Assembly (NCBI RefSeq): GCF_963921235.1
Contig: NC_086110.1
Span: 806,001 to 870,000 of the forward strand
Direction of reading: 5' to 3'
Source of the DNA: Mobula hypostoma
Lineage: Eukaryota
Length of the DNA stretch: 64,000 bases
This document shows positions 1-64,000 of this stretch, piece by piece. Made by a program: the position numbers and the translations under genes. The notes under the pieces are model-generated. The model was not told where the DNA came from. It was given only the letters and a program-made list of their open reading frames with translations, and did not search any database. Positions within the stretch are counted from its first letter, which is position 1, and the number at the start of each line of letters is the position of its first letter.

Positions 1-834
1 GGTATTTTTTTGCACTGTTGTAACTATATGCTATAATTTTGTGTTTTCTGTGAGTTTTTTTAAATCGGTTTGTCATGTGTTTTTCGTGATATCATTCTGG
101 AAAAAACATTTTATCATTTCTTAATGCATGCATTACTAAATTACAATGAAAGGGGTCTACGTGTCCTCATAATCATAATCATAATGAACATAATCATATA
201 TATTTCCGTACTTTGCACGATTTTTAATCTTTTCAATATACGTATACAGTAATGTATGTATTATTAATATAATTTTTCCTATATTATGTATTGCATTGAA
301 CTGCTGCTGCTAAGTTTTAGCAATATTTTTATTGGATTTTACATGCATTTCACGTATACAAATAAACAATAATAATAATTAACTAAACATTGAGAAATGT
401 CATGGTTTTTTGTTCACAATCATCAAAGAAATAGAATTATAACATTGCACATGCTTCAGATAGATTACAAAGTAAAAACAAAAGAAAAAAAAACGAAGAA
501 ACACTCAACAACACACAGCTATTTTAAAATGACTGTGCACCTTGATGTCCAAAAAAACACCAATAAAGGTTTCCACATATTTTCAAATTCTCCTGCCCTT
601 CCTCTAGTTATGTAAGCCAGTCTCTCCAATTCAATACAAGATGTCATCTCCTTCACCCATACATGCACCGAATGTATATCCATTTTTCTCCAAGATAAAG
701 CTATCATCCTCCTGGCCTGCAGGAGTCCAAAGTCAATTGAAATTGATTGTTTTTTTTTCACTAACTGTAAAGTTCTTTGGATATATACATTGTACACAGA
801 TTTTACTTGGTGAGTCACCTTTACTCCAACGATC

Positions 835-3800
835 TCAGATGTAGTCTAAGCAACTGTTTTCCAGTATTTTTCTTAAAATTTGGACAGTCCCATACACAGG
901 AAAACAGAGTATCCTTTTCTTATAACATTTAACACTGTTCTCCGGGAAGTCAGGGGACCAACGTTTCAGTTTGCCCGGGGTAATATTGTATTCATTAATC
1001 ATTTGTATTGCAATAGCTTCACTCTCGTGTTTATTGATTAGTTTTGAGCTTTTAAGCATGTCATTTCCCATTCAGTTTCTTGTATGTCCTCTTGAACCTC
1101 CAGGCTCCATGCCCCAAGCCTGTCAATGGCGGAATCCTTACCATATGACATCAAAGCCGTATAGAATAAAGAAATCTGACTCCTCTATTTTAGGTTTAGA
1201 ACTGTGCGATTTTCAAGATGTGATAGTTAGTGGTGGTTCGGATATTAAATGCTTATATTTTGATAGTATGAAATATTTCAGTTGCAAATATTTTTAAAGT
1301 GTTTTCAGGAATATGGAATGTCTGATACAATTCATCAAATGTAATCAGATTGCATAGAACATAGAATTGTACAGCACAGTACAGGCCCTTCGGTCCACAA
1401 TGTTGTGCTTACTCTCAAGCCCTGCCTCCCATATAAGCCCCCACCTTAGATTCCTCCATATACCTGTCCATTTGTCTCTTAAACTTCACTCGTGTATCTG
1501 CCTCCACCACTGACTCAGGCAGTGCATTCCACGCACCAACCACTCTCTGTGTAAAAAACCTTCCTCTAATATCCCCCTTGAACTTCCCACCCCTTACCTT
1601 AAAGCCATGTACTCTTGTATTGATCAGTGGTGCCCTGGGGAAGAGGCGCTGGCTATCCACTCTATCCATTCCTCTTATTATCTTGTACACCTCTATCATG
1701 TCTCCTCTCATCCTCCTTCTCTCCAAAGTGTAAAGCCCTAGCTCCCTTAATCTCTGATCATAATGCATACTTTCTAAACCAGGCAGCATCCTGGTAAATC
1801 TCCTCTGTACCCTTTCCAATGCTTTCACATCTTTCCTATAGTGAGGATACCATTCATATAAAGGCCCACTATTTTCTGCACACCTTTGCTTGCCCAGATT
1901 CTGAAACCACCATCTGCTCTTCCTGCCCTGAAGTACGTATTGCCATATATTGGGGAGAAGCGAGTAATGGGATGAGTATCTTTAATATGTTGATGTGCTT
2001 TATATCAGATGTCAACAGTATATTCGCAGATGTCAAAAGTATTTTCGAGGAAAGGGTTCTCGGTTGTTCTTTTCAGATTTCTTGGGCCTGTAGAGTATAG
2101 ATAGAGCTTTAATGGGAGTTTTTGCATTGATGCCTGTTCAATATTCAACCAAGCTGGAATGTCATCCATAAAGAAATAAAACAATGTGGAATGTCACTGA
2201 GCAGACCAATAATACCATTTCAGGTTCGGGAGCTGTAGTCCACCACTTTGATATGGCACGTATAACAGCCTAAGTCCCAGTCTAGATTTTTTTATTATTC
2301 CAAATTAATTTACTAAAATTTTGGTAGTGGGAGAGGAAGTGATTGAAAAAGGTATAGAAATTTTGGCAATATATTCATTTTCATCATGTTTATACGGCCA
2401 TTCATCGATGTGGGCATTGTTATCCATCGATCCCAAGTCTCGTTCACTTCCCCCACTAGTGGATCACAGTTTGTTGGGACCATTGTTTTAATTTCAGGGG
2501 TAATTTTGACACAAGGTAGGTAAATCCTTCCTTTGTATTTATAAATGTATTTTTTTATGACTGGTTTCAATCTTTCTTCTGTGTTCAAATACATATTGAT
2601 GATTTTGAGTTGTTCATGTCATAATCAGAGAACTGGCCAAACGATTCAATCTGTTGCATTAGGTTTGGAATAATGACGGAAATAAATGTAAAAAAAAACA
2701 CATTGTCAGTATATAAGGATATTCTGTGTTCCTGTTATCCTTGCTGGATGCCCAATAGGCCTGTCTGTGTTCTTATTGCCATAGCTTGGTGTTTTATGGC
2801 CAGTATAAAGAACATCTGTGACAAAGGAATCTTTGGAGAGTACCTCGCTTCAAGACGACTGGTTTAGAAACTGTACTATTTGTTAAGACACTGGCTTTTG
2901 GATTTGTATATAAAATCTGAATCCACTTAAGGAAGTTTTTTCCAAATCCGAATCTAGGCAATATATTAAATATATATGGCCATTCTCTTTTAACGAAGGC
3001 CTACCGATCATCCAGTGATAACACCGCTGTATTTTAGCATTATTTTTTTCGTGAATTATGTGAAGAACTCTTCTAATATATGGAATCCTTGGCGTTTTTG
3101 CAGAAAACCATTCTGATCATTATGAACTAGATGTGACATATAATTATCTAATCTTCTCACCAGGGCTTTACAAAGTATTTTTGTGTCCGATCCAATTAAA
3201 CTTATCGGTCTAAATGAGGAACATTCTGTAGGCGGTTTGCCTGGCTTCAAGATCAGAGTTATCATTGCCAACCTTACAGAGGGTGGAAGAATTACATTCC
3301 GATAAGGTTCATCATACATATTTAAGAGTGAGACGAGTAATTTTTTTCTTGAAATGATTTGTAGAATTCAATTGTTAGGCCGTCCTGCCCTGGCGTTTTA
3401 CGACTATTAATATTCTGGATAGCCTGTGATATCTCTTGAATTGGTATACCTGTACCTATCTCCTTTTTTTGCATCTTCTGTCAGTGTCTGGAATTGAAAG
3501 TGATCAAAAAATGTATCCCGTTATTCTGAGACTTGGGGGAATTCTGATCTATATAAGTGCACACAAAACTTTGTAAAACAGTTTTTTTAAATTTCCAATG
3601 AGTCTACTGTTCGGCTTCCTAAAGAGGTTGTTATATTATTAGTTGCTCTATGAACCTCTACTTTGTTAATTCTCCATGCCAATAGTTTTCCAGCTTTTTC
3701 TCATTGATCGTAATAAGATTGCTTCATCCACATTAAACTTTTTTTCAGCTTTATCTGCATATAATTTTTCATATTTGGCTCTCAAAGGTAGCAGATCTCT

Positions 3801-4800
3801 TGGTTTTGGTTGATCATCCCTTTCATTTCGTTCTTTCTCTAAAGGTATAATTATTTTTCCAAAGTTTCCATCTCTATTTTTGTTGTTTGGACGTGGAGCT
3901 TGTATAACTAATGATTTATCCTCTAATATATGCCTTGAACGCCTCCCATCTCGTGCTGCCACCAGTTTGAACTGTATTTAACTCAAAATAACTATCTATT
4001 TTAGTTTCCACAAATTTAACAACGTCTTGGTTTTGTAGCCATATCACCTGGAATCGCCAGTTAGGGGGACTGTGAATAAATTTCTCTATATGAGTACTTA
4101 ATGAAATAGCAGCATGGTCGCTCCATATGTAATGCTATCATACCAGCAACTTTTAATCTTTGATAAGAGCTCTCTTGAGACAAGAAAATAATCAATACGA
4201 GAACGAGATGTGCATGTATTTGAATAGCAAGAGTATTCTATTTTGCCCGGTTTTGTTCTCTGCATACTACAACCAAATTTGTATCCACGATGTATTGTTT
4301 TAATAATGTTATAATTTGTGCCTTGTAGGTAACACAGCCTGTAAAGCATTCCATTGCTGGGTTTAAAGTGCAATTAAAGTCTCCTCCAATGAAATAAAAG
4401 CCTCGAAAACGTACACAGTGAGGGAAAAATCTTGAAAAAAAAGTAGGATTATACTCATTTAGGCCATTTATATTGACAAGGTTTAATGTGGAACAGAGGA
4501 TATTACCTTGCATAATAACATGCATTCCGGCTGAGTCTTAGGTTGTTTTCATAGTTTGAAATGGTATCGTTCTATGCATAAGTGTAAGTACACCTCTAGC
4601 ATCGCTGTTGTATGTTGTATATATTGCTTGTCCAGGCCATCTATTCCGCACCTATTTAATATCCGAGATTTTCAGATAGGTTTCTTGAAGAAAAAAACTA
4701 TTTTTGGACTTGAGCGGTATGATCCTATTTATAATCTGTTTTAATTTGGTTAACTTCTTTAGTCCCCTAACATTCCAACCTTTGACTTTAATATTCAAGA
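835..4800 (-). pseudogene. L1 ORF2 (APE endonuclease + reverse transcriptase), many stops and frameshifts
   Basis: Fragments: WNVRG...FLQET (~4690-4770), FIGGDFNC (4238-4525), SRIDYFL (4098-4373), ITLILKPGKPPTECSSFRPISL...LVHNDQNGF (3056-3319), GRINMMKMNILPKFLYLFQSLP (2313-2594). 3' limit approximate. Confidence 0.88.
1353..1841 (-). mobile_element. CR1 LINE 3' fragment nested in L1
   Basis: ORF 1415-1828 ALERVQRRFTRMLPGL...LERRRMRGDMIEVYKI...FFTQRVVGAWNALP is the CR1 ORF2 C-terminus; CATAGAAC repeat tail at the left end. Confidence 0.92.
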
Positions 4801-5231
4801 TATTGTGAGTGTGTTTTTGTTACGTATATATGCATGTCATTTATACCAGGAAACGGAGTAAGAAATATTACTCCTGTGTTGGGTGCACGATATACATTTG
4901 CACATATAGACATCTGAAGTCTTGAATTCCCCCTCCCTTACTCAAAACATAAAACTATAGGGCTTGTGCAGATCCACCGTAAGGAGGAGCAGCTAAACTA
5001 TGCGAACCTAACCCCATGGCAACTAGTGGTCGCCATCAACCACGCACCGTATTATATTGTGAACATTATCTCCTCAACCCACTACCATAAAAATAAAATC
5101 AAAGTAGGCAATAAACTGTATGCCAGTACTGCCTATAATAAATGTTCACTCAGATCCATGGAGTTCCATCTCAATAGAATTAAGATTTCAATAAACAAAA
5201 AAATTATAAATAATTTTAAAAAAGGCAAATA

Positions 5232-6250
5232 ATAAAGCTATTCCGGCGGGATAAACAAACTCTTAAATGGAAAGTGAGTCCACGGACAGAAGATTGGTTT
5301 GTGTGATGTGCTGCGCCGTGTTCACGATCTTCTGCAGCTTCTTTCGGTCTTGGATAGGACAACTGGCGTACCAGGTTGTGATGCACCCTAGAAGAATGCT
5401 TTCCCCGGTGCATCTATAATAATTAGTGAGGGTTTTTTGGGACAGGCCAAATTTCTTTAGTTTTCTCAGGAAGCAAAGGCGCTGGTGGGCCTTCTTGGCA
5501 GTGAACTCTACTTGGTTGGACCAAGTCATGTCATTTGTGATACTGACCCCGAGGAACTTAAAGCTTTTGACGTGTTCCACTTGCGCACCACCGATGTAAA
5601 TTGAGTTCTGCGGTCCGCTACTCCTTCTGAAGTCAACAACCAATTCCTTCGTCTTGCTGACGTTGAGGGATAGGTTATTGTCTTCGCACCATGTCACCAG
5701 GTTCTTAATTTCCTCTCTGTACTCAAACTCATCATTACCCGAGAAACGACCTGCAATTGTTGTGTCATTAGCAAACTTATATTGAGCTTAATGGAAACTT
5801 GGTTACACAATCACGGGTGTACAGTGAGTACAGCAGGGGGCTGAGTACACAGCCTTATGCGGCACCGGTGCTCAGAGTGAATGTAGAGGAGAGCTTGTCC
5901 CCTAGTTATACAGCTTGGGTCCTTTCTGTGAGGAAGTTGAAGATCCAGTTGCAGATCTGAGTGCTAAGGCCCAGGTTCTGGAGCTTAGGAATCAGTTTAT
6001 TTGGAATGATGGTAGAAAAGGCAGAGCTGTAGAAATGGAAAGGAACTTTACCTATGCGTTTTTATTCTCCAGGTGTTGTAAGGTGGAATGTAAGGCCAGA
6101 CAGATGGCACCAGCCGTTGAACTGTTGCTCCGGTAGGCGAATTGTAAAGCGTCGAGGTTGACTGGTAGGCTGTGGTTGATGTGTGCCATAACCAATCTCT
6201 CGAAGCACTTCATAGTAATTGATGCCAGAGCCACAGGTCGATAGTCATTC
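5232..6250 (-). mobile_element. Rex1/Babar-type LINE RT fragment nested in the L1 inter-ORF spacer
   Basis: WCEDNNLSLNVSKTKELVVDFRR...KFLGV...KKAHQRLCFLRKLKK (5263-5697); [14 protein letters not shown]...LDALQFAYR (6052-6234). Confidence 0.88.
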
Positions 6251-6759
6251 CGGAGTGGTCAAAAAGAAAAAAAAAAATCGATCACTATAATTGTAAATAA
6301 AAGATTACAACAATTACAAACATAAAATAGTTTTTACTTCCTCATAATTCAAAAAAAAGACCAAGTGCCGATTCATATTATTAGTTTATTTCATATATAA
6401 ATGATTGGAAATGACGCAGCAAGAGAAGATAAATTCTGAGAAGAAGGACAGAGCAATTCACCACCTTAAGATGTAATACTTCTCCAATAAAGTTTCAAAC
6501 AAAAGGAAAATCAAACACTGAATCTACTACTTAATTACTCTCAAAAGAAAACTGATGAAAAGTGAAAAAAATACAAAATCACTAACGAAAAAAGAAAAAA
6601 AGAAGAATACTTTCATTCAAAAATACGAAAAACTCCTACACTACAAAACCAAGGCGACAGCCTTCAAAATGTAAAAAACGAAATCTCTAATCTGGATATT
6701 AGCTTTTTTCTTCAAAAAAAAACACGAAAAGCAAGTTACAAATTACAAAAAAGAAAAAA

Positions 6760-7140
6760 AAATGCATTATTTGATCCTTAATGTGAATATCGTGAAACCG
6801 AACAATAACAGGTCTCGGTTTAAATTCTTCGGAAGGTGCGATACGCACGATTTAGCAATGGGGGGGCCGCCATAACTTCTGGTCCAAACACATCCATTAA
6901 CAATTTAGAAAAGTATTTAGTGGGATCGCCCATCTCAACATCTTTGGGAACTCCGATTATTCCCAGATTCTGTCGCCAAGTTTGATTTTCAAGATCGATA
7001 ATCTTTGATTTATAACATTACAACAGCTGAGATGTCGAAGACAGATTTCTCTCCACAGATTCAATTTTTTGGTCTCTCTTCCGACCGGCTTCAACCAGCT
7101 CTGAAATTCTAATCTGTTGTTGATCGACTTCGCATCTAAA
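6760..7140 (-). pseudogene. L1 ORF1 remnant (coiled coil + RRM-type region)
   Basis: Hand translation across frameshifts: QIRISELVEAGRKRDQKIESVE...IIDLENQTWRQNLGIIGVP...FSKLLMDVF...LNRAYR...KPRPVIVRFH, typical L1 ORF1p motifs. Confidence 0.75.
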
Positions 7141-7147
7141 CCAATTA

Positions 7148-7461
7148 GACCATAAGACCATAAGAAAAAGGAGCAGAAGTAGGCCATTCAGCCTATCGAG
7201 TCTGTTCCGCCATTTTATCATGAGCTGATCCATTCTCCTATTTAGTCCCACTCCCCCGCCTTCTCACCATAACCTTTCATGCCCTGGCTACTCAGATACC
7301 TATCAATCTCTGCCTTAAATACACATAATGACTTGGCCTCCACTGCTGCCCATGGCAACAAATTCCATAGATTCACCACCGTCTGACTAAAAAAAAAACT
7401 TCGCATTTCTGTTCTGAATGGGCACCCTTCAATCCTTAAGTAATGCCCTTTCGTACTAGAT
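7148..7461 (-). mobile_element. CR1 3' end fragment nested in L1 ORF1
   Basis: (ACCATAAG)n tail; ORF RIEGCPFRTEMRSFFFSQTVVNLWNLLP...GMKGYGEKAG. Confidence 0.9.
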
Positions 7462-10261
7462 TTAACATATGATTTAACATCATATTGAATGATCTTCAAA
7501 ACGTCTTCAAACGGAGCAAATCTTTAGTTAACTGTATCCTCTAGAAGTTTTGACATTGTTTCGTTGTTAATGGAATATGCTTAGATGCTTGGGGATCGCT
7601 ATCTTTTTTTTTCGTTCCCGCCGGAAACTTTCCCACCTTTAACTTTATGCTCTCTGGTCAGCATTTTCAGTAAGTTAAAATCGAAGTTCAAAGATCTATT
7701 TGTGGTATAAACCCTTTAGTGCAGGTATAGATAAAGTAAATAAAGGTGGTTACAGGTAAAAGAAGTAAAGAGAATGGTGAGAATGCGAACTGTACCTCAC
7801 GCTATGAGCGTCTCCTGGAGAGTCTTCTAACCTTATTATACCAATGACTGCATATCCCCTGCTGTAACCCTATTACACCCATGACTCTGGGTCCAGGTAC
7901 AGGACAAGCCTATCTTTAAATTTGAAATTGACAGTACTGTTGCTGGTCTCAAAATCAATGTGGAAAAAGGATACAGGAAAAATATCGTGAACCTCTCCTT
8001 AGTTCCTTATTGTCTGTTACCTGTTATCTGTGAATACTGCCATTAATAGAATTAGACTTCACACCTCATGCTGAAGGGGGCAGAAATACAAAATCTGTAC
8101 GTCATCTTTGAAGGGTGCTCGAAAAATTCTCAACAAACGTCTGCAATTATGATATTACTATATGACGTTATGGGCGGTGTACAGTTTCACGTTTTAATGT
8201 ATTACAGAGCAATTTGTAAAGTCACCGGGCCAATTGGCATGGATTTGAAAGCACTGACGGAAAAATTACAAACTGGTCCAAGTTCATGGTGTAAAATCAG
8301 CAAACTGCATGATCACAGAATTTTGTTTTCTGCAGAAGAGAGCACATTGGGGCAGTTTTGTTTAATCTTAGATGACAACATTTGGTGATCTATGGTAATT
8401 TGAACCAAACGCAGAATGTTCCTACGCTTGCATTTTTGTTTCATGAATCAGCCATTTTCAATGCAGACAAATACTGATTTTAATTTAGTCTCGCCACTTT
8501 TGGGTATAGCATATGGGTATGGTGAAGGAATTAGAATAAGGAGTAACTCGAAATTTGATGTAAAGTCGAAAAAGCCAGTTTGTCGTTTCAGTTCTTGCAG
8601 CATTCAGTGTCCCCAGCTCGTTAGGTATTTCATTACTAAAGGAATGCATTCCTTTTGTGCTGTGTTCCTTTAATTGTCCATTCAAAATTGGATCAGCCAT
8701 GATGAAATGGCAGTGCAGGCTAGATGGGCGAAATGGCGTAAAGCGGCACCTATATCTTTTGGTGTCATGCACTATATTTGATATTATTGGAAAAATGACA
8801 GAAAAAAATAATTGTTCCGGTTAATTCAGTCGCAATGGAGGATTGAGATGTTAAAAAATGCTAGTTACAACATCAGAGCAAGAGGAAGGCCGGTCCAAAC
8901 CCATAAGTTAAGGGAGGAAACTGAACAATTGTGGTGACCTCTCCGCAGGTGTCCCGTTAACTGCTTTCTTAATAAATATCCTAGACTGTTGTTTCATGTG
9001 CACTTTTGCATATCCGCACTCCTGTAATTTCGTTCAGAGTACTTTGTCTTCAGGGAATCAGGCCAGTCATTCATGCTAGTCGTGTGTTTTGCCTGCAAAA
9101 CAAAGGTTGGGAAAATAGCTAGAACCTAGCAAATAAATTTAGCTTTCCGATCAAAGAATACTCATAGAAAGTGGTCTTTGATATACTTTTTCGTATATAA
9201 GTATCTCTCCTCGATGCAGATGTTCCTTGCTTTTAACTGACTTGGTCACATTTATCGTAGTATGATGCACCTTATCGTTCAGTGATATCTCCATAAAACG
9301 GAAATTAAAGTTACGCATTACAGTTGCTCGAACACAAACTTATTATTCTTGACGCTCAGGTAACTATCATGAACTATATACTGCAGTATGTACATAGAGG
9401 AAGATTCATGACACGAACTTATCAGTATGACAATAGTTGCATTATCCTTTAGACGATTGATTTGATAAAATTTCTTAAATTGTGCTAAGTGAAATTTTGC
9501 GCACTGGGTCACATAGACTTGCAGATGCCCAATGATTCCACTGTATTTTCCCATTTCGAAATTTAAATAACACAGCAATTGCTGTAACCTGCTTACTATA
9601 TTGGCATGCATTAACAACTGTTCTGGAGTATCAATAAGGAGAATCATAAGGGGATGCAAAGGATTGCCCACACAATCATTTCCTTTCGGGCCACAACGCG
9701 ACAAATAAAGCATACCTTCACAAGGCGTTGCTTCAAGAAGGTGGCATCCATCATTATGGACGCTCGCCATCCATGAAATGTTTTGTATTTTGATTCGGAC
9801 TCTGTGCACCTAAAACACTTTAAATATTCTTAAAGGTCTCTGGTCATTTTGTTTCAGAGAGGTTACTTCCTCTTAAATAGAAATAAAACATTCATAGTTG
9901 TGATTTTTCGAAATTTTGTTATCTGCAGAGAGTAGAGACGATAAGCTGGATTAAATTTAACAATTGGTTAGAGATACATGCAATAATGCACAGTTTAATC
10001 AGTAATATTTGTCTTCTGAATAATTGAGCAAATCATGAAGAAAGAATACATTTTTTAAAAGCATTTTTGGAAAGGTGGGCAAAGCATGATCTAAGAAATA
10101 TATATTGAAGTTGAAGCACCAGTGTTAGAGAGCACACAAAACAATAATGTCTGAAGGGTGAATCAGTCATTAGTTAGGTTATGGTAATATTTAATGAACA
10201 CAGATACAAAAAAAATCACAAGATGTTTAAAAAATATTCGAAAAGTAATACTGGACATTAT

Positions 10262-11650
10262 AGTCCAGTAAGTTTGACGTCGGTAGTGGATAAGTTATTG
10301 AAGGGAGTACTAAGAGACAGAATCTACAGGCAATTGGATGAATAGGGACTTATTAGGAAGAGGCAACATGGCTTTGTGCGTGGTAGGTTATGTTTGTCCA
10401 ATCTGCTGGAGTTTTTCGACGAGGTTACCAGGAAAGTTGATGAAGGGAAGGCAGTGAATATTGTCTTCATGGACTTCAGTAAGGCCGTTGACAAGGTCCC
10501 GCATGGCAGGTTAGTTCGGAAAATTCAGTCGCTAGGTATACATAGAGAGGTGGTAGCTGGATTAGACATCGGTTCAATGGAAAAAGCCAAAGAGTGATAG
10601 TAGAGAATTGATTCTGAGAGTGGAGGCCAGTGATTAGTGGTGTGCCACACGGATCAGTGCTGGGTCCATTGTTATTTGTCATCTATATCAATGATCTGGA
10701 TGATAATGTGGTACATTGGATCAGCAAATTTGCTGATGATACAAAGATTGGAGGTGTAGTGGACAGTGAGGAAGGTTTTCAGAGCCTGCAGAGGGTCTTG
10801 GACCAACTGGAAAAATGGGCTGAAAAATGGCAGATGGGGTTTAATACAGACAAGCGTGAGGTCTGGAAGGACAAACAAAGGTAGAACATACAGGGTAAGT
10901 GGTAAGGCACTGAGGAGTGCAGTAGAACAGAGGGATATGGGAATACAGATACAAAATTCCCTAAAAGTGACGGCACAGGTAAATAAGGTCGTAAAGAGAG
11001 CTTTTTGTACATTGGCCTTTATTAATGAAAGTATTAAGTATAAGAGCTGGTATGTTATTATGAAGTTGCATAACGCATTGGTGAGGCCGAATCTGGAGTA
11101 TTGTGTTCAATATTGGTCACCAAATTACAGGATGGTTATTAGTGAGGTTGAAAGAGTGCAGAGAAGGTTTGCAAGGATGTTGCTGGGATTTGAGAAACTC
11201 AGCTTCAGAGAAAGGTTGAATAGGTTAGGAATTTATTCCCTGGAGTGTAGAAGAATGAGGGGAGATTTGATAGAGTTACATAAAACTATGAAGGGTATAG
11301 ATAGAGTGAATGCAAGCAGACATTTTTTCCACTGAGGCAAGGGGAGAATAAAACAGAGGTCAAGGGTGGGGGGGGGGAGTTTAAAGGAACATTGTGGTTG
11401 TGGTGGTGGGGGGGGCTTCTTCACACAGAGAGTGGTGGGATAATGGAATGAGCTGCCAGACGAGGTAGTAAATGCTATTTTTTTTTTTTTTAGCATTTAG
11501 GAATAAATTGGACAGATACATGGATGGGAGGTGTATGGAGCGATATGGTCCGTTTGCAGGTCAGTGGGAGTAGACAGAAAATAGTTCAGCACAGCCAAGG
11601 ACCAAAAGACCAGTTTCCGTGCTGTAGTTTTTATATGGTTTCGATGGTTT
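10262..11650 (+). mobile_element. 5'-truncated CR1 LINE (RT domain to 3' tail)
   Basis: GRLCLSNLLEFF, FMDFSKAVDKVPH, GVPHGSVLGP, KFADDTKIGG, RPNLEYCVQYWSP; frameshifted. Confidence 0.92.
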
Positions 11651-12516
11651 CCATGTCCTGCACAAAATTACGTAAAGAAAGATGTTCAACCACGGACATA
11701 AGAGAAATTATAAGATTCAAAGAGAACGTTTATAAGCCTCTCAGAAATAATGAAGGGTTGCAGAATATAGGCATTGATAATTCAGAAAAAAGAACATGAA
11801 AATTGATATGCTTATTAGAGTATGAAAACAATCGTGCAAGGAATGTAACATTTTCATTTGAAAATTGTGCAAATTTATAAAGAGTGCAGCAAATATGGTA
11901 ACTTTACATTCATAAAGGTAGTAAATATACTTGGCCAAATAACATGCAGGGGAAGTTCGATCACTGCATTCATTTAGTCTTCGCAAAGCAGCACAAAAGA
12001 AGCAGCTGCGACATGAGTATGTAAGGAGGAAAGGAATGAAGGAAATCAGTTTTCGGAAAGACATAAAAATTCGAAATTAATGGGGATAAAAGGGTAACAA
12101 ATTACCAGGACCTGACAATTGCATCCCAAAACGAAGTTCCCAAATGGAAACAGAAATATGGATTTATTGGTCGTAATGTCTCAAATTCTTCAGAGTCTGG
12201 AGACGAGCACGTGATTGACGAGCGAACGAGAATTCTATTACAAAAAAAAAAGAAAACATGCATGCAAGCTCAAAGACAGCAGTCAACATAGTGGGAAGAA
12301 TCTCTTATTAAAGTTTCAACTGAAAAGTTTTATTGGGATTCAGACAAAAATAAATAATGGGTAGCAAATTCGTTCTCAGTCGTCTGGAGCTTAGACAGAA
12401 GAAGGGTAGGGAGGTTATATGAGCTGGAGAGGAGAAAAAAAAACAAACTGCGTAATGCGGGCAAGTAGATCTAGAACATACAAGCATCGTGATTCAATTG
12501 GAAGAGGAAGAGACGC

Positions 12517-12557
<41 letters not shown>

Positions 12558-12558
12558 G
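12517..12558. repeat. (GTT)n microsatellite
   Basis: Direct reading, about 14 units. Confidence 0.97.
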
Positions 12559-12749
12559 ATTTTTGCCGCACAGCCGGTGTGTACAGTCCAGTTGAGATCT
12601 TCAGAGATGTATATACCGAGGAACTTGAAGCTATTCACCCTGTCAGCTGTTAATCGAGCTTAGCCTGTCTCTGTTCCTCCGGTAATCCACGATCAGATCT
12701 TTTGTTTTATATATTGCTATATGTATTTATTGTTGACCGACTGTGGCAG

Positions 12750-12839
12750 TTACATAGATCTGATGGGAATATTGGCGTATATTTCAAAGTTCAAATATAT
12801 GCAGTTATGTACCGGTGTGTAAAAATATTGAAAATCTAA
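12750..12839 (-). CDS. Candidate terminal cytoplasmic exon 'b' of the IgSF receptor: LDFQYFYTPVHNCIYLNFEIYANIPIRSM* (needs phase-0 entry)
   Basis: Acceptor ccctttttgcag at 12840-41; open to TAA 12750-52; AATAAA at 12726-31 about 20 nt after the stop; same reading frame and stop position as paralogous exon 'a'. Confidence 0.5.
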   Translation of the reverse strand, partial: LDFQYFYTPVHNCIYLNFEIYANIPIRSM

Positions 12840-12911
12840 CTGCAAAAAGGGCACACGAGACAGATTAGAAAGAGGGACAGAATTGATTGAGTTTTCAGAT
12901 ATTAGAGTCAC

Positions 12912-13190
12912 AAAATACTCTGCAGATGCTGCGTTCAAAGCAACACTCACAAGACGCTGGAGGAACTCAGCAGGTTGGGCAGCATCCGTGGGAACGATCA
13001 GTCAACGTTTCGGGCCGGAACCCTTCATCAGGACTGAAGAGGGAAGGGGCAGAGGCCGTATAAAGAAGGTGGAAGGAGGGTGGGAAGGAGAAGGCTGGTA
13101 GGTTCCAGGTGAATAACCAGTAAGGGGAACGATAAATGGGTGGGAAAGGGGAAGCAGGGAGGTGATAGGCAGGAAAAGTGAAGAAGGAAT
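12912..13190 (-). mobile_element. Penelope-like element terminal repeat fragment
   Basis: ctgcagatgctg...ggaactcagcagg...gcagcatc...tttcgggcc...ccttcatcaggact, same family as 29775-30101, which adjoins a GIY-YIG remnant. Confidence 0.82.
12999..13036 (-). ncRNA. Minimal type I hammerhead ribozyme (Penelope-associated)
   Basis: RNA CAGUC-CUGAUGA-AGGGUUCCGGCCC-GAAA-CG-UU/GACUG: perfect 5-bp stem I, catalytic core, stem II GGG/CCC, palindromic ACGU stem III, GUU cleavage triplet. Confidence 0.82.
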
Positions 13191-13213
13191 ATATTGTTGA
13201 CCGACTGTGGCAG

Positions 13214-13308
13214 TTACAGAGATATAATGGCAAGTTTGGCGTATATTTCAAAGGCCACGTGTAAGCAATCATGCCCTGTTGTGTAAAAATAAGAACTTAC
13301 ATAACTAA
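13214..13308 (-). CDS. Candidate cytoplasmic exon 'a' of the IgSF receptor: (V)SYVSSYFYTTGHDCLHVAFEIYAKLAIISL*
   Basis: Acceptor ccctttttgcag at 13309-10; phase 1 matches the TM exon donor; 95 nt open to TAA; contains YxxL (YAKL). Confidence 0.6.
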
Positions 13309-14203
13309 CTGCAAAAAGGGAAGGCTAGTCAGTTTAGAAAGAGGGACAACATTGCTTGAGGCTTCAGATATCAAAGATCAGAAACTATTAACCAAATATT
13401 CAAAATGTGCCAGACAGAAGTGAATGCTATTTTTTTCTGGTACAAATTGTGTCAGTGGTCAGACAATTTAATTACTAATTGCAGAGAATGAAATATTTCG
13501 ACATGTCAAGAGTGACAGAAGAAAAAAAGCAGGAAAGGGACGCAGGAAATAATAATCAGTCAAAATAATTTTCCACGATAGAGGGTAAATGTCGGGTTGT
13601 TTGTGTCCACTATTTGTTTAATTGCATTTATTTATAACTATATGTGGCTACATATCTATGTCGAGAGTCTGCCTTTCTGTCTCGCTTTGTTTCTATCTAT
13701 TTACCAATCTACCAAAGCAAAAACAGAACAGAACCTACCTGTCCTTCAGAATGCACTGCGTTGTCTTCCGAATCTCTTGTACATAATCATGATCATAATT
13801 CCAAATTATCCAATTAATTATTCGCTTTTCAGCATGAAATAATATTTCTGATGGGCAATATTTACATTAATATTTGAAGCAATATTGTAGTACGATATTT
13901 GCTGAATACTGCCATATGTTAAAAACAGAAATTGCTCTTCGATTTGTAATTATGGCGTCTAACATTACCCTCAGCATTTAGCACAGCGTATAATACCCCG
14001 GCCATGCCTCACTTCTCGCTCACTGCTCTCGACAGCATGACAAAATTAAAGGATGGTATTTATATACTGCATTAACTTCACGAACATTTTACTCAGTGTA
14101 GTAAAGGAAGAGGAAGTGGTTTTGACAAGTTTTTTCAACCGAGTATTCCTGGCAGAACACTTTATCTTATACGCTCTCCTTACACCCCCACCCCACCCCC
14201 TTT

Positions 14204-14255
14204 ATCTCTCTCTCTCTCTCTCTCTCTAACACACACACACACACACACACACACA
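14204..14255. repeat. Compound (CT)n(CA)n microsatellite
   Basis: Direct reading. Confidence 0.95.
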
Positions 14256-14309
14256 GACTAACATGCCATAACACGGCGCTGAATTTATGACTATAGGTTT
14301 CAAAATTCA

Positions 14310-14770
14310 GGATTCACGATTCAGGAACGTTTACTGTCATTTCCAGTACACACGTGTAATGGAAAACGGAACAATTGTTACTGTGGCTTCGATGCAGCAC
14401 AAAAAATGCAATAAGCTAAAGAACACTATAATAATATAACAACACCATAACTATAAGTTCATAAGATAGATTGATTGTATGTCGATAGAAAATCGCTTGG
14501 CACAGGACTGTCTGTACATAAGGTGACTAACAGGAAAACATAAAGGTTTCAAAGATTTCAAAGATATATTTAATGTCAGAGAAATATATGCAATATAGTT
14601 TGCAATAAAGTTCTGACGGTTGGAGGTTTGAAGAGGTGCATTAGTGGATGAAGGTGCCGGTCCGGTCTCGCTATTTGCAGAAAGCAACTGCTTTTGAAAA
14701 TGGTGGTGTTAACGTGGATGCTATGCAGACTCTTCCCCATGGCAGTGGGACAAACAATCCATAGGCCGAA
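14310..14770 (-). mobile_element. Old LINE/SINE 3' remnant (Rex1/Babar-like)
   Basis: tttactgtcatttccagtaca and ggaaagcaactgc...ctcttccccatggcag resemble the 3' ends of the other Rex1/Babar copies; heavily diverged. Confidence 0.4.
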
Positions 14771-15166
14771 TGGGTGAAATCCCTCATTATGTTACTGGCT
14801 CCTTACGGCACATTTCTGTAAATAATGTATATCCGGAACCACATGGTGTCAAAACTTGTTCAAATATATCCTGTTAACGAAGTGCCAGATGTAATACATT
14901 TATTCCGGATATATTCAAAGCAGCCAAAAGGGAAGTGATGAGACTGCACGGCAATATATATATATATATTTTTTTTTACCACGCAGGCCAATTATCTAAT
15001 GATATGTTCTGTATATTTTCCTTGCAATATGGGATGTAATCAAGGACTGTGCTAACCTTGCATCAACCTTGGCATTAATTTCATCTAACTTTAACCGAAG
15101 TGCACTTAGCTCACTGAAGAAAACCAAAGCTTGCAATTAACTTGTTATAATGTCATGATTCCTTAC

Positions 15167-15277
15167 CTCTGTATTTTCTTACAAACTTTTGTATTATGAT
15201 TCTTATAAGCAATAGAATGTACAATCCACCGCCAATCGACCGACAAATCTGAACATACCATTGTACATGGTGAATTT
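15167..15277 (-). CDS. Transmembrane exon of the IgSF receptor: EIHHVQWYVQICRSIGGGLYILLLIRIIIQKFVRKYR
   Basis: Acceptor tttccttgcag, donor G|gtaagg, 111 nt, phase 1-1; hydrophobic stretch with Arg and Cys followed by a basic stop-transfer KFVRKYR. Confidence 0.8.
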
Positions 15278-15439
15278 CTGCAAGGAAATGTAACGAATTA
15301 TTGTAGAACAACTTTAATGTGATTGAAAAGTATAATGTCACACTTCTGATCTTTTATTTGGGTATGTGCCTATACGGAAGTTGCTATTATGTCTACAGTT
15401 GTTAGATATTTTACTCGGCATTTCCTCAGACTAAATACC

Positions 15440-15710
15440 TGTTCCCCAGGATGAGGAGTTCCAAATCTCTGGTGCATCACTTTAGAACGATAGAAGGAAG
15501 ATTTAAAATCAAATCTGAATTACTTTTTTTTTTCACACGGAGGGTGGTAGATATATTGAATGATCTGTTAGAGTAGGTAGCTGAGGCAGGTAAAATAGGT
15601 ACACAGAGTGGATGGGACAGCGGGCAACAAAAACAGAAATTCGGAATTAGCTCAGTAATCGACATGGAATGGTTAGGCAGACGTCGTGCATCGGTAGTCT
15701 ATAGCCCTAT
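15440..15710 (+). mobile_element. Decayed CR1 3' fragment in intron
   Basis: ttttttcacacggagggtggtagatatattgaatgatctg matches the FFTQRVV..WN.L region. Confidence 0.65.
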
Positions 15711-15879
15711 GACTGTACAAATAGATTTTTGGTAGGTATCCTCGGGGCATTCATCTTAACCAAGATCATATCCAGTAATTAAATCAGCTTTGATTGCGGC
15801 ATTTGCATGAAAACATAGAGGAAAATGTGTAGCTTACGTCAAATTCAATCAGCGAGATCTGGCTGGACAACTCAAGTGG

Positions 15880-16078
15880 TGTCAAAACAGCATGTCCATA
15901 ACTTACTAACTTTCACAGCGCATCTATGAAATGTATGAGGAACAATATGACCCGGAGGAAACACACGCGGCCACGCGTCAAACGCGGAAACTCGTGACAG
16001 TGGCGGGAATTGATCTGTAGTATTACAGCTGGCGCTCTAAAAGTGTTACGCTTGCCGTAACGCTATCGTGACACCCCT
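15880..16078 (-). mobile_element. tRNA-derived SINE remnant (HE1-like)
   Basis: cccggaggaaacacacgcggccacg...aaactc...gacagtggcgggaattga...gctggcgct...gttacgct resembles the shark/ray HE1 SINE body, recalled from memory. Confidence 0.6.
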
Positions 16079-16294
16079 TTCAGTGCACCACAAATTTATT
16101 GTTTCGTCAAATTAAGATTTTAACTGATTTTGCCTCATCGCTTTCGAATTACAGCCATCCTTTCCAATACAGGCGCAAACATTTTTTAAGATTCTGCCTA
16201 TTACTAACAAGTAGTGCGTCAATGTGTTCCTAATATTCGAAAAAAAAAATTGTTTCAGGAACGTGGCTAATGGTTAATAGAATTCTATATTTAC

Positions 16295-16603
16295 CTCCTG
16301 TAGTCGTTGACATAAATTGGAACTCCTTTGCCGTTTTGATTGTAGGATGACTTGCCTGACAAGTGTAAATAGTCCCGCTCTTGACAGGTTGTACCTCGAC
16401 CAGAATGCTGGTAACTTCATAGAGACCATTTGCGTTTAGCACTTTTATTGTAGTTATACCGTTCCCGACGGTCAGACCATTCTTGCACCAAGTAATATTT
16501 ATCTCACCAGGGTAGAATTCAGGAGTTGTGCATGCAATTGCAAGGGCGATAGATCCATTCTGTTTGGTTTCATTGTAAGTAATTCGTAAGGGGGTCGGTG
16601 GAA
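16295..16603 (-). CDS. Ig C1-set exon of the IgSF receptor (copy A)
   Basis: Acceptor ttgttctgcag, donor G|gtaaat, 309 nt, phase 1-1. VPPTP...IACTTPEFYPGEINITWCKNG...NANGLYEVTSIL...IYTCQASH has the C1 hallmarks CxxxxFYPxxI, WxxNG, YxCxxxH. Confidence 0.93.
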
Positions 16604-17821
16604 CTGCAGAACAAGTTAAATGTTTATTCATAACAGTAATATTTAACCAAAATTGCATAAAATATTTAAATCTATTCTCGGTAAAAGCAAATTGGCATCA
16701 TATACATTTCATCAACTCTGCCACTAATAACATTACTTGGATTCCTGCTTAGTATCTGCGCAGGAAATAAATATTGTTTCCTGATGGGTGGTGAGAAAAT
16801 TGTAAATTAATCAGATTATTTCATTTTAATTTCGATGCCCTGAAATGCTCACATAGATAATAATGGTACCTGTAGGCGGGATCACAAACTTAAAAGAGTT
16901 GGTGGTTCGGATGCTGCAGGGTTATATCAAAGAAGCTGTAACATTGTTAAGAGTAAGGTGGAATTGCCAAATAGGAGGTTTAAGTAATGAAGTAAATGTT
17001 GGAAATGTCCGAGGAAGAATCAGTTTCGATACAATATTTGATGGCATTTGAAAAATGCAATTCTCAGCACGCAGCTAATGGTATTTGGGAGGTTGGGACT
17101 TCTTTTTTACGGTGTTGCATGTATGTTTCAGGAGCAAAATAAATATATGAAGAACGTAAAACTAAACGATGCCCGGCAGATAAGAAAGTCGTAGATTTTC
17201 AAGCACTAGAATGAAGCAGAAATTGTCGTCATTTGAATCCAACATCTAATGTGAGCTGCGAAAAAAAAATTACTCAACATTAACTACTTCAGTTGGTAAA
17301 ACGAAACACAAGCGTCGAACTGTCGGTTACACTGCTCTCTGAATAACCAAGAACACCGAATCATTTTTTGACGGTGTTTCTTTGGAATTTCTTTTAAAAG
17401 TTTGGTGTAAGACATGTTCATGATTTTATTACACCACCATTATTCCAGAAACGAAGAATCAAAAAAGTGAGTTCAAATTTAATTGACCTAAATATTCATG
17501 ATTCGCTTCAGAAGCAAATTTGAATGCGAATTACATTCAGTCATGTATTTAAAATAATCCATAGCGAACCCTATATTGCATTCCTAGCAATTTTGAATTC
17601 ACAATTCAGCTTCCAGCTCTCAGATCAAACACACTGCAGTTACAGAAGAGTGAAATAATAATAAAAAAAATATCCAGAAACACTACAAATGCCAGACAAC
17701 TTATGTGGGAAGAGAATCCAGACCTTTTTTTGTGCTTAAAATGTATGTCGTAATTAAAGCAGAAATCGAAGTGAATTTTCTTTACTTTATTTTGGTATCA
17801 ACTTTAATAACTTCTGCTTAC

Positions 17822-18142
17822 CATGGACCACGAGCTTTGACCCAGTTCCATTTATCAGTGGATTATCTCGACGTTTCAGCCCACAATAATATACTCCCGT
17901 GTCTGCGGCACTGACGTTCATGAGCTGAAAGGTAGCCTCCCCTTTACTCAAAGTAGGGACATATTTCCTGCTGTCCAACCAAGTCTGCAGGAAATTGTTT
18001 CCCCCTAGTTTCCACCAGAAAATATTTAGATCTGAGTTATCTTGGAGGAGTGGGAAAGCACAGTAGAAAGTCACGCTTCCACCAATGATCACGTTGGTGC
18101 TGACAGGAAGTTGCAAAACCTTGTTCGGTACTTCTGCAACGG
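17822..18142 (-). CDS. Ig V-set exon with germline-joined J-like strand (copy A); NKp30/antigen-receptor-like
   Basis: Acceptor tttaccacacag, donor G|gtaagc, 321 nt, phase 1-1. GGSVTFYC, IFWWK, ATFQLMNVSAADTGVYYC, INGTGSKLVV (GxG.KL.V). Confidence 0.93.
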
Positions 18143-18491
18143 CTGTGTGGTAAAGAATGGAAATTAATACATATAGCCGGAGATACACCGTATGTGAATG
18201 AACAATTTAATCTTCAAGCATAAGTACGTGAGAATAGAACTCTTATTTTTTGCACATCATAATATTAACTTATTTGCAAGTTACCGCGTGCTAACAGCCA
18301 AACCACCTATTTGTTTCTAATACTCATTTCAGATTCGTGCCGCTAATTGTATGGCGTCGAATGAAGTGATCGGCAATGAAAATAAATATTTCAAACATAG
18401 ACAATATTAAAGTGATTTTAAGTTTCCAGCGCTGGATAACTTTTCTGTTTACTTTTTGTCCACAAGAGAGATAGGAAAACATACACTTTAC

Positions 18492-18537
18492 CTGGATAAA
18501 TAATATTGAAGATCACTAATAACAATGGAAGATGCAT
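18492..18537 (-). CDS. Leader (signal peptide) exon copy A: MHLPLLLVIFNIIYP
   Basis: aaaATG start, 46 nt, donor G|gtaaag phase 1; joins the V exon to give MHLPLLLVIFNIIYPAVAEVPNK. Confidence 0.85.
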
Positions 18538-19003
18538 TTTTGAAACAGAACTGACAAAATTCGACGTCTTGACACAGCCGTCTGGAATGTTACGACGCAT
18601 GACGCTTAAAGTGTTTTCAACAGTGCGATTGAGTGGCGTGAGGTTAGCGTGAGCATAAAACCAATTGACTCCGGAGTCTTTCGTCCTACGTTTAAGGACG
18701 AAAAAACACACCTTAATAGCAGTTAGTGATACGATTAATGCAGCTTGGTAGTTTAGCCAACGAGAGTCCCTCTGACATTGCCATCATCAGAGGCAATCCA
18801 CAGTATGGTTTCATTCAACGTCATAAGTATTCTTATTTCGGTCGGAAGGGCAGGCATTTTGTCGTCAAACCTATAAGCACAGGGCATCAGATTTGCGACT
18901 TTAATCTGATAGGCTAGAATGGAGCAAAGGTCCGACGATCACTGCAGGATAAACCAAGATATTTTGAAATGATTAACAAAACATACGCTGATCAAGTTGA
19001 AAA

Positions 19004-19029
19004 CCGGAAGAGGAAAGTTGCTTTAAATA
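19004..19029. promoter_or_regulatory. Tandem ETS/PU.1-like sites (CCGGAAGAGGAAAG) ~470 bp upstream of leader A
   Basis: Motif visible; the paralogous site at ~29153-29166 reads CCAGAAGAGGAAAG. Function is inference. Confidence 0.35.
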
Positions 19030-19739
19030 GAGGTTTCGCATTCGGTGAGTTCCGTCCATTAGAGCCCACATAATAAGCATAAATGGTAAAAACATAACAA
19101 AAATACTCATAATAGATATCCATATTAGTTTAATGATGTGAGAGTAGCAATATCATCAATATATTTTGTTCCCTGTTGAATCTATATATTGGGTTGAAGT
19201 GTTGTTGTATCCTATGTTGCCTGTGCACAGACAATCTATTTCAGTGAATACTCAAGAAACTATCCGTAATTCATGCAAATAACTTTTAATCAACACAAGT
19301 CCTGTGGTTGATTTTGCTGTCGGATTTTCAGACCAGCAAATGTCGAGTCACGTATTTCTGTATCAGTTATTTCAACTCTCTTCAACTTCTGTGTATATTG
19401 TCAGCAAATATGTGAAAGCTTGCAAAGTATTAAATCATAGAGGGATCTGAATGCCGTTATACATTAATCACTAAAGGCTACTGGCTACGTGACGCAAGTA
19501 ATTAAAATGACAATGCAAGCTTTTAGCTTTTTGCTGGGCGGATTTTGTACAATGTTAGGGAAGTAATGTCTCAATTATAAGCAACATCTCTGGTGTCAGG
19601 TGCACGGAATACCTGTTTTTTTTTTAATCAAGTACGAGTTGAAATCGAGCCAGAGAAGGTTTAATGGACATACCTCATATGCCTAGCTGTGATACAAACG
19701 AAGTGCAACGTGTAGGAATGTGACCACAGAAATTTAAAG

Positions 19740-21400
19740 TCGTGAAAGGGAACTTGGAGGAAATATGTAAGATCATGCTGTATCATTTTACACAGGAGAC
19801 TGAGACAAAGTCTGTAGAAGTGAAGCAAAGTGGATCAACTTCGTGGGCCCCATGCCGATTACAAGGGAGGAGTTGCTTTCTATCCTGAGGCAAATCACGC
19901 TGGATAAGTTCTAGGGGCCTGACAAGGTGTTCCCTCTAACACTATGAGAGGTAAGTGCATACATTTTCAGGGCTCTAACAGAGATATTTAAATCATTCTT
20001 CGAGGCTCTGGAGGATTGGTGGATAACCCATGCAGTTCCACCGTATAAAAAGGTTGTAAACATGGGCCCGTCAGTCTGGCATCAGTTGTTGGAAAGATAC
20101 TGGAAGATATTCTAAGTCACAGGATATATAAAGATATGGTTAGACACGGGCAGATTAAGGATCTACATCATCTGGGAAAATTGACTGAAAGATGTCAGAT
20201 GTAATTTAACGCAGACAAATGTGAGAATTTTCACTTCGTTAGGATCAACCATGATAGGTCTTACACAGTGAAAATTAGGCGCTGGGGAGTGTGGTAGGAC
20301 AAATGGGTATGGGAATACAGGTACATAATTTGTTGACATGACAATACGAGTAGACAAGGCCGTAAAGAAAGTTTTTGGCACGTGAGCCTTCGTAAATCAA
20401 AGTATCGAGTACAGGAGGTTGGGAAATGTTGAGGTTGTATAATACATTGATATGGCCTAATTTGGAGTATTGTGTGCAGTTTTGGTCATTTACCTACAAG
20501 AAAAATAACTTTCTACAAGAGAAAAATTACAACGATATGGCCAGATCTGGAGCACCTGAGTTATATGGAAAGACTGAATAGTGTCACAACTACGGACTCG
20601 GCAGCGCAACAAATTCGGCCACTGCGCTCGTGAATATGCCCTTCAGATAATTATCATTTCATTATTGCGGTCTTTAACTCCGTGGTTTTTGCTGTAACGC
20701 TTGCCGAGACTTGAGCAAAGTACAGCAACGTTACGCTTCCGACTTGGATTTGGCCTGGCCCGATAAAGCGTACTATCGAGTGGACTGGGGCCGAAGAACA
20801 GCATACAAAAGTATCTGTTTTGTATTTAGATCTTCACTCAAGCTGTGGTGTTTAGTATCTAGTTTTCCGTTTGAGAGTTTTAGTCTACAGCCCTGTTTGG
20901 CCTAGTGTTTGTTTTCTTTTCCTTAAAATACTGCCCGCTTCAGTGTCCTTCTCCCTGCACTTGAGCCGTATCCAAACATAGTGACAGAATAGGTTCGGAC
21001 TGTCTTCCTGAGAAAGCGAAAAATTGAGAGGATATTTGATAAAGGTATACAAAATTACGCGGGCTAAAGACAAGGTAAATGGAAGCTGCCTTTTTCCACT
21101 GTGGCACTATAACCACAGGCCATTGGTTAAGAGTGAAAAGTAAAAGGTTTAAGGAGAACATGACGGGAAACGTCTTCACACAGCGGGTCGCTGGAGTGTG
21201 GAATGAGCTCTACGCACAAATGGTGCAGGTGAGCTCGAATTCAAAGTTTAGGAGAAATTTAGACTGGTAGATCGGTAGTGGGGGCCTGAAGAGCTATGGC
21301 CCTCTGCAGGACAATGGGAGTAGGCAATCTCAGCGGTTTCGGCATCGACAAGATGTGCCAAAGGGTCTGCTTCGGTGCTGTACTTCTCAATAGCTCTGAT
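19740..21400 (+). mobile_element. Old degraded CR1 (predates duplication; paralog ~33430-35480)
   Basis: Remnants of RPVSL, NADKCE, EYCVQFW, ERLNRLGL, VFTQRVAGVWNEL; present in both units. Confidence 0.8.
20582..20986. mobile_element. Solo LTR (405 bp), TGTCAC...GTGACA ends, 6-bp TSD GAATAG
   Basis: gaatag|tgtcac...gtgaca|gaatag; interrupts the CR1 ERLNRLGL codons. Confidence 0.85.
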
Positions 21401-22942
21401 TCTATCCTGACAGAGTGAAAACGGCAGATTAGGAGTGAAAATCTTTTTAAGAAGTTTTTTGCGTTGAACAAGGAACGGTGACCATATTTTTTTTTCTTTC
21501 CTTTCAAAGATCAAAGAATAGTACAGCACAGTACAGGCCCTTCAGCGCACAATGTTGTGACGACCCTTGAACCCTGCCGCCCATATAACACCTCCACGTT
21601 AAATTCCTCCATATACCTGTTTCGATTATACCTGATTTCGTTTTGAAATTATTGTTTTCTCAAAGGATGAAGGAAGGACAGCAAGTGAATATAGCTATTT
21701 TATTTTAAAGTAGATCGATTGTTAGAGATTCTAATTCCGAGTTAAGATTGGATTTATAACTTAATCACAATTACGAAACGAGCATCATCGCCTCGCCAAT
21801 CTGCTTTTCCAAGAAGAGGACCAGAACTTTGTCCTGGAAGCTCCCGTGCCTCAAAGATGCTAAAAGATATACAAGAAGAAGTCAAGGTTTTATGCTCCGG
21901 GTCTCAGCAAGATCAAGTATATCAAACATATCAAAAGGTAGATGGCAGACTAAGAATTGTCCGCCGATCCCTCTGATTCACCAACTCAGGGCTAACAAAC
22001 CTGGATGGGAAAAAAAAAAGAAACTGCTCTGAAAGCAGCAGTGAAGAATCATTGTAAATGGGTGTGTGACGGTATTCCTGAGTCTCCACCCAGGATTTGC
22101 ATGACTGACAGGAAACCGAGAAGAAGCTACTGTCAGGATGAAAATACTGTGAATGCCCCCCAGACATGGTGGACCCTCATTGCTACACTAAATGCCAACG
22201 ATGGATTGGCCAGACGAGGAAGATGATGGAGTCCAGTAAACATACAGTACGGACACCAGTCCACTGGATAATGCATGTCATTACATCAAATCTAGAACTG
22301 ATTTATATTCAATCAGTTCTATTCTCTTCACGTTGACATCCATTCTGCCAGATTCGAATAATCAATTACACACTGTTGTAATGTTAAAGTAGCCAAATAC
22401 CAAGCTTTTGGGATGTGAGTGAATATCGTAGCATCTAGTCTCTAGTTTAATGACACGAATACGAAGGCAAGGTATGCTTGCCAACTCACACAGTTACTGA
22501 ATGAAAGCACCGAACAGGCCCAGGCACCGTTGCATAGAACCGTTGGAACTGCAGAACAAGTTAAATATTTATTCATACCAGATATTTTTATCCAAAATTG
22601 CAGAATAATTTAAATCTTTCTTCGGTAAAAGCAAATTGACATTGTATACATTTCATCGACTGTGACATCAATAACATTACTGGACTTTCTGTTTACTATC
22701 TGCACAGGACATAAACATTGTTTGCCTATAGGTGGTGAGAAAATTATAAATTAATCACATTATTTCATTTTAATTTCGATGCCGTGAAATGCTCACATAG
22801 ATAATAATGGTACCTATAGGCGGGATCACAAACTTAAAAGAGTTGCTGGTTCCGATGCTGCAAGGTTACATCAAAGAAGCTGTAGCATTTTTAAGAGGAA
22901 GGCTTGGATTGCCAAATGGCAGGTTTAAGTAATGAAGTAAAT

Positions 22943-25900
22943 AGAAACATAGAAACATAGAAAATAGGTGCAGGAGTAGGCCATTCGGCCCTTCGAGCCT
23001 GCACCGCCATTTATTATGATCATGGCTGATCATCCAACTCAGAACCCAGCCTTCCCTCCATACCCCCTGACCCCTGTAGCCACAAGGGCCATATCTAACT
23101 TCCTTTTAAACATAGCTAATGAACTGGCCTCAACAGTTTGCTGTGGCAGAGAATTCCACAGATTCACCACTCTCTGTGTGAAGAAGTTTTTCCTAACCTC
23201 GGTCCTAAAAGGCTTCCCCTCTATCCTCAAACTGTGACCCCTCGTTCTAGACCTCCCCAACATCGGGAACAATCTTCCTGCATCTAGCCTGTCCAATCCC
23301 TTTAGGATCTTATACGTTTCAATCAGATCCCCCCTCAATCTTCTAAATTCCAACGAGTACAAGCCCAGTTCATCCAGTCTTTCTTCATATGAAAGACCTG
23401 CCATCCCAGGAATCAATCTGGTGAACCTTCTTTGTACTCCCTCTATGGCAAAGATGTCTTTCCTCAGATTAGGGGACCAAAACTGCACACAATACTCCAG
23501 GTGTGGTCTCACCAAGGCCTTGTACAACTGCAGTAGTACCTCCCTGCTCCTGTACTCGAATCCTCTCGCTATAAATGCCAGCATACCGTTCGCCTTTTTC
23601 ACCGCCTGCTGTACCTGCATGCCCACTTTCAATGACTGGTGTATAATGACACCCAGGTCTCGTTGCACCTCCCCTTTTCCTAATCGGCCACCATTCAGAT
23701 AATAATCTGTTTTCCTATTTTTGCCACCAAAGTGGATAACTTCACATTTATCCACATTAAATTGCATCTGCCATGAGTTTGCCCACTCACCCAACCTATC
23801 CAAGTCACCCTGCATCCTCTTAGCATCCTCCTCACTGCTAACACTGCCACCCAGCTTCGTGTCATCCGCAAACTTGGAGATGCTGCATTTAATTCCCTCA
23901 TCCAAGTCATTAATATATATTGTAAACAACTGGGGTCCTAGCACTGAGCCTTGCGGTACCCCACTAGTCACCGCCTGCCATTCTGAAAAGGTCCCGTTTA
24001 TTCCCACTCTTTGCTTCCTGTCTGCTAACCAATTCTCCACCCACACCAATACCTTACCCCCAATACCGTGTGCTTTAAGTTTGCACACTAATCTCCTATG
24101 TGGGACCTTGTCGAAAGCCTTTTGAAAATCCAAATATACCACATCCACTGGTTCTCCCCTATCCACTCTACTAGTTACATCCTCAAAAAATTCTATGAGA
24201 TTCGTCAGACATGATTTTCCTTTCACAAATCCATGCTGACTTTGTCCGATCATTTCACCGCTTTCCAAATGTGCTGTTATCACATCCTTGATAACTGACT
24301 CCAGCAGTTTCCCCACCACCGACGTTAGGCTAACCGGCCTATAATTCCCCGGTTTCTCTCTCCCTCCTTTTTTAAAAAGTGGGGTTACATTAGCCACCCT
24401 CCAATCCTCAGGAACTAGTCCAGAATCTAACGAGTTTTGAAAAATTATCACTAATGCATCCACTATTTCTTGGGCCACTTCCTTAAGCACTCTGGGATGC
24501 AGACCATCTGGCCCTGGGGATTTATCTGCCTTCAATCCCTTCAATTTACCTAACACCACTTCCCTACTAACATGTATTTCGCTCAGTTCCTCCATCTCAC
24601 TGGACCCTCTGTCCCTTACTATTTCTGGAAGATTATTTATGTCCTCCTTAGTGAAGACAGAACCAAAGTAATTATTCAATTGGTCTGCCATGTCCTTGCT
24701 CCCCATAATCAATTCACCTGTTTCTGTTTGCAGGGGACCTACATTTGTCTTTATCAGTCTTTTCCTTTTTACATATCTATAAAAGCTTTTACAGTCCGTT
24801 TTTATGTTCTCTGCCAGTTTTCTCTCATAATCTTTTTTCCCCTTCCTAATTAAGCCCTTTGTCCTCCTCTGCTGAACTCTGAATTTCTCCCAGTCCTCAG
24901 GTGAGCCACTTTCTCTGGCTAATTTGTATGCTACTTCTTTGGAATTGATACTATCCCTAATTTCTCTTGTCAGCCACGGGTGCACTACCTTCCTTGATTT
25001 ATTCTTTTGCCAAACTGGGATGAACAATTGTTGTAGTTCATCCATGCAACCTTTAAATGCCTGCCATTGCATATCCACCGTCAATCCTTGAAGTGTCATT
25101 TGCCAGTCTATCTTAGCTAATTCATGTCTCATACCTTCAAAGTTACCCCTCTTTAAGTTCAGAACCTTTGTTTCTGAATTAACTACGTCACTCTCCATGT
25201 TAATGAAGAATTCCACCATATTATGGTCACTCTTACCCAAGGGGCCTCTCACGACAAGATCGCTAATTAACCCTTCCTCATTGCTCAAAACCCAGTCCAG
25301 AATAGCCTGCTCTCTAGTCGGTTCCTCGACATGTTGGTTCAAAAAACCATCCCGCATACATTCCAAGAAATCCTCTTCCTCAGCACCTTTACCAATTTGG
25401 TTCACCCAGTCTACATGTAGATTGAAGTCACCCATTATAACTGCTGTTCCTTTATTGCACACATTTCTAATTTCCTGTTTAATACCATCTCCGACCTCAC
25501 TACTACTGTTAGGTGGCCTGTACACAACTCCCACCAGCGTCTTCTGCCCCTTAGTGTTACGCAGCTCTACCCATATCGATTCCACATCTTCCCGGCTTAT
25601 GTCCTTCCTTTCTATTGCGTTAATCTCTTTTTTAACCAGCAACGCCACCCCACCTCCCCTTCCTTCGTGTCTATCCCTCCTGAATATTGAATATCCCTGA
25701 ACGTTGAGCTCCCATCCCTGGTCACCCTGGAGCCATGTCTCTGTGATCCCAACTATATCATAATCATTAATAACAATCTGCACTTTCAATTCATCCACCT
25801 TATTACGAATGCTCCTTGCATTGACACATAAAGCCTTCAGGCACTCTTTTACAACTCTCTTAGCCCTTTTTAATGCTTGCCCTGGATTTGTCGGCCTGCC

Positions 25901-26708
25901 ACTTTTACTTTTCCCCTTTGTACTTTTTGCTTCTACGCTCACTTTACACCCCTCTGTCTCTCTGCACTGGTTCCCATCCCTCTGTTGTGAACTAACCTCC
26001 TCACACCTAGCCGCTTTAATTTGATTCCCACCCCCCAACCATTCTAGTTTAAAGTCTCCTCAGTAGCCCCCGCTAATCTCCCTGCCAGGATATTGGTCCC
26101 CCGAGGATTTAAGTGTAACTCGTCCTTTTTGTACAGGTCACACCTGCGCCAAAAGAGGTCCCAATGATCCAAAAACTTGAATCCCTGCCCCCTGCTCCAA
26201 TCCCTCAGCCACGCATTTATCCTCCACCTCATCGCATTCCTACTCTCACTGTCGCGTGGCACAGGCAGTAATCCCGAGATTACTACCTTTGCGGTCCTTT
26301 TTCTCAACTCCCTTCCTAGCTCCCTATATTCTTCTTTCAGGACCTCATCCCTTTTCCTACCTATGTCATTGGTACCTATATGTACCAGGACCTCTGGCTC
26401 TTCACCCTCCCACTTCAGGATATCTTGGACACGATCAGAAATATCCCGGACCCTGGCACCAGGGAGGCAAACTACCATCCGAGTCTCTGGACTGCGTCCA
26501 CAGAATCGCCTATCTGACCCCCTTACTATCGAGTCCCCTATCACAACTGCCCTCCTCTTCCTTGCCCTACCCTTCTGAGCTACAGGGCCAGATTCTGTGC
26601 CGGAGGCAGGGCCACTGTCGCTTCCCCCGGGTAAGCTGTCCCCCCCAACAGTACTCAAACAGGAGTACCTGTTGTTAAGGGGCACAGCCGCCGGGGTACT
26701 CCCCATCA
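22943..26708 (-). mobile_element. Young CR1 LINE, 5'-truncated in ORF1, ORF2 intact
   Basis: (ATAGAAAC)n tail; empty site gaagtaaatgttgg in unit A, with aaat on both flanks in unit B. Confidence 0.97.
23039..26038 (-). CDS. CR1 ORF2: APE endonuclease + reverse transcriptase, 999 aa open
   Basis: VNARSIRNK, GITETWL, MGDFN, LDWVL, SDH (APE); NYRPVSLTS, YLDFQKAFDKVPH, GVPQGSVLGP, KFADD (RT). True start codon uncertain. Confidence 0.95.
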   Translation of the reverse strand: MGGGNQIKAARCEEVSSQQRDGNQCRETEGCKVSVEAKSTKGKSKSGRPTNPGQALKRAKRVVKECLKALCVNARSIRNKVDELKVQIVINDYDIVGITETWLQGDQGWELNVQGYSIFRRDRHEGRGGGVALLVKKEINAIERKDISREDVESIWVELRNTKGQKTLVGVVYRPPNSSSEVGDGIKQEIRNVCNKGTAVIMGDFNLHVDWVNQIGKGAEEEDFLECMRDGFLNQHVEEPTREQAILDWVLSNEEGLISDLVVRGPLGKSDHNMVEFFINMESDVVNSETKVLNLKRGNFEGMRHELAKIDWQMTLQGLTVDMQWQAFKGCMDELQQLFIPVWQKNKSRKVVHPWLTREIRDSINSKEVAYKLARESGSPEDWEKFRVQQRRTKGLIRKGKKDYERKLAENIKTDCKSFYRYVKRKRLIKTNVGPLQTETGELIMGSKDMADQLNNYFGSVFTKEDINNLPEIVRDRGSSEMEELSEIHVSREVVLGKLKGLKADKSPGPDGLHPRVLKEVAQEIVDALVIIFQNSLDSGLVPEDWRVANVTPLFKKGGREKPGNYRPVSLTSVVGKLLESVIKDVITAHLESGEMIGQSQHGFVKGKSCLTNLIEFFEDVTSRVDRGEPVDVVYLDFQKAFDKVPHRRLVCKLKAHGIGGKVLVWVENWLADRKQRVGINGTFSEWQAVTSGVPQGSVLGPQLFTIYINDLDEGIKCSISKFADDTKLGGSVSSEEDAKRMQGDLDRLGEWANSWQMQFNVDKCEVIHFGGKNRKTDYYLNGGRLGKGEVQRDLGVIIHQSLKVGMQVQQAVKKANGMLAFIARGFEYRSREVLLQLYKALVRPHLEYCVQFWSPNLRKDIFAIEGVQRRFTRLIPGMAGLSYEERLDELGLYSLEFRRLRGDLIETYKILKGLDRLDAGRLFPMLGRSRTRGHSLRIEGKPFRTEVRKNFFTQRVVNLWNSLPQQTVEASSLAMFKRKLDMALVATGVRGYGGKAGF

Positions 26709-26709
26709 A
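26044..26709 (-). CDS. CR1 ORF1 C-terminal part (SGNH/GDSL esterase-like), 5'-truncated
   Basis: VIGDSIVRG, CLPGARVRDI, VHIGTND, DELHLN motifs. Confidence 0.88.
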   Translation of the reverse strand: MMGSTPAAVPLNNRYSCLSTVGGDSLPGGSDSGPASGTESGPVAQKGRARKRRAVVIGDSIVRGSDRRFCGRSPETRMVVCLPGARVRDISDRVQDILKWEGEEPEVLVHIGTNDIGRKRDEVLKEEYRELGRELRKRTAKVVISGLLPVPRDSESRNAMRWRINAWLRDWSRGQGFKFLDHWDLFWRRCDLYKKDELHLNPRGTNILAGRLAGATEETLN

Positions 26710-27379
26710 AATGTTGGAAATGTCCGTGGAAGAATCCGTTTAGATACAATATTTGATAGCATTAGAAAAATACAATTCTCATCACACAGCTAAAGGTATT
26801 TGGGAGGTTGGGAGTTTTTTTTAAGGTGTTGCAGATATGTTTCAGGAGGAAAACTATAATATTAAGAAGGAAAATCTAAACGATGCCCGGCAAATAAGAA
26901 AGTCGTAGATTTTGAAGCACTAGAATGAAGCAGAAATTGTCGTCATTTGAATCCAACATCTAATGTGAGATGCGAAAAAAAAAGATTACTCAACATTAAT
27001 TACTTCAGTTGGTAAAACAAAACACAAGCATCGAACTGTCGGTTACACTGCTCTCTTACTAAGGAAGAACACCGAATCATCTTTTGACTGTGTTTCTTTG
27101 GAATTTCTGTTAAAGGTTTGGTGAAAGTCATGCTCTTGATTTTATTACACCACCATTATTCCATAGACTAAGAATCAAAAAAGTGAGATTAAATTTGAAT
27201 GACAAAAATATTCATGATTCGATTCAGAAACAAATTTGAATGCGAATAATTTTCAGTCATGTCCTTAAATGAAGCCATAGCGAACCCTATATTGTACTTG
27301 TAGCAATTTTGAATTCACAATTCAGCTTCCAACTCTCAGATCAAAAACACAGCATTTACAGAAGAGTGAAACAATAAAC

Positions 27380-27790
27380 TATAGAAAAACCATAGAAAGA
27401 GCTACAGCACAGAAACAGGCCTTTTGGCCCTTCTTGGCTGTGCCGAACCATTTTCTGCCTTGTGCCACTGACCTGCACATGGACCATATCCCTCCTTACA
27501 ACTCCCATCCATGTATCTGTCCAATTTATTCTTAAATGTTAAAAAAAAAACTAATTTACCACCTCGTCTGGCAGCTCATTCCATACATCCACCACTCTCT
27601 GTGTGAAGAACCGCCCCCCATGTTCCCTTTACACGTTTCCTCCCTCACCCTTAACCCATGTCCTCTGATTTTCTTTTCTCTCCCTTTGCCTCAGTGGAAA
27701 AAGCCTGCTTGCATTCACTTTATCTATACCCATCATAAATTTATATACCTCCATCAAATCTCCCCTCATTCTTCTACGCTCCAGGGAATA
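27380..27790 (-). mobile_element. CR1 3' fragment (unit B only)
   Basis: YSLERRRMRGDLMEVYK; CCATAG tail; absent at the paralogous site ~17660. Confidence 0.9.
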
Positions 27791-27951
27791 AAAAAAAATA
27801 AAATCCGGAAACACTTAAGAAGACAGACAATTTATGTGGGAATAGAATCCAGATTATTTTTTGGCATAAAATTTAGGTCGTTATTATAAGAGAAATCGAA
27901 GTGAACTTTCTTTACTTTATTTCGGTATAAACTTTAATAATTTCTTCTTAC

Positions 27952-28272
27952 CATGGACCAGGAGTTTTGACCCAGTTCCATTTATTATTGAATGATCTCG
28001 ACGTTTCACCCCACAATAATTTACTCCCGTGTCTGCGACACTGACGTTTATAAGCTGAAAAGAAGCCTTCCCGTTACTCAAAGTAGGGACATATTTCCTG
28101 CTGTCCAGCCAAGTCTGCAGAAAATTGTTTCCCCCTAGTTTCCACCAGACAACATTTAGATCTGAGTTATCTTGGAGGAGTGGGAGAGCGCGGTAGAAAG
28201 TGACGCTTCCACCAATGATCACGTTTAAGCTGACAGGGAGTTGCAAAACCTTGTTCGGTACTTCTGTCACGG
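27952..28272 (-). pseudogene. V exon copy B: open frame but first Cys to Arg (FYR) and YYC to NYC
   Basis: Same 321-nt exon and splice sites as copy A (acceptor 28273-74, donor gtaaga); loss of the B-strand cysteine implies no canonical disulfide. Confidence 0.85.
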
Positions 28273-28633
28273 CTGTGTGGTAAAGAATGGAAATTAATAC
28301 ATATAGCCGTAGATACACAGCATGTGAATGAACAATTTCATCTTCAAGCATAGATACGTGAGAATACAACTTTTATTTTTTGCACATCATAATTTTAACT
28401 TATTTTACCAGTTACCACGTGCTAACAGCCACAACACCTACTTGTTTCTAATAATCATTTCATGTTCGGGGCGTTAATTGTATTGTGTCGAATGACCCTA
28501 ATCCTAATGAAGTGATCGGCAATGAACTACATATTTCAAACATATACAATATTAAAATGGTTTTAAGTTTCCAGCGCTGGATTACTTACTGTTTACTTTT
28601 TCCACAAGAGAGATAGGGAAAAGTACACTTTAC

Positions 28634-28676
28634 CTGGATAAATAATATTGAAGATCACTAACAAGAAAAGATTCAT
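28634..28676 (-). CDS. Leader exon copy B: MNLFLLVIFNIIYP
   Basis: ATG at 28676-74, 43 nt, donor G|gtaaag; in frame, one codon shorter than copy A. Confidence 0.75.
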
Positions 28677-29308
28677 TTTTGAAACAGAACTGACAAAACT
28701 CGACGTCTTGACACAGCCGTCTGAAATATTACGACGCATGACGGTTAAAGCGTTTTCAGCAGTGCGGTTGATATTAAGAGAGTGGCGTGATGGTAGATTG
28801 AAGATAAAACCAATTGACTCCAGTGTCTTTCATCCTACGTTTAAGGATGTAAAAATACACTTTAAAGACAGTTGGTGATACGATTAGTGCAATTTGGCTG
28901 TTTCGCTAACGTGAGGCCCTGTGCCATTGCCTTCATCAGACGCAGTCCACGGCATGGTTTCATTCAACAGCATAAGTACTCTTATTTCTGACGGAAGGGC
29001 AGGCATTTTAACTTCAAACCTATAAGCATTGGGCATCTAATTTGCGACTTTAATCTGATAGGCTAGAATGGAGCAAATAACTGACGATCACTACAGGCTA
29101 AACCGAGATATTTTGAAATATCTTACGAAACATAGGCTGGTCAGGTTGAGAACCAGAAGAGGAAAGTTGGTTTTAAATAAATGTTTCGCATTCGGTGAGT
29201 TCTATCCAAAAGTGTCCTCATAATAAGCATAAATTGAGAAAATATTACATGCAATAGATATCCATATTAGTTTAATGATATGACAGTAGCAATCTCCCAA
29301 TATATTCT

Positions 29309-30101
29309 TCGTCAGGACTAACTGAAGGAAGAGTGAGTAAGGGATTTGAAAGCTGGAGGGGGAGGGGGAGATGCAAAATGATAGGAGAAGACAGGAGGGG
29401 GAGGGATTGAGCCGAGAGCTGGACAGGTGATAGGCAGAAGGGGATACGAGAGGATCATGGGACAGGAGGTCCGGGAAGAAAGACGGGGGCGGGGGGTGAC
29501 CCAGAGGATGGGCAAGAGGTATATTCAGAGGGACAGAGGGAGAAAAAGGAGAGTAAGAGAAAGAATGTGTGCATAAAAAAGAGTAACAGATGGGGTACGA
29601 GGGGGAGGTGGGGCCTAGCGGAAGTTAGAGAAGTCAATGTTCATGCCATCAGGTTGGAGGCTACCCATACGGAATATAAGGTGTTGTTCCTCCAACCTGA
29701 GTGTGGCTTCATCTTTACAGTAGAGGAGGCCGTGGATAGACATGTCAGAATGGGAATGGGATGTGGAATTAAAATGTGTGGCCTCTGGGTCACCCCACCC
29801 CCCCGTCTTTCTTCCCGGACCTCCTGTCCCATGATCCTCTCGTATCCCCTTCTGCCTATCACCTGTCCAGCTCTCGGCTCCATCCCTCCCCCTCCTGTCT
29901 TCTCCTATCATTTTGCATCTCCCCCTCCCCCTCCAGCTTTCAAATCCCTTACTCACTCTTCATTCAGTTAGTCCTGACGAAGGGTCTCGGCCTGAAACGT
30001 CGACTGCGCCTCTTCCTATAGATGCTGCCTGGCCTGCTGCGTTCACCAGCAACTTTGATGTGTGTTGCTTGAATTTCCAGCATCTGCAGAATTCCTGTTG
30101 T
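29309..30101. mobile_element. Penelope-like element remnant with inverted terminal repeat and 14-bp TSD
   Basis: TSD TCCCAATATATTCT at 29295-308 and 30102-115; empty site at ~19155. Minus-strand GIY-YIG C-terminus HFNSTSHSHSD...EQHLIFRMGSLQPDGMNIDF. 29309-29505 is the reverse complement of ~29775-29980. Confidence 0.92.
29969..30006 (+). ncRNA. Minimal type I hammerhead ribozyme (Penelope-associated)
   Basis: UAGUC-CUGACGA-AGGGUCUCGGCCU-GAAA-CG-UC/GACUG; GUC cleavage triplet. Confidence 0.82.
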
Positions 30102-30228
30102 TCCCAATATATTCTGTTCCCTGTTGAATCTATATATTGGGTTGGAGTGTTGTTGTATCCTGTGTTGCCTGTCCTAAGGCAATCTATTTCAGTGAATACT
30201 CAATAAGTTATCTGTAATTCATACAGCT

Positions 30229-31640
30229 AATTGGAGGATGGGAGGGAGGCAAATGTTGTCCCCTTGTTCAAAAAAGGTAGTAGGTATAGGGCGGCTAATT
30301 ATAGACTAGTGAGGCTTACGTCTGTGCTGGGAAAGCTGTTGGAAGAGACTCTTAGAGATATGAGCTATGGGCATTTAGAGAATCATGGTCTGATGACGGA
30401 CACAACATGACTTTGTGAAGGGCAGATCGTGTCTAACAAGCCTGATGGAAGTATTTGAAAATGTGACCAAGCATATAGATGAGGGTAGTGCAGCGGAAGT
30501 GACCTATATGGTTTTAGTAAGGCATTTGACAAGGTTCCACACGGTAGACTTAATCAGAAAGTCAGAATGCATGGACTCCAGGGAAGTTTGGCCAAGTTGA
30601 TTCTGAATTGGCTTGCCTGCAGAAGACAGAGGCTCGTGGTGGAGGGACTGCATTCAGAATGGAGGGTTGGGACCAGTGGTGTCCCACAAGGATCGGTACT
30701 TTTCGTGAGTTTTATTAACGACCTGGATATCGGGTAGAAGGGTGGGATGGCATGTTTTCAGACGATACAAAGGTGGTGGTGTTGTAGATAGTGTAGAGGA
30801 TTGTTGAAGATTGCAGAGAGACATTGAAAGGGTGCGGAAGTGGACTGCGCAGTGGCAGATGGACTTCAACCCGGAGAAGTGTGAGGTGGTACACTTTCGA
30901 AGGACAAGCTCCAAGGCAGAGTACAAATTAAATGGCAGGATACTTGGTAGTGTGGAGTAACAGAGGGATCGGGGGGTACATGTCCACAGATTCCTCGAAG
31001 TTGCCTCACGGGTAGATAGGGTAGTTAAGAAAGCTTATGTTAGCTTTCATAAGTCAACGGATAGCGTTTAAGAGTCGCGAGGTAATGATGCAGCTCCATA
31101 AAACTCTGGTTAGGCCACACTTGGACTATTGTGTCCAGTTCTGGTCGACTTACTGTAGGAGGGATGTGGAAGCACTGGAAAGGGTACAGAGGAGATTTTC
31201 CAGAATGCTGCTTCGTTTGGAGAGTATGGATTATGATCAGAGATTAAGGGAGCTAGAGTTTTACTCTTTGGAGAGAAGGAGGATAAGAGGAGACATGGTA
31301 GAGGTATACAATATATTAAATTAACAGATAGTGTGGATAGCCAGCGCCTCTTCCCCAGGGCACCACTGCTGAATACAAATGGACTTGGTTTTAAGTTGAG
31401 GGGTGGGAATTTCAAGGGTGATAGTAGAGGACGGCATTTTACTCAGAGAGCAGTTGGTGAGTGGAATCCACTGCCTGAGTCAGTGGTGGAGGCAGATACA
31501 CTAGTGAAGTTTAAGCGACTACTAGACAGGTGTATGGAGGAGTTTAAGGTGGGGGGTTATATGGGACGCAGCGTTTGAGGTCGGAACAGGAATGTGGGCC
31601 GAAGGGCCTGTACTGTGCTGTATTATTCTAAGTTCTATGT
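30229..31640 (+). mobile_element. 5'-truncated CR1 (unit B only)
   Basis: GRSCLTSL, RPHLDYCVQFWS, ERVQRRF, FTQRAVGEWNPLP; empty site at ~19275. Confidence 0.92.
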
Positions 31641-31669
31641 TATAACTTTTGATCAGCACAACTCTTGTG

Positions 31670-33010
31670 TGTCATGGTCTGGTCCGTGAAATCCGCATTC
31701 CGGTTCATGGTCTGGTCCGTGTACTCAGGACTCCGGTTCTTCCGGCTGTCCCTCGTTTCATTGAGTTAATCATGGGCAGCTGATTCCCATCTTTGGGCTT
31801 GAAATACAAGTGGCCTTGGGGTTGAGTGTGGGTTGCTGGTTTGTTTCGTCAGTTCCCCTGGGAGCAACCTTCTGGTGGGAGGTTTGAGCGGCCACTCGTC
31901 ATCTTTAGGCCCTGCTGGGGATTGGAGAACCATCTCTTCATGGAGCCTTGCTGTCGGTAGTCGGAGCTGTCTTTCCTGTATGGAATTCGGCTGTTTCCTA
32001 GGCCAGCAGAGTGGCTGCCAGTCACTCCGAGTTAAGTGGGGATCTGGCTGTTTCCGTAGCCAGCTGTGGTTGATGGCCGAAATGAGACATGGAGTTTCCC
32101 CGGAGCAGCGACGGAACCGTCTGTTATTTTTTGGTGTTTGTCTCGTCTGTTTCTCACCTCCGTGGGGTAAACAGGCCGTTTAGCCGTTTCCCTGCGGTGG
32201 AATCCGTCTTGTCTTGTCTTTGCCCCCGTTGGGTGAGTCAGGCCTTTCTGTCGTTACCTGACGGAGGGACCTGTCCCACCTTGGTGTCAAGATGAAGTTG
32301 AGTCCCGGCTTGTCTTCGGATAAGTCCCGGCTCTATGTCTATGTTCCGTCCTCTCTCATGATCCTGTCGTGTTAAAGATGAGTCTCGACTTGTCGAAGGA
32401 TAAGTCCCGACACTATGTTGATGCTCGGTTCCTAGTCTGTCTCTGAGCTCGAAAAACTCTAGCCTCGTCGATCCCGGCAGCCAAGTTCCAAGAACTCAAG
32501 CCTCGACGATCCCGCAGCCAAGCTCCAAGAACCCAAGCCTCGAAAATCCCGCAGCCAAGCTCCAAGAACCCAAGCTTCGACGATCCCGCAGCCAAGCTCC
32601 AAGAACGGAAGCCTCGAGGATCCCAAGCCAAGCTCAAGACCCAAGACTCCAGCCTAAAGCCTAGCTCAAGACTCAAGACACCAGCCTTAGGCCAAACTCA
32701 AGACCCAAGAACCCAGCCTCAAGCCAAGCTGAAGGCAAGACCCCAGCCTCAAGCCAAGCTCAAGATCCAAGACCGCAGCGTCAAGCGAAGCTCAAGACCC
32801 AAGTTCCGGGTCCTTGTCCAGTCTCAGGCTCGGAGTCGATGCCTTGCCTCCTGGTCCATGGTTTCTAGTCCTGGTCCCGCTTTCCCTAGCCCTACTCTGC
32901 GTTCTTGTGCCTGCTCCTTGCCTGCATCCTGTCTCTAGTCAAGTCCTGTTCCTTGTACGTCAGTGTCTGTGTCTCACATTTGGGTCCGTCCCCAGCACCC
33001 CAATGTGACA
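31670..33010 (+). mobile_element. Solo LTR (1341 bp), TG...CA, 5-bp TSD TTGTG, with internal tandem repeats ~32440-32810
   Basis: ttgtg|tgtcatgg...gtgaca|ttgtg; empty site at ~19300; shares cctccgtggggtaa and catttgggtcc blocks with the LTRs at 52497-61470. Confidence 0.9.
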
Positions 33011-34695
33011 TTGTGGCTGAATTTCCTGTCGGATTTCAAATCCATTCAAATGTCGAGTCACTTATTTCTGTATCAGTTATTTGAACTCTCGTCAACTTTT
33101 GTGTATTTTGTCAGCAAATATCTGCAAGCTTGCAAAGTCTTAAAGCATAGAATGATCTGAATGCCCTTATACATTATTGACAAAAGGCTACTACTACGTG
33201 ATGCACGTAATTAAAGTGCCAGTGCAAGTTTATAGTTTGTTGCTGTGTTGATTTAATACAGAGTTAGGGAAGTAATGCCTCAATTATAAACAACATACTG
33301 GTGTCAGGTGCACGGAGTACCGCTTTTTTTCCAATAAAGTACGAGTTGAAATCGAGCCAAAAAAGGTTTAATGGACATACTTAGCAAGCCTAGCTGTAAT
33401 ACAAACGAAATGCAATGAGTACGAATGCGAGCACAGAAATTTAAAGCAGTGAAAGGGAACTTGGAGGAAATGTGTGAGATCATGTTGTATCATTTTACAC
33501 AGGAGATGGAGACAAAGTCTATAGAAGTGAAGCAAAGTAGCATCAACTTCGTGGACCATGCCGACTACAGGGAGAGAGGTGTGTCCTATTCCGAGGAAAA
33601 TCAGGCTGGATAAGTCCTAGGGTCCTGCCAGGATGTTCCCTCTAACACTACGGGAGGCAAGTGCATAAATTGCAGAGATATTTAAATCATTATTAGAGGA
33701 TTGGTGTACAGCCCATGCAGTTCCACCGTATAAAAAGGTTCTAACCATAGGCCCGGCAGTCTGACATCAATTGCTGAAAAGATACTCTAGAATATTCTAA
33801 GGCACAGGATATATAAAGATATGATTAGACACAAACAGATTAAGGATAGCCAGCATGGCTTCGTGCATGGTAGGTCAGGTCGAGACAATGTTATAGAGAT
33901 TTTCTAGGAAATTGCTAGGAAAGTGGATGAAGACAAGACTGTGGATATTGTCTACCATAGGCTTTAGTAAGGCATTTGAAATGGAATACTACCCAAGAAT
34001 GTTCAGCCGCTTGCCATTCACAATGATGTTGTATTTGGATTAGACATTGTAACTGATGAAAAGCCAGAGAGTATGAGTAGAGGGTTGTCTCTCTGACTGC
34101 AGCCCTGTGCCTAGTTGTGTGCCGCAGGGATCGGAGCTGGGTCGCTTGATTTTTGTCATGTAAATCAATGATCTGGTGAATAATGTGGTTAAGTTGATCA
34201 GCAAATTTACGGATGACACCAAGACTGGGGGTGTAGTGGATGGTGAGGAAGGCTATCGTGGATTGCAGCGGGATCCACATCAGATGGGAAAATTGACTGA
34301 AAAATGTCAGATGAAATTTAATGCCGACAAATGCGAGATTTTGCACTTCAGTAGGATCAACCATGATAGGTCTTACACAGTGAAAATTAGGCACTGGGTA
34401 GTGTGGGAGAACAAATGGATGTGGGAATACACGTACATAACTTGTTCACAGTGCCAATACAAATAGATAAGGCCGTAAAGGAAGCTTTTGGCACGTTAGC
34501 CTTCATAAATTAAAGATCGAGTACAGGAAGAGGGATGTTACGTTGACGTTGTATAAGATATTGATGAAGCCTAATTTGGCGTATAGTGTGCAGTTTTGAT
34601 CATTTACCTGCAGGGAAAATACCTTTCTACAAGAGAAAAATCACAACGATATGGCCAGATCTGGAGGACCTGAATTATATGAAAAGACTGAATAG

Positions 34696-35099
34696 TGTCA
34701 CAACCACGGACTCGGCAGCGCAGCGAATTCGGCCACTGCGGTTGTGAAGATACGTGTGTCAGCTAATTATCATTTTATTGTTGCGATATTTAACACCCTT
34801 CTTTTCGCAGTAGCGCTTGCCGAGACTTGAGCAAAGTACGGCAACGTTACGCTGACTACTTGGATTTGGCCTGGCCTGATAAAACGAACTATCGAGTGGA
34901 CTGGGGCTGAAGAATAGTATACCAAAGTATTAATTTTGTATTTAGCCCTTCACTTAAGCTGTGGTGTTGGTATCTAGTCTTCCGTTTGAGAGTTTTAGCC
35001 CACAGCCCTGTTTGGCCTAGCGTTTGTTTTCTTTTCCATTAAACTACTCTCCGCTTCAGTGTCCTCTCTGCACTTGGACCATATCCGAAAGTAGTGACA
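34696..35099. mobile_element. Solo LTR, duplicate of 20582-20986, TSD GAATAG
   Basis: Same ends and flanks as the unit A copy. Confidence 0.85.
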
Positions 35100-35679
35100 G
35101 AATAGGTTCGCACTGTTCCTGAGAACACAAAAAAAAAAGAGAGAGGCTATTTGATAGAGGTATACAAAATTATCAGGGCTAAAGACAGTAAATGCAGGCT
35201 GTCTTTTGCCACTGTGGCACTATAACCACAGGTCATTGGTTAAGAATGAAAAGTAAAAAAGGTTAAGGAGAACATAGGGGAAAACGTCTTCACACAGCGG
35301 GTCGTTGGCGTGTGGAATGAGCTCTACGCACAAATGCTGCAGGTGAGTTCGAATTTAACGTTTAAGAGAAATTTAGATTGGTAGGTCAGGAGTAGGGGTC
35401 TGGAGAGCTATGGCCCTGTGCAGGTCAATGGGAGTAGGCAATCTCAGTGGTTTCCTCATGGACAAGATATGCCAAAGGGTCTGTTTCTGTCCTGTACTTC
35501 TCTATAACTCTGACTCTATCCTACCAAAGTGACGTGGCAGATTTCAAGTGATACTCTATTTAAGAAGTGTTGAGCATTGAACATGGAACGGCTACTATAT
35601 ATGATTTTTTTTTTCTTTCCTTTCGTTTTGAAATTATGGTTTTCTTAAAGGATGAAGGAAGGACAGCAAGTGAAGAAAG

Positions 35680-38600
35680 CTTTTTTTTAGAACCATAGAA
35701 CATGACAGCACAGTAACAGGCATTTTCGCCCTTCTTGGCTGTGCCGAACCATTTTTCTGCCCAGTCCCACTGACCTGACCTGGAACATATCCTTCCATAC
35801 GCCTCTCATCCATGTCCCTGTCCAAGTTTTTCTTAAATGTTAAAAGTGAGTCCGCATTTACCACTTCATCTGGCAGTTTATCCCACACTCCCACCACCCT
35901 CTGTGTGAAGAAGCCCCCCCCCCCGCCGCCCCATGTTCCCTTTAAACCTTTCCCCCTTCACCCTTAACCCATGTACTCTGTTTTGTTCTTTTTTCACCCC
36001 TTGCCTCAGTGGAAAAAGCCTGCTTGCATTCACACTATCTGTGCCGATCATAATTTTATATACCTCTATCAAATCTCCCCTCATTCTTCTACGCTCCAGG
36101 GAATAAAGTTCTAACCTTTACACGTTATACTTTATACTTTATTGTCGCCAAACAATTGGTACTAGAACGTACAATCATCACAGCGATATTTGATTCTGCG
36201 CTTCACACTTCCTGGATTTCAAAATGTGAAATATAAAAAATATTGAAAATAGTTAAAATTAATAAATATTAAAAATTTAAATTATAAATCATAAATAGAA
36301 AATAGAAAAATGGGAAGTAAGGTAGTGAAAAAAAAAACGAGAGGAAGGTCCGGGTATTTTGAGGGTACGACCCAAATCCGGGCCAGGATCCGTCCAGCAG
36401 TCTCATCACAGTTGGAAAGAAGCTGTTCCTAAATCTGGCCGTACGGGTCTTCAAGCTTCTGAACCTTCTCCCGGAGGGAAGAGGGACGAAAGGTGTGTTG
36501 GCTGGGTGGGTCGTGTCCTTGATTATCCTGGCAGCACTGCTCCGACAGCGTGCAGTGTAAAGTGAGTCCACGGGCGGAAGATTGGTTTGTGTGATGTCCT
36601 GCGCCGTGTTTACGATCTTCTGCAGCTTCTTCCGGTCTTGGACAGGACAACTTCCATACCAGGTTGTGATGCACCCGAGAAGAATGCTTTCTACGGTGCA
36701 TCTATAAAAATTAGTGAGGGTTTTAGGGGACAGGCCAAATTTCTTTACAGTTCTCAGGAAGTAAGGGCGCTGGTGGGCCTTCATGGCAGTGAACTCTGCT
36801 TGGTTGGACCAAGTCAGCTCATTCGTGATATTGACCCCGAGGAACTTAAAGCTTTTGACCTGTTCCACTTGCGCACCACCGATGTAAGTTGGGTCGTGTG
36901 GTCCACTACTCCTTCTGAAGTTAACAACCAATTGCTTCGTCTTGCTGACGTTAATCGATTGTTTATTGTTTCCACACCATGCCACCAGGTTCTTAATTTC
37001 CTCTCTGCCCTCAAACTCATTATTACCCGAGATACGGCCTACAATTGTTGTGTCATCAGCAAACTTATACATTGAGTTTGATGGAAACTTAGCTACACAA
37101 TTATGGGTGTACAGTGAGAACAGCAGGGGGCTGAGTACACAGCCTTGTGGGACACAAGTGCTCAGAGTGATTGTAGAGGAGAGCTCCCCCCTATTTTTAC
37201 AGCCTGGGTCCTGTCTGTGAGGACGTTGAAGATCCAGCTGCAGATCTGTTTGCTAAGGCCCAGGTTCCAGAGCTTAGGAATCAGTTTATTTGGAACGATG
37301 GTATTAAAGGCAGAGCTGTAGTCAATGAAAAGGAGTCTTACGTATGCCTCTTTATTCTCCAGGTGTTCTAAGGAGGAATGTAGGGCCAGAGTGAAGACAT
37401 TTTCCAAAGTGAGGTCGTGGGACGGAACGGTAGGCATCCTTGACTGCTGTGTACCAGTGGTCAAGTATATTCGGACCTCTAGTCGGGCAGAAGACGTGTT
37501 GGTATAACTTTGGCAGAGCCTTTCTGAGGTTGGCCTGTTTAAAGTCCCCTGCTGTAATGAGCAAAGCCTCCGGAACCTGGTTTCAAGTTCATTGATGTTG
37601 GCATATAGTATGTTCAGAGCAAACTCCACGTCCGCCTGGGGGGCGGGGGGGGGGGGAATATAGACCGCTGTCAGTATGACCGAGGTGAATTCCCGTGGCA
37701 GATAGTGGGGACGACTCTTCACCGATAGGTGTTGCATGTCCGGTCTGCATGAGTTTGTCAGTGCCACTGTGTCCGAGCACCATCCAGTGCTGTTCAGTAG
37801 GCAGACACCACGTCCCCTTCGTCTTGCCTGAAGACGCCGTGCGGTCCATCCGATGGATCGAAAATCCCTCCAGTCGGATAGCACAGTCTGGGGTGTCAGG
37901 GGAGAGCCAGCTCTCGGTGAAACACGATACACAGCAGTTCTGCATCTCCCTGCAGTAGGTGAGTTTCCCTTTAAGGTCATCCACCTTGTTCTCTATGGCT
38001 TGCAAATTAGCTAGTAGGGTGGTGGGCATAGGGACCTGAAGCCCCTCAGCTTCAATCTGACCTCCAGCTCTTTTCCCACGCTTCCACGGTAGGTAGTGCA
38101 TATTTCCAGGTGTTCATCGATGCAGTGTGTTATTGTCAGCTCTTTGAGGTTTGTGGACGCGTCCCACGGAGATCAATCGGCGGGTCGCTTCGTCGGATAC
38201 GCCACATCGAGCCGAGTGACCGGGGAGGCTCCGCTGCCACTTCCAGCTGCCGGAGGTCCGGGCTGTCGATTGGGTCGGGCCCCGAATCCGACACTTAATC
38301 CCGCAGGGCCGGGCTCCTGGCTGAAGCAAGTCCTCAAGCCGAGTCACGGTTCCGGAGGCCTCCGCTTCAGTCGAGCCTCGGGCTCGTTTACCGAAGTCAG
38401 CAGCGGAAGCCTCATTTCCGGCAACTGTGGATGGCCTACAACGGGTCTTTACGGTGGTCGCTCCGGGGAAGCGTCTGGGGCACCTTGAGGTTTCCGCCCT
38501 CACTTCTGTGTGGTCGTCTGCTCCGGAAAGGTGCTGGTCGGAATGGGCCGTGTCTCCAAGCACTCCCGCACGGTAGCAGGCCGTGGGCCTTCGGGAACTT

Positions 38601-39320
38601 GGTGGGCCTCGTTAGTTGGGTCCAGGTGCGGTCCGGAGATAAAGAAGCATTTCTGGCGCGGTGGTCTCCAGCTGGGTCAGTAGCTTCGCCTGGGTGTTGT
38701 TGATCTTCATCTTGCTGAATTGTTGGTATAGAAGGGTTTCTCAGGTATAGGATAGTGGAGAGGTCAGTTTGCTCGGAGAGCACGCGCAAAGTCGCCAGTT
38801 ACCGGCGCCATCTTTAACCTATTCAACCTTTCTCTGTAACTCAATTTTTCAAGTCCGCAACATCCTTGTAAACCTTCTCTGCACTCCTTCAACCTTATTA
38901 ATATCCTTCCTTAATTTGGTGACGAAAACTGTACAAATACTCCAAATTCAGCCTCACCAATGCAAACTCACCATAACATTGCAGGTCTTATACTCAATAG
39001 TTTGATTTATAAAGGCCAATGTACCAAAATATCTCTTTACGACCCTGTCTACATGTGACACCACTTTTAGGGAATTTTGTGACTGTATTCCCAGATCCCT
39101 CTGTTCTACTGCACTCCTCAGTGCCTAACCATTTACCCTGTATGTTCTACCTTTGTTTGTCCTTCCAACCTGCAATACCTCACACTTGTCTGTATTAAAC
39201 TCCATCTGCCATTTTTCAGCCTATTTTTCCAGCTGGTACAAATCCCTCTGCAAGCTTTGAAAACCTTGCTCACTGTCCACTACTCCTCCAATCGTTGTAT
39301 CATTAGCAAATTTAAAACAA
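35680..39320 (-). mobile_element. CR1 fragment split by a Rex1/Babar insertion (CR1 parts 35680-36117 and 38815-39320)
   Basis: The CR1 sequence ...ccagggaataaagttctaacct | attcaacctttc... is contiguous once the insert is removed. Confidence 0.88.
36118..38814 (-). mobile_element. Rex1/Babar LINE with 5' end, APE and RT C-terminus, internally deleted; TSD TAACCT
   Basis: 5' AAGATGGCGCC start; CFTESWL, GDFKQ, NILDHWY (APE); LLFIDYSSAFNTI, YKFADD, KQLVVNFRR (RT). EN is joined directly to the RT middle near 37400. Confidence 0.9.
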
Positions 39321-42021
39321 AAGATTTTATATTGAAGTTGATCAGTTGTTGGAGATGGCAATTCCGAGTTAAAATTGGACTTACAATAACTTATTCACAA
39401 TAACGGAGCGAGCATCATCGCCTCACCAATCTGCATTTCCTCTGAGACGGCCATAATTTTGTCCTGGAGGCTTGCGTGCCTCAAAGAGGCTAAGCTATAG
39501 GTTGGATGAAATCAAGGTTTTATGCTTTACATCTTAGTCTGACCAACTATACCAAACATATCAAAAGGTAGAGGGCAGACTAAGAGTGGTCCACCGATCC
39601 TCAAGGTTCACTACCTCAGGGCTAACTAACCTGGATGGAAAAAAAAAAGAAACTGCTCTGAAAGCAGCAGTGAAGAATCATTGTAAATGGGTGTGTGACG
39701 GTATTCCTGAGTCTCCACCCAGGATTTGCATGACTGACAGGAAACCAAGAAGAAGCTACTGACACGATTAAGATACTGTGAATATCCCCAGAGATGGAGA
39801 ACCTTCATTGCTACCCTAAATGCCAGCGGTCGATTGGCCAGACAAGGAAGATGATAAAGTCGTGTAAACGTACAGTATGGACATGGACACCGGTCCACTG
39901 GGTAATACAGGTCACTATATTAAGTCTAAAATTGATTTATATTCAATCTGTTTATTCTCTCCCCGTTGACATCCATTCCACCAAATTCGAATAATCAATT
40001 ACACACTGTTGCAATGTTAAAGTAACCATATAGCATGCATTTGGGACGTGGGCTACTGTTGTAGCATCTGCTCTCTAGATTAATACACGAATGTGAAGAC
40101 AGGGTATGCTCGTCAACTCACACACTTACTGAATGAAAGGACCAATCAGTCCCAGGCACCGTTGCATAGCAAACAATCCATATGCTACTTGCAACGTTCT
40201 CCAATAAACGTGCATCGATGAAAGTGTGTAGTATACAGTAAATGGCAGGACGCTCAAAAGCATGGATATACAGAGGTATTGTGTGTTAAAAACCGAGAGC
40301 TCTCTGAAAGTGGCAACAATATACATAAAGAGTAGGACATGCTTGTTTGCATTAGTAGGGGCACTGAGTGTAATCTTGCGGAAATCGTGCTGAAAAGGTA
40401 TAAGTGCAATTATTTTTGACAAATTTACAACACCGTACTTTCTAGTAGTCGCTTCTACAGGAAGGATGGATGTAAAAGATTTGAAAAGTGTGAAAAAGAA
40501 TTTTACTGTGAGGATAACTGGATTAGAAAATACTAACTATGGGGAAGTTAGATAAATTTGGAGAGAGATTGAAGGGCAATCTAGTATATAAACTATTTTG
40601 AGGTATAGAGAAAGTACACGGAATGTTTGCATTTTATATTTAAATAGGTCTGATTATATTCATCCTTGAAGCCAAGAGAACTGCATTGTACTTATCTTGT
40701 AATTGGATGAGTAGAAGCATTTATTTTTGTTCAGGCAGTGTTCCCAGAGTGTTTGCATTTTGGAAGCTTCAAGCCAACAGAGCAGAACATCTGGGTGCGG
40801 ATTTAATATGTTTCATACTATTCAAGCTTTCTGTCAGCTCCCCAGTATAGGATCTGACAAATATCAAATGCACAGCACTACACTGCGTTGGTCGTTGCCT
40901 CGACGTATATACTTGCGGAGCAAAAGTGACATCGCAATATTCATACGTTGCCTCTGAAAAATAGAAACGAAATTGTGCACAGGATGGAAGATATGCTTAG
41001 CCAGCAAGCAGGTGCATGCCTTAAAATGCTAATTGCAAACAGTTGTCACTGACATGGTATCCTACTATTATCATATTTCATTTAAAACAGTATATTCTCT
41101 TTTATGTAATAACGTCATTCATATTTGACTTGCTTTGTAGTTATTGTTTCCCACAACAGTCAACTTGCAAAAAAAAACTGATGGAACTTTCTTAAGTAAT
41201 ACATCTAATTGAAAAGGAGAAATTCGTTTATTAAACTACCATTGGAAATTAGTAAGTAGCAGGAGTACGCTCCTCCCACCAAGTCCATTAATAATTCATA
41301 TGGATCTTGGGTTTCAGAGGAGATTCGCAGTAAGTGTGGACAACTTTAAAGGCAGTTTCTGGATTTCAGTCTTCCCCGCTTACACAAAAAAGTAGTATTA
41401 AATTAATATCTGTTCCACGTTCGACTTAGCAATTCCACATTAAAAAACCGGCTAGAGTTACACTTTTGAAAACATCATGACTGGATAAGTCATGGTCTTA
41501 TCCCATTCGAAAATACAATTTAAAAACGTGCACCTTACAGAGAATCAACCCAATACATCACCATTCTCTCTCCCTACTATCGGCAGTATCTACTGGAAGC
41601 ATTGCCTTAAGTAGACAACAAAATTCATCGAATTTTCCCATCATCCACGCCATGCTATCTTTTCGCAGCTGTCATCAGAGAGAGCTGCAGAAGCCTAAAA
41701 TTTCATATAACCGCGTCTACTAAGTTAATTTCCTTCAACTATTCGGTTGTTGAACGAACAGCACAATCGTTATCACTACAGTTCAACACCGCTATGAAAA
41801 TTTTGATCATTTAACAATAAAATGAACAGTTCCTTGTGATCTACTTGTGTTCCTTTTGTAAAAGTGCACGCAGTATGGTAAAGTCATTTTCTCCTGTGAA
41901 GGCTACGTGCCAGTAATCCTGCAAGTACATCTATATTCAACGTTCAAAGTAAACTTATTACCGAAGTACATTTATGGCACTATAAACAATCCTGTGATTT
42001 GTTTTCCTGTGATCATTCACC

Positions 42022-42060
<39 letters not shown>

Positions 42061-42139
42061 ACATTCACTCACTCACTCACACAGAGAGCAAGACGGGAAA
42101 GCACCCGATATGCAAGAGACAATAAGCTGTGCAAACACC

Positions 42140-42224
<85 letters not shown>

Positions 42225-42225
42225 A
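42022..42225. repeat. (CA)n/(CTCA)n tract then (TAA)n and (TAAA)n microsatellites
   Basis: Direct reading. Confidence 0.95.
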
Positions 42226-42802
42226 AATATCAAGAACGTGAGATGATGAGATATACTGATTACACTGTACATGCATGCACACCTGCGTACGAGGAACAAC
42301 TCGACGGAAATAACATTTTAAGATGTGACCAATGCAATCTGAAAAAATGCATCAATTTGGGATCAGCCGTTCCTTTCTACAACTATACTGATCAGTTTTG
42401 AATTGTATTTATGACAAACGGCTGTGACATATTCGACTGTTGCAGTGGTTTCCACCTATTGCTTACAAGGCAACATCACAGTTGCTTACTCTGCTTTGAA
42501 ATAATCTCATTTTAAGAATGTCGTTATTTTCGCCTAAACCACAGAGTTGCAAGATCACGCAACGTTGCTAGGTTGTTTCCGATTGAATATAAAATCTGCC
42601 ATTACTTAATAGGTACTGCAGCTGCTGAAGGTAATGTATTCTACGTGCTGAAACCTGGTGTCTGTTAATTTATGTTTACATTTGCCTTTGAGAAAAAGAA
42701 AAAATCCGTTCAATTTTGACTCATCTCAATAATGTCCATTCATTATTCAAATTATCACGGTTGGAAATTTAGAGAAAATAAGGCTCGGGTCTATCTCCAG
42801 TT

Positions 42803-43690
42803 TCAAAATGACTCCAGATCTCTTCCGTTCCACGTCCATACAGCAAAAAGTACCAACACAACCATAATAATTCCATGCGGATGAATGCAAAACGAGTATC
42901 TTCATACTTCTTTTTTCGTAGCAATTTTTTCTGGATCTGCTATAATGTAGCCGAGAGTGGTTCTCTCAGAAATATGATTGAATAAACATTACATTAAGCT
43001 GTGCCATTCTTATTGTTTACAGAGGTTCAACTTTGGTGAATTCAGTCAGAGAATCATACAACGAGATCAGGAGCTTCGGTGGACTCCATTAATGCTGGAC
43101 TAACTATATCAATGTCTTTTTCAGCAGTCTCCCATTGCCTTCGTAAGCATGACATTCCAAGTGATTTTCTATTTTTTTTTTCCATTTTATGATTGCCTTT
43201 GGATCTCATCTGGCTGCTCATTTGCAGCTTTCAAATTCCTCTAAAAACTCTATATTCAAGTTGACACTTTCTGTCTCAAACAATCTACTGTTGATTATCC
43301 CAGTGCCTTCTGCATTGCCGTATCGAGCTTCTTATCACGTTGCAACGAGAATACACACAAAATTAAAGGTAGCATCATTGGAAAAAAAAATAGTCGACGT
43401 TTCGTGCCGATGACGGATCTTAGCCTGCAACGTCACCGGTTTACTCTTCTCTATAGATGCTGCCTGGCCTACTGAGATCCTCCAGCATCTTGTGGGCGTT
43501 GCAATAGACTTCCAGCATCTGGCTGATTTTTTGGTATTTGTGAGAGGACAGGTATAATCCGCTTAATTTATTACTTTTACCATAAACTGTTTGTATATCT
43601 TTGCTGGTGAATTCCAGAAACCGGTGTACCCAATTAATACATGTGTCCCTGTTATTACACGATAATATATGAACATGCAACCACAGTTCC
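42803..43690 (-). pseudogene. Possible decayed C1 + TM exons of a related IgSF receptor
   Basis: After removing the Penelope terminus, KYLSNDATFNFVCILV aligns gap-free with copy-A KVLNANGLYEVTSILV. 42936-42803 reads D-PEKIATKKEV*RYSFCIHPHGIIMVVLVLFAVWTW...*. Many disablements; tentative. Confidence 0.3.
43385..43530. mobile_element. Short Penelope-like terminal fragment with partial hammerhead
   Basis: gtcgacgtttcg (GAAACGUCGAC on minus, no CUGANGA) next to ctatagatgctgcctggcc...tccagcatct. Confidence 0.7.
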
Positions 43691-44526
43691 TCTGTTATTC
43701 CGTCCTTCCTAGTTTCAGAACACATATTCTTTATTATCTGTGCTTAATTGGCCTTCCAAGCTGCATCGTGTCACGTATTTCAGTTTTAATTTTTTTATCT
43801 TACAGTTTATGGCCATCGGTTTGCAACTGCGGAGTACTTTCCGAATTATCGGTCAAAACACTAAATTTTGCATTATCGGTGAATTGCATTGTATTGTAGC
43901 GGGTATTGTTTTCTCCCAGCTCCAGCGATAAACGTTCTGCTGCTGATTTCTGCTACTGTTTGTGTGGAATTTGCATATTTTACCTGTAGATTTCCTCCTT
44001 TCAGAAGGGTTTTCTCTCAAATCCAAAACACTGGAATGTTTAATGTGTCACTCAAAGTAGTTCTGGTATGCAATCGTGGGAAGTTGGTTTGATGTGAGCA
44101 GAATAAAATGAGGTTGGTGTAGGTTTAGTATAATTGAACGATAATGATCGGCGTGGACGCGATGCACTGACTGAACTGTTCTCGTTACCTATGATTCTGT
44201 TGCACCGATGTACTAAACAAGTTTCATTTACTTACATCCAGAACATTAATCATCAGAAACAAATAAATATATTTCCACCAATCCCTTCAGTAAACACTGT
44301 TTATAGTCTTTTACCCGTAAAGAATGTGATTAGCACCTCTGCCTGCCCTGTTACCAAGCTTGATGCGTTCAGTCCTTAAATATTTGTTTCATTTTGATGT
44401 CAATACTTCCTGTGCTGGCAAGCTGACCTGCCTATAGGAAAGATGGGACAGATATGCTTCGAGCCCGGAAAATGTGCCTGCATCATTTGGCTGTGTGGAT
44501 TAATGAATACAACTATCCAGGGTGGC

Positions 44527-45382
44527 ATAGAAACATAGAAACATAGAAAATAGGTGCAGCAGTAGGCCATTCGGCCCTTCGAGCCTGCACCGCCATTCAG
44601 TATGATCATGGCTGATCATCCAACTCAGAACCCAGCCTTCCCTCCATACCCCCTGATCCCTTTAGCCACAAGGGCCATATCTAACTCCCTCTTAGATATA
44701 GCCAATGAACTGGCCTCAACTGTTTCCTGTGGCAGAGAATTCCACAGATTCATCACTCTCTGTGTGAAGAAGTTTTTCCTAATCTTAGTCCTAAAAGGCT
44801 TCCCCTATATCCTCAACTGTGACCCCTCGTTCTGGACTTCCCCAACATCGGGAACAATCTTCCTGCATCTACCCTAGGATTTTATACGTTTCTATCAGAT
44901 CCCCCCTCAACCCTCTAAATTCCAACGAGTGTAAGCCTAGTTCATCCAGTCTTTCATCATATTAAAGTCCTGCCATCCCAGGAATCAATCTCGTGAACCT
45001 TCTTTGTACTCCCTCTATGGCAAGGATGTCTTTCCTCAGATTAGGGGACCAAAACTGCACACAATACGCCAGGTGTGGTCTCACCAAGGCCTTGTACAAC
45101 TGCAGTAGTACCTCCCTGCCCCTGTACTCGAATCCTCACGCTATAAATGCCTGCACACCATTCGCCTTTTTCACCGCCTGCTGTACCTGCATGCCCACTT
45201 TCAATTACTGGTGTATAGTGACTCCCAGGTCTCGTTGCACCTCCCTTTTTCCTAATCGGCCACCATTCAGATAATAATCTGTTTTCCTGTTTTTGCCACC
45301 AAAGTGGATAACTTCACATTTATCCACATTAAATTGCATCTGCCATGAATTTGCCCACTCACCTAACCTATCCATGTCACCC
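44527..45382 (-). mobile_element. CR1 3' fragment, same subfamily as 22943-26708
   Basis: Near-identical (ATAGAAAC)n tail and ORF2 C-terminus. Confidence 0.93.
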
Positions 45383-46256
45383 GGCTTGATGACATATTGT
45401 AGTGAAATAGTTGACAAAACCTTGAGGAGCGAGATCAATCATTTCACTCTGATGTAACCGAATATTATAATGACAAATTCTGTTTCCTATTGCTTCAGTG
45501 TTCATTGCATTTTAAATCCGCCTGTGTGTTGTTGTACTTATTATTTTTTTACCTTTTTTATCTTATAAAACAGCCTCACACTGTATCTAGGATCATACAC
45601 TACTGCTAGATAAAGTTTGAATCAGGGAGTTATTTTCTGCCATGATATTATTATGTTAATCAGGTATGTCTTCCGCCATTAGGACTCCCATTATCGACAG
45701 CCCATTATTTTTCCATATAAATCATCAATCATCCCATTGAACCAGAACAACCGTCATTTAATTATAGTTTAGTTTACTTTATCACGTTATCCCAAATGCT
45801 GTTTTAAAAAAATGCTTTAAAAATGTTGTTTTGAAAACAAAATTATTTTTTTTCTGCAACTGCTTCATACCGCGTTCACAGGACCAAAATGTATTTGTAA
45901 GTTTACAGAACAAAGATTTAGACAGTTCATCGGCACTGCTCGGAGCATAAAAGGATACAATTATGTATTTCATCAACAGTAATTACCATAAGCCTGTAAT
46001 GTTATGACAGTTCACAGCAAATTTTCTCAAAAGATCTTGACGGATTCATCCGATACTGAAATCAGTCATGTCTGTTGTATTTAAATTAGCTTCGATAAAG
46101 CTATCTGACTGCGATTCAATGAACAGTAGAGGAATTCCGAAACTCCACAGTTCTGTTGCTGAGTTAGAATCAGGCCCTGAATTAGATTTGCCAAGCTACA
46201 AAGATACATTACGACTGAATATCCGGTTAATCCATGTACTCCAAACAGATCCGGAA

Positions 46257-46270
46257 TGCGCACGTACACG

Positions 46271-46328
<58 letters not shown>

Positions 46329-46329
46329 G
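46257..46329. repeat. Alternating purine-pyrimidine (CG)n(CA)n tract
   Basis: gcgcacgtacacgcgcgcgcgcacacac... direct reading. Confidence 0.92.
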
Positions 46330-46879
46330 AATCTGGCATAGTGTGAGTCTAATTTTACTGTCTTATATTTGTATGAGTAAAATTTCGCTGGGACTAAAAT
46401 CAATAACGATCTTTAACAGGACAATCTTGACTTCGAAACCGCGCAATACAGTGGCAGCACCTGGTATATTACTTTTGGTGATTTTTCCTTGCGTTAACTA
46501 GAAAAGATTTCGAAAAAAAAAGCACGTCTCTTGAAAAATTGGTCCTCTACATACATGCCAATCAAAAACACGCAAGTACTTTATAGCATTAGTCACATGG
46601 ATTGAAGTGTTTAATATAAAAGTGCTCATATAATTCATTTCTGCTGTGTAGTTTCCGATGTAGACCTTACAAACATATTCGAAAAATAGTCTGTCACAAT
46701 TGTGAGGCTTTATTTCAAATTTCTAGCAATGCTTTGATTGCTATGGAAACGTATGACCATCAATGGAAGTTAAACTCAATGAGTATGCCTCAGTTATCAG
46801 GGACTTTATCTGGAAGTGCACAGAGGACTGTGTATCTCGCAAGACGATCTTGGATGAATTGTGAGGCCATGCCCCTTTT

Positions 46880-48770
46880 AAAGGCTAGAGCTGCGGCTTT
46901 TAACTCCAGGGATACCAGACGCTACACGGAATCCAGGCGTGAACTCCGGAGAGCCACTAAGGGCGTCAAGAGGTAATATCCGAGCCAAGATAGAAGCCCA
47001 GGCTAACCAGAGGGATGCTGGTAGACTATGGCAGGGTCTAAATGAGATTACTGGGCGCAAAGAAAGGGCTGGGAATATCAATAACTGTTGTGCTTCTCTT
47101 CCTGACGAACTTCCGCAAGATTGGAACAGAAAAGGAACGTCCCGCTCTTTCTGGATGAACCGGACCTGGTGGCATCGAGATTCATCGTCAGCGAGGAGGA
47201 CGCTAGAAAGGCCTTCCTGAAGATGAATCCAAGGATGGCGTCCGGGACGGGTTCTCCGGGCCTGTGCAAGCGAGCTAGCTGGAGTGTTTGCTGAAATTTT
47301 CAACTGCTCCTTGCTTCAGTCTAAGATCCCCTCGGGTTTAAGAAGGCAACGATAATCCCAGTGCCGAAGAAGAGCAAGGTGGCATGCCTGAATGACTATC
47401 AACTTGTGGCTCTGACATCAATTGCTGTAACGTGCTTCGAGTCATTGGTTATGGCACACATCAACCACAGTCTACCGGTCTACCTCGACGCTTTGCAATT
47501 CGCCACCGGAGCAACAGGTCAACGGCAGATGCCATCCCTCTGACCCTACATTCCTCCTTAGAACACCTAGAAAATAAAACCGCATATGTAAGGCTCGTTT
47601 TCATTGACTACAGCCCTGCCTTTAATACCATCATTCCAAATTAACTGATTCCTAAGCTCCGGACCCTGGGCCTTTTCACTCAGATCTGCAGCTGGATCTT
47701 CAAATTCCTCACAGACAGTACCCAGGCTGAAAAAATAGGGGACATGCTGTCCTCTACAATCACTCTGAGCACCGGTGCCCCACAAGGCTGTGTACTCAGC
47801 CCCCTGCTCTACTCACTGTACACCCATGATTGTGTAGCCAAATTTCCATCAAACTCAATATATAAGTTTGCTAATGTCACCACAATTGCAGGCCGTATCT
47901 CGAGTAATGATGAGTTTTAGTACAGGGAGGAAATTAAGAACCTGGTGGCGTGGTGCGAAGACAATAACCTATCTCTCAACGTCAGCAAGACGAAGGAATT
48001 TGTTGTTGACTTCAGAAGGAGTAGTGGACCGCACGACCCAATTTACATCGGTGGTGCGCAAGTGGAACAGGTCAAAACCTTTAAGTTCCTCGGGGTCAAT
48101 ATCACAAATGACCTGACTTGGTCCAGCCAAACAGAGTCCACTGCCAAGAAGACCCACCAGCGTCTTTACTTCCTGAGAAAGCTAAAGAACTTTGGCCTGT
48201 CCCCTAAAACCCTCACTTTGTTTTAAAGATGCACCGTAGAAAGCATTCTTCTAGGGTGCATCACAACCTGGTGTGGATGTTGTCCTGTCCAAGACTGGAA
48301 GAAGCTGCAGAAGATCGTGAACACAGCGCAGCACATCACACAAACCAATCTTCCGGCCTGGATTCATTTTGCACCGCACGCTGTCGGAGCCGTGCTGCCA
48401 GAATAATCAAGGACACGACCCAACCAGCTAGCACACTTGTCGTCCCTCTTCCCTCCGGGAGAAGGGTCAGGAGCTTGAAGACTTGTACGGCCAGATTTGG
48501 GAACAGCTTCTTTCCAATTGTGTGAAGACTACTGAACGGATCCTGACCCGGTTCTGGGCCGTAGCCTCCAAATATGGGGACCTGCCTCTCAGTCTTTTTT
48601 TTTCCCACTACCTTATTTTCCCTTTTCTATTTTCTATTTCTGATTTATAATTTAAATTTATAATATTTACTACCGACTTGTACTCCAGGGAGAGCGAAGC
48701 GCAGAATCAAATTTCGCTGTGATGATTGTACGCTCTAGTATCAATTGTTTGGCGACAATAAAGTGAAGTA
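46880..48770 (+). mobile_element. Rex1/Babar LINE RT fragment with 3' tail
   Basis: [47 protein letters not shown]; 3' end matches the 36118 copy. Confidence 0.9.
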
Positions 48771-49554
48771 TGAAATCGGATAATCACGTAAATGAGACAC
48801 ATATTTTCCAAGCACCGTACAACATGCACATATTTTCCGCCATCTCATTTCCTCAGACATTACGTGCTCATCAAGTTATTATTAACCAATACTCTGAAGA
48901 TAATCAGGTTTTGTATTTATTTTAGATAATTCACTCTAAACAGGTTTGAAATATTTCCGGACTGACAATTTGCTGTCTTGCACTATTGTATAGAAAAAAA
49001 AGTATATATATATATATATATATATAAATCAATTCAACAACTAAAATAATGAGACACACCAAGTGTCCGGCGTCATTTGCTTAATTTTCTATCTTGATAT
49101 TTCAGGAAAAGTCAAACAACTAAAGCATATATTTCTAAAAGCCGAACCTCCAGTTACTTGATGCAAAGTAATATAGACGTGTTTACTGGACGCATTGACA
49201 TGATTATGTTATTGATCTGTACCTGGAGACTTAAACATCGATTATAGAAAAAAAAACAAGAAATGTCTGTACATAGAGTAAAATGGGAAATATTGGAAAT
49301 ACTCACCAGGTTAGGCAGTACTCGTAGAGAACAAAAGGAAGTTAACGTTTTGGAGCAAAGGCTTTATTGAAGTGAAGCAACTGCAGCAAATTTATGGATT
49401 AATTCTGCAAATTATCCAGGCATCACCAAGCTAAAAACGCAGTCCTGTTTCCGTTTAATTTTCAGTTGCATACAGAATGAAAATAAATACCGAATTTTGA
49501 CCAAACACGAGGAAATCTACGGATGCTGGAAATTCAAGCAACACGCACAAAATA

Positions 49555-50660
49555 AAACCATAAGAGAAAAGAGCAGAAGTCAGCCATTCGGCCCATTGAG
49601 TTTGCTTCCCCATTTTATCATTAGCTCATCCATTCTCCCATTCAGTCCCACAACCCCGCCTTCTCACTATCACATTTGATGCCCTGGCTACGCAGATACC
49701 TATTAATCTCTGCCTTAAATACACCCAAGGACTTGACCTCCAGCTGCCGCCTGTGGCAACAAATTCCGTAGACTCACCACCATCTGGCTAAAACAAATTT
49801 CTTCGCATCTCTGTTCTCATCGGGCGCCTTTCAACCCTTAAGCTATGTCCTCTCGTCTAGACCCCCCCCCCCCCGCATCATGGGAAACAACTTTGCCACA
49901 TCCACTCTGTCCATGCCTTTCAACATTCGAAATGTTTCTGTGAGTCCCCTCCCCAATTCTTCTAAACTCCAAGGAATACAATCCAAGAGCGGACAAGCGT
50001 TCTTCATATGTTAGCCCTCTCATTCCTGGAATCATTCTATTGAATCTTCTCTGTACCGTCTCCAACGTCAGAACATCCTTTCTTAAATAAGGAAACCGAA
50101 ACTGCCCACAGTACTCCAACTGAGGTCTCACAGGCGCCTTATAGATCCTCAACATTACATCCCTGCTCCTATACTTTATTCCTCTAGAAATGAATGCTAA
50201 CGTTGCATTCACCTTATTCACCGTCGACTCAACCCGGAGGTTTACATTAAGGGTATCCTGCACGAGGACTCCCAAGTCAGACTTTGAATTTTCTCCCCAT
50301 TTAAATAATAGTCTGTCCTTTTATTTCTTCTGCCAAAGTGCAGAACCATACACTGTCCAACATTGTATTTCATTTCCCACTTCTTTGCCCATTCATCTAA
50401 TCTATCCAAGTCTCTCTGCAGATTATCTATTTCCTCAGCACTACCAGCCCCTTGGCCTATATTCGTGTCATCAGCAAACTTAGCCACAAAGCTTTCTATT
50501 ACATTATCCAATTCGTTAAGGTACAACGTAAAAAGAAGCGGCCCCATCACGGACCCATGTGGAACACCACTGGTAACCGGCAGACAACCAGAATCGCATC
50601 CCTTTGTTCCCACTCTATGTTTACTGCCAAACAGCCAACGCCCTATCCACGTAAATCTAT
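49555..50660 (-). mobile_element. CR1 RT/3' fragment
   Basis: GVPHGSVMGPLLF, KFADD, RPQLEYCGQF, VQRRFNRMIPG; CCATAAG tail. Confidence 0.9.
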
Positions 50661-51676
50661 ATGTATGAGAGGTAAGTTTGTTAGGGTCCAAACTCCATAA
50701 ACAGAATCGGGTCCACGAGAGCCTCCTGTGCGTGTAGAACCGGCAGAGCGTGGAGGAGTACCGAAAGACTGAGACGGGCTATGTTGCTGGAACGAGGGAC
50801 CTGGGAGAAATTGCTCGTAGAAGGCCCCTTGCCTCTACCCGGGGAGCCGCCGTTTTCCGGAATCACTGGGACATTGATGCGTTGGTAATCCGATGTCTGT
50901 ACTACACGCACACGTTGTTGCTCAAGGTGTTTAAGTGAACTCTCCCTAACTGCATGTGTTTGGAGACGTTGGTGATGAGGCCACAGCAGTCTGCCAACGG
51001 AATTGACGATCTGGCGATGATGTGGCGAGTTATTCCGTACAATAATTGGTAATTGGGAGAGGAAGATTGACTGCTAGAATTTGGGAACGGTAACTACAGA
51101 AATCTTAGACCATTTGTAAATAGACTTCTAAAAAATATCTTATACGTGTGAAATTCACCAAGTGGCTGAAGAAAGAATAAAGATGCAGCTCATGTATGGA
51201 TTTTTCCATCAAGATGTTCCTTTGAGGAAACGATGTTGCCTATGGCCTACTTTATTATATGCCTTCAAGTACCTTGTTACTTACCCTTGCTAATCGACTC
51301 CAACATCTTCCCAAACACTGAGTTCAGACTAACTTGACACCATCCTTTCTTGTGTCCCTCTCCCTTCTTGAAGAGTAGAGTGGCATTTGAAAGTTTCTGG
51401 TCTTCCAGAAACATTCCAGAATCTAATGGATTCCTGGACGATCATTACTTAGGCTTCCACGATTTCTTCAGCCATCATTTTCAGAACTCTGGGGTGAACA
51501 TTATCTAGTCTAGATGACTTGTCTACATTCAGACCTTTCAGTTTCCCAGGAACCTTTTCTCTAGTAATGGTAACTCCCCACACTTGATGCTCACTGACAC
51601 ATGGAATATCCACTATTGTGCTAGTGTCTTCCCCAGTGAAGACTGATGAAACATACTTATTCAGTTCGTGGATGTA

Positions 51677-52496
51677 CAGTGGTGTGCAAAAGTTTAGGCA
51701 CCATTGATCAAAATTTTTATAGCGAGAGGATTCGAGTACAGGAGCAGGGAGGTACTACTGCAGTTGTACAAGGCCTTGTTGAGACCACACCTGGAGTATT
51801 GTGTGCAGTTTTGGTCCCCTAATCTGAGGAAAGACATCCATGTCATAGAGGGAGTACAAAGAAGGTTCACCAGATTGATTCCTGAGATGGCAGGACTTTC
51901 ATATATAGAAAGACTGGATGAACTGGGCTTGTACTCGTTGGAATTTAGAAGATTGAGGGGGGATCTGATTGAAACGTATAAAATCCTAAAGGGATTGGAC
52001 AACGACTTTGGCAAGTATCACAGCTTGTAAAAGCTTTCTGTAGCCAACTAAGAGTCTTTTAATTCTTGTTTGGGGGAAATTCGACCATTCTTCCTTGCAA
52101 AAAAGCGTCTAGCTGTGTGAGATTCTCGGGCCGTCTTACATACACTGCTCTTTTATGGTCTATCCGGGTATTTTGTATAATGGTTAGGTCGGGGGACTGT
52201 GAGTGCCATGGCTAAACGTTCAGTTTGCGCCTCTTGATGTCGTCCATTGTGGATTTTCAGGTGTGTTTTGGATCATTATCCTGTTGTAGAAACCACCCTT
52301 TTTTCATCTTCAGCTTTTTGTTTTTACAGACGGTGTGATTTATCCTTCCAGAAATTGCTGGTATTTAATTGAATCCATTCTCCCCTACCAGTGAAATGTT
52401 CCCCGTGCCACTGGCTGCAACACAAACCCTAAGCATGATCGATGCACCCCCGTTCTTAACAGTTGGAGAGGTGTTCTTTTAATGAAATTCTTCACC
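51677..52496 (-). mobile_element. Tc1-like DNA transposon end, interrupted by a CR1 piece (51716-52000) and the LTR array
   Basis: TA|CAGTGGTGTGCAAAAGTTTAGGCACC terminal repeat, related to the TIR at 63266; 52020-52496 resembles antisense Tc1 transposase sequence. Confidence 0.72.
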
Positions 52497-54471
52497 TGCC
52501 ATGGTCCGGATCGGGGTCCCTTTAAATTTACCTTGTTTAAGTTACGATCAGGACCGTTGAATCCCTGTTTTCTCGTGTCGCTCGGCTTTGGTGATTGCAG
52601 GCAATTAACGCTCGGCTGAACCGGGTAGTTTATAGTCTCCGGCATTCAGCTGTTCAGCTCGGGAGCATCTGCAAGGTCATCAAAGGTACGGTGTGCTGAT
52701 GTCATCTGGCCGGAGCAAGCCTGGACTCTGCCGGAGCGAGTGCCGGTAATTCGTCCTTCCTCACTGGAGCAACCCTGTCCAGTTACCTCGCCGAAGCCAG
52801 CCTGCAAAGTTTCCTCATCAAGGTGGGTCCGTCAGTTAACCCGCCGGAGACAATCAGGAGCCGCTGTCTACTGTTTCTGGGCCGAGTCCAGAGCTCACCA
52901 CAACCCGGAGGTTCCAAGTACCACGTCCTGGCTTCGGCGCCATCCAGGTGCCACGTCCAAGTCCAAGTCCTGGATCCGGTGGCATCCAAGTACCACGTCC
53001 AAGTCCAAGTCCTGGATCTAGCGGCATCCGAGTACCAAGTCAAGTCCTAGCTCTGGCGGCATCTGAGTACCAAGACAAGTCTTGGCCCTGGCAGCATCCG
53101 AGTACCAAGTCAAGTCCTGGCCCGGGTGGCATCCATATACCATTTCCAAGTCCAAGTCCTGGCTCCGGTGGCAGCCAAGTACCACGTCCAAGTCATGTCC
53201 TGTCCCTGGCGGCATCTGCGTGCTATGTCAAGTCCTGGCCCTGGCGGCATCCGCGTGCTATGTCATGTCCTGTCCCTGGCGGCACCCGAGTACCAAGACA
53301 TGTCCTGTCCCTGGCGGCATCCGAGTACCAAGTCAAGTCCTGTCCTGTTGGCATCCAAGTACCACGTCCAAGTCCAATTCCTGTCCCTGTAGCATCCGAG
53401 TACCAAGTCAAGTCCTGTCCCGGAGCTAGATAGGAACTGTCGTGCTCTATGGTATCTGTCTTGTCCTGTCCTCGCCTCCGTAGGGTAAGTCAGGCCGTCT
53501 TGCCGTTGATCCGCGGGGGGTAATGTCTTGTCTTGTCCAAGTACCGGAGTACCAAGTACCAAGTCCAAGTCCTGGCCCTGGCGGCATCCGAGTACCTGGT
53601 CAAGTCCTGTCCCTGGTGGCATCCGAGTTTTTAGTCTAGTTCTGGCCCTGGCGGAATGTGATTCCTGTCTTACCCCTGTCTGAATCCCTTCTCTGCCCCT
53701 CTCGCCTCAAGCCCTCGTCTGTAGCCCTCTCCTGCACCTCGGTCTAGTTCTATCACTGGAGCTAGATAGGAACTGTCTTGTTCTTTGGTATTTGTCTTGT
53801 CCTGTCCTCGCCTCCGTGGGGTAAATCAGGCCGTCTTGCCATTGCTCCGCGTGGGGTCATGTCTTGTCTTGTCTTGTCCTCGCCTCCGTGGGGTAAGTCA
53901 GGCCGTTTTTCCGTTGCTCCGCGGGGGTCATGTCTTGTCTGGTCTTCACCTCCGTGGGGTAAGTCAGGCCGTCTTGCCCTTGCCCTGCGGAGGCTCATGA
54001 GTCCCGGCCCTATGTCTTGGACCCAAGGAGGTGTCCCGACTCTCTGTTCTGTGTGTGAGTCCCGGCCCTATGTCCTGTACCCAAGGAGGGGTCCCGACTC
54101 TGTGTTCTGTGTATGTCTGCATGGTTCCATGGACCTAGTGCCCATGTCATGTACTTGCCGGGTTCTGGGGTCCGAGTCCGAGGCAGGATCCAGGTAGTGG
54201 ATCCTTGCCCACTCTCGGGCGCGGAGTCCATACCCGAGCCTCTTCATGCCTCCTCTAGTTCTGGGAGCCGATTCCAAGTCCTAGCCCAGGCCCCTAGTCC
54301 CAGTCTGGTCATAGTCCTGAGTCCTTGTCCAGTTTGCTATTTCCTGCTCCTGCCTTGCTCTCCTGGTATCGAACAATAAATTAAATCTAAGTGTATCACA
54401 AGATCTGTCGCGCATTTGGGTCCACCCTTGCTCCCAATGCCGCCTCCCCCCCCCCCCCCACAAGTGTGACA
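52497..54471 (+). mobile_element. LTR1 (1975 bp) of a tandem LTR array, expanded by ~25-35 bp tandem repeats (~52900-53640)
   Basis: TGCCATGG start, TATA at 52631, AATAAA near 54375, GTGACA end followed by the PBS-position sequence GAACGCTCTCG and ATGGACCCAGCA. Confidence 0.88.
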
Positions 54472-54559
54472 GAACGCTCTCGCCAAACATGGACCCAGCA
54501 GGCATAAACAGTTTTTCCAAACTCTTGTCAGCTAGAAAGTCGACCACCCTATACAGCGG

Positions 54560-57500
54560 GCAGCTGTCGGAGCGGTAGCAGAGTGTAGGGCTTTGGCTTC
54601 AACGGGCTTCGGCGATAAACGGGAAGAGGCGAGAGCGAAGCGCCAACTCTTGTTTTTTTATCTTTTCCTTCCCCCCCACCCCCCCCCCCCCCCGCCACCC
54701 CTTTCGCGAATCGGCCCGGACAGACAGGAACAGCAGGGCTCTTACAGCTAACGGTACGAGCTAACGGTTTAAAAAGGTTTGCCTGTTTAGCGAGGTAAAT
54801 GTGTGAGTAGACTTATTTTTCCTGTTTCATTCGTGTAGAATTAGATTGCATGCCTGCAGGGTTAGTGCTTTGTTCAGGGTGTCAGATGTGGGAATCCTGG
54901 GAGACCTCCAGCCTCCCTGATGGCCACATCTGCAGCAGCTGCACCGAGCTGCAGCTCCTCAGAGACCGTGTTAGGGATCTGGAGCTGCAGCTTGATGACC
55001 TACTGCTTATCAGGGAAAGTGAAGAAGTGATCGACAGGAGCTACAGGGAGGTAGCCATCCCTAGGCTACAGGAGTCAGTAGTCATCCCTATGGTACAGGA
55101 GTGAGAACAATGGTTCACTATCAAGAGAGGGAAGGGAAATGTCCGGAGAGTGGAGAGCCCCCCTGTGGCTGTCCCCCTCAGCAACAAATATCTTGTTCTG
55201 GATGCTGTTGAGGGGGATGACCTGACGGGGGACGTCCACGTGACCTGGTCTGTTGTGCAGGAGAAAAGGAGGGAGAAGAGAAATGCAGTAGTCGTGGGGG
55301 ATTCTATAGTCAGGGGAACAGACAGGAGATTCTGTGAGCCTGACAGAGATACCCGCATGGTGTGTTGCCTCCCAGGTGCCAGGGTTCGGGATGTCTCGGA
55401 TCGGGTCCTGAATATTCTAAAGGGGGAGGGTGAGCAGCCAGTTGTCTTGGTACATGTGGGTACCAAGGACATAGATAGGGCAAAAGAGGAGGTCCTCAAG
55501 AGAGATTTCCAGGAGTTAGGAAGGAAGCAGAGAAGCAGGACCTCCAGGGTAGTAATCTCGGGATTGCTACCTGTGCCACGTGCTAGCGAGGGCAAGAGTA
55601 GTCGGATCAGGCAGATGAATGCCTGGCTGAGAGACTGGTGTAGGGGGCAGGGCTTCAGATTTTTGGATAATTGGGATCTCTTCTGGGGAATGTATGACCT
55701 GTTCAAAAAGGACAGGTTACACCTGAACCCGAAGGGGACCAATATCCTGGCGGGAAAGTTTAATAGAGCTGTTAGGGAGGGTTTAAACTAATTTGGCAGG
55801 GGGGGGGGAGGTGGGAACCGGAATGATAGAGCGGAGGAAGGGGAAAACAGAAATAAATCTAAGATAGTGAGCAGGAAAGATGTCAGGAAAGACAGGCACG
55901 TGATGGGGCAAATGTGTAGCCATTGAGATGAGTTGAAGTGCAATAAAGTTGCAGTGAAATCAAAGCAAAAAGTATCAAATACTGGTCTTAAGCTGTTGTA
56001 CTTAAATGCACACAACATAAGGAATAAGGTGGATGATCTTGTTGTACAGCTACAGATTGGCAGGTATGATATTGTGGGCATTAGTGAGACCTGGCTAAAG
56101 GATGCATGTCTCTGGGAGCTGAACGTCTAAAGATACACGGTGTATAGGAAGGTAGGCAGAGGGGGAGGCGTGGCTTTATTGGTAAGAAAAGATATTAAAT
56201 CATTAGAAAGAGGTGATATAGGATGGGAAGGTGCAGAATCTTTATGGGTTGAGCTAAGGAATAGCAGGGGTAAAAGGACCCTGATGGCAGTTATTTATAG
56301 GCCTCCAAACAGCTGCAGTGATGTGGACTACAAATTACAACTGAAAATAGAAAGGGCTTGTCAGAAGGGTAGTGTTATGATAATTGTGGGAGATTTTAAC
56401 ATGCGAGTAGATTAGAAAAATCAGGTCAGCACTGGATCTCAAGAGAGAATTTGTATAATGTCTGCGAGATGGCTTTTTAGAACAGCTTGTTGTTGAGCCC
56501 ACTGGGGATCGGCTGTACTGGATTGGGTATTGTGTAATTAACCGGAGGGGATTGGAAAGATTGAGGTGAAGGAACCCTTAGGAGGCGGTGATCATAACAT
56601 GATTGAGTTCACTGCGAAATTAGAAAAAGAGAAGCCGAAATCTGATGTGTCGGTGTTTCAGTGGAGTAAAGGAAATTACAGTGGCATGACAGAGGAACTG
56701 GCCAAAGTTGACTGGAAAGGGACACTGGCGGGAAAGACGGCAGAGCAGCAGTGGCTGGAGTTTATGCGAGAAATGAGGAAGGTGCAAGACAAGTATATTC
56801 CAAAAAAGAAGAAATTTTCGAGTGGAAAAAGGATGCAACCGTGGTTGACAAAAGAAGTCAAAGCCAAAGTTAAAGCAAAGGAGAAGGCATACATGGAAGC
56901 AAAAATTAGTGGGAAGACAGAGGATTGGGAAGTTTTTGGAAATCTTACAAAAGGAAACCAAGAAGTTCATAAAGAGAGAAAAGATTAACTATGAAAGGAA
57001 ACTAGCAAATAATATCAAAGAGGATACTAAAAGCTTTTTCAAGTATATAAAGAGTTAAAGACAGGTGAGAGTAGATATAGGACCGATAGAAAATGATACT
57101 GGAGAAATTGTACTGGGGGATGAGGAGATGGCAGAGGAACTGAACAAGTATTTTGCATCAGTCTTCACTGAGGAAGACAGCAGGATACTGGACACAAGTG
57201 TGGCAGGGAAGAGAAGTGTGCGCAGTCACAATTACGACAGAGAAAGTACTCAGGAAGCTGAAAAGGCTAAAGGTCGATAAATCTCCTGGACCAGATGGAA
57301 TGCACCCTCGTGTTCTGAAGGAAGTAGCTGTAGAGATTGCGGAGGCATTAACGATGATCTTTCAAAAGTCGATAGATTCTGGCATGGTTCCAGAAGACTG
57401 GAAGATTGCAAATGTCACTCCGCTATTTAAGAAGGGGGCAAGGAAGCAAAAAGGAAATTATAGACCTGTTAGCTTGACGTCGGTAGTTGGGAAGTTGTTG

Positions 57501-58853
57501 GAGTCTATTGTCAAGGGTGAGGTTACAGAGTACCTGGAGGCATATGACAAGATAAACAGAACTCAGAATGGATTCCTTAAAGGAAAATCCTGCCTGTCAA
57601 ACCTATTACAATTTTTTGAGGAAATTACCAGTAGGCTAGACGAGGGAGATGCAGTGGATGTCATATATTTGGATTTTCAGAAGGAAGGCTTTTGACAAGG
57701 TGCCGCACATGAGGCTACTTAACAAGATAAGAGCCCATGGAATTACTGGAAAGTTACATACATGGATAGAGCGTTGGCTGATTGGCAGGAAAAAGAGTTG
57801 GAATAAAGGGATCCTATTCTGGTTGGCTGCCGGTTACCAGTGGTGTTCCACAGGGATCAGTGTTGGAGCCGCTTCTTTTTACATTGTACATCAACGATTT
57901 GGATTATGGAATAGATGGCTTTGTGGCTAAGTTTGCTGACGATACGAAGATAGGTGGAGGGGGCGGTAGTGCTGAGGAAACAGAGTCTGCAGAGAGACTT
58001 GGATAGATTGGAAGAATGGGCAGAGAAGTGGCAAAGGATGTACAACGTTGGAAAGTGTATGGTTATGCACTTTGGCAGAAAAAAATAAACGGGCAGACTA
58101 TTATTTAAATGATCTGAGATGCAACGGGACTTGGGAGCCCTCGTACAGGATTCCCTTAAAGTTAACCTCCAGGTTGAGTCAGTAGTGAAGAAGGCGAATG
58201 CAATGTTGGCATTAATTTCTACAGGAATAGAGTTTAGGAGCAGGGATGTGATGTTGATGCTCTTTAAGGCGCTGCTGAGACCTCACTTGGAGTACTGTGG
58301 GCAGTTTTGGTCTCCTTATTTAAGAAAGGATGTGCTGACGTTGGAGAGGGTACAGAGAAGATCCACTAGAATGATTTCGGGAATGAGAGCGTTGACATAT
58401 GAGGAATCTTTGTCCGCTCTTGGACTGTATTCCTTGGAGTTTAGAAGAATGAGGGGAGACCTCATAGAAACATTTCGAATGTTAAAAGGCATGGACAGAG
58501 CGGATGTAGCAAAATTATTTCCCATGATGGGGGAGTCTAGTACGAGAGGGCATGACTTCAGGATTGAAGGGCGCACTTTCAGGACAGAAATGCGAGGTTT
58601 TTCTTTTTAGTCAGAGGGTGGTGAATCTGTGAAATTTGTTGTCACGGGCAGCAGTGGAGGCCAAGTCATTGGGTGTATTTAAGGCAGAGATTGATAGGTA
58701 TCTGAGTAGCCAGGGCATCAAAGGTTATGGTGAGAAGGCGGGGCAGTGGGTCTAAATAGGATAAAATGGATCAGGTCATGATAAAATGGCGGAGCAGACT
58801 CGATGGGCCGAATGGCCTACTTCTGCTCCTTTGTCTTATGGTCTTATGGTCTA
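54560..58853 (+). mobile_element. Near full-length CR1 inserted in the short internal region of the LTR array
   Basis: 5' UTR; ORF1 with CxxC..CxxC (54850) and esterase motifs (55150-55791); frameshifted ORF2; (CTTATGGT)n tail. Confidence 0.93.
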
Positions 58854-58972
58854 AATCAAGGTGTTTTTGTTCTGTTTTGCCCGCCGGCCAAATCCCGGTC
58901 CACACCCCCGGGTCATCGATAATACAGGCAAGCCTGTTGGTGTCCTGGAGGCTCCCACTGGAACGGTGGTAC

Positions 58973-60215
58973 TGTCTTGGTCCTGATCGAGGTCTCTTTA
59001 AATTTCCCTTGTTTATATTACGATCCGTTCCGTTGATTCCCTGTTTTAATGTGTCCCTCGGCTTTGGTGATGAGAGGCAATTAATGCTCGGCTGAACCGG
59101 TAGTTTATAATCTCCGGCTTTCAGTTGTTCAGCTCGGGAGCGTCTGCAAGGTCATCAAAGGTACGGTGAGCCGATGTCACCCGGCCGGAGCAAGCCTAGT
59201 CTCTACCGAAGCGAGTGCAGGTATTTCGCCCTTCCTCACCGTAGCAACGCTGTCCACTTACCTCGCCGAAGCGAGCCTGCAAAGTTTCCTCATCAAGATG
59301 GGTCCGTCAGCTAACACGCCGGAGAGAATCAGGAGCCGCTGTCAACTGTTCCTAGACTGAGTCCAGAGGTCGCAACTACCGGGAGGTCCCAATACCAAGC
59401 CCTGGCCCCGGCGGCATCCAAGTACGACTTCCAAGCCCTGGCCCTGGCGGCATCCAAGTACCACGTCCAAGTCCTGTCTTCGGCGGCATCCGAGTACCAA
59501 GTCAGTTCCTGGCCCTTGTGTCATCCGAGTACCTAGTCAAGTCCTGATCCTGGCGGTCTGTGATTCCTTTCCTACCCCCCTGTCTGGATCCCCTCTCTGC
59601 CCCTGTCGCCTCTAGTCCTCGGCTGTAACCCTCGCCTGCTCCTCGGTCTAGTTCAATCATTGGAGCTAGATAGGAACTGCGTTGTTCTTTAATGTTTGTC
59701 TTGGCTTGTCCTCGTCTCCGTGGGGTAAGTCAGGCCGTCTTGCCATTGCACCGCGGAGGGTTATGAGTCCCGGCCCTATGTCCTGTACCCAAGGAGGGGT
59801 CCCGACTCTGTGTTCTGTGTATGTATCCATGGTTCCATGTACCTGCTCTCCCGAGCCCGAGGCTCTGGTTGCCATGTTCCTCCGCTCCCTAGCCCATGAC
59901 ACGTCCATGCCCGGTTCTGGGGTCCGAGCCCGAGGCAAGACCCAGGTACTACGTCCTTGCCCAGTCTCGGGTTCGGAGTCCATACCCAGCCTCTTCATGT
60001 CTGCTCTAGGTCTGGGAGCCGATTCCCAGTCCTAGCCAGGACCCCTAGTCTCGTTACTAGTAGTCCTGAGTCCCTGTCCAGTCGCTAATCCTGCTCCTGC
60101 CTAGCTCTCCTGGTTCGAACAATAAACTAAATCTTAGGAACCTCACAAGATGTGTCTAGCATTTAGGTCCACCCTTCTTCCCAATGCCCACCCCCTCACC
60201 CCCGCCAGTGTGACA
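58973..60215 (+). mobile_element. LTR2 (1243 bp) of the tandem LTR array
   Basis: TGTCTTGG...GTGACA; TATAA at 59106; AATAAA near 60120; followed by the same PBS and ATGGACCCAGCAG. Confidence 0.9.
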
Positions 60216-60396
60216 GAACGCTCTCGCTAAACATGGACCCAGCAGACACAAACTGTTTTTCCAAACGCTTGTCAGCCTTAAAGTCAAGGTGTTGTTCTGT
60301 ATTTCCCGCCGACAAATTCCCCTCCAACCTACCGCATCATAGATAATACAGGCAAATCTGTTGGCCGCCTGGACACTCCCATTGGGAGGGGGATAC
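60216..60396 (+). other. 181-bp non-coding internal region: PBS, MDPA gag start remnant, polypurine tract
   Basis: GAACGCTCTCG...ATGGACCCAGCA...GGGAGGGGGATAC|TGT; homologous to 54472-54540 joined to 58855-58972. Confidence 0.85.
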
Positions 60397-61470
60397 TGTC
60401 CTGTTCCGGATCAGGGTCCCTTTAAATTTACTTTGTTTACGTAACGATCCGGACCGTTGATTCCCTGTTTTCCCGTGTCCCTCGGCTTTGGTGATGAGAG
60501 GCAATTAACGCTCGTCTGAACCGGTAGTTTACAGTCTCCGGCTTTCAGCTGTTCCGCTCGGTAGCGTCTGCAAGGTCATCAAAGGTACCGTGTGCCGATG
60601 TCATCTGGCCGGAGCAAGCCTCGTCTCTGCCGAAGCGAATGCCGGTAATTCGCCCTTTTTCACCGCAGCAACCCTGTCCAGTTACCTCGCCGAAGCGAGC
60701 TTGCAAAAATTCCTCATCAAGGTGGGTCCGTCAGTTAACCCGCCGAAGAGTATCAGGATCCACTGTCTACAGTTCCTGGGCCGAGTCTAGAGCTTGCCAC
60801 TACCCAGAGGTCCCAAGCAGCACGTCCTGGCTCCGGCGACATCCAAGTACCACGTCCAAGTCCTGGCTCCGGTGGCCCCCAAGTACCACGTCCAAGTTCT
60901 GTCCCTGGCGGCATTAGAGTACCAAGTCAAGTCCTGGTGCTGGCGGCATCCGAGTACCTAATCTGGCCCCTTTGGTCTGTGATTCCTGTCATACCCCCCT
61001 GTCTGAATACTCTCTCTGCCCCTCTCGCCTCTAGCCCTCGTCTTTAGCCCTCGCCTGCACCTCGGTCTAGGTCTATCACTGGAGCTAGACAGGAACTGTG
61101 TTGTTCTTTGTTATTTGTCTTGTCTGGACCTCGCCTCCGCGGGGTAATCAGGCCTTCTTGCCGTTGTTCCGCGGGGGGTCATGTCTTGCCTTGTCCTCGC
61201 CTACGTGGGCTAAGTCACGCCATCTTGCCGTTGCCTCGCAGGGGGTCTCGTCTTGTTCTCGCCTCCGTGGGGTAAGTCAGCCCGTATTGCCGTTGCCCCA
61301 CAGTGGGTCATGAGTCCCTGCCATATGTCCTGTACCCTAGGAGGGGTCCCGGCTCTCTGTTCTGTGTATGTGTCCATGATTCCATTTACCCGCTCTCCCG
61401 AGACCGAAGCTCTGTTTTCCATGTTCCTCCTCTCCCTAGTCCATGACATTTCCATGCCTGGTTCTGGCGT
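60397..61470 (+). mobile_element. LTR3 of the tandem LTR array, 3'-truncated
   Basis: Colinear with LTR2 up to ccatgcctggttctgg, then unrelated sequence. Confidence 0.88.
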
Positions 61471-62200
61471 TCTAAGTGTCCTGCCCAGGGAATGGTATGT
61501 GTAAGGTGTAGTATAAGGGACCTGCAACTACTTGGCAACACTAACCTCTTGTTACTTGGCACCTCTCCCTGATAAAGGATGCCGTTGTGAAGAACATACA
61601 CTACACCACCTACCTATACGGTGTAATTAGCAGTGGCTAAGACCTTGGTTAACAAAGACTTTAACAAATATCAGGGTGTTGTAACATGGTGGTGTTTTCT
61701 GGCACTTCCCACTTAACATCTGACACTGCATTTTCAGCATTTCACAAGATAAAGGTGTACGAGCATGTTTCTCTTACCGCCGTTGCCGACGTGTCTTTCT
61801 GGGCCCTTTGGTTCCAGCATTGCGCAGACTACCACATATGTCTGGCAAAGGCTGTATTCCAGACTGAGCTTGGATTTTTGCCTGGGATCGTGTCATGACA
61901 AAACAAGAGACATGCATTTTCGGTTCTGACGCAGGTTCACGAGCATTACGGAGACTTTTACCCCTGCTTAGGAGATCATACGGAACAGACAACAGGAGGT
62001 TAGTGGTGCTAAGTAGTTGCACATGGAGCACTCAGTAAAACACTCATCCCCAGCAGTAGTAGTGACTGGGTCTGAAGCGGGTGTGCTGATGGTGGAGGAT
62101 ACCATATTTAATTGGATAGTTGAGTTAATTAGCTTTTGGTTGGTCTAGGCGAGGGATTTAGCAGTTAAAAGTCTCAGGTTACCAAGGCATTGATGTAGTT
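61470..62200 (-). mobile_element. Ty3/Gypsy pol remnant, probably Gmr1-like (protease linker followed directly by integrase N-terminus)
   Basis: CFVMTRSQAK linker followed by RLVLPSSCRSLILHLTHTIPWAGHL (integrase H2C2 start) with no RT in between. Confidence 0.6.
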
Positions 62201-63265
62201 TTCGTTTGTGTTTAGTCTGAGGGCGGCTATGTATATAGTTTTTTTTTTCCACTTTTGGTCTTGCTTTGAGGTAGTACATGTAAGCAATTTAGAGGCGATT
62301 CTATTAAGGCAATGCAATAATAATGCGGAACCTTACTCATAATTAAGTCAAAGCGAACCAAACAAGCAGCAATAATGCGAATGAAGAATTACTAAACCTT
62401 ATAAATATTGAGGTTCAAGTTCAATGTATGTTTAATTATCATTTAATCATACATGTATATATCCAAACCAAACAGCATTCCTACGGGACCAAAGTGCAAA
62501 ACGCATGGCCAACAGTACGGAACACATAGTTCATAGAATATATAGCACATATGGTTAAGATTTGAGACAAAAGCACACAGCCACAAAATATACTATTGCC
62601 CATGATAATATAGCTAAAGAATGATTGAGAGTAATTTCTCCTTATCAAGCTGCTTCTTCATGGGAGGTTATGGAAGAGCTACAGCCAGCGAAAGCTGTAG
62701 GTAGTATAGAGCGAAGAACAGAGGGAAGCACCCTGAGAACACTAGATGGTAGCACTAAGCACCCATCACACACAAAAAAAAATGGACGCAGTAATTCCAT
62801 CTGCATCGTTATTAAGCACCCGTTGATTGGATGGACCTGCAGTACTTAAGGTGATTAGTATCTAGCAGTGACGTGATTGTAAAAAAAGATTATAAGACCC
62901 TGTTGATTGGACATAGTGTCCGCCTCGTCTGGGAGCGCCACCATCTCATCGAAATCATGCTTGTCCGGCTGAGCACAGAGAGGGTACCAAGTCAGAATAC
63001 ATATTTTATACGTTATTATTATACAAGAGCAAATGTTTAATTAATCTTCTTATTGTGTGATGGTATTCGGATTGCTGATCACAAAGTCATAAGCTCAAAG
63101 GAAGAACTTAAACCGTATCTAATAGAGATAAAGCTATGGGTAACCCCATAAAGGGAGGTTATACTGTAGTCAGCTCCTCTTCAAATGCAGGTATGCTTCC
63201 TTGTTAATCTTCAACGGCTAGTTTAGCTGCCACTACGCACATCTCTACCTATCAATGAGGAGATT

Positions 63266-64000
63266 CAGTGGCATACAAAAATTTGGGCACCCTGGTGATA
63301 ATTTATTGTAAATAGTTAAGTAATTAGAAGACGAACTGATCTCCAATAGTCATAATTTTAAAGATGAAACATTCCTTTCAACATTTTAAGCAAGGTTAGA
63401 GTATTATTTTTCTTTTGTACAATTTTAGAGTAAAAAAAAAAGGGAAACGAACACCATGCAAAAGTTTAGGCACCCCAAGAGATTTGAACTCTCAGATAAC
63501 TTTTACCAAAGTCTCAGAAATTAATTAGCTTGTCGGGCTATGGCTTGTTCATAGTCATCATTGGCAACGGCCAGGACATGCAAATTTCATAGCTTTATAA
63601 ATGCTCTAACTGCTCAAACGTTGTCCTAACAATCAGCAGCCAGGGGCTTCTCTAAGCAGCTGACTAGCTCTCTGAAAACTAAAATAAATGATGCCCATAA
63701 AGCAGGAGACGGCTGAAAGAAGATAGAAAAGCGTTTTCAGCTAGTTGTTTCCTCAGTTGGTAATGCAATTAAGAAATGACAGTTAACAGGAACGGTGGAC
63801 GTCAAGTTGAGATCTTGAAGACCAAGAAAACTTTCCGGGATAACTGGTCGTAGGATTCCAAGAAAGGCAAATCAAAACCGCCGTTTGACTGCAAAAAGAC
63901 CTTCAGGAAGATTTAGCAGACGCTGGAGTGGTGGTGCACTGTTCTACTTTGCAACTACACCTGCACAAATATCACATTCATGGAAACGTCATCTGAAGAA
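63266..64000 (+). mobile_element. Tc1-like transposon 5' part, degraded transposase, runs off the window
   Basis: TIR CAGTGGCATACAAAAATTTGGGCACCC, inner repeat CATGCAAAAGTTTAGGCACCCC (~63455), decayed transposase N-terminus (GFSKQL...LKTKI; GRPRK) with stops. Confidence 0.8.

Follow-up and report, generated by a model that had tools for sequence, protein, structure and literature searches.

The window, i.e., the whole 64,000-nt (64-kb) stretch of genomic DNA of the lesser devil ray Mobula hypostoma that was analysed, contains a receptor gene and transposable elements (TEs) only. The locus represents a real, transcribed gene of low expression, all exons of which lie on the minus strand with GT/AG borders and phase 1 throughout (Table 1). 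Its product corresponds to RefSeq XP_062923424.1 (automatic name "SIRP-alpha-like"). Contrary to the original prediction, the gene is therefore not hidden, its protein being present among the RefSeq models.

Table 1. Exons, exon relics and untranslated segments of the receptor locus (positions within the window)
Feature	Position	Strand	Basis and remarks
Leader exon A	18492..18537	(-)	MHLPLLLVIFNIIYP + 1 nt, phase 1; sequence and RefSeq protein P0001
V exon A	17822..18142	(-)	V-set and J-like G strand NGTGSKLVV in one exon; Pfam, RNA contig
C1-set constant-type exon	16295..16603	(-)	Pfam; RNA joints 17822>16603 and 16295>15277
Last coding part: stalk, TM helix, tail	15153..15277	(-)	Sequence, RNA contigs, identical RefSeq C-terminus
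3'UTR after TM exon	13739..15152	(-)	TE fragments, (GT)n(GA)n microsatellite, dead tail-exon relic
Relic of ancestral cytoplasmic exon, ALR*QDIFEQVLTPCGSGYTLFTEMCRKEPVT*	14787..14884	(-)	tblastn of stingray tail: 68 % identity, E 5e-11
Spliced 3'UTR intron, GT..AG	12235..13738	(-)	Joint 12234|13739, 1121-nt X1 contig, 0 mismatches
Downstream 3'UTR exon	from 12234 to at least 11511	(-)	Same 1121-nt X1 contig
Leader exon B, MNLFLLVIFNIIYP	28634..28676	(-)	Alignment of the two cassettes
V exon B	27952..28272	(-)	84 % aa identity to V exon A

Exon structure and encoded protein

Four of the five exons originally predicted (leader, V, C1 and TM) are real and were recovered in a single 736-nt contig of RNA run X1, which spans the joints 18492>18142, 17822>16603 and 16295>15277 and has no mismatch to the genome across the V and C1 exons; the fifth exon, together with its junction 15167>13308, is not used. 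The joint between leader and V exon occurs at the predicted positions, but its support consists of 28 nt at the end of leader exon A which are identical in a duplicated leader (leader exon B), and the sole contig over leader-distinguishing positions bears the variants of this upstream copy. Of three RNA runs, a single one showed transcription, and its depth was low (~5).

The product is a type I membrane protein of 266 aa (287 aa if an in-frame ATG at 18600, upstream of that of leader exon A and the start of the RefSeq model, is used), in which a signal peptide precedes a germline-joined VJ-type V domain and a single C1-set domain; a short stalk then leads to the transmembrane (TM) helix and the cytoplasmic tail. 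The V domain with its J-like strand (Pfam V-set, E 2.3e-8), the C1-set domain (Pfam, E 5.8e-12; RNA-joined on both sides) and a TM segment with Arg and Cys had all been anticipated and are borne out. V and J are contiguous in a single exon, with RNA colinear with the germline across V exon A. The 266-codon reading frame is intact and retains its sequons as well as every canonical Ig residue (Cys/Trp/Cys, YYC, the J-like strand and the C1 motif YTCxxSH). AlphaFold provides a confident two-domain model (pLDDT 89). The TM helix VQICRSIGGGLYILLLIRIII contains one Cys and two Arg, the first Arg in its outer third and the second near its inner end; both Arg codons lie within RNA contig 15200-15279 (0 mismatches). 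The mean Kyte-Doolittle value of the 21-residue helix (1.94) is below that of most paralogues (~2.5–3); the two Arg lower its hydrophobicity, which could reflect decay. The tail (12 aa, QKFVRKYRGKES) is devoid of tyrosine.

The 3' end and the duplicated leader-V cassette

The stop codon (TGA, 15155-15153) is located four codons past the donor of the TM exon and is reached by read-through of its GT at 15166. None of the X1 contigs examined contains a joint departing from 15167. The adjoining region is covered by RNA contigs 15040-15196 and 14781-15054, the former of which crosses the donor, indicating that the transcript continues unspliced. RNA depth is zero at 13301-13700 and 12501-12900, i.e., over the two candidate tail exons (13308-13214 and 12840-12750), both of which reside within an intron removed from the 3'UTR. 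Therefore, the protein ends with ...RKYRGKES, as does the RefSeq model, and the Tyr/YxxL tail of a ~290-aa protein was wrongly assigned. The underlying model, i.e., a 15167>13308 splice yielding five exons and a 293-aa protein with a YAKL tail, draws on phase-compatible exons, an AG acceptor, an open frame and a degenerate duplicate of the tail exon at 12840-12750, but is highly improbable given the transcript structure (the real intron 13738-12235 removes the 13308 exon) and the position of the relic of the true tail exon of the stingray orthologue, which maps to 14884-14787 instead.

The X1 contigs 14781-15054 and 13739-14135 have a depth (4–7) like that of the coding contig, as opposed to zero in true introns, and the 3'UTR probably continues across 14136-14780. 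The 3'UTR intron also harbours a SINE-like element that is very abundant. An mRNA from which an intron is spliced at such a distance 3' of the stop codon would normally be subject to nonsense-mediated decay.

The promoter-leader-V block is duplicated in tandem, and leader exon B is part of the duplicate. This leader seems to be transcribed, as a 130-nt X1 contig displays changes specific to B (among them ATGAAT and a 3-nt deletion). In V exon B, the first canonical Cys is replaced by Arg (TFYRALP) and YYC by NYC. Comparison of V exons A and B yields a dN/dS of 0.54, with a divergence of 8.4 % in the exon vs 10.1 % in the intron. No RNA of V exon B was found, and at a threshold of 90 % no variant letters mapped to the V exon. 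V exon B is probably a skipped pseudo-exon, and the duplicated V cassette is decaying.

Family membership and comparison with known receptors

The devil-ray gene belongs to a family of V(J)-C1-TM receptors, members of which were found solely in sharks, rays and chimaeras. This family comprises dozens of paralogues, which carry automatic names of the SIRP-, tapasin-, B7H6- or Ig-lambda-like type; several are named B7H6 (the NCR3 ligand), none is named NCR3 by any source, and no published description of the family was found. Searches with phmmer linked the devil-ray protein to family members of nine species (E 1e-30 to 1e-10), and the C1 profile search retrieved Chondrichthyes exclusively (E 1e-60 to 1e-85). 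The gene shares (i) the single-exon V domain with the consensus WWK.GE...DSGVYYC...NGTGS.L.V of the family alignment, (ii) the C1 domain starting with VPPTPL and displaying FYP...TWYK.G...GLYE.SS...YTC.VSH, with C, W, C and H invariant in the family alignment, and (iii) a single TM helix, which in the family is followed by an ITIM/ITSM-type tail or combines a basic residue with a short tail, the latter form being represented by the two Arg and the 12-aa tail of the devil-ray protein. The non-rearranging VJ and C1 domains of the original notion are confirmed, but the gene is one of dozens of paralogues rather than a singular pre-rearrangement antigen-receptor chain.

According to the survey of TM helices and tails, members with ITIM/TEYA tails are numerous, and these inhibitory paralogues share the ectodomain and have an uncharged TM helix; P0203, P0201 and P0206 are encoded on the same devil-ray chromosome. 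Some paralogues possess four-tyrosine tails (e.g., P0004). In P0003, P0005, P0041, P0063, P0094, P0110, P0163 and P0204, a short tail is combined with an Arg located within the N-terminal third of the TM helix. A TM Cys beside a small-residue motif (GC.GGGL) is frequent in the family. Judged from its sequence, the devil-ray gene is probably an activating-type member of this paired family of cartilaginous fish.

Sequence identity is ~20 % to SIRP, to B7 proteins and to Ig light chains alike, and none of these named families stands out as the nearest. The V(J)-C1 architecture is shared with Ig light chains and TCR chains; antibody kappa chains lead the Foldseek search of the PDB (E ~5e-15, ~22 % identity), and Ig VL and TCR V domains the PDB sequence search. 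However, Ig and TCR genes require RSS-flanked V and J segments that are joined somatically, whereas the devil-ray gene has neither RSS nor a separate J. Its product also differs from these chains in possessing its own TM anchor and in its multigene paired-receptor setting.

Among germline VJ-type receptors, NKp30/NCR3, an activating receptor, likewise combines a V domain with N-G-T in the G strand, a TM Arg and a short tail. Its TM Arg pairs with CD3zeta/FcRgamma, and the transcribed TM Arg of the devil ray may do the same. Human NKp30 consists of one Ig domain and has no C1, whereas in the devil ray a C1-set exon is spliced in between V and TM; a shark NCR3 family was reportedly described by Kinlein et al. 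in 2021. The NITRs of teleosts also form a non-rearranging VJ-type multigene family with ITIM-bearing and charged-TM members, and carp NITR13 is a distant match of the V domain; their second domain, if there is one, is of the I-type rather than C1. PRARP genes have a V-C1-TM layout. Chicken and fish PRARP genes were reportedly described by Fu et al. in 2019, and two articles mention PRARP of non-mammalian vertebrates as a VJ gene that does not rearrange (PMC10751288, PMC11599192). UrIg and UrIg2 of elasmobranchs resemble the devil-ray gene in their split leader and single-exon, non-rearranging VJ followed by C1-type domains, and the best PDB sequence matches of the C1 exon include UrIg2 (9dmx). 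UrIg, which is secreted, contains three C domains and UrIg2 9–11; both are dimers, each described as a single gene (PMC12227049). By contrast, the devil-ray gene has a single C1 exon rather than at least three C1-type domains and is part of a paired ITIM/charged-TM family.

The tetrapod SIRPs come close in organization, with a V domain bearing a J-like G strand followed by C1-set domains and with inhibitory members (multi-tyrosine ITIM tail) paired with activating ones that have a short tail and a basic TM residue. In view of these features, the RefSeq name and the four-tyrosine tail of P0004, the gene might be a (co-)orthologue of tetrapod SIRP genes, equivalent to SIRP-beta, rather than a member of a lineage-specific family. 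Rat SIRP-alpha is also the best Swiss-Prot superposition in Foldseek (TM 0.76, rmsd 3.7). Such an orthology is nevertheless doubtful: by E-value SIRP ranks below PD-L1, CD276, Ig-lambda and CADMs, with an identity of ~16–20 %, and SIRP V domains are not among the top PDB sequence matches. Moreover, the SIRP ectodomain is V-C1-C1, whereas the RNA of the devil ray joins its one C1 straight to the TM exon. SIRP-beta carries a mid-TM Lys as compared to the Arg in the outer TM third of the devil-ray protein.

Change of TM helix and tail relative to the stingray orthologue

The stingray orthologue (P0162) is 83 % identical to the devil-ray protein and possesses an uncharged TM helix as well as a YxxM-bearing tail exon (tail end RYTVYTEMCRKEPVTS). 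In the devil ray, the relic of this exon has GG in place of the acceptor, an in-frame TAA at 14876-14874 and Phe in place of the Tyr of YxxM. Compared to the stingray, the devil ray has apparently gained two TM Arg and lost the YxxM tail exon, and the change to an Arg-TM, tail-less state would be recent.

The same changes may alternatively mark a decaying copy, i.e., a transcribed gene turning into a pseudogene, the mRNA of which is a decay target and the product of which has little or no function. The dead tail exon (stop, lost acceptor, Y>F), TM Arg absent from the orthologue, the low TM hydropathy, the lost Cys23 in V exon B, the 3'UTR intron and low depth in one of three RNA runs would agree with this. 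We consider it unlikely, since the reading frame with its canonical Ig residues and sequons is intact, splicing is accurate, and many intact paralogues from different species likewise combine a short tail with a TM Arg at this position, pointing to selection rather than accident.

Given that the tail cannot signal, pairing of the TM Arg with an adaptor is proposed. The V domain would bind a putative ligand, and the Arg would pair with an acidic residue in the TM segment of an adaptor bearing an ITAM or a YxxM motif (candidate kinds being CD3zeta, DAP12/DAP10 and FcRgamma-like proteins), which would permit surface expression and transmit an activating signal. Such adaptor coupling is plausible, and the CD3zeta/FcRgamma pairing and the NK/T-cell type of the original prediction are conjectural. 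Counting against the adaptor model, FcRgamma was reported absent from sharks in a 2014 survey (PMC4016189).

Signalling via an adaptor would not be needed if the protein served as a tail-less partner or decoy, pairing with an ITIM-tailed paralogue or with itself to modulate binding or act as a sink. Pairing could proceed via the conserved TM Cys/Gly-rich motif or the V-C1 face, as in antigen-receptor heterodimers. The frequent TM Cys next to the GC.GGGL motif, the structural proximity of the V-C1 ectodomain to antibody light chains (Foldseek, PDB) and the dimeric nature of UrIg and UrIg2 (PMC12227049) are in line with this role. It is rather improbable, since the protein lacks a membrane-proximal extracellular Cys such as links TCR and Ig chains, and adaptor pairing accounts better for the charge acquired by the TM helix.

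The locus is best regarded as a functional, low-expressed gene for an activating-type member of the paired family, which would be coupled to an adaptor via its TM Arg and have reached this state recently (probability about 0.55). Gene structure, splicing, domains, family membership and the differences in TM helix and tail from the orthologue are shown by the data, while the activating sign, the coupling to an adaptor, the ligand and the cell type are inferred. It is reasonable to propose that the receptor activates via an adaptor; short-tailed TM-Arg paralogues occur beside ITIM-tailed ones within the family, also on this chromosome. The low depth in one of three runs, the intron far 3' of the stop, the lowered TM hydropathy and the decaying V cassette count against this reading.

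The RefSeq prediction of the protein was already known, and the gene is not a one-off; new is the contrast between an orthologue with uncharged TM and YxxM exon and a devil-ray gene with Arg-TM and dead relic. The present analysis adds an RNA-backed copy of presumably activating type to a large family with inconsistent RefSeq names. Non-rearranging VJ-C1 genes of cartilaginous fish bear on the origin of antigen receptors (UrIg/UrIg2, NCR3; PMC12227049). With TM arginines gained and the YxxM exon inactivated, the devil-ray gene would offer a specific case of a recent shift in signalling mode relative to the stingray. One may tentatively speculate that a paired receptor has been caught in mid-switch since the devil-ray/stingray split (two TM Arg gained, tail exon lost, promoter-leader-V block duplicated), and that its V(J)-C1 family may correspond, in cartilaginous fish, to the SIRP/antigen-receptor-precursor lineage. 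If true, such a switch would provide a dated natural example of adaptor-coupled activating receptors arising from self-signalling ones.

Gene model, annotation and transcript

The leader, V, C1 and TM exons of the original prediction are present as claimed on the minus strand at 12.7-18.6 kb. The V exon encodes a V-set domain (Pfam, E 2.3e-8) with the two canonical cysteines, WWK and YYC, and itself includes a J-like NGTGSKLVV strand; the following exon encodes a C1-set domain (Pfam, E 5.8e-12) with the motif C...W...YTCxxSH. The gene had been regarded as hidden, a description that no longer holds because RefSeq XP_062923424.1 (P0001, named "SIRP-alpha-like") represents the same four-exon model. 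This Mobula hypostoma protein (287 aa, ending in ...KYRGKES), encoded on an 80.6-Mb chromosome, matched the V exon at 100 % in an exhaustive HMMER search and stood in for the spliced 266-aa protein in protein-level analyses. The RefSeq model begins 21 codons ahead of MHLPLL, at an ATG in the same frame. The same ATG is found in the duplicated copy and in the stingray model, and its use would mean an unusually long n-region ahead of the signal-peptide core.

Features of the V-C1 receptor locus and its duplicated 5' block (window positions)
Feature	Position	Strand	Length	Properties
In-frame upstream ATG	18598-18600			RefSeq start
Leader exon	18537-18492	minus	46 nt	phase 1, AG/GT borders
V exon (A)	18142-17822	minus	321 nt	phase 1, AG/GT borders
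C1 exon	16603-16295	minus	309 nt	phase 1, AG/GT borders
TM exon	from 15277	minus	125 nt up to stop	phase 1, AG/GT borders
Stop codon	15155-15153			TGA
Relic of stingray-type tail exon	14884-14787			within 3'UTR
Expressed repeat fragments	14276-14669 and 10101-11700			depths in thousands
3'UTR intron	13739 joined to 12234			GT..AG
Candidate tail exon	13308-13214			inside 3'UTR intron
SINE-like repeat	12897-13290			inside 3'UTR intron
Degenerate duplicate of candidate tail exon	12840-12750			inside 3'UTR intron
RNA contig beside acceptor	12243-12412		170 nt	depth 7.9
Promoter-leader-intron-V-intron block	16596-22537			
Upstream copy of block	22541-40169			interrupted and stretched by TE insertions
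Leader B	28676-28634			
V exon B	28272-27952			
LINE	23039-26709	minus		apparently intact

Transcripts of the gene were found in one of three public RNA runs of the same species (X1), the two sister runs being without it. A 736-nt contig from X1 carries the joints 18492>18142, 17822>16603 and 16295>15277 and has 0 mismatches to the genome across the V and C1 exons, while RNA depth is zero over the true introns. The colinearity of this RNA with the germline shows that the V domain, in agreement with the original proposal, undergoes no rearrangement.

A further exon, joined via 15167>13308 and providing a tyrosine-containing YxxL tail, had also been predicted. This junction is absent from X1, and two contigs (15040-15196 and 14781-15054) cross the TM-exon donor unbroken; the reading frame therefore continues through GKES to a TGA. 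In addition, a 1121-nt contig spans an intron in the 3'UTR that takes out both candidate tail exons (RNA depth zero over each in X1) together with a very abundant SINE-like repeat. Because the donor is read through and the candidate tail exons are spliced out, the mature protein comprises 266 aa counted from MHLPLL and ends in a 12-residue tail devoid of tyrosine, and the YxxL tail finds no support in X1.

Further RNA signals were observed in the 3'UTR region. The 170-nt contig just within the 3'UTR intron may stem from use of another acceptor, from intron retention or from a transcript of its own. The SINE-like repeat has a summed RNA depth of about 1e5 in X1, exists in many variant copies and shows high RNA depth in all three runs. 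Transcript assembly is broken by other highly expressed repeat fragments in this region.

Anchor, tail and the duplicated 5' block

The closest relative, P0162 of the stingray Hemitrygon akajei, shares 83 % identity over V-C1 and differs in anchor and tail. Its TM segment is ICGSIGGGLFILLVLIIII, that of the devil-ray gene ICRSIGGGLYILLLIRIII, with Gly or Ile in the stingray at the position of each devil-ray TM Arg; both Arg codons were seen in X1 RNA. Beyond the TM exon, the stingray transcript model splices to an exon encoding ALCEQGVFGQVSTPFGSRYTVYTEMCRKEPVTS (YxxM motif), whereas the devil-ray gene is read through to the stop. A devil-ray copy of this tail exon persists within the 3'UTR; it reads ALR*QDIFEQVLTPCGSGYTLFTEMCRKEPVT*, has GG instead of the acceptor AG, contains an in-frame TAA and encodes Phe where the motif has its tyrosine. 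Since P0162 possesses uncharged positions and a tail and the devil ray retains the relic of the latter, the Arg-bearing, tail-less state is, by this comparison of sequences, recent. The outer TM Arg is predicted to couple the gene product to an adaptor; FcRgamma was not found in sharks in a 2014 survey (PMC4016189).

The promoter-leader-intron-V-intron block is duplicated in tandem, the upstream copy being enlarged by TE insertions. V exon B of this copy lacks the first of the canonical cysteines and one Tyr of YYC; its dN/dS versus V exon A is 0.54, and its divergence of 8.4 % is close to that of the intron (10.1 %). Among the X1 contigs aligned to the downstream copy, none resembled V exon B. 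The sole X1 contig over positions distinguishing the two leaders shows changes typical of B, among them ATGAAT and a 3-nt deletion, and leaders A and B do not differ in the 28 nt that link a leader with V exon A. In the simplest reading, transcripts seem to start at leader B, skip V exon B and use the downstream V exon A. The decaying duplicate cassette, together with low expression, the second TM Arg and the 3'UTR intron, would also suit a dying gene copy, a less probable alternative.

The duplication extends 8 nt into the C1 exon. The LINE inserted in the duplicated block has two ORFs: the first, of 221 aa, includes a GDSL-esterase domain, and the second, of 999 aa, includes endonuclease and reverse transcriptase domains.

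Affiliation and receptor family

AlphaFold modelled the ectodomain with confidence (pLDDT 89.4, pTM 0.80) as two beta-sandwich domains. Foldseek placed antibody kappa chains at the top in the PDB (E about 5e-15, about 22 % identity) and, in Swiss-Prot, returned PD-L1, CD276, Ig-lambda, CADMs, B7H6, TCR-beta, butyrophilins and SIRP-alpha in this order, with scores that span no more than one order of magnitude and identities of 13-23 %; the best superposition there was with rat SIRP-alpha (TM 0.76). In PDB sequence searches, Ig VL and TCR V led among the matches listed for the V exon, and Ig constant domains and UrIg2 (9dmx) among those listed for the C1 exon. Multi-domain Ig proteins predominated among the matches listed for single domains and family profiles, and no ranking of SIRP, NKp30, tapasin and TCR was obtainable among the PDB matches listed. 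No single nearest tetrapod family was picked out by Foldseek (Swiss-Prot, PDB) or by the PDB sequence searches. On architecture, four candidates are rejected: NKp30 as it has no C1 domain, SIRP as it has two, UrIg/UrIg2 as their C domains number at least three, and rearranging receptors as their V and J segments are separate.

The HMMER search with the V exon yielded 71 cluster representatives at E<=1e-10, and both V and C1 domains are present in 63 stored matches (a number including a few extra same-cluster members). Every V-C1 member looked up originates from a shark, ray, skate or chimaera (Heterodontus, Heptranchias, Carcharodon, Cetorhinus, Mustelus, Scyliorhinus, Chiloscyllium, Hemiscyllium, Leucoraja, Hemitrygon, Hypanus, Mobula, Callorhinchus), and at E<=1e-15 a profile search with a 43-sequence V-C1 alignment retrieved no proteins other than those of cartilaginous fish. 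Closest V-domain matches outside the family are turtle/lizard multi-Ig proteins, a frog "SIRP-like" protein and carp NITR13. The automatic names of members conflict (SIRP-alpha-like, tapasin-related-like, NCR3 ligand 1-like, Ig lambda-like, CD276, MHC class II beta-like). In the family V alignment, the J-like strand is N-G-T-G-S throughout, its GxG bulge overlapping a conserved N-glycosylation sequon; the GNGT of NKp30 has the same overlap.

When TM segments and tails were compared across members, two classes emerged: members with an uncharged TM and a long tail carrying LxYAxL and TEYAx[VIL] motifs, and short-tailed members, several of which (P0003, P0005, P0041, P0063, P0094, P0110, P0163, P0204) have an Arg within the N-terminal third of their TM. 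The inhibitory-type paralogues P0203, P0201 and P0206 share the devil-ray chromosome of the gene, as does P0204 as a further Arg-bearing short form. Judged by these sequence features, the presence of both classes on this chromosome corresponds to what characterises families of paired activating and inhibitory receptors. In working logic, SIRP-beta or NKp30 would be most alike, sharing a ligand-binding V domain, a short tail, a basic TM and ITIM-tailed sisters.

What the first reader, a model, noticed from the sequence alone, without database searches (positions are those of the whole stretch)
12999..13036. Sense-strand hammerhead ribozyme in the receptor's 3' UTR / last intron
The motif is on the gene's strand, ~180 nt after the stop of tail a and inside the intron needed for tail b. 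The Penelope insertion begins where tail b has AATAAA; tail a has AATATA there. Established: Penelope-like elements carry minimal type I hammerheads with a palindromic stem III that cleave as dimers, and rodent Clec2 genes carry a 3' UTR hammerhead that lowers expression. Inference: self-cleavage could destabilise isoform a, set its 3' end, or bias tail choice.
Basis: partly seen in the sequence, partly recalled or inferred. Interest (0 to 1): 0.72.

Follow-up and report, generated by a model that had tools for sequence, protein, structure and literature searches.

The report
Penelope retrotransposon hammerhead relic in receptor gene
The motif is a real, intact-looking minimal hammerhead ribozyme, but it is one ordinary copy of the end piece of a very abundant Penelope-like jumping gene that landed beside a devil-ray immune-receptor's last exon, and nothing shows that it cuts or regulates that gene's RNA.

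Summary
On the minus strand, 13037→12998, there is a complete minimal type I hammerhead: a 5-6 bp stem I, the CUGAUGA box, one unpaired A, a 4 bp stem II opening with G-C, GAA, a palindromic ACGU in place of helix III, and U17. The predicted cut lies between 13004 and 13003.

A strict descriptor finds two such motifs in the window and none in 300 shuffles. The motif sits in a 282-nt, 5'-truncated 3' end of a Penelope-like element (12907-13188). A sister copy at 29.3-30.1 kb carries the same tail directly behind the C-terminus of an RT/GIY-YIG ORF.

The motif is on the receptor gene's strand, 178 nt after the stop codon of "tail a". The gene's V and C1 exons are spliced in RNA contigs.

The regulatory reading has no support:
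- There is no partner hammerhead in cis, and the literature reports no detectable cleavage by single motifs of this type.
- No RNA contig covers tail a.
- The family is massively repeated. Earlier scan notes on other DNA of this genome already describe it, quoting more than 80,000 copies.

One thing is new. The two "tail" copies abut the insert ends within about 2 nt. The exon duplication therefore looks like a ~183-bp target-site duplication made by the insertion itself.

The parts
12998..13037 (-). Minimal type I hammerhead motif. Stem I is 13037-13032 paired with 13003-12998. The CUGAUGA box is 13031-13025 and the unpaired A is 13024. Stem II with its loop is 13023-13012, with G10.1 at 13023 and C11.1 at 13012. 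G12-A13-A14 are 13011-13009. The ACGU palindrome is 13008-13005. U17 is 13004, and the predicted cut lies between 13004 and 13003.
   Evidence: Sequence read. Descriptor scan with 0/300 shuffles reaching one hit. All four sequence hallmarks listed in PMC4209133 are present.
12907..13188 (-). 5'-truncated 3' end of a Penelope-like element: 152 nt of pyrimidine-rich 3' UTR, the hammerhead, then a ~92-nt tail ending ...CTGCAG plus 13 nt.
   Evidence: About 76% identity over 123 nt to the copy at 29970-30090, and a match to the copy at 43456-43502. Thousands of contigs pile up on this stretch alone, in RNA and DNA runs of two species.
13189..13380 (-). Copy B of the duplicated ~183-nt segment ('tail a'). 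It holds the acceptors ...TTTTTGCAG| and ...ACAACAG|, the stop TAA at 13216-13214 and AATATA at 13195-13190.
   Evidence: 82% identity to copy A. No RNA contig lies on 13247-13644.
12725..12906 (-). Copy A of the duplicated segment ('tail b'). It keeps the acceptor ...TTTTTGCAG|, an ORF ending ...EIYANIPIRSM*, and AATAAA at 12731-12726.
13737..13739 (-). Minus-strand 5' splice site CAG|GTAGGT (exon ends at 13739). It is used in RNA contigs of two runs. Its acceptor was not seen.
   Evidence: X5 record 19 and X10 record 8 both stop matching at 13739 with 0 mismatches. Searches show the sequence.
15167..15277 (-). Transmembrane exon with an Arg in the helix (...GGGLYILLLIRIIIQKF...) and donor AGAG|GTAAGG. 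RNA contigs also run unspliced across this donor (15196-14781).
16295..18142 (-). V exon (18142-17822) and C1 exon (16603-16295) of the receptor. They show that the gene is on the minus strand and expressed.
   Evidence: Spliced 736-nt RNA contig with 0 mismatches (record 22). Canonical AG/GT at all four borders.
29306..30099 (.). Reference copy of the same family: a composite fold-back PLE insertion flanked by an 11-bp target-site duplication, CCCAATATATT. The minus arm has the GIY-YIG ORF C-terminus (29797-29618, stop 29617-29615), about 290 nt of 3' UTR (29614-29326), and the first half of the hammerhead. The plus arm (29790-30099) has a whole hammerhead at 29969-30006 plus the tail.
   Evidence: The ORF fragment matches 187 proteins. 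One of them, P0010, has RVT_1 (5.6e-19), then GIY-YIG, then this C-terminus. P0109 resembles RVT_1/HTH_animal/DUF8422/GIY-YIG clusters.

Best explanation
The motif is the hammerhead carried near the 3' end of a Penelope-like retrotransposon (PLE). A 5'-truncated, 282-nt copy of that end was reverse-transcribed into the AT-rich site ...AATATATT, just after the poly(A) hexamer of the receptor's last exon, in the gene's orientation.

The insertion probably also produced a ~183-bp target-site duplication. That duplication copied the last exon, its acceptor, its stop codon and its hexamer to both sides of the insert, giving 'tail a' and 'tail b'.

In its own element the ribozyme is thought to process PLE RNA when two copies pair through the ACGU palindrome. 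Here it is a lone copy and most likely an inert passenger. Its core is still intact because only about 14 positions must survive, not because the host uses it. Any effect on the gene is more likely to come from the insertion and the exon duplication than from RNA self-cleavage.

Shown: the motif, its family, its strand, the shared insertion in a second species, and expression of the gene. Inferred: the long target-site duplication, and the inertness.
For: - Motif and statistics.
- Family membership: homology to the 30-kb and 43-kb copies.
- Physical linkage of the same tail to a GIY-YIG ORF end inside one insertion with its own 11-bp TSD.
- That ORF end belongs to RT+GIY-YIG proteins.
- 5' truncation and adjacent inverted copies are the described PLE insertion habit (PMC8557442; PMC8969392).
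- Differences between this hammerhead and the 30-kb one fall only at tolerated places: N7 U/C, loop II, H17 U/C, G-C versus G-U at the stem II base, C-G versus U-G in stem I. This points to selection in the element lineage. The 43-kb copy has core hits (CCGAUGA, GCAA), which shows decay after insertion.
- Abundance: 3,418 contigs of RNA run X5 and 25,806 of DNA run X6 were laid at 85% likeness, and nearly all the summed depth falls on the insert bins: about 1.3x10^5 on 12849-13047 against about 5 on the exons in X5.
- No cis partner: no other minus-strand hammerhead lies between 12.7 and 29.3 kb.
- The intermolecular helix III is only 4 bp, about -1.7 to -4 kcal/mol. The monomer MFE (-13.0) pairs core nucleotides with the ACGU region.
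- Literature: a single min-HHR is inactive and dimers are weak. The anole PLE HHR needs protein, and no RNA-seq ends fall at its cut site.
- Age: both insert junctions are bridged by contigs of a second species at 4-5% divergence (records 24 and 25), while copies A and B differ by 18%. At roughly 9% change per lineage, the chance that 14 core bases all survive is about 0.25, so intactness is unremarkable.
- TSD reading: the duplicate boundaries (12907+-1 and 13188+-2) coincide with the insert's 5' junction and with its family-defined 3' end. The target ...AATATATT resembles the 11-bp TSD of the 30-kb insertion and the reported ATT preference.
Against: - Cleavage was not and cannot be tested here.
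- PLE-tail RNAs are abundant in the RNA runs, so partners for a dimer in trans, or PLE protein acting as a chaperone, might exist.
- Contigs cannot show RNA ends, so cleavage products would have been missed.
- The core of this copy is fully intact and has the canonical G10.1-C11.1 pair.
- A 183-bp target-site duplication is far longer than the 11 bp seen at the other insertion in the window. I found no paper that gives PLE TSD ranges.
- An older tandem exon duplication hit exactly at its junction is not excluded.
Confidence: 0.85

Rival explanations
1. One reading: the hammerhead is active in the receptor's pre-mRNA or 3' UTR. It would pair with another PLE-tail RNA in trans or be helped by PLE protein. 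Cleavage 210 nt after the tail a stop would remove the downstream poly(A) signal (the next AATAAA is tail b's at 12731-12726). That would lower isoform a or shift the choice between tails, much as the Clec2 3' UTR hammerhead does in rodents.
For: - Sense orientation and an intact core with all family hallmarks.
- No AATAAA or ATTAAA is seen on the minus strand between 13188 and 12732 (reading). A transcript not ending at the weak AATATA would therefore carry the motif in its 3' UTR.
- Abundant family RNA could supply partners.
- The Clec2 precedent (PMC6765202).
- The insertion is retained in two species.
Against: - No partner in cis and a 4-bp trans helix.
- Single motifs of this class are inactive in vitro and dimers are weak.
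- No in vivo ends at the cut site of an active anole PLE.
- No RNA contig on tail a, and locus-specific words are missing from RNA runs.
- The used donor at 13739 and the unspliced reads after the TM exon point to other transcript structures.
- A very large family makes sense-strand genic copies a chance expectation.
- H17 is U where the family's common form has C, through a CpG-to-TpG change (loose-end consensus). By established NUH rules GUU is a poorer site than GUC.
Confidence: 0.06
2. The insertion matters to the gene, but not through catalysis. By duplicating the terminal exon and separating tail a from its native downstream poly(A) region, it created two alternative or competing 3' ends. 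The hammerhead would be irrelevant.
For: - The duplicates abut the insert.
- Tail a has AATATA and tail b has AATAAA.
- Copy A has lost the second acceptor (CAG to CGG) and the GTAAGT donor. Copy B keeps both.
- A minus-strand donor at 13739 is used upstream of both tails.
Against: - No RNA contig shows either tail in use.
- Divergence between species over the tails (5.2%) is no lower than nearby non-coding DNA (4.1%), so there is no sign of constraint.
- RNA contigs running unspliced past the TM exon donor would give a short-tailed protein ending ...KYRGKES* without any tail exon.
Confidence: 0.25
3. The motif is a chance match, unrelated to any ribozyme family.
For: Rfam covariance models give no hammerhead hit.
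Against: - 0 of 300 shuffles give any hit to the descriptor.
- The motif lies in a repeat family whose other members carry the same motif at the same place.
- Linkage to a PLE ORF.
Confidence: 0.01

Closest known systems
Minimal hammerhead ribozymes (min-HHR) of Penelope-like elements (Cervera & de la Pena 2014, PMC4209133; Lunse, Weinberg & Breaker 2017, cited in PMC6765202)
   Same: The catalytic boxes match. One nucleotide lies between positions 9 and 10.1. The G10.1-C11.1 pair is present. There is no loop III and 15.2/16.2 are palindromic (ACGU). Helix I is short and open. The motif lies in the terminal region of a PLE and is mostly found as solitary copies from truncated elements.
   Different: Nothing structural differs. 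Helix II is 4 bp here, against the 6-8 bp described for Schistosoma and Drosophila. H17 is U rather than the family's usual C. The host is a ray, a group the 2014 survey does not name. Cleavage is untested.
Discontinuous hammerhead in the 3' UTR of rodent Clec2 genes (Martick et al. 2008, as summarised in PMC6765202)
   Same: Sense-strand hammerhead downstream of a stop codon and upstream of the next strong poly(A) signal of an immune-receptor-type gene.
   Different: The Clec2 ribozyme forms a full three-helix fold within one RNA and cleaves in vitro. This one lacks helix III, needs a second copy, is a recent-looking transposon fragment, and has no expression evidence for the isoform that would carry it.
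Non-LTR retrozymes / short PLE-derived hammerhead repeats of vertebrates (PMC7229834; bioRxiv 10.64898/2026.07.22.740005)
   Same: PLE-related, hammerhead-bearing, non-coding, dispersed repeats.
   Different: Retrozymes are tandem units with canonical type I hammerheads that give circular RNAs, and they are reported as depleted from introns and exons. This is a single truncated PLE end with a minimal motif, inside a gene.

Membership tests
PLE minimal hammerhead (min-HHR) | Conserved core C3 U4 G5 A6 N7 G8 A9, G12 A13 A14, A15.1/U16.1, H17 not G | tested here: met
   CUGAUGA ... GAA-A ... U-U on the minus strand, 13031-13004.
PLE minimal hammerhead (min-HHR) | [quoted passage not shown] | tested here: met
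   A at 13024, G at 13023 paired with C at 13012. Helix II is GGGU/GCCC with loop UCCG. These features are listed in PMC4209133.
PLE minimal hammerhead (min-HHR) | No loop III, with palindromic 15.2-16.2 so that two copies can build helix III together | tested here: met
   ACGU at 13008-13005. The 4-bp duplex is about -1.7 kcal/mol alone.
PLE minimal hammerhead (min-HHR) | Short open helix I (type I), 4-6 bp | tested here: met
   UCAGUC/GACUGA, 6 bp.
PLE minimal hammerhead (min-HHR) | Lies in the terminal repeat or 3' region of an element encoding RT plus a GIY-YIG endonuclease | tested here: met
   This copy has no ORF of its own. The sister copy at 29306-29800(-) has the same 3' UTR and hammerhead start about 290 nt behind an ORF end. 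Homologues of that ORF end carry RVT_1 and GIY-YIG. The GIY-YIG Pfam scores are below the gathering cut-off (17-21 bits against 22.6).
PLE minimal hammerhead (min-HHR) | Family-wide variation that keeps the fold (covariation) | tested here: inconclusive
   Only two intact copies and one decayed copy are in reach. The five or six differences between the intact ones are all at tolerated positions or are G-C/G-U changes, and none is a double compensatory change.
PLE minimal hammerhead (min-HHR) | Self-cleavage as a dimer | not testable with these tools
   Needs in vitro transcription. Contigs cannot show RNA ends.
Rfam hammerhead families (types I, II, III, HH9, HH10) | Score at or above the gathering threshold of a hammerhead covariance model | tested here: not met
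   No hammerhead hit at gathering, or at E<=10 on 1.2 kb or on 66 nt. This is expected, since those models include a helix III that this class lacks. The class was defined with an RNAmotif descriptor.
Host-gene regulatory 3' UTR hammerhead (Clec2 type) | Present in a mature or nascent transcript of the gene, between the stop codon and the poly(A) site in use | tested here: inconclusive
   The position fits on paper. However, no RNA contig covers tail a (depth is 0 on 13247-13644 in three runs), and RNA runs lack locus-specific words. Contigs show presence, not absence.
Host-gene regulatory 3' UTR hammerhead (Clec2 type) | Forms a complete active fold within the one transcript | tested here: not met
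   No helix III and no second sense copy within at least 16 kb.
Host-gene regulatory 3' UTR hammerhead (Clec2 type) | Conserved between species beyond the neutral rate | tested here: inconclusive
   The insertion is shared with a second species (junction-bridging contigs). The orthologous hammerhead itself is hidden under the pile-up of family copies.

The most novel reading that the evidence does not exclude
A Penelope-like element insertion made a ~183-bp target-site duplication that copied a whole terminal exon of an immune receptor. This would have created two alternative cytoplasmic tails in one step. The sense-strand hammerhead left between them would then cut the read-through RNA when PLE RNA or protein is abundant, tying tail choice or receptor level to transposon activity.
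Probability: 0.03. Interest if true: 0.65.

Novelty: new member of a known kind. Interest (0 to 1): 0.17.

Why it matters
As a ribozyme it matters little. It is one more copy of a motif already catalogued in Penelope-like elements, and the scan has already noted it many times in this same genome. A sense-strand copy in some gene is expected by chance.

Two things have modest value:
- The report gives a clean negative control for claims that transposon hammerheads regulate host genes. It sets out what would have to be shown: a partner, a transcript and ends at the cut site.
- It gives a concrete, testable case in which a retrotransposon insertion seems to have duplicated a terminal exon through an unusually long target-site duplication. 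That would be a one-step route to alternative receptor tails.

Tried and rejected
- Rfam at gathering and at E<=10 on 64 kb, 1.2 kb and 66 nt gave no hammerhead hit, only weak chance matches to CRISPR-DR, IFN_gamma and sR28.
- The two other CTGATGA...GAAAC pattern hits (28900-28939 and 44221-44256, both minus) fail the structural descriptor and are taken as chance.
- Pfam on the 60-aa ORF end itself gave nothing. The link to RT/GIY-YIG had to be made through homologues. Several of these are chimeric gene predictions (GPCR, RecQ5, NYAP fused to the fragment) and were ignored.
- I first read the 43.4-kb copy as an inverted piece plus a truncated motif. The alignment shows a fold-back with a decayed full motif.
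- I tried to see where the 13739 donor splices to. Splicing to tail b (acceptor near 12845) is therefore neither shown nor excluded.
- Thermodynamic folding in 161-371 nt contexts gave unstable answers. The motif is in the MFE structure at 161 and 281 nt with ensemble probability about 0.15, and is absent at 371 nt. I gave this no weight.
- Papers giving PLE target-site duplication lengths (Pyatkov 2004, PMC522041) and the dimer-cleavage paper (Lunse 2017, PMC5785218) are not held.
- No family consensus was built.

Full report
**1. What is there**

Reading the minus strand from 13037 to 12998 gives UCAGUC-CUGAUGA-A-GGGU-UCCG-GCCC-GAA-ACGU-U-GACUGA. In hammerhead numbering:
- The core C3-A9 is present.
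- One unpaired A sits between positions 9 and 10.1.
- Helix II has 4 bp and opens with G10.1-C11.1.
- G12-A13-A14 are present.
- A15.1-C15.2-G16.2-U16.1 forms a loop-less palindrome in place of helix III.
- U17 follows.

The scissile bond would lie between 13004 and 13003.

**2. More than chance**

The loose pattern CTGATGA-N(6-30)-GAAAC occurs 3 times against 0.31 expected. A structural descriptor modelled on the published min-HHR descriptor finds exactly two motifs in the window, this one and 29969-30006(+). It finds none in 300 dinucleotide-preserving shuffles.

Rfam's hammerhead covariance models do not report the motif at any threshold tried. That is a failed test of membership in those Rfam families. 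It is also the expected outcome for a motif without helix III, because the class was originally found with an RNAmotif descriptor (PMC4209133).

**3. What it belongs to**

The motif sits in a 282-nt block (12907-13188) that has relatives at 29970-30090 (about 76% identity) and at 43401-43521.

The 29.3-30.1 kb relative settles the identity. The whole block 29306-30099 is bracketed by an 11-bp direct repeat, CCCAATATATT, so it is one insertion.
- Its minus arm reads ...HFNSTSHSHSDMSIHGLLYCKDEATLRLEEQHLIFRMGSLQPDGMNIDFSNFR-stop. About 290 nt of pyrimidine-rich sequence follow, then the first half of the hammerhead.
- Its plus arm is an inverted, 98% identical, 5'-truncated copy. It runs through a complete hammerhead and a ~95-nt tail.

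The ORF end has no Pfam hit of its own, but it matches 187 library proteins. Among them:
- P0010 has RVT_1 (E 5.6e-19), then a weak GIY-YIG match, then this C-terminus.
- P0004, P0109, P0017, P0047, P0051 and P0137 show the same weak GIY-YIG match just upstream.
- P0109 resembles Atlas clusters carrying RVT_1, HTH_animal, DUF8422 and GIY-YIG.

An RT fused to a C-terminal GIY-YIG nuclease is the architecture of canonical Penelope-like elements (PMC4209133; PMC8557442). Heavy 5' truncation, and an adjacent inverted 5'-truncated copy, are their described insertion habits (PMC8969392).

The block at 12907-13188 is therefore the last 282 nt of such an element, truncated inside its 3' UTR.

**4. The four hallmarks**

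The last three are all met here. The first is only weakly testable. The intact copy at 30 kb differs at N7 (U/C), in loop II, at 11.1 (C/U, giving G-C against G-U), at the outer helix I pair (C-G against U-G) and at H17 (U/C). All of these are tolerated positions. The 43-kb copy has core changes (CCGAUGA, GCAA) and is dead.

**5. Abundance**

Contigs of three RNA runs of the species and one DNA run of a second species were laid on 12650-18600 at 85% likeness. They produced an enormous pile on the insert alone: summed depth of about 1.3x10^5 in RNA run X5 and 9x10^5 in DNA run X6 for 12849-13047. The receptor's exons had a depth of about 5.

Earlier notes of this scan on other pieces of the same genome (the lesser devil ray) describe the same family repeatedly. 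One follow-up quotes more than 80,000 intact-looking motifs. I did not verify that number. Two intact motifs in this 64-kb window are in line with it.

With such density, a sense-strand copy in the last intron or 3' UTR of some gene is expected many times over.

**6. The gene context**

The receptor is on the minus strand and is expressed. One 736-nt RNA contig joins the V exon (18142-17822) to the C1 exon (16603-16295) without a mismatch, and all four borders are canonical.

The TM exon has an Arg in the helix and lies at about 15277-15167, with donor AGAG|GTAAGG.

- RNA contigs run unspliced across the TM donor (15196-14781). That would give a protein ending KYRGKES-stop.
- Contigs from two runs end their match exactly at 13739, where the minus strand reads CAG|GTAGGT. 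This is a used donor upstream of both tails.
- The other side of that junction is not listed, so I cannot say whether it joins tail b.
- No RNA contig lies on 13247-13644.
- RNA runs of both species hold only 6-13% of the sampled words of 12727-13380. That level fits shared repeat words rather than this locus.

- The tail a stop is at 13216-13214.
- AATATA lies at 13195-13190.
- The motif starts 178 nt after the stop.
- The next AATAAA is at 12731-12726.

Transcription of tail a and of the motif from this locus is nevertheless unproven. Contigs cannot show RNA ends at all.

**7. Would it cut?**

This class lacks helix III and is thought to act only when two copies pair. A single Schistosoma min-HHR showed no detectable cleavage, and dimeric and trimeric constructs cut weakly (PMC4209133; summarised in PMC6765202).

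The hammerhead of an active anole PLE cut only when PLE protein was added. It was dispensable for insertion in vitro. No RNA-seq reads began or ended at its cut site (PMC11167929).

At this locus:
- No other minus-strand hammerhead lies between 12.7 and 29.3 kb.
- The intermolecular helix would be 4 bp, about -1.7 to -4 kcal/mol.
- The monomer's lowest-energy fold pairs G5-G8 with the ACGU-U segment.
- H17 is U where the family's common form, seen in the loose-end consensus, has C. This is a CpG-to-TpG change, and by the established NUH rule it makes the site poorer.

Abundant PLE-tail RNA could in principle supply partners in trans, so activity is not excluded. I put it at about 6%.

**8. Age and intactness**

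Contigs of the second species bridge both junctions of the insert. One covers 12650-12975 with 17 differences. The other covers 13156-14030 with 36 differences. The insertion therefore predates a 4-5% species divergence.

The two flanking copies differ by about 18%. If they arose with the insertion, each lineage has changed by roughly 9%. The chance that about 14 invariant core positions all escaped is then about 0.25. An intact core needs no selection by the host.

**9. The flanking duplication**

Copy B (13380-13189, "tail a") ends within about 2 nt of the insert's 5' junction. Copy A (12906-12725, "tail b") begins within about 1 nt of the element's canonical 3' end. That end is defined by the 30-kb copy as CTGCAG plus 13 nt.

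A pre-existing tandem duplication hit exactly at its junction would be a coincidence of about 1%. A target-site duplication of about 183 bp made by the insertion explains the layout directly.

The target ...AATATATT also resembles the other insertion's TSD and the reported ATT preference of a PLE nuclease.

The length is unusual, and I found no paper that gives the range for PLEs. I hold this reading at roughly 60-65%. If it is right, "tail a", "tail b" and the hammerhead between them are the products of one event. The insertion's main legacy for the gene is then a duplicated terminal exon, not a ribozyme.

**10. Verdict**

The proposed regulatory role is unsupported and improbable.

It is a new copy of a known kind in a genome that holds the kind in vast numbers, so interest is low. 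The long target-site duplication of an exon is the one point worth a cheap comparative check.

Noticed in passing
window 12725-12906 and 13189-13380, with the insert 12907-13188 between them: The two 82%-identical 'tail' copies end within 1-2 nt of the two ends of the Penelope fragment. The exon duplication therefore looks like a ~183-bp target-site duplication made by the insertion. The other PLE insertion in the window has an 11-bp TSD.
   Followed up: partly
window 29306-30099: Composite fold-back Penelope insertion with an 11-bp TSD (CCCAATATATT). One arm has the GIY-YIG ORF end, the 3' UTR and half a hammerhead. The other arm is a 98% identical inverted copy with a whole hammerhead and tail. 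It recalls twin-priming inversions of LINE-1.
   Followed up: partly
window 43385-43530: Short fold-back PLE-tail insertion whose hammerhead has decayed (CCGAUGA and GCAA in the core). It is preceded by the reverse complement of the motif's 3' half and a poly(A/T) run.
   Followed up: partly
window 13739 (minus-strand donor) and 13739-14135: RNA contigs of two runs match 13739-14135 without a mismatch and break exactly at a CAG|GTAGGT donor. A further 724 nt (X5) or 69 nt (X10) lie elsewhere. This is an exon or retained intron not foreseen in the tail a/tail b model. A 35-nt exon ATTCGG...GGACAG would keep frame from the TM exon into tail b.
   Followed up: partly
window 14781-15196: RNA contigs run unspliced across the TM exon donor (15167/15166). 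Read through, this gives a short-tailed protein ending ...KYRGKES-stop. With the Arg in the TM helix, that would look like an adaptor-dependent activating receptor. It could also just be pre-mRNA.
   Followed up: no
window 23039-26038 (-) and 26044-26709 (-): An uninterrupted 999-aa LINE ORF2 (endonuclease plus RT), with a 221-aa ORF just upstream on the same strand. This looks like a young, possibly active non-LTR element.
   Followed up: no
window 27917-28369 (-): A second V-like exon, about 90% identical in protein to the V exon at 17787-18188.
   Followed up: no
window 14242-14639: Another highly repeated element inside the receptor's intron. Contigs pile up in both RNA and DNA runs (depths in the thousands), next to a (GT)n/(GA)n microsatellite at about 14190-14250.
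   Followed up: no
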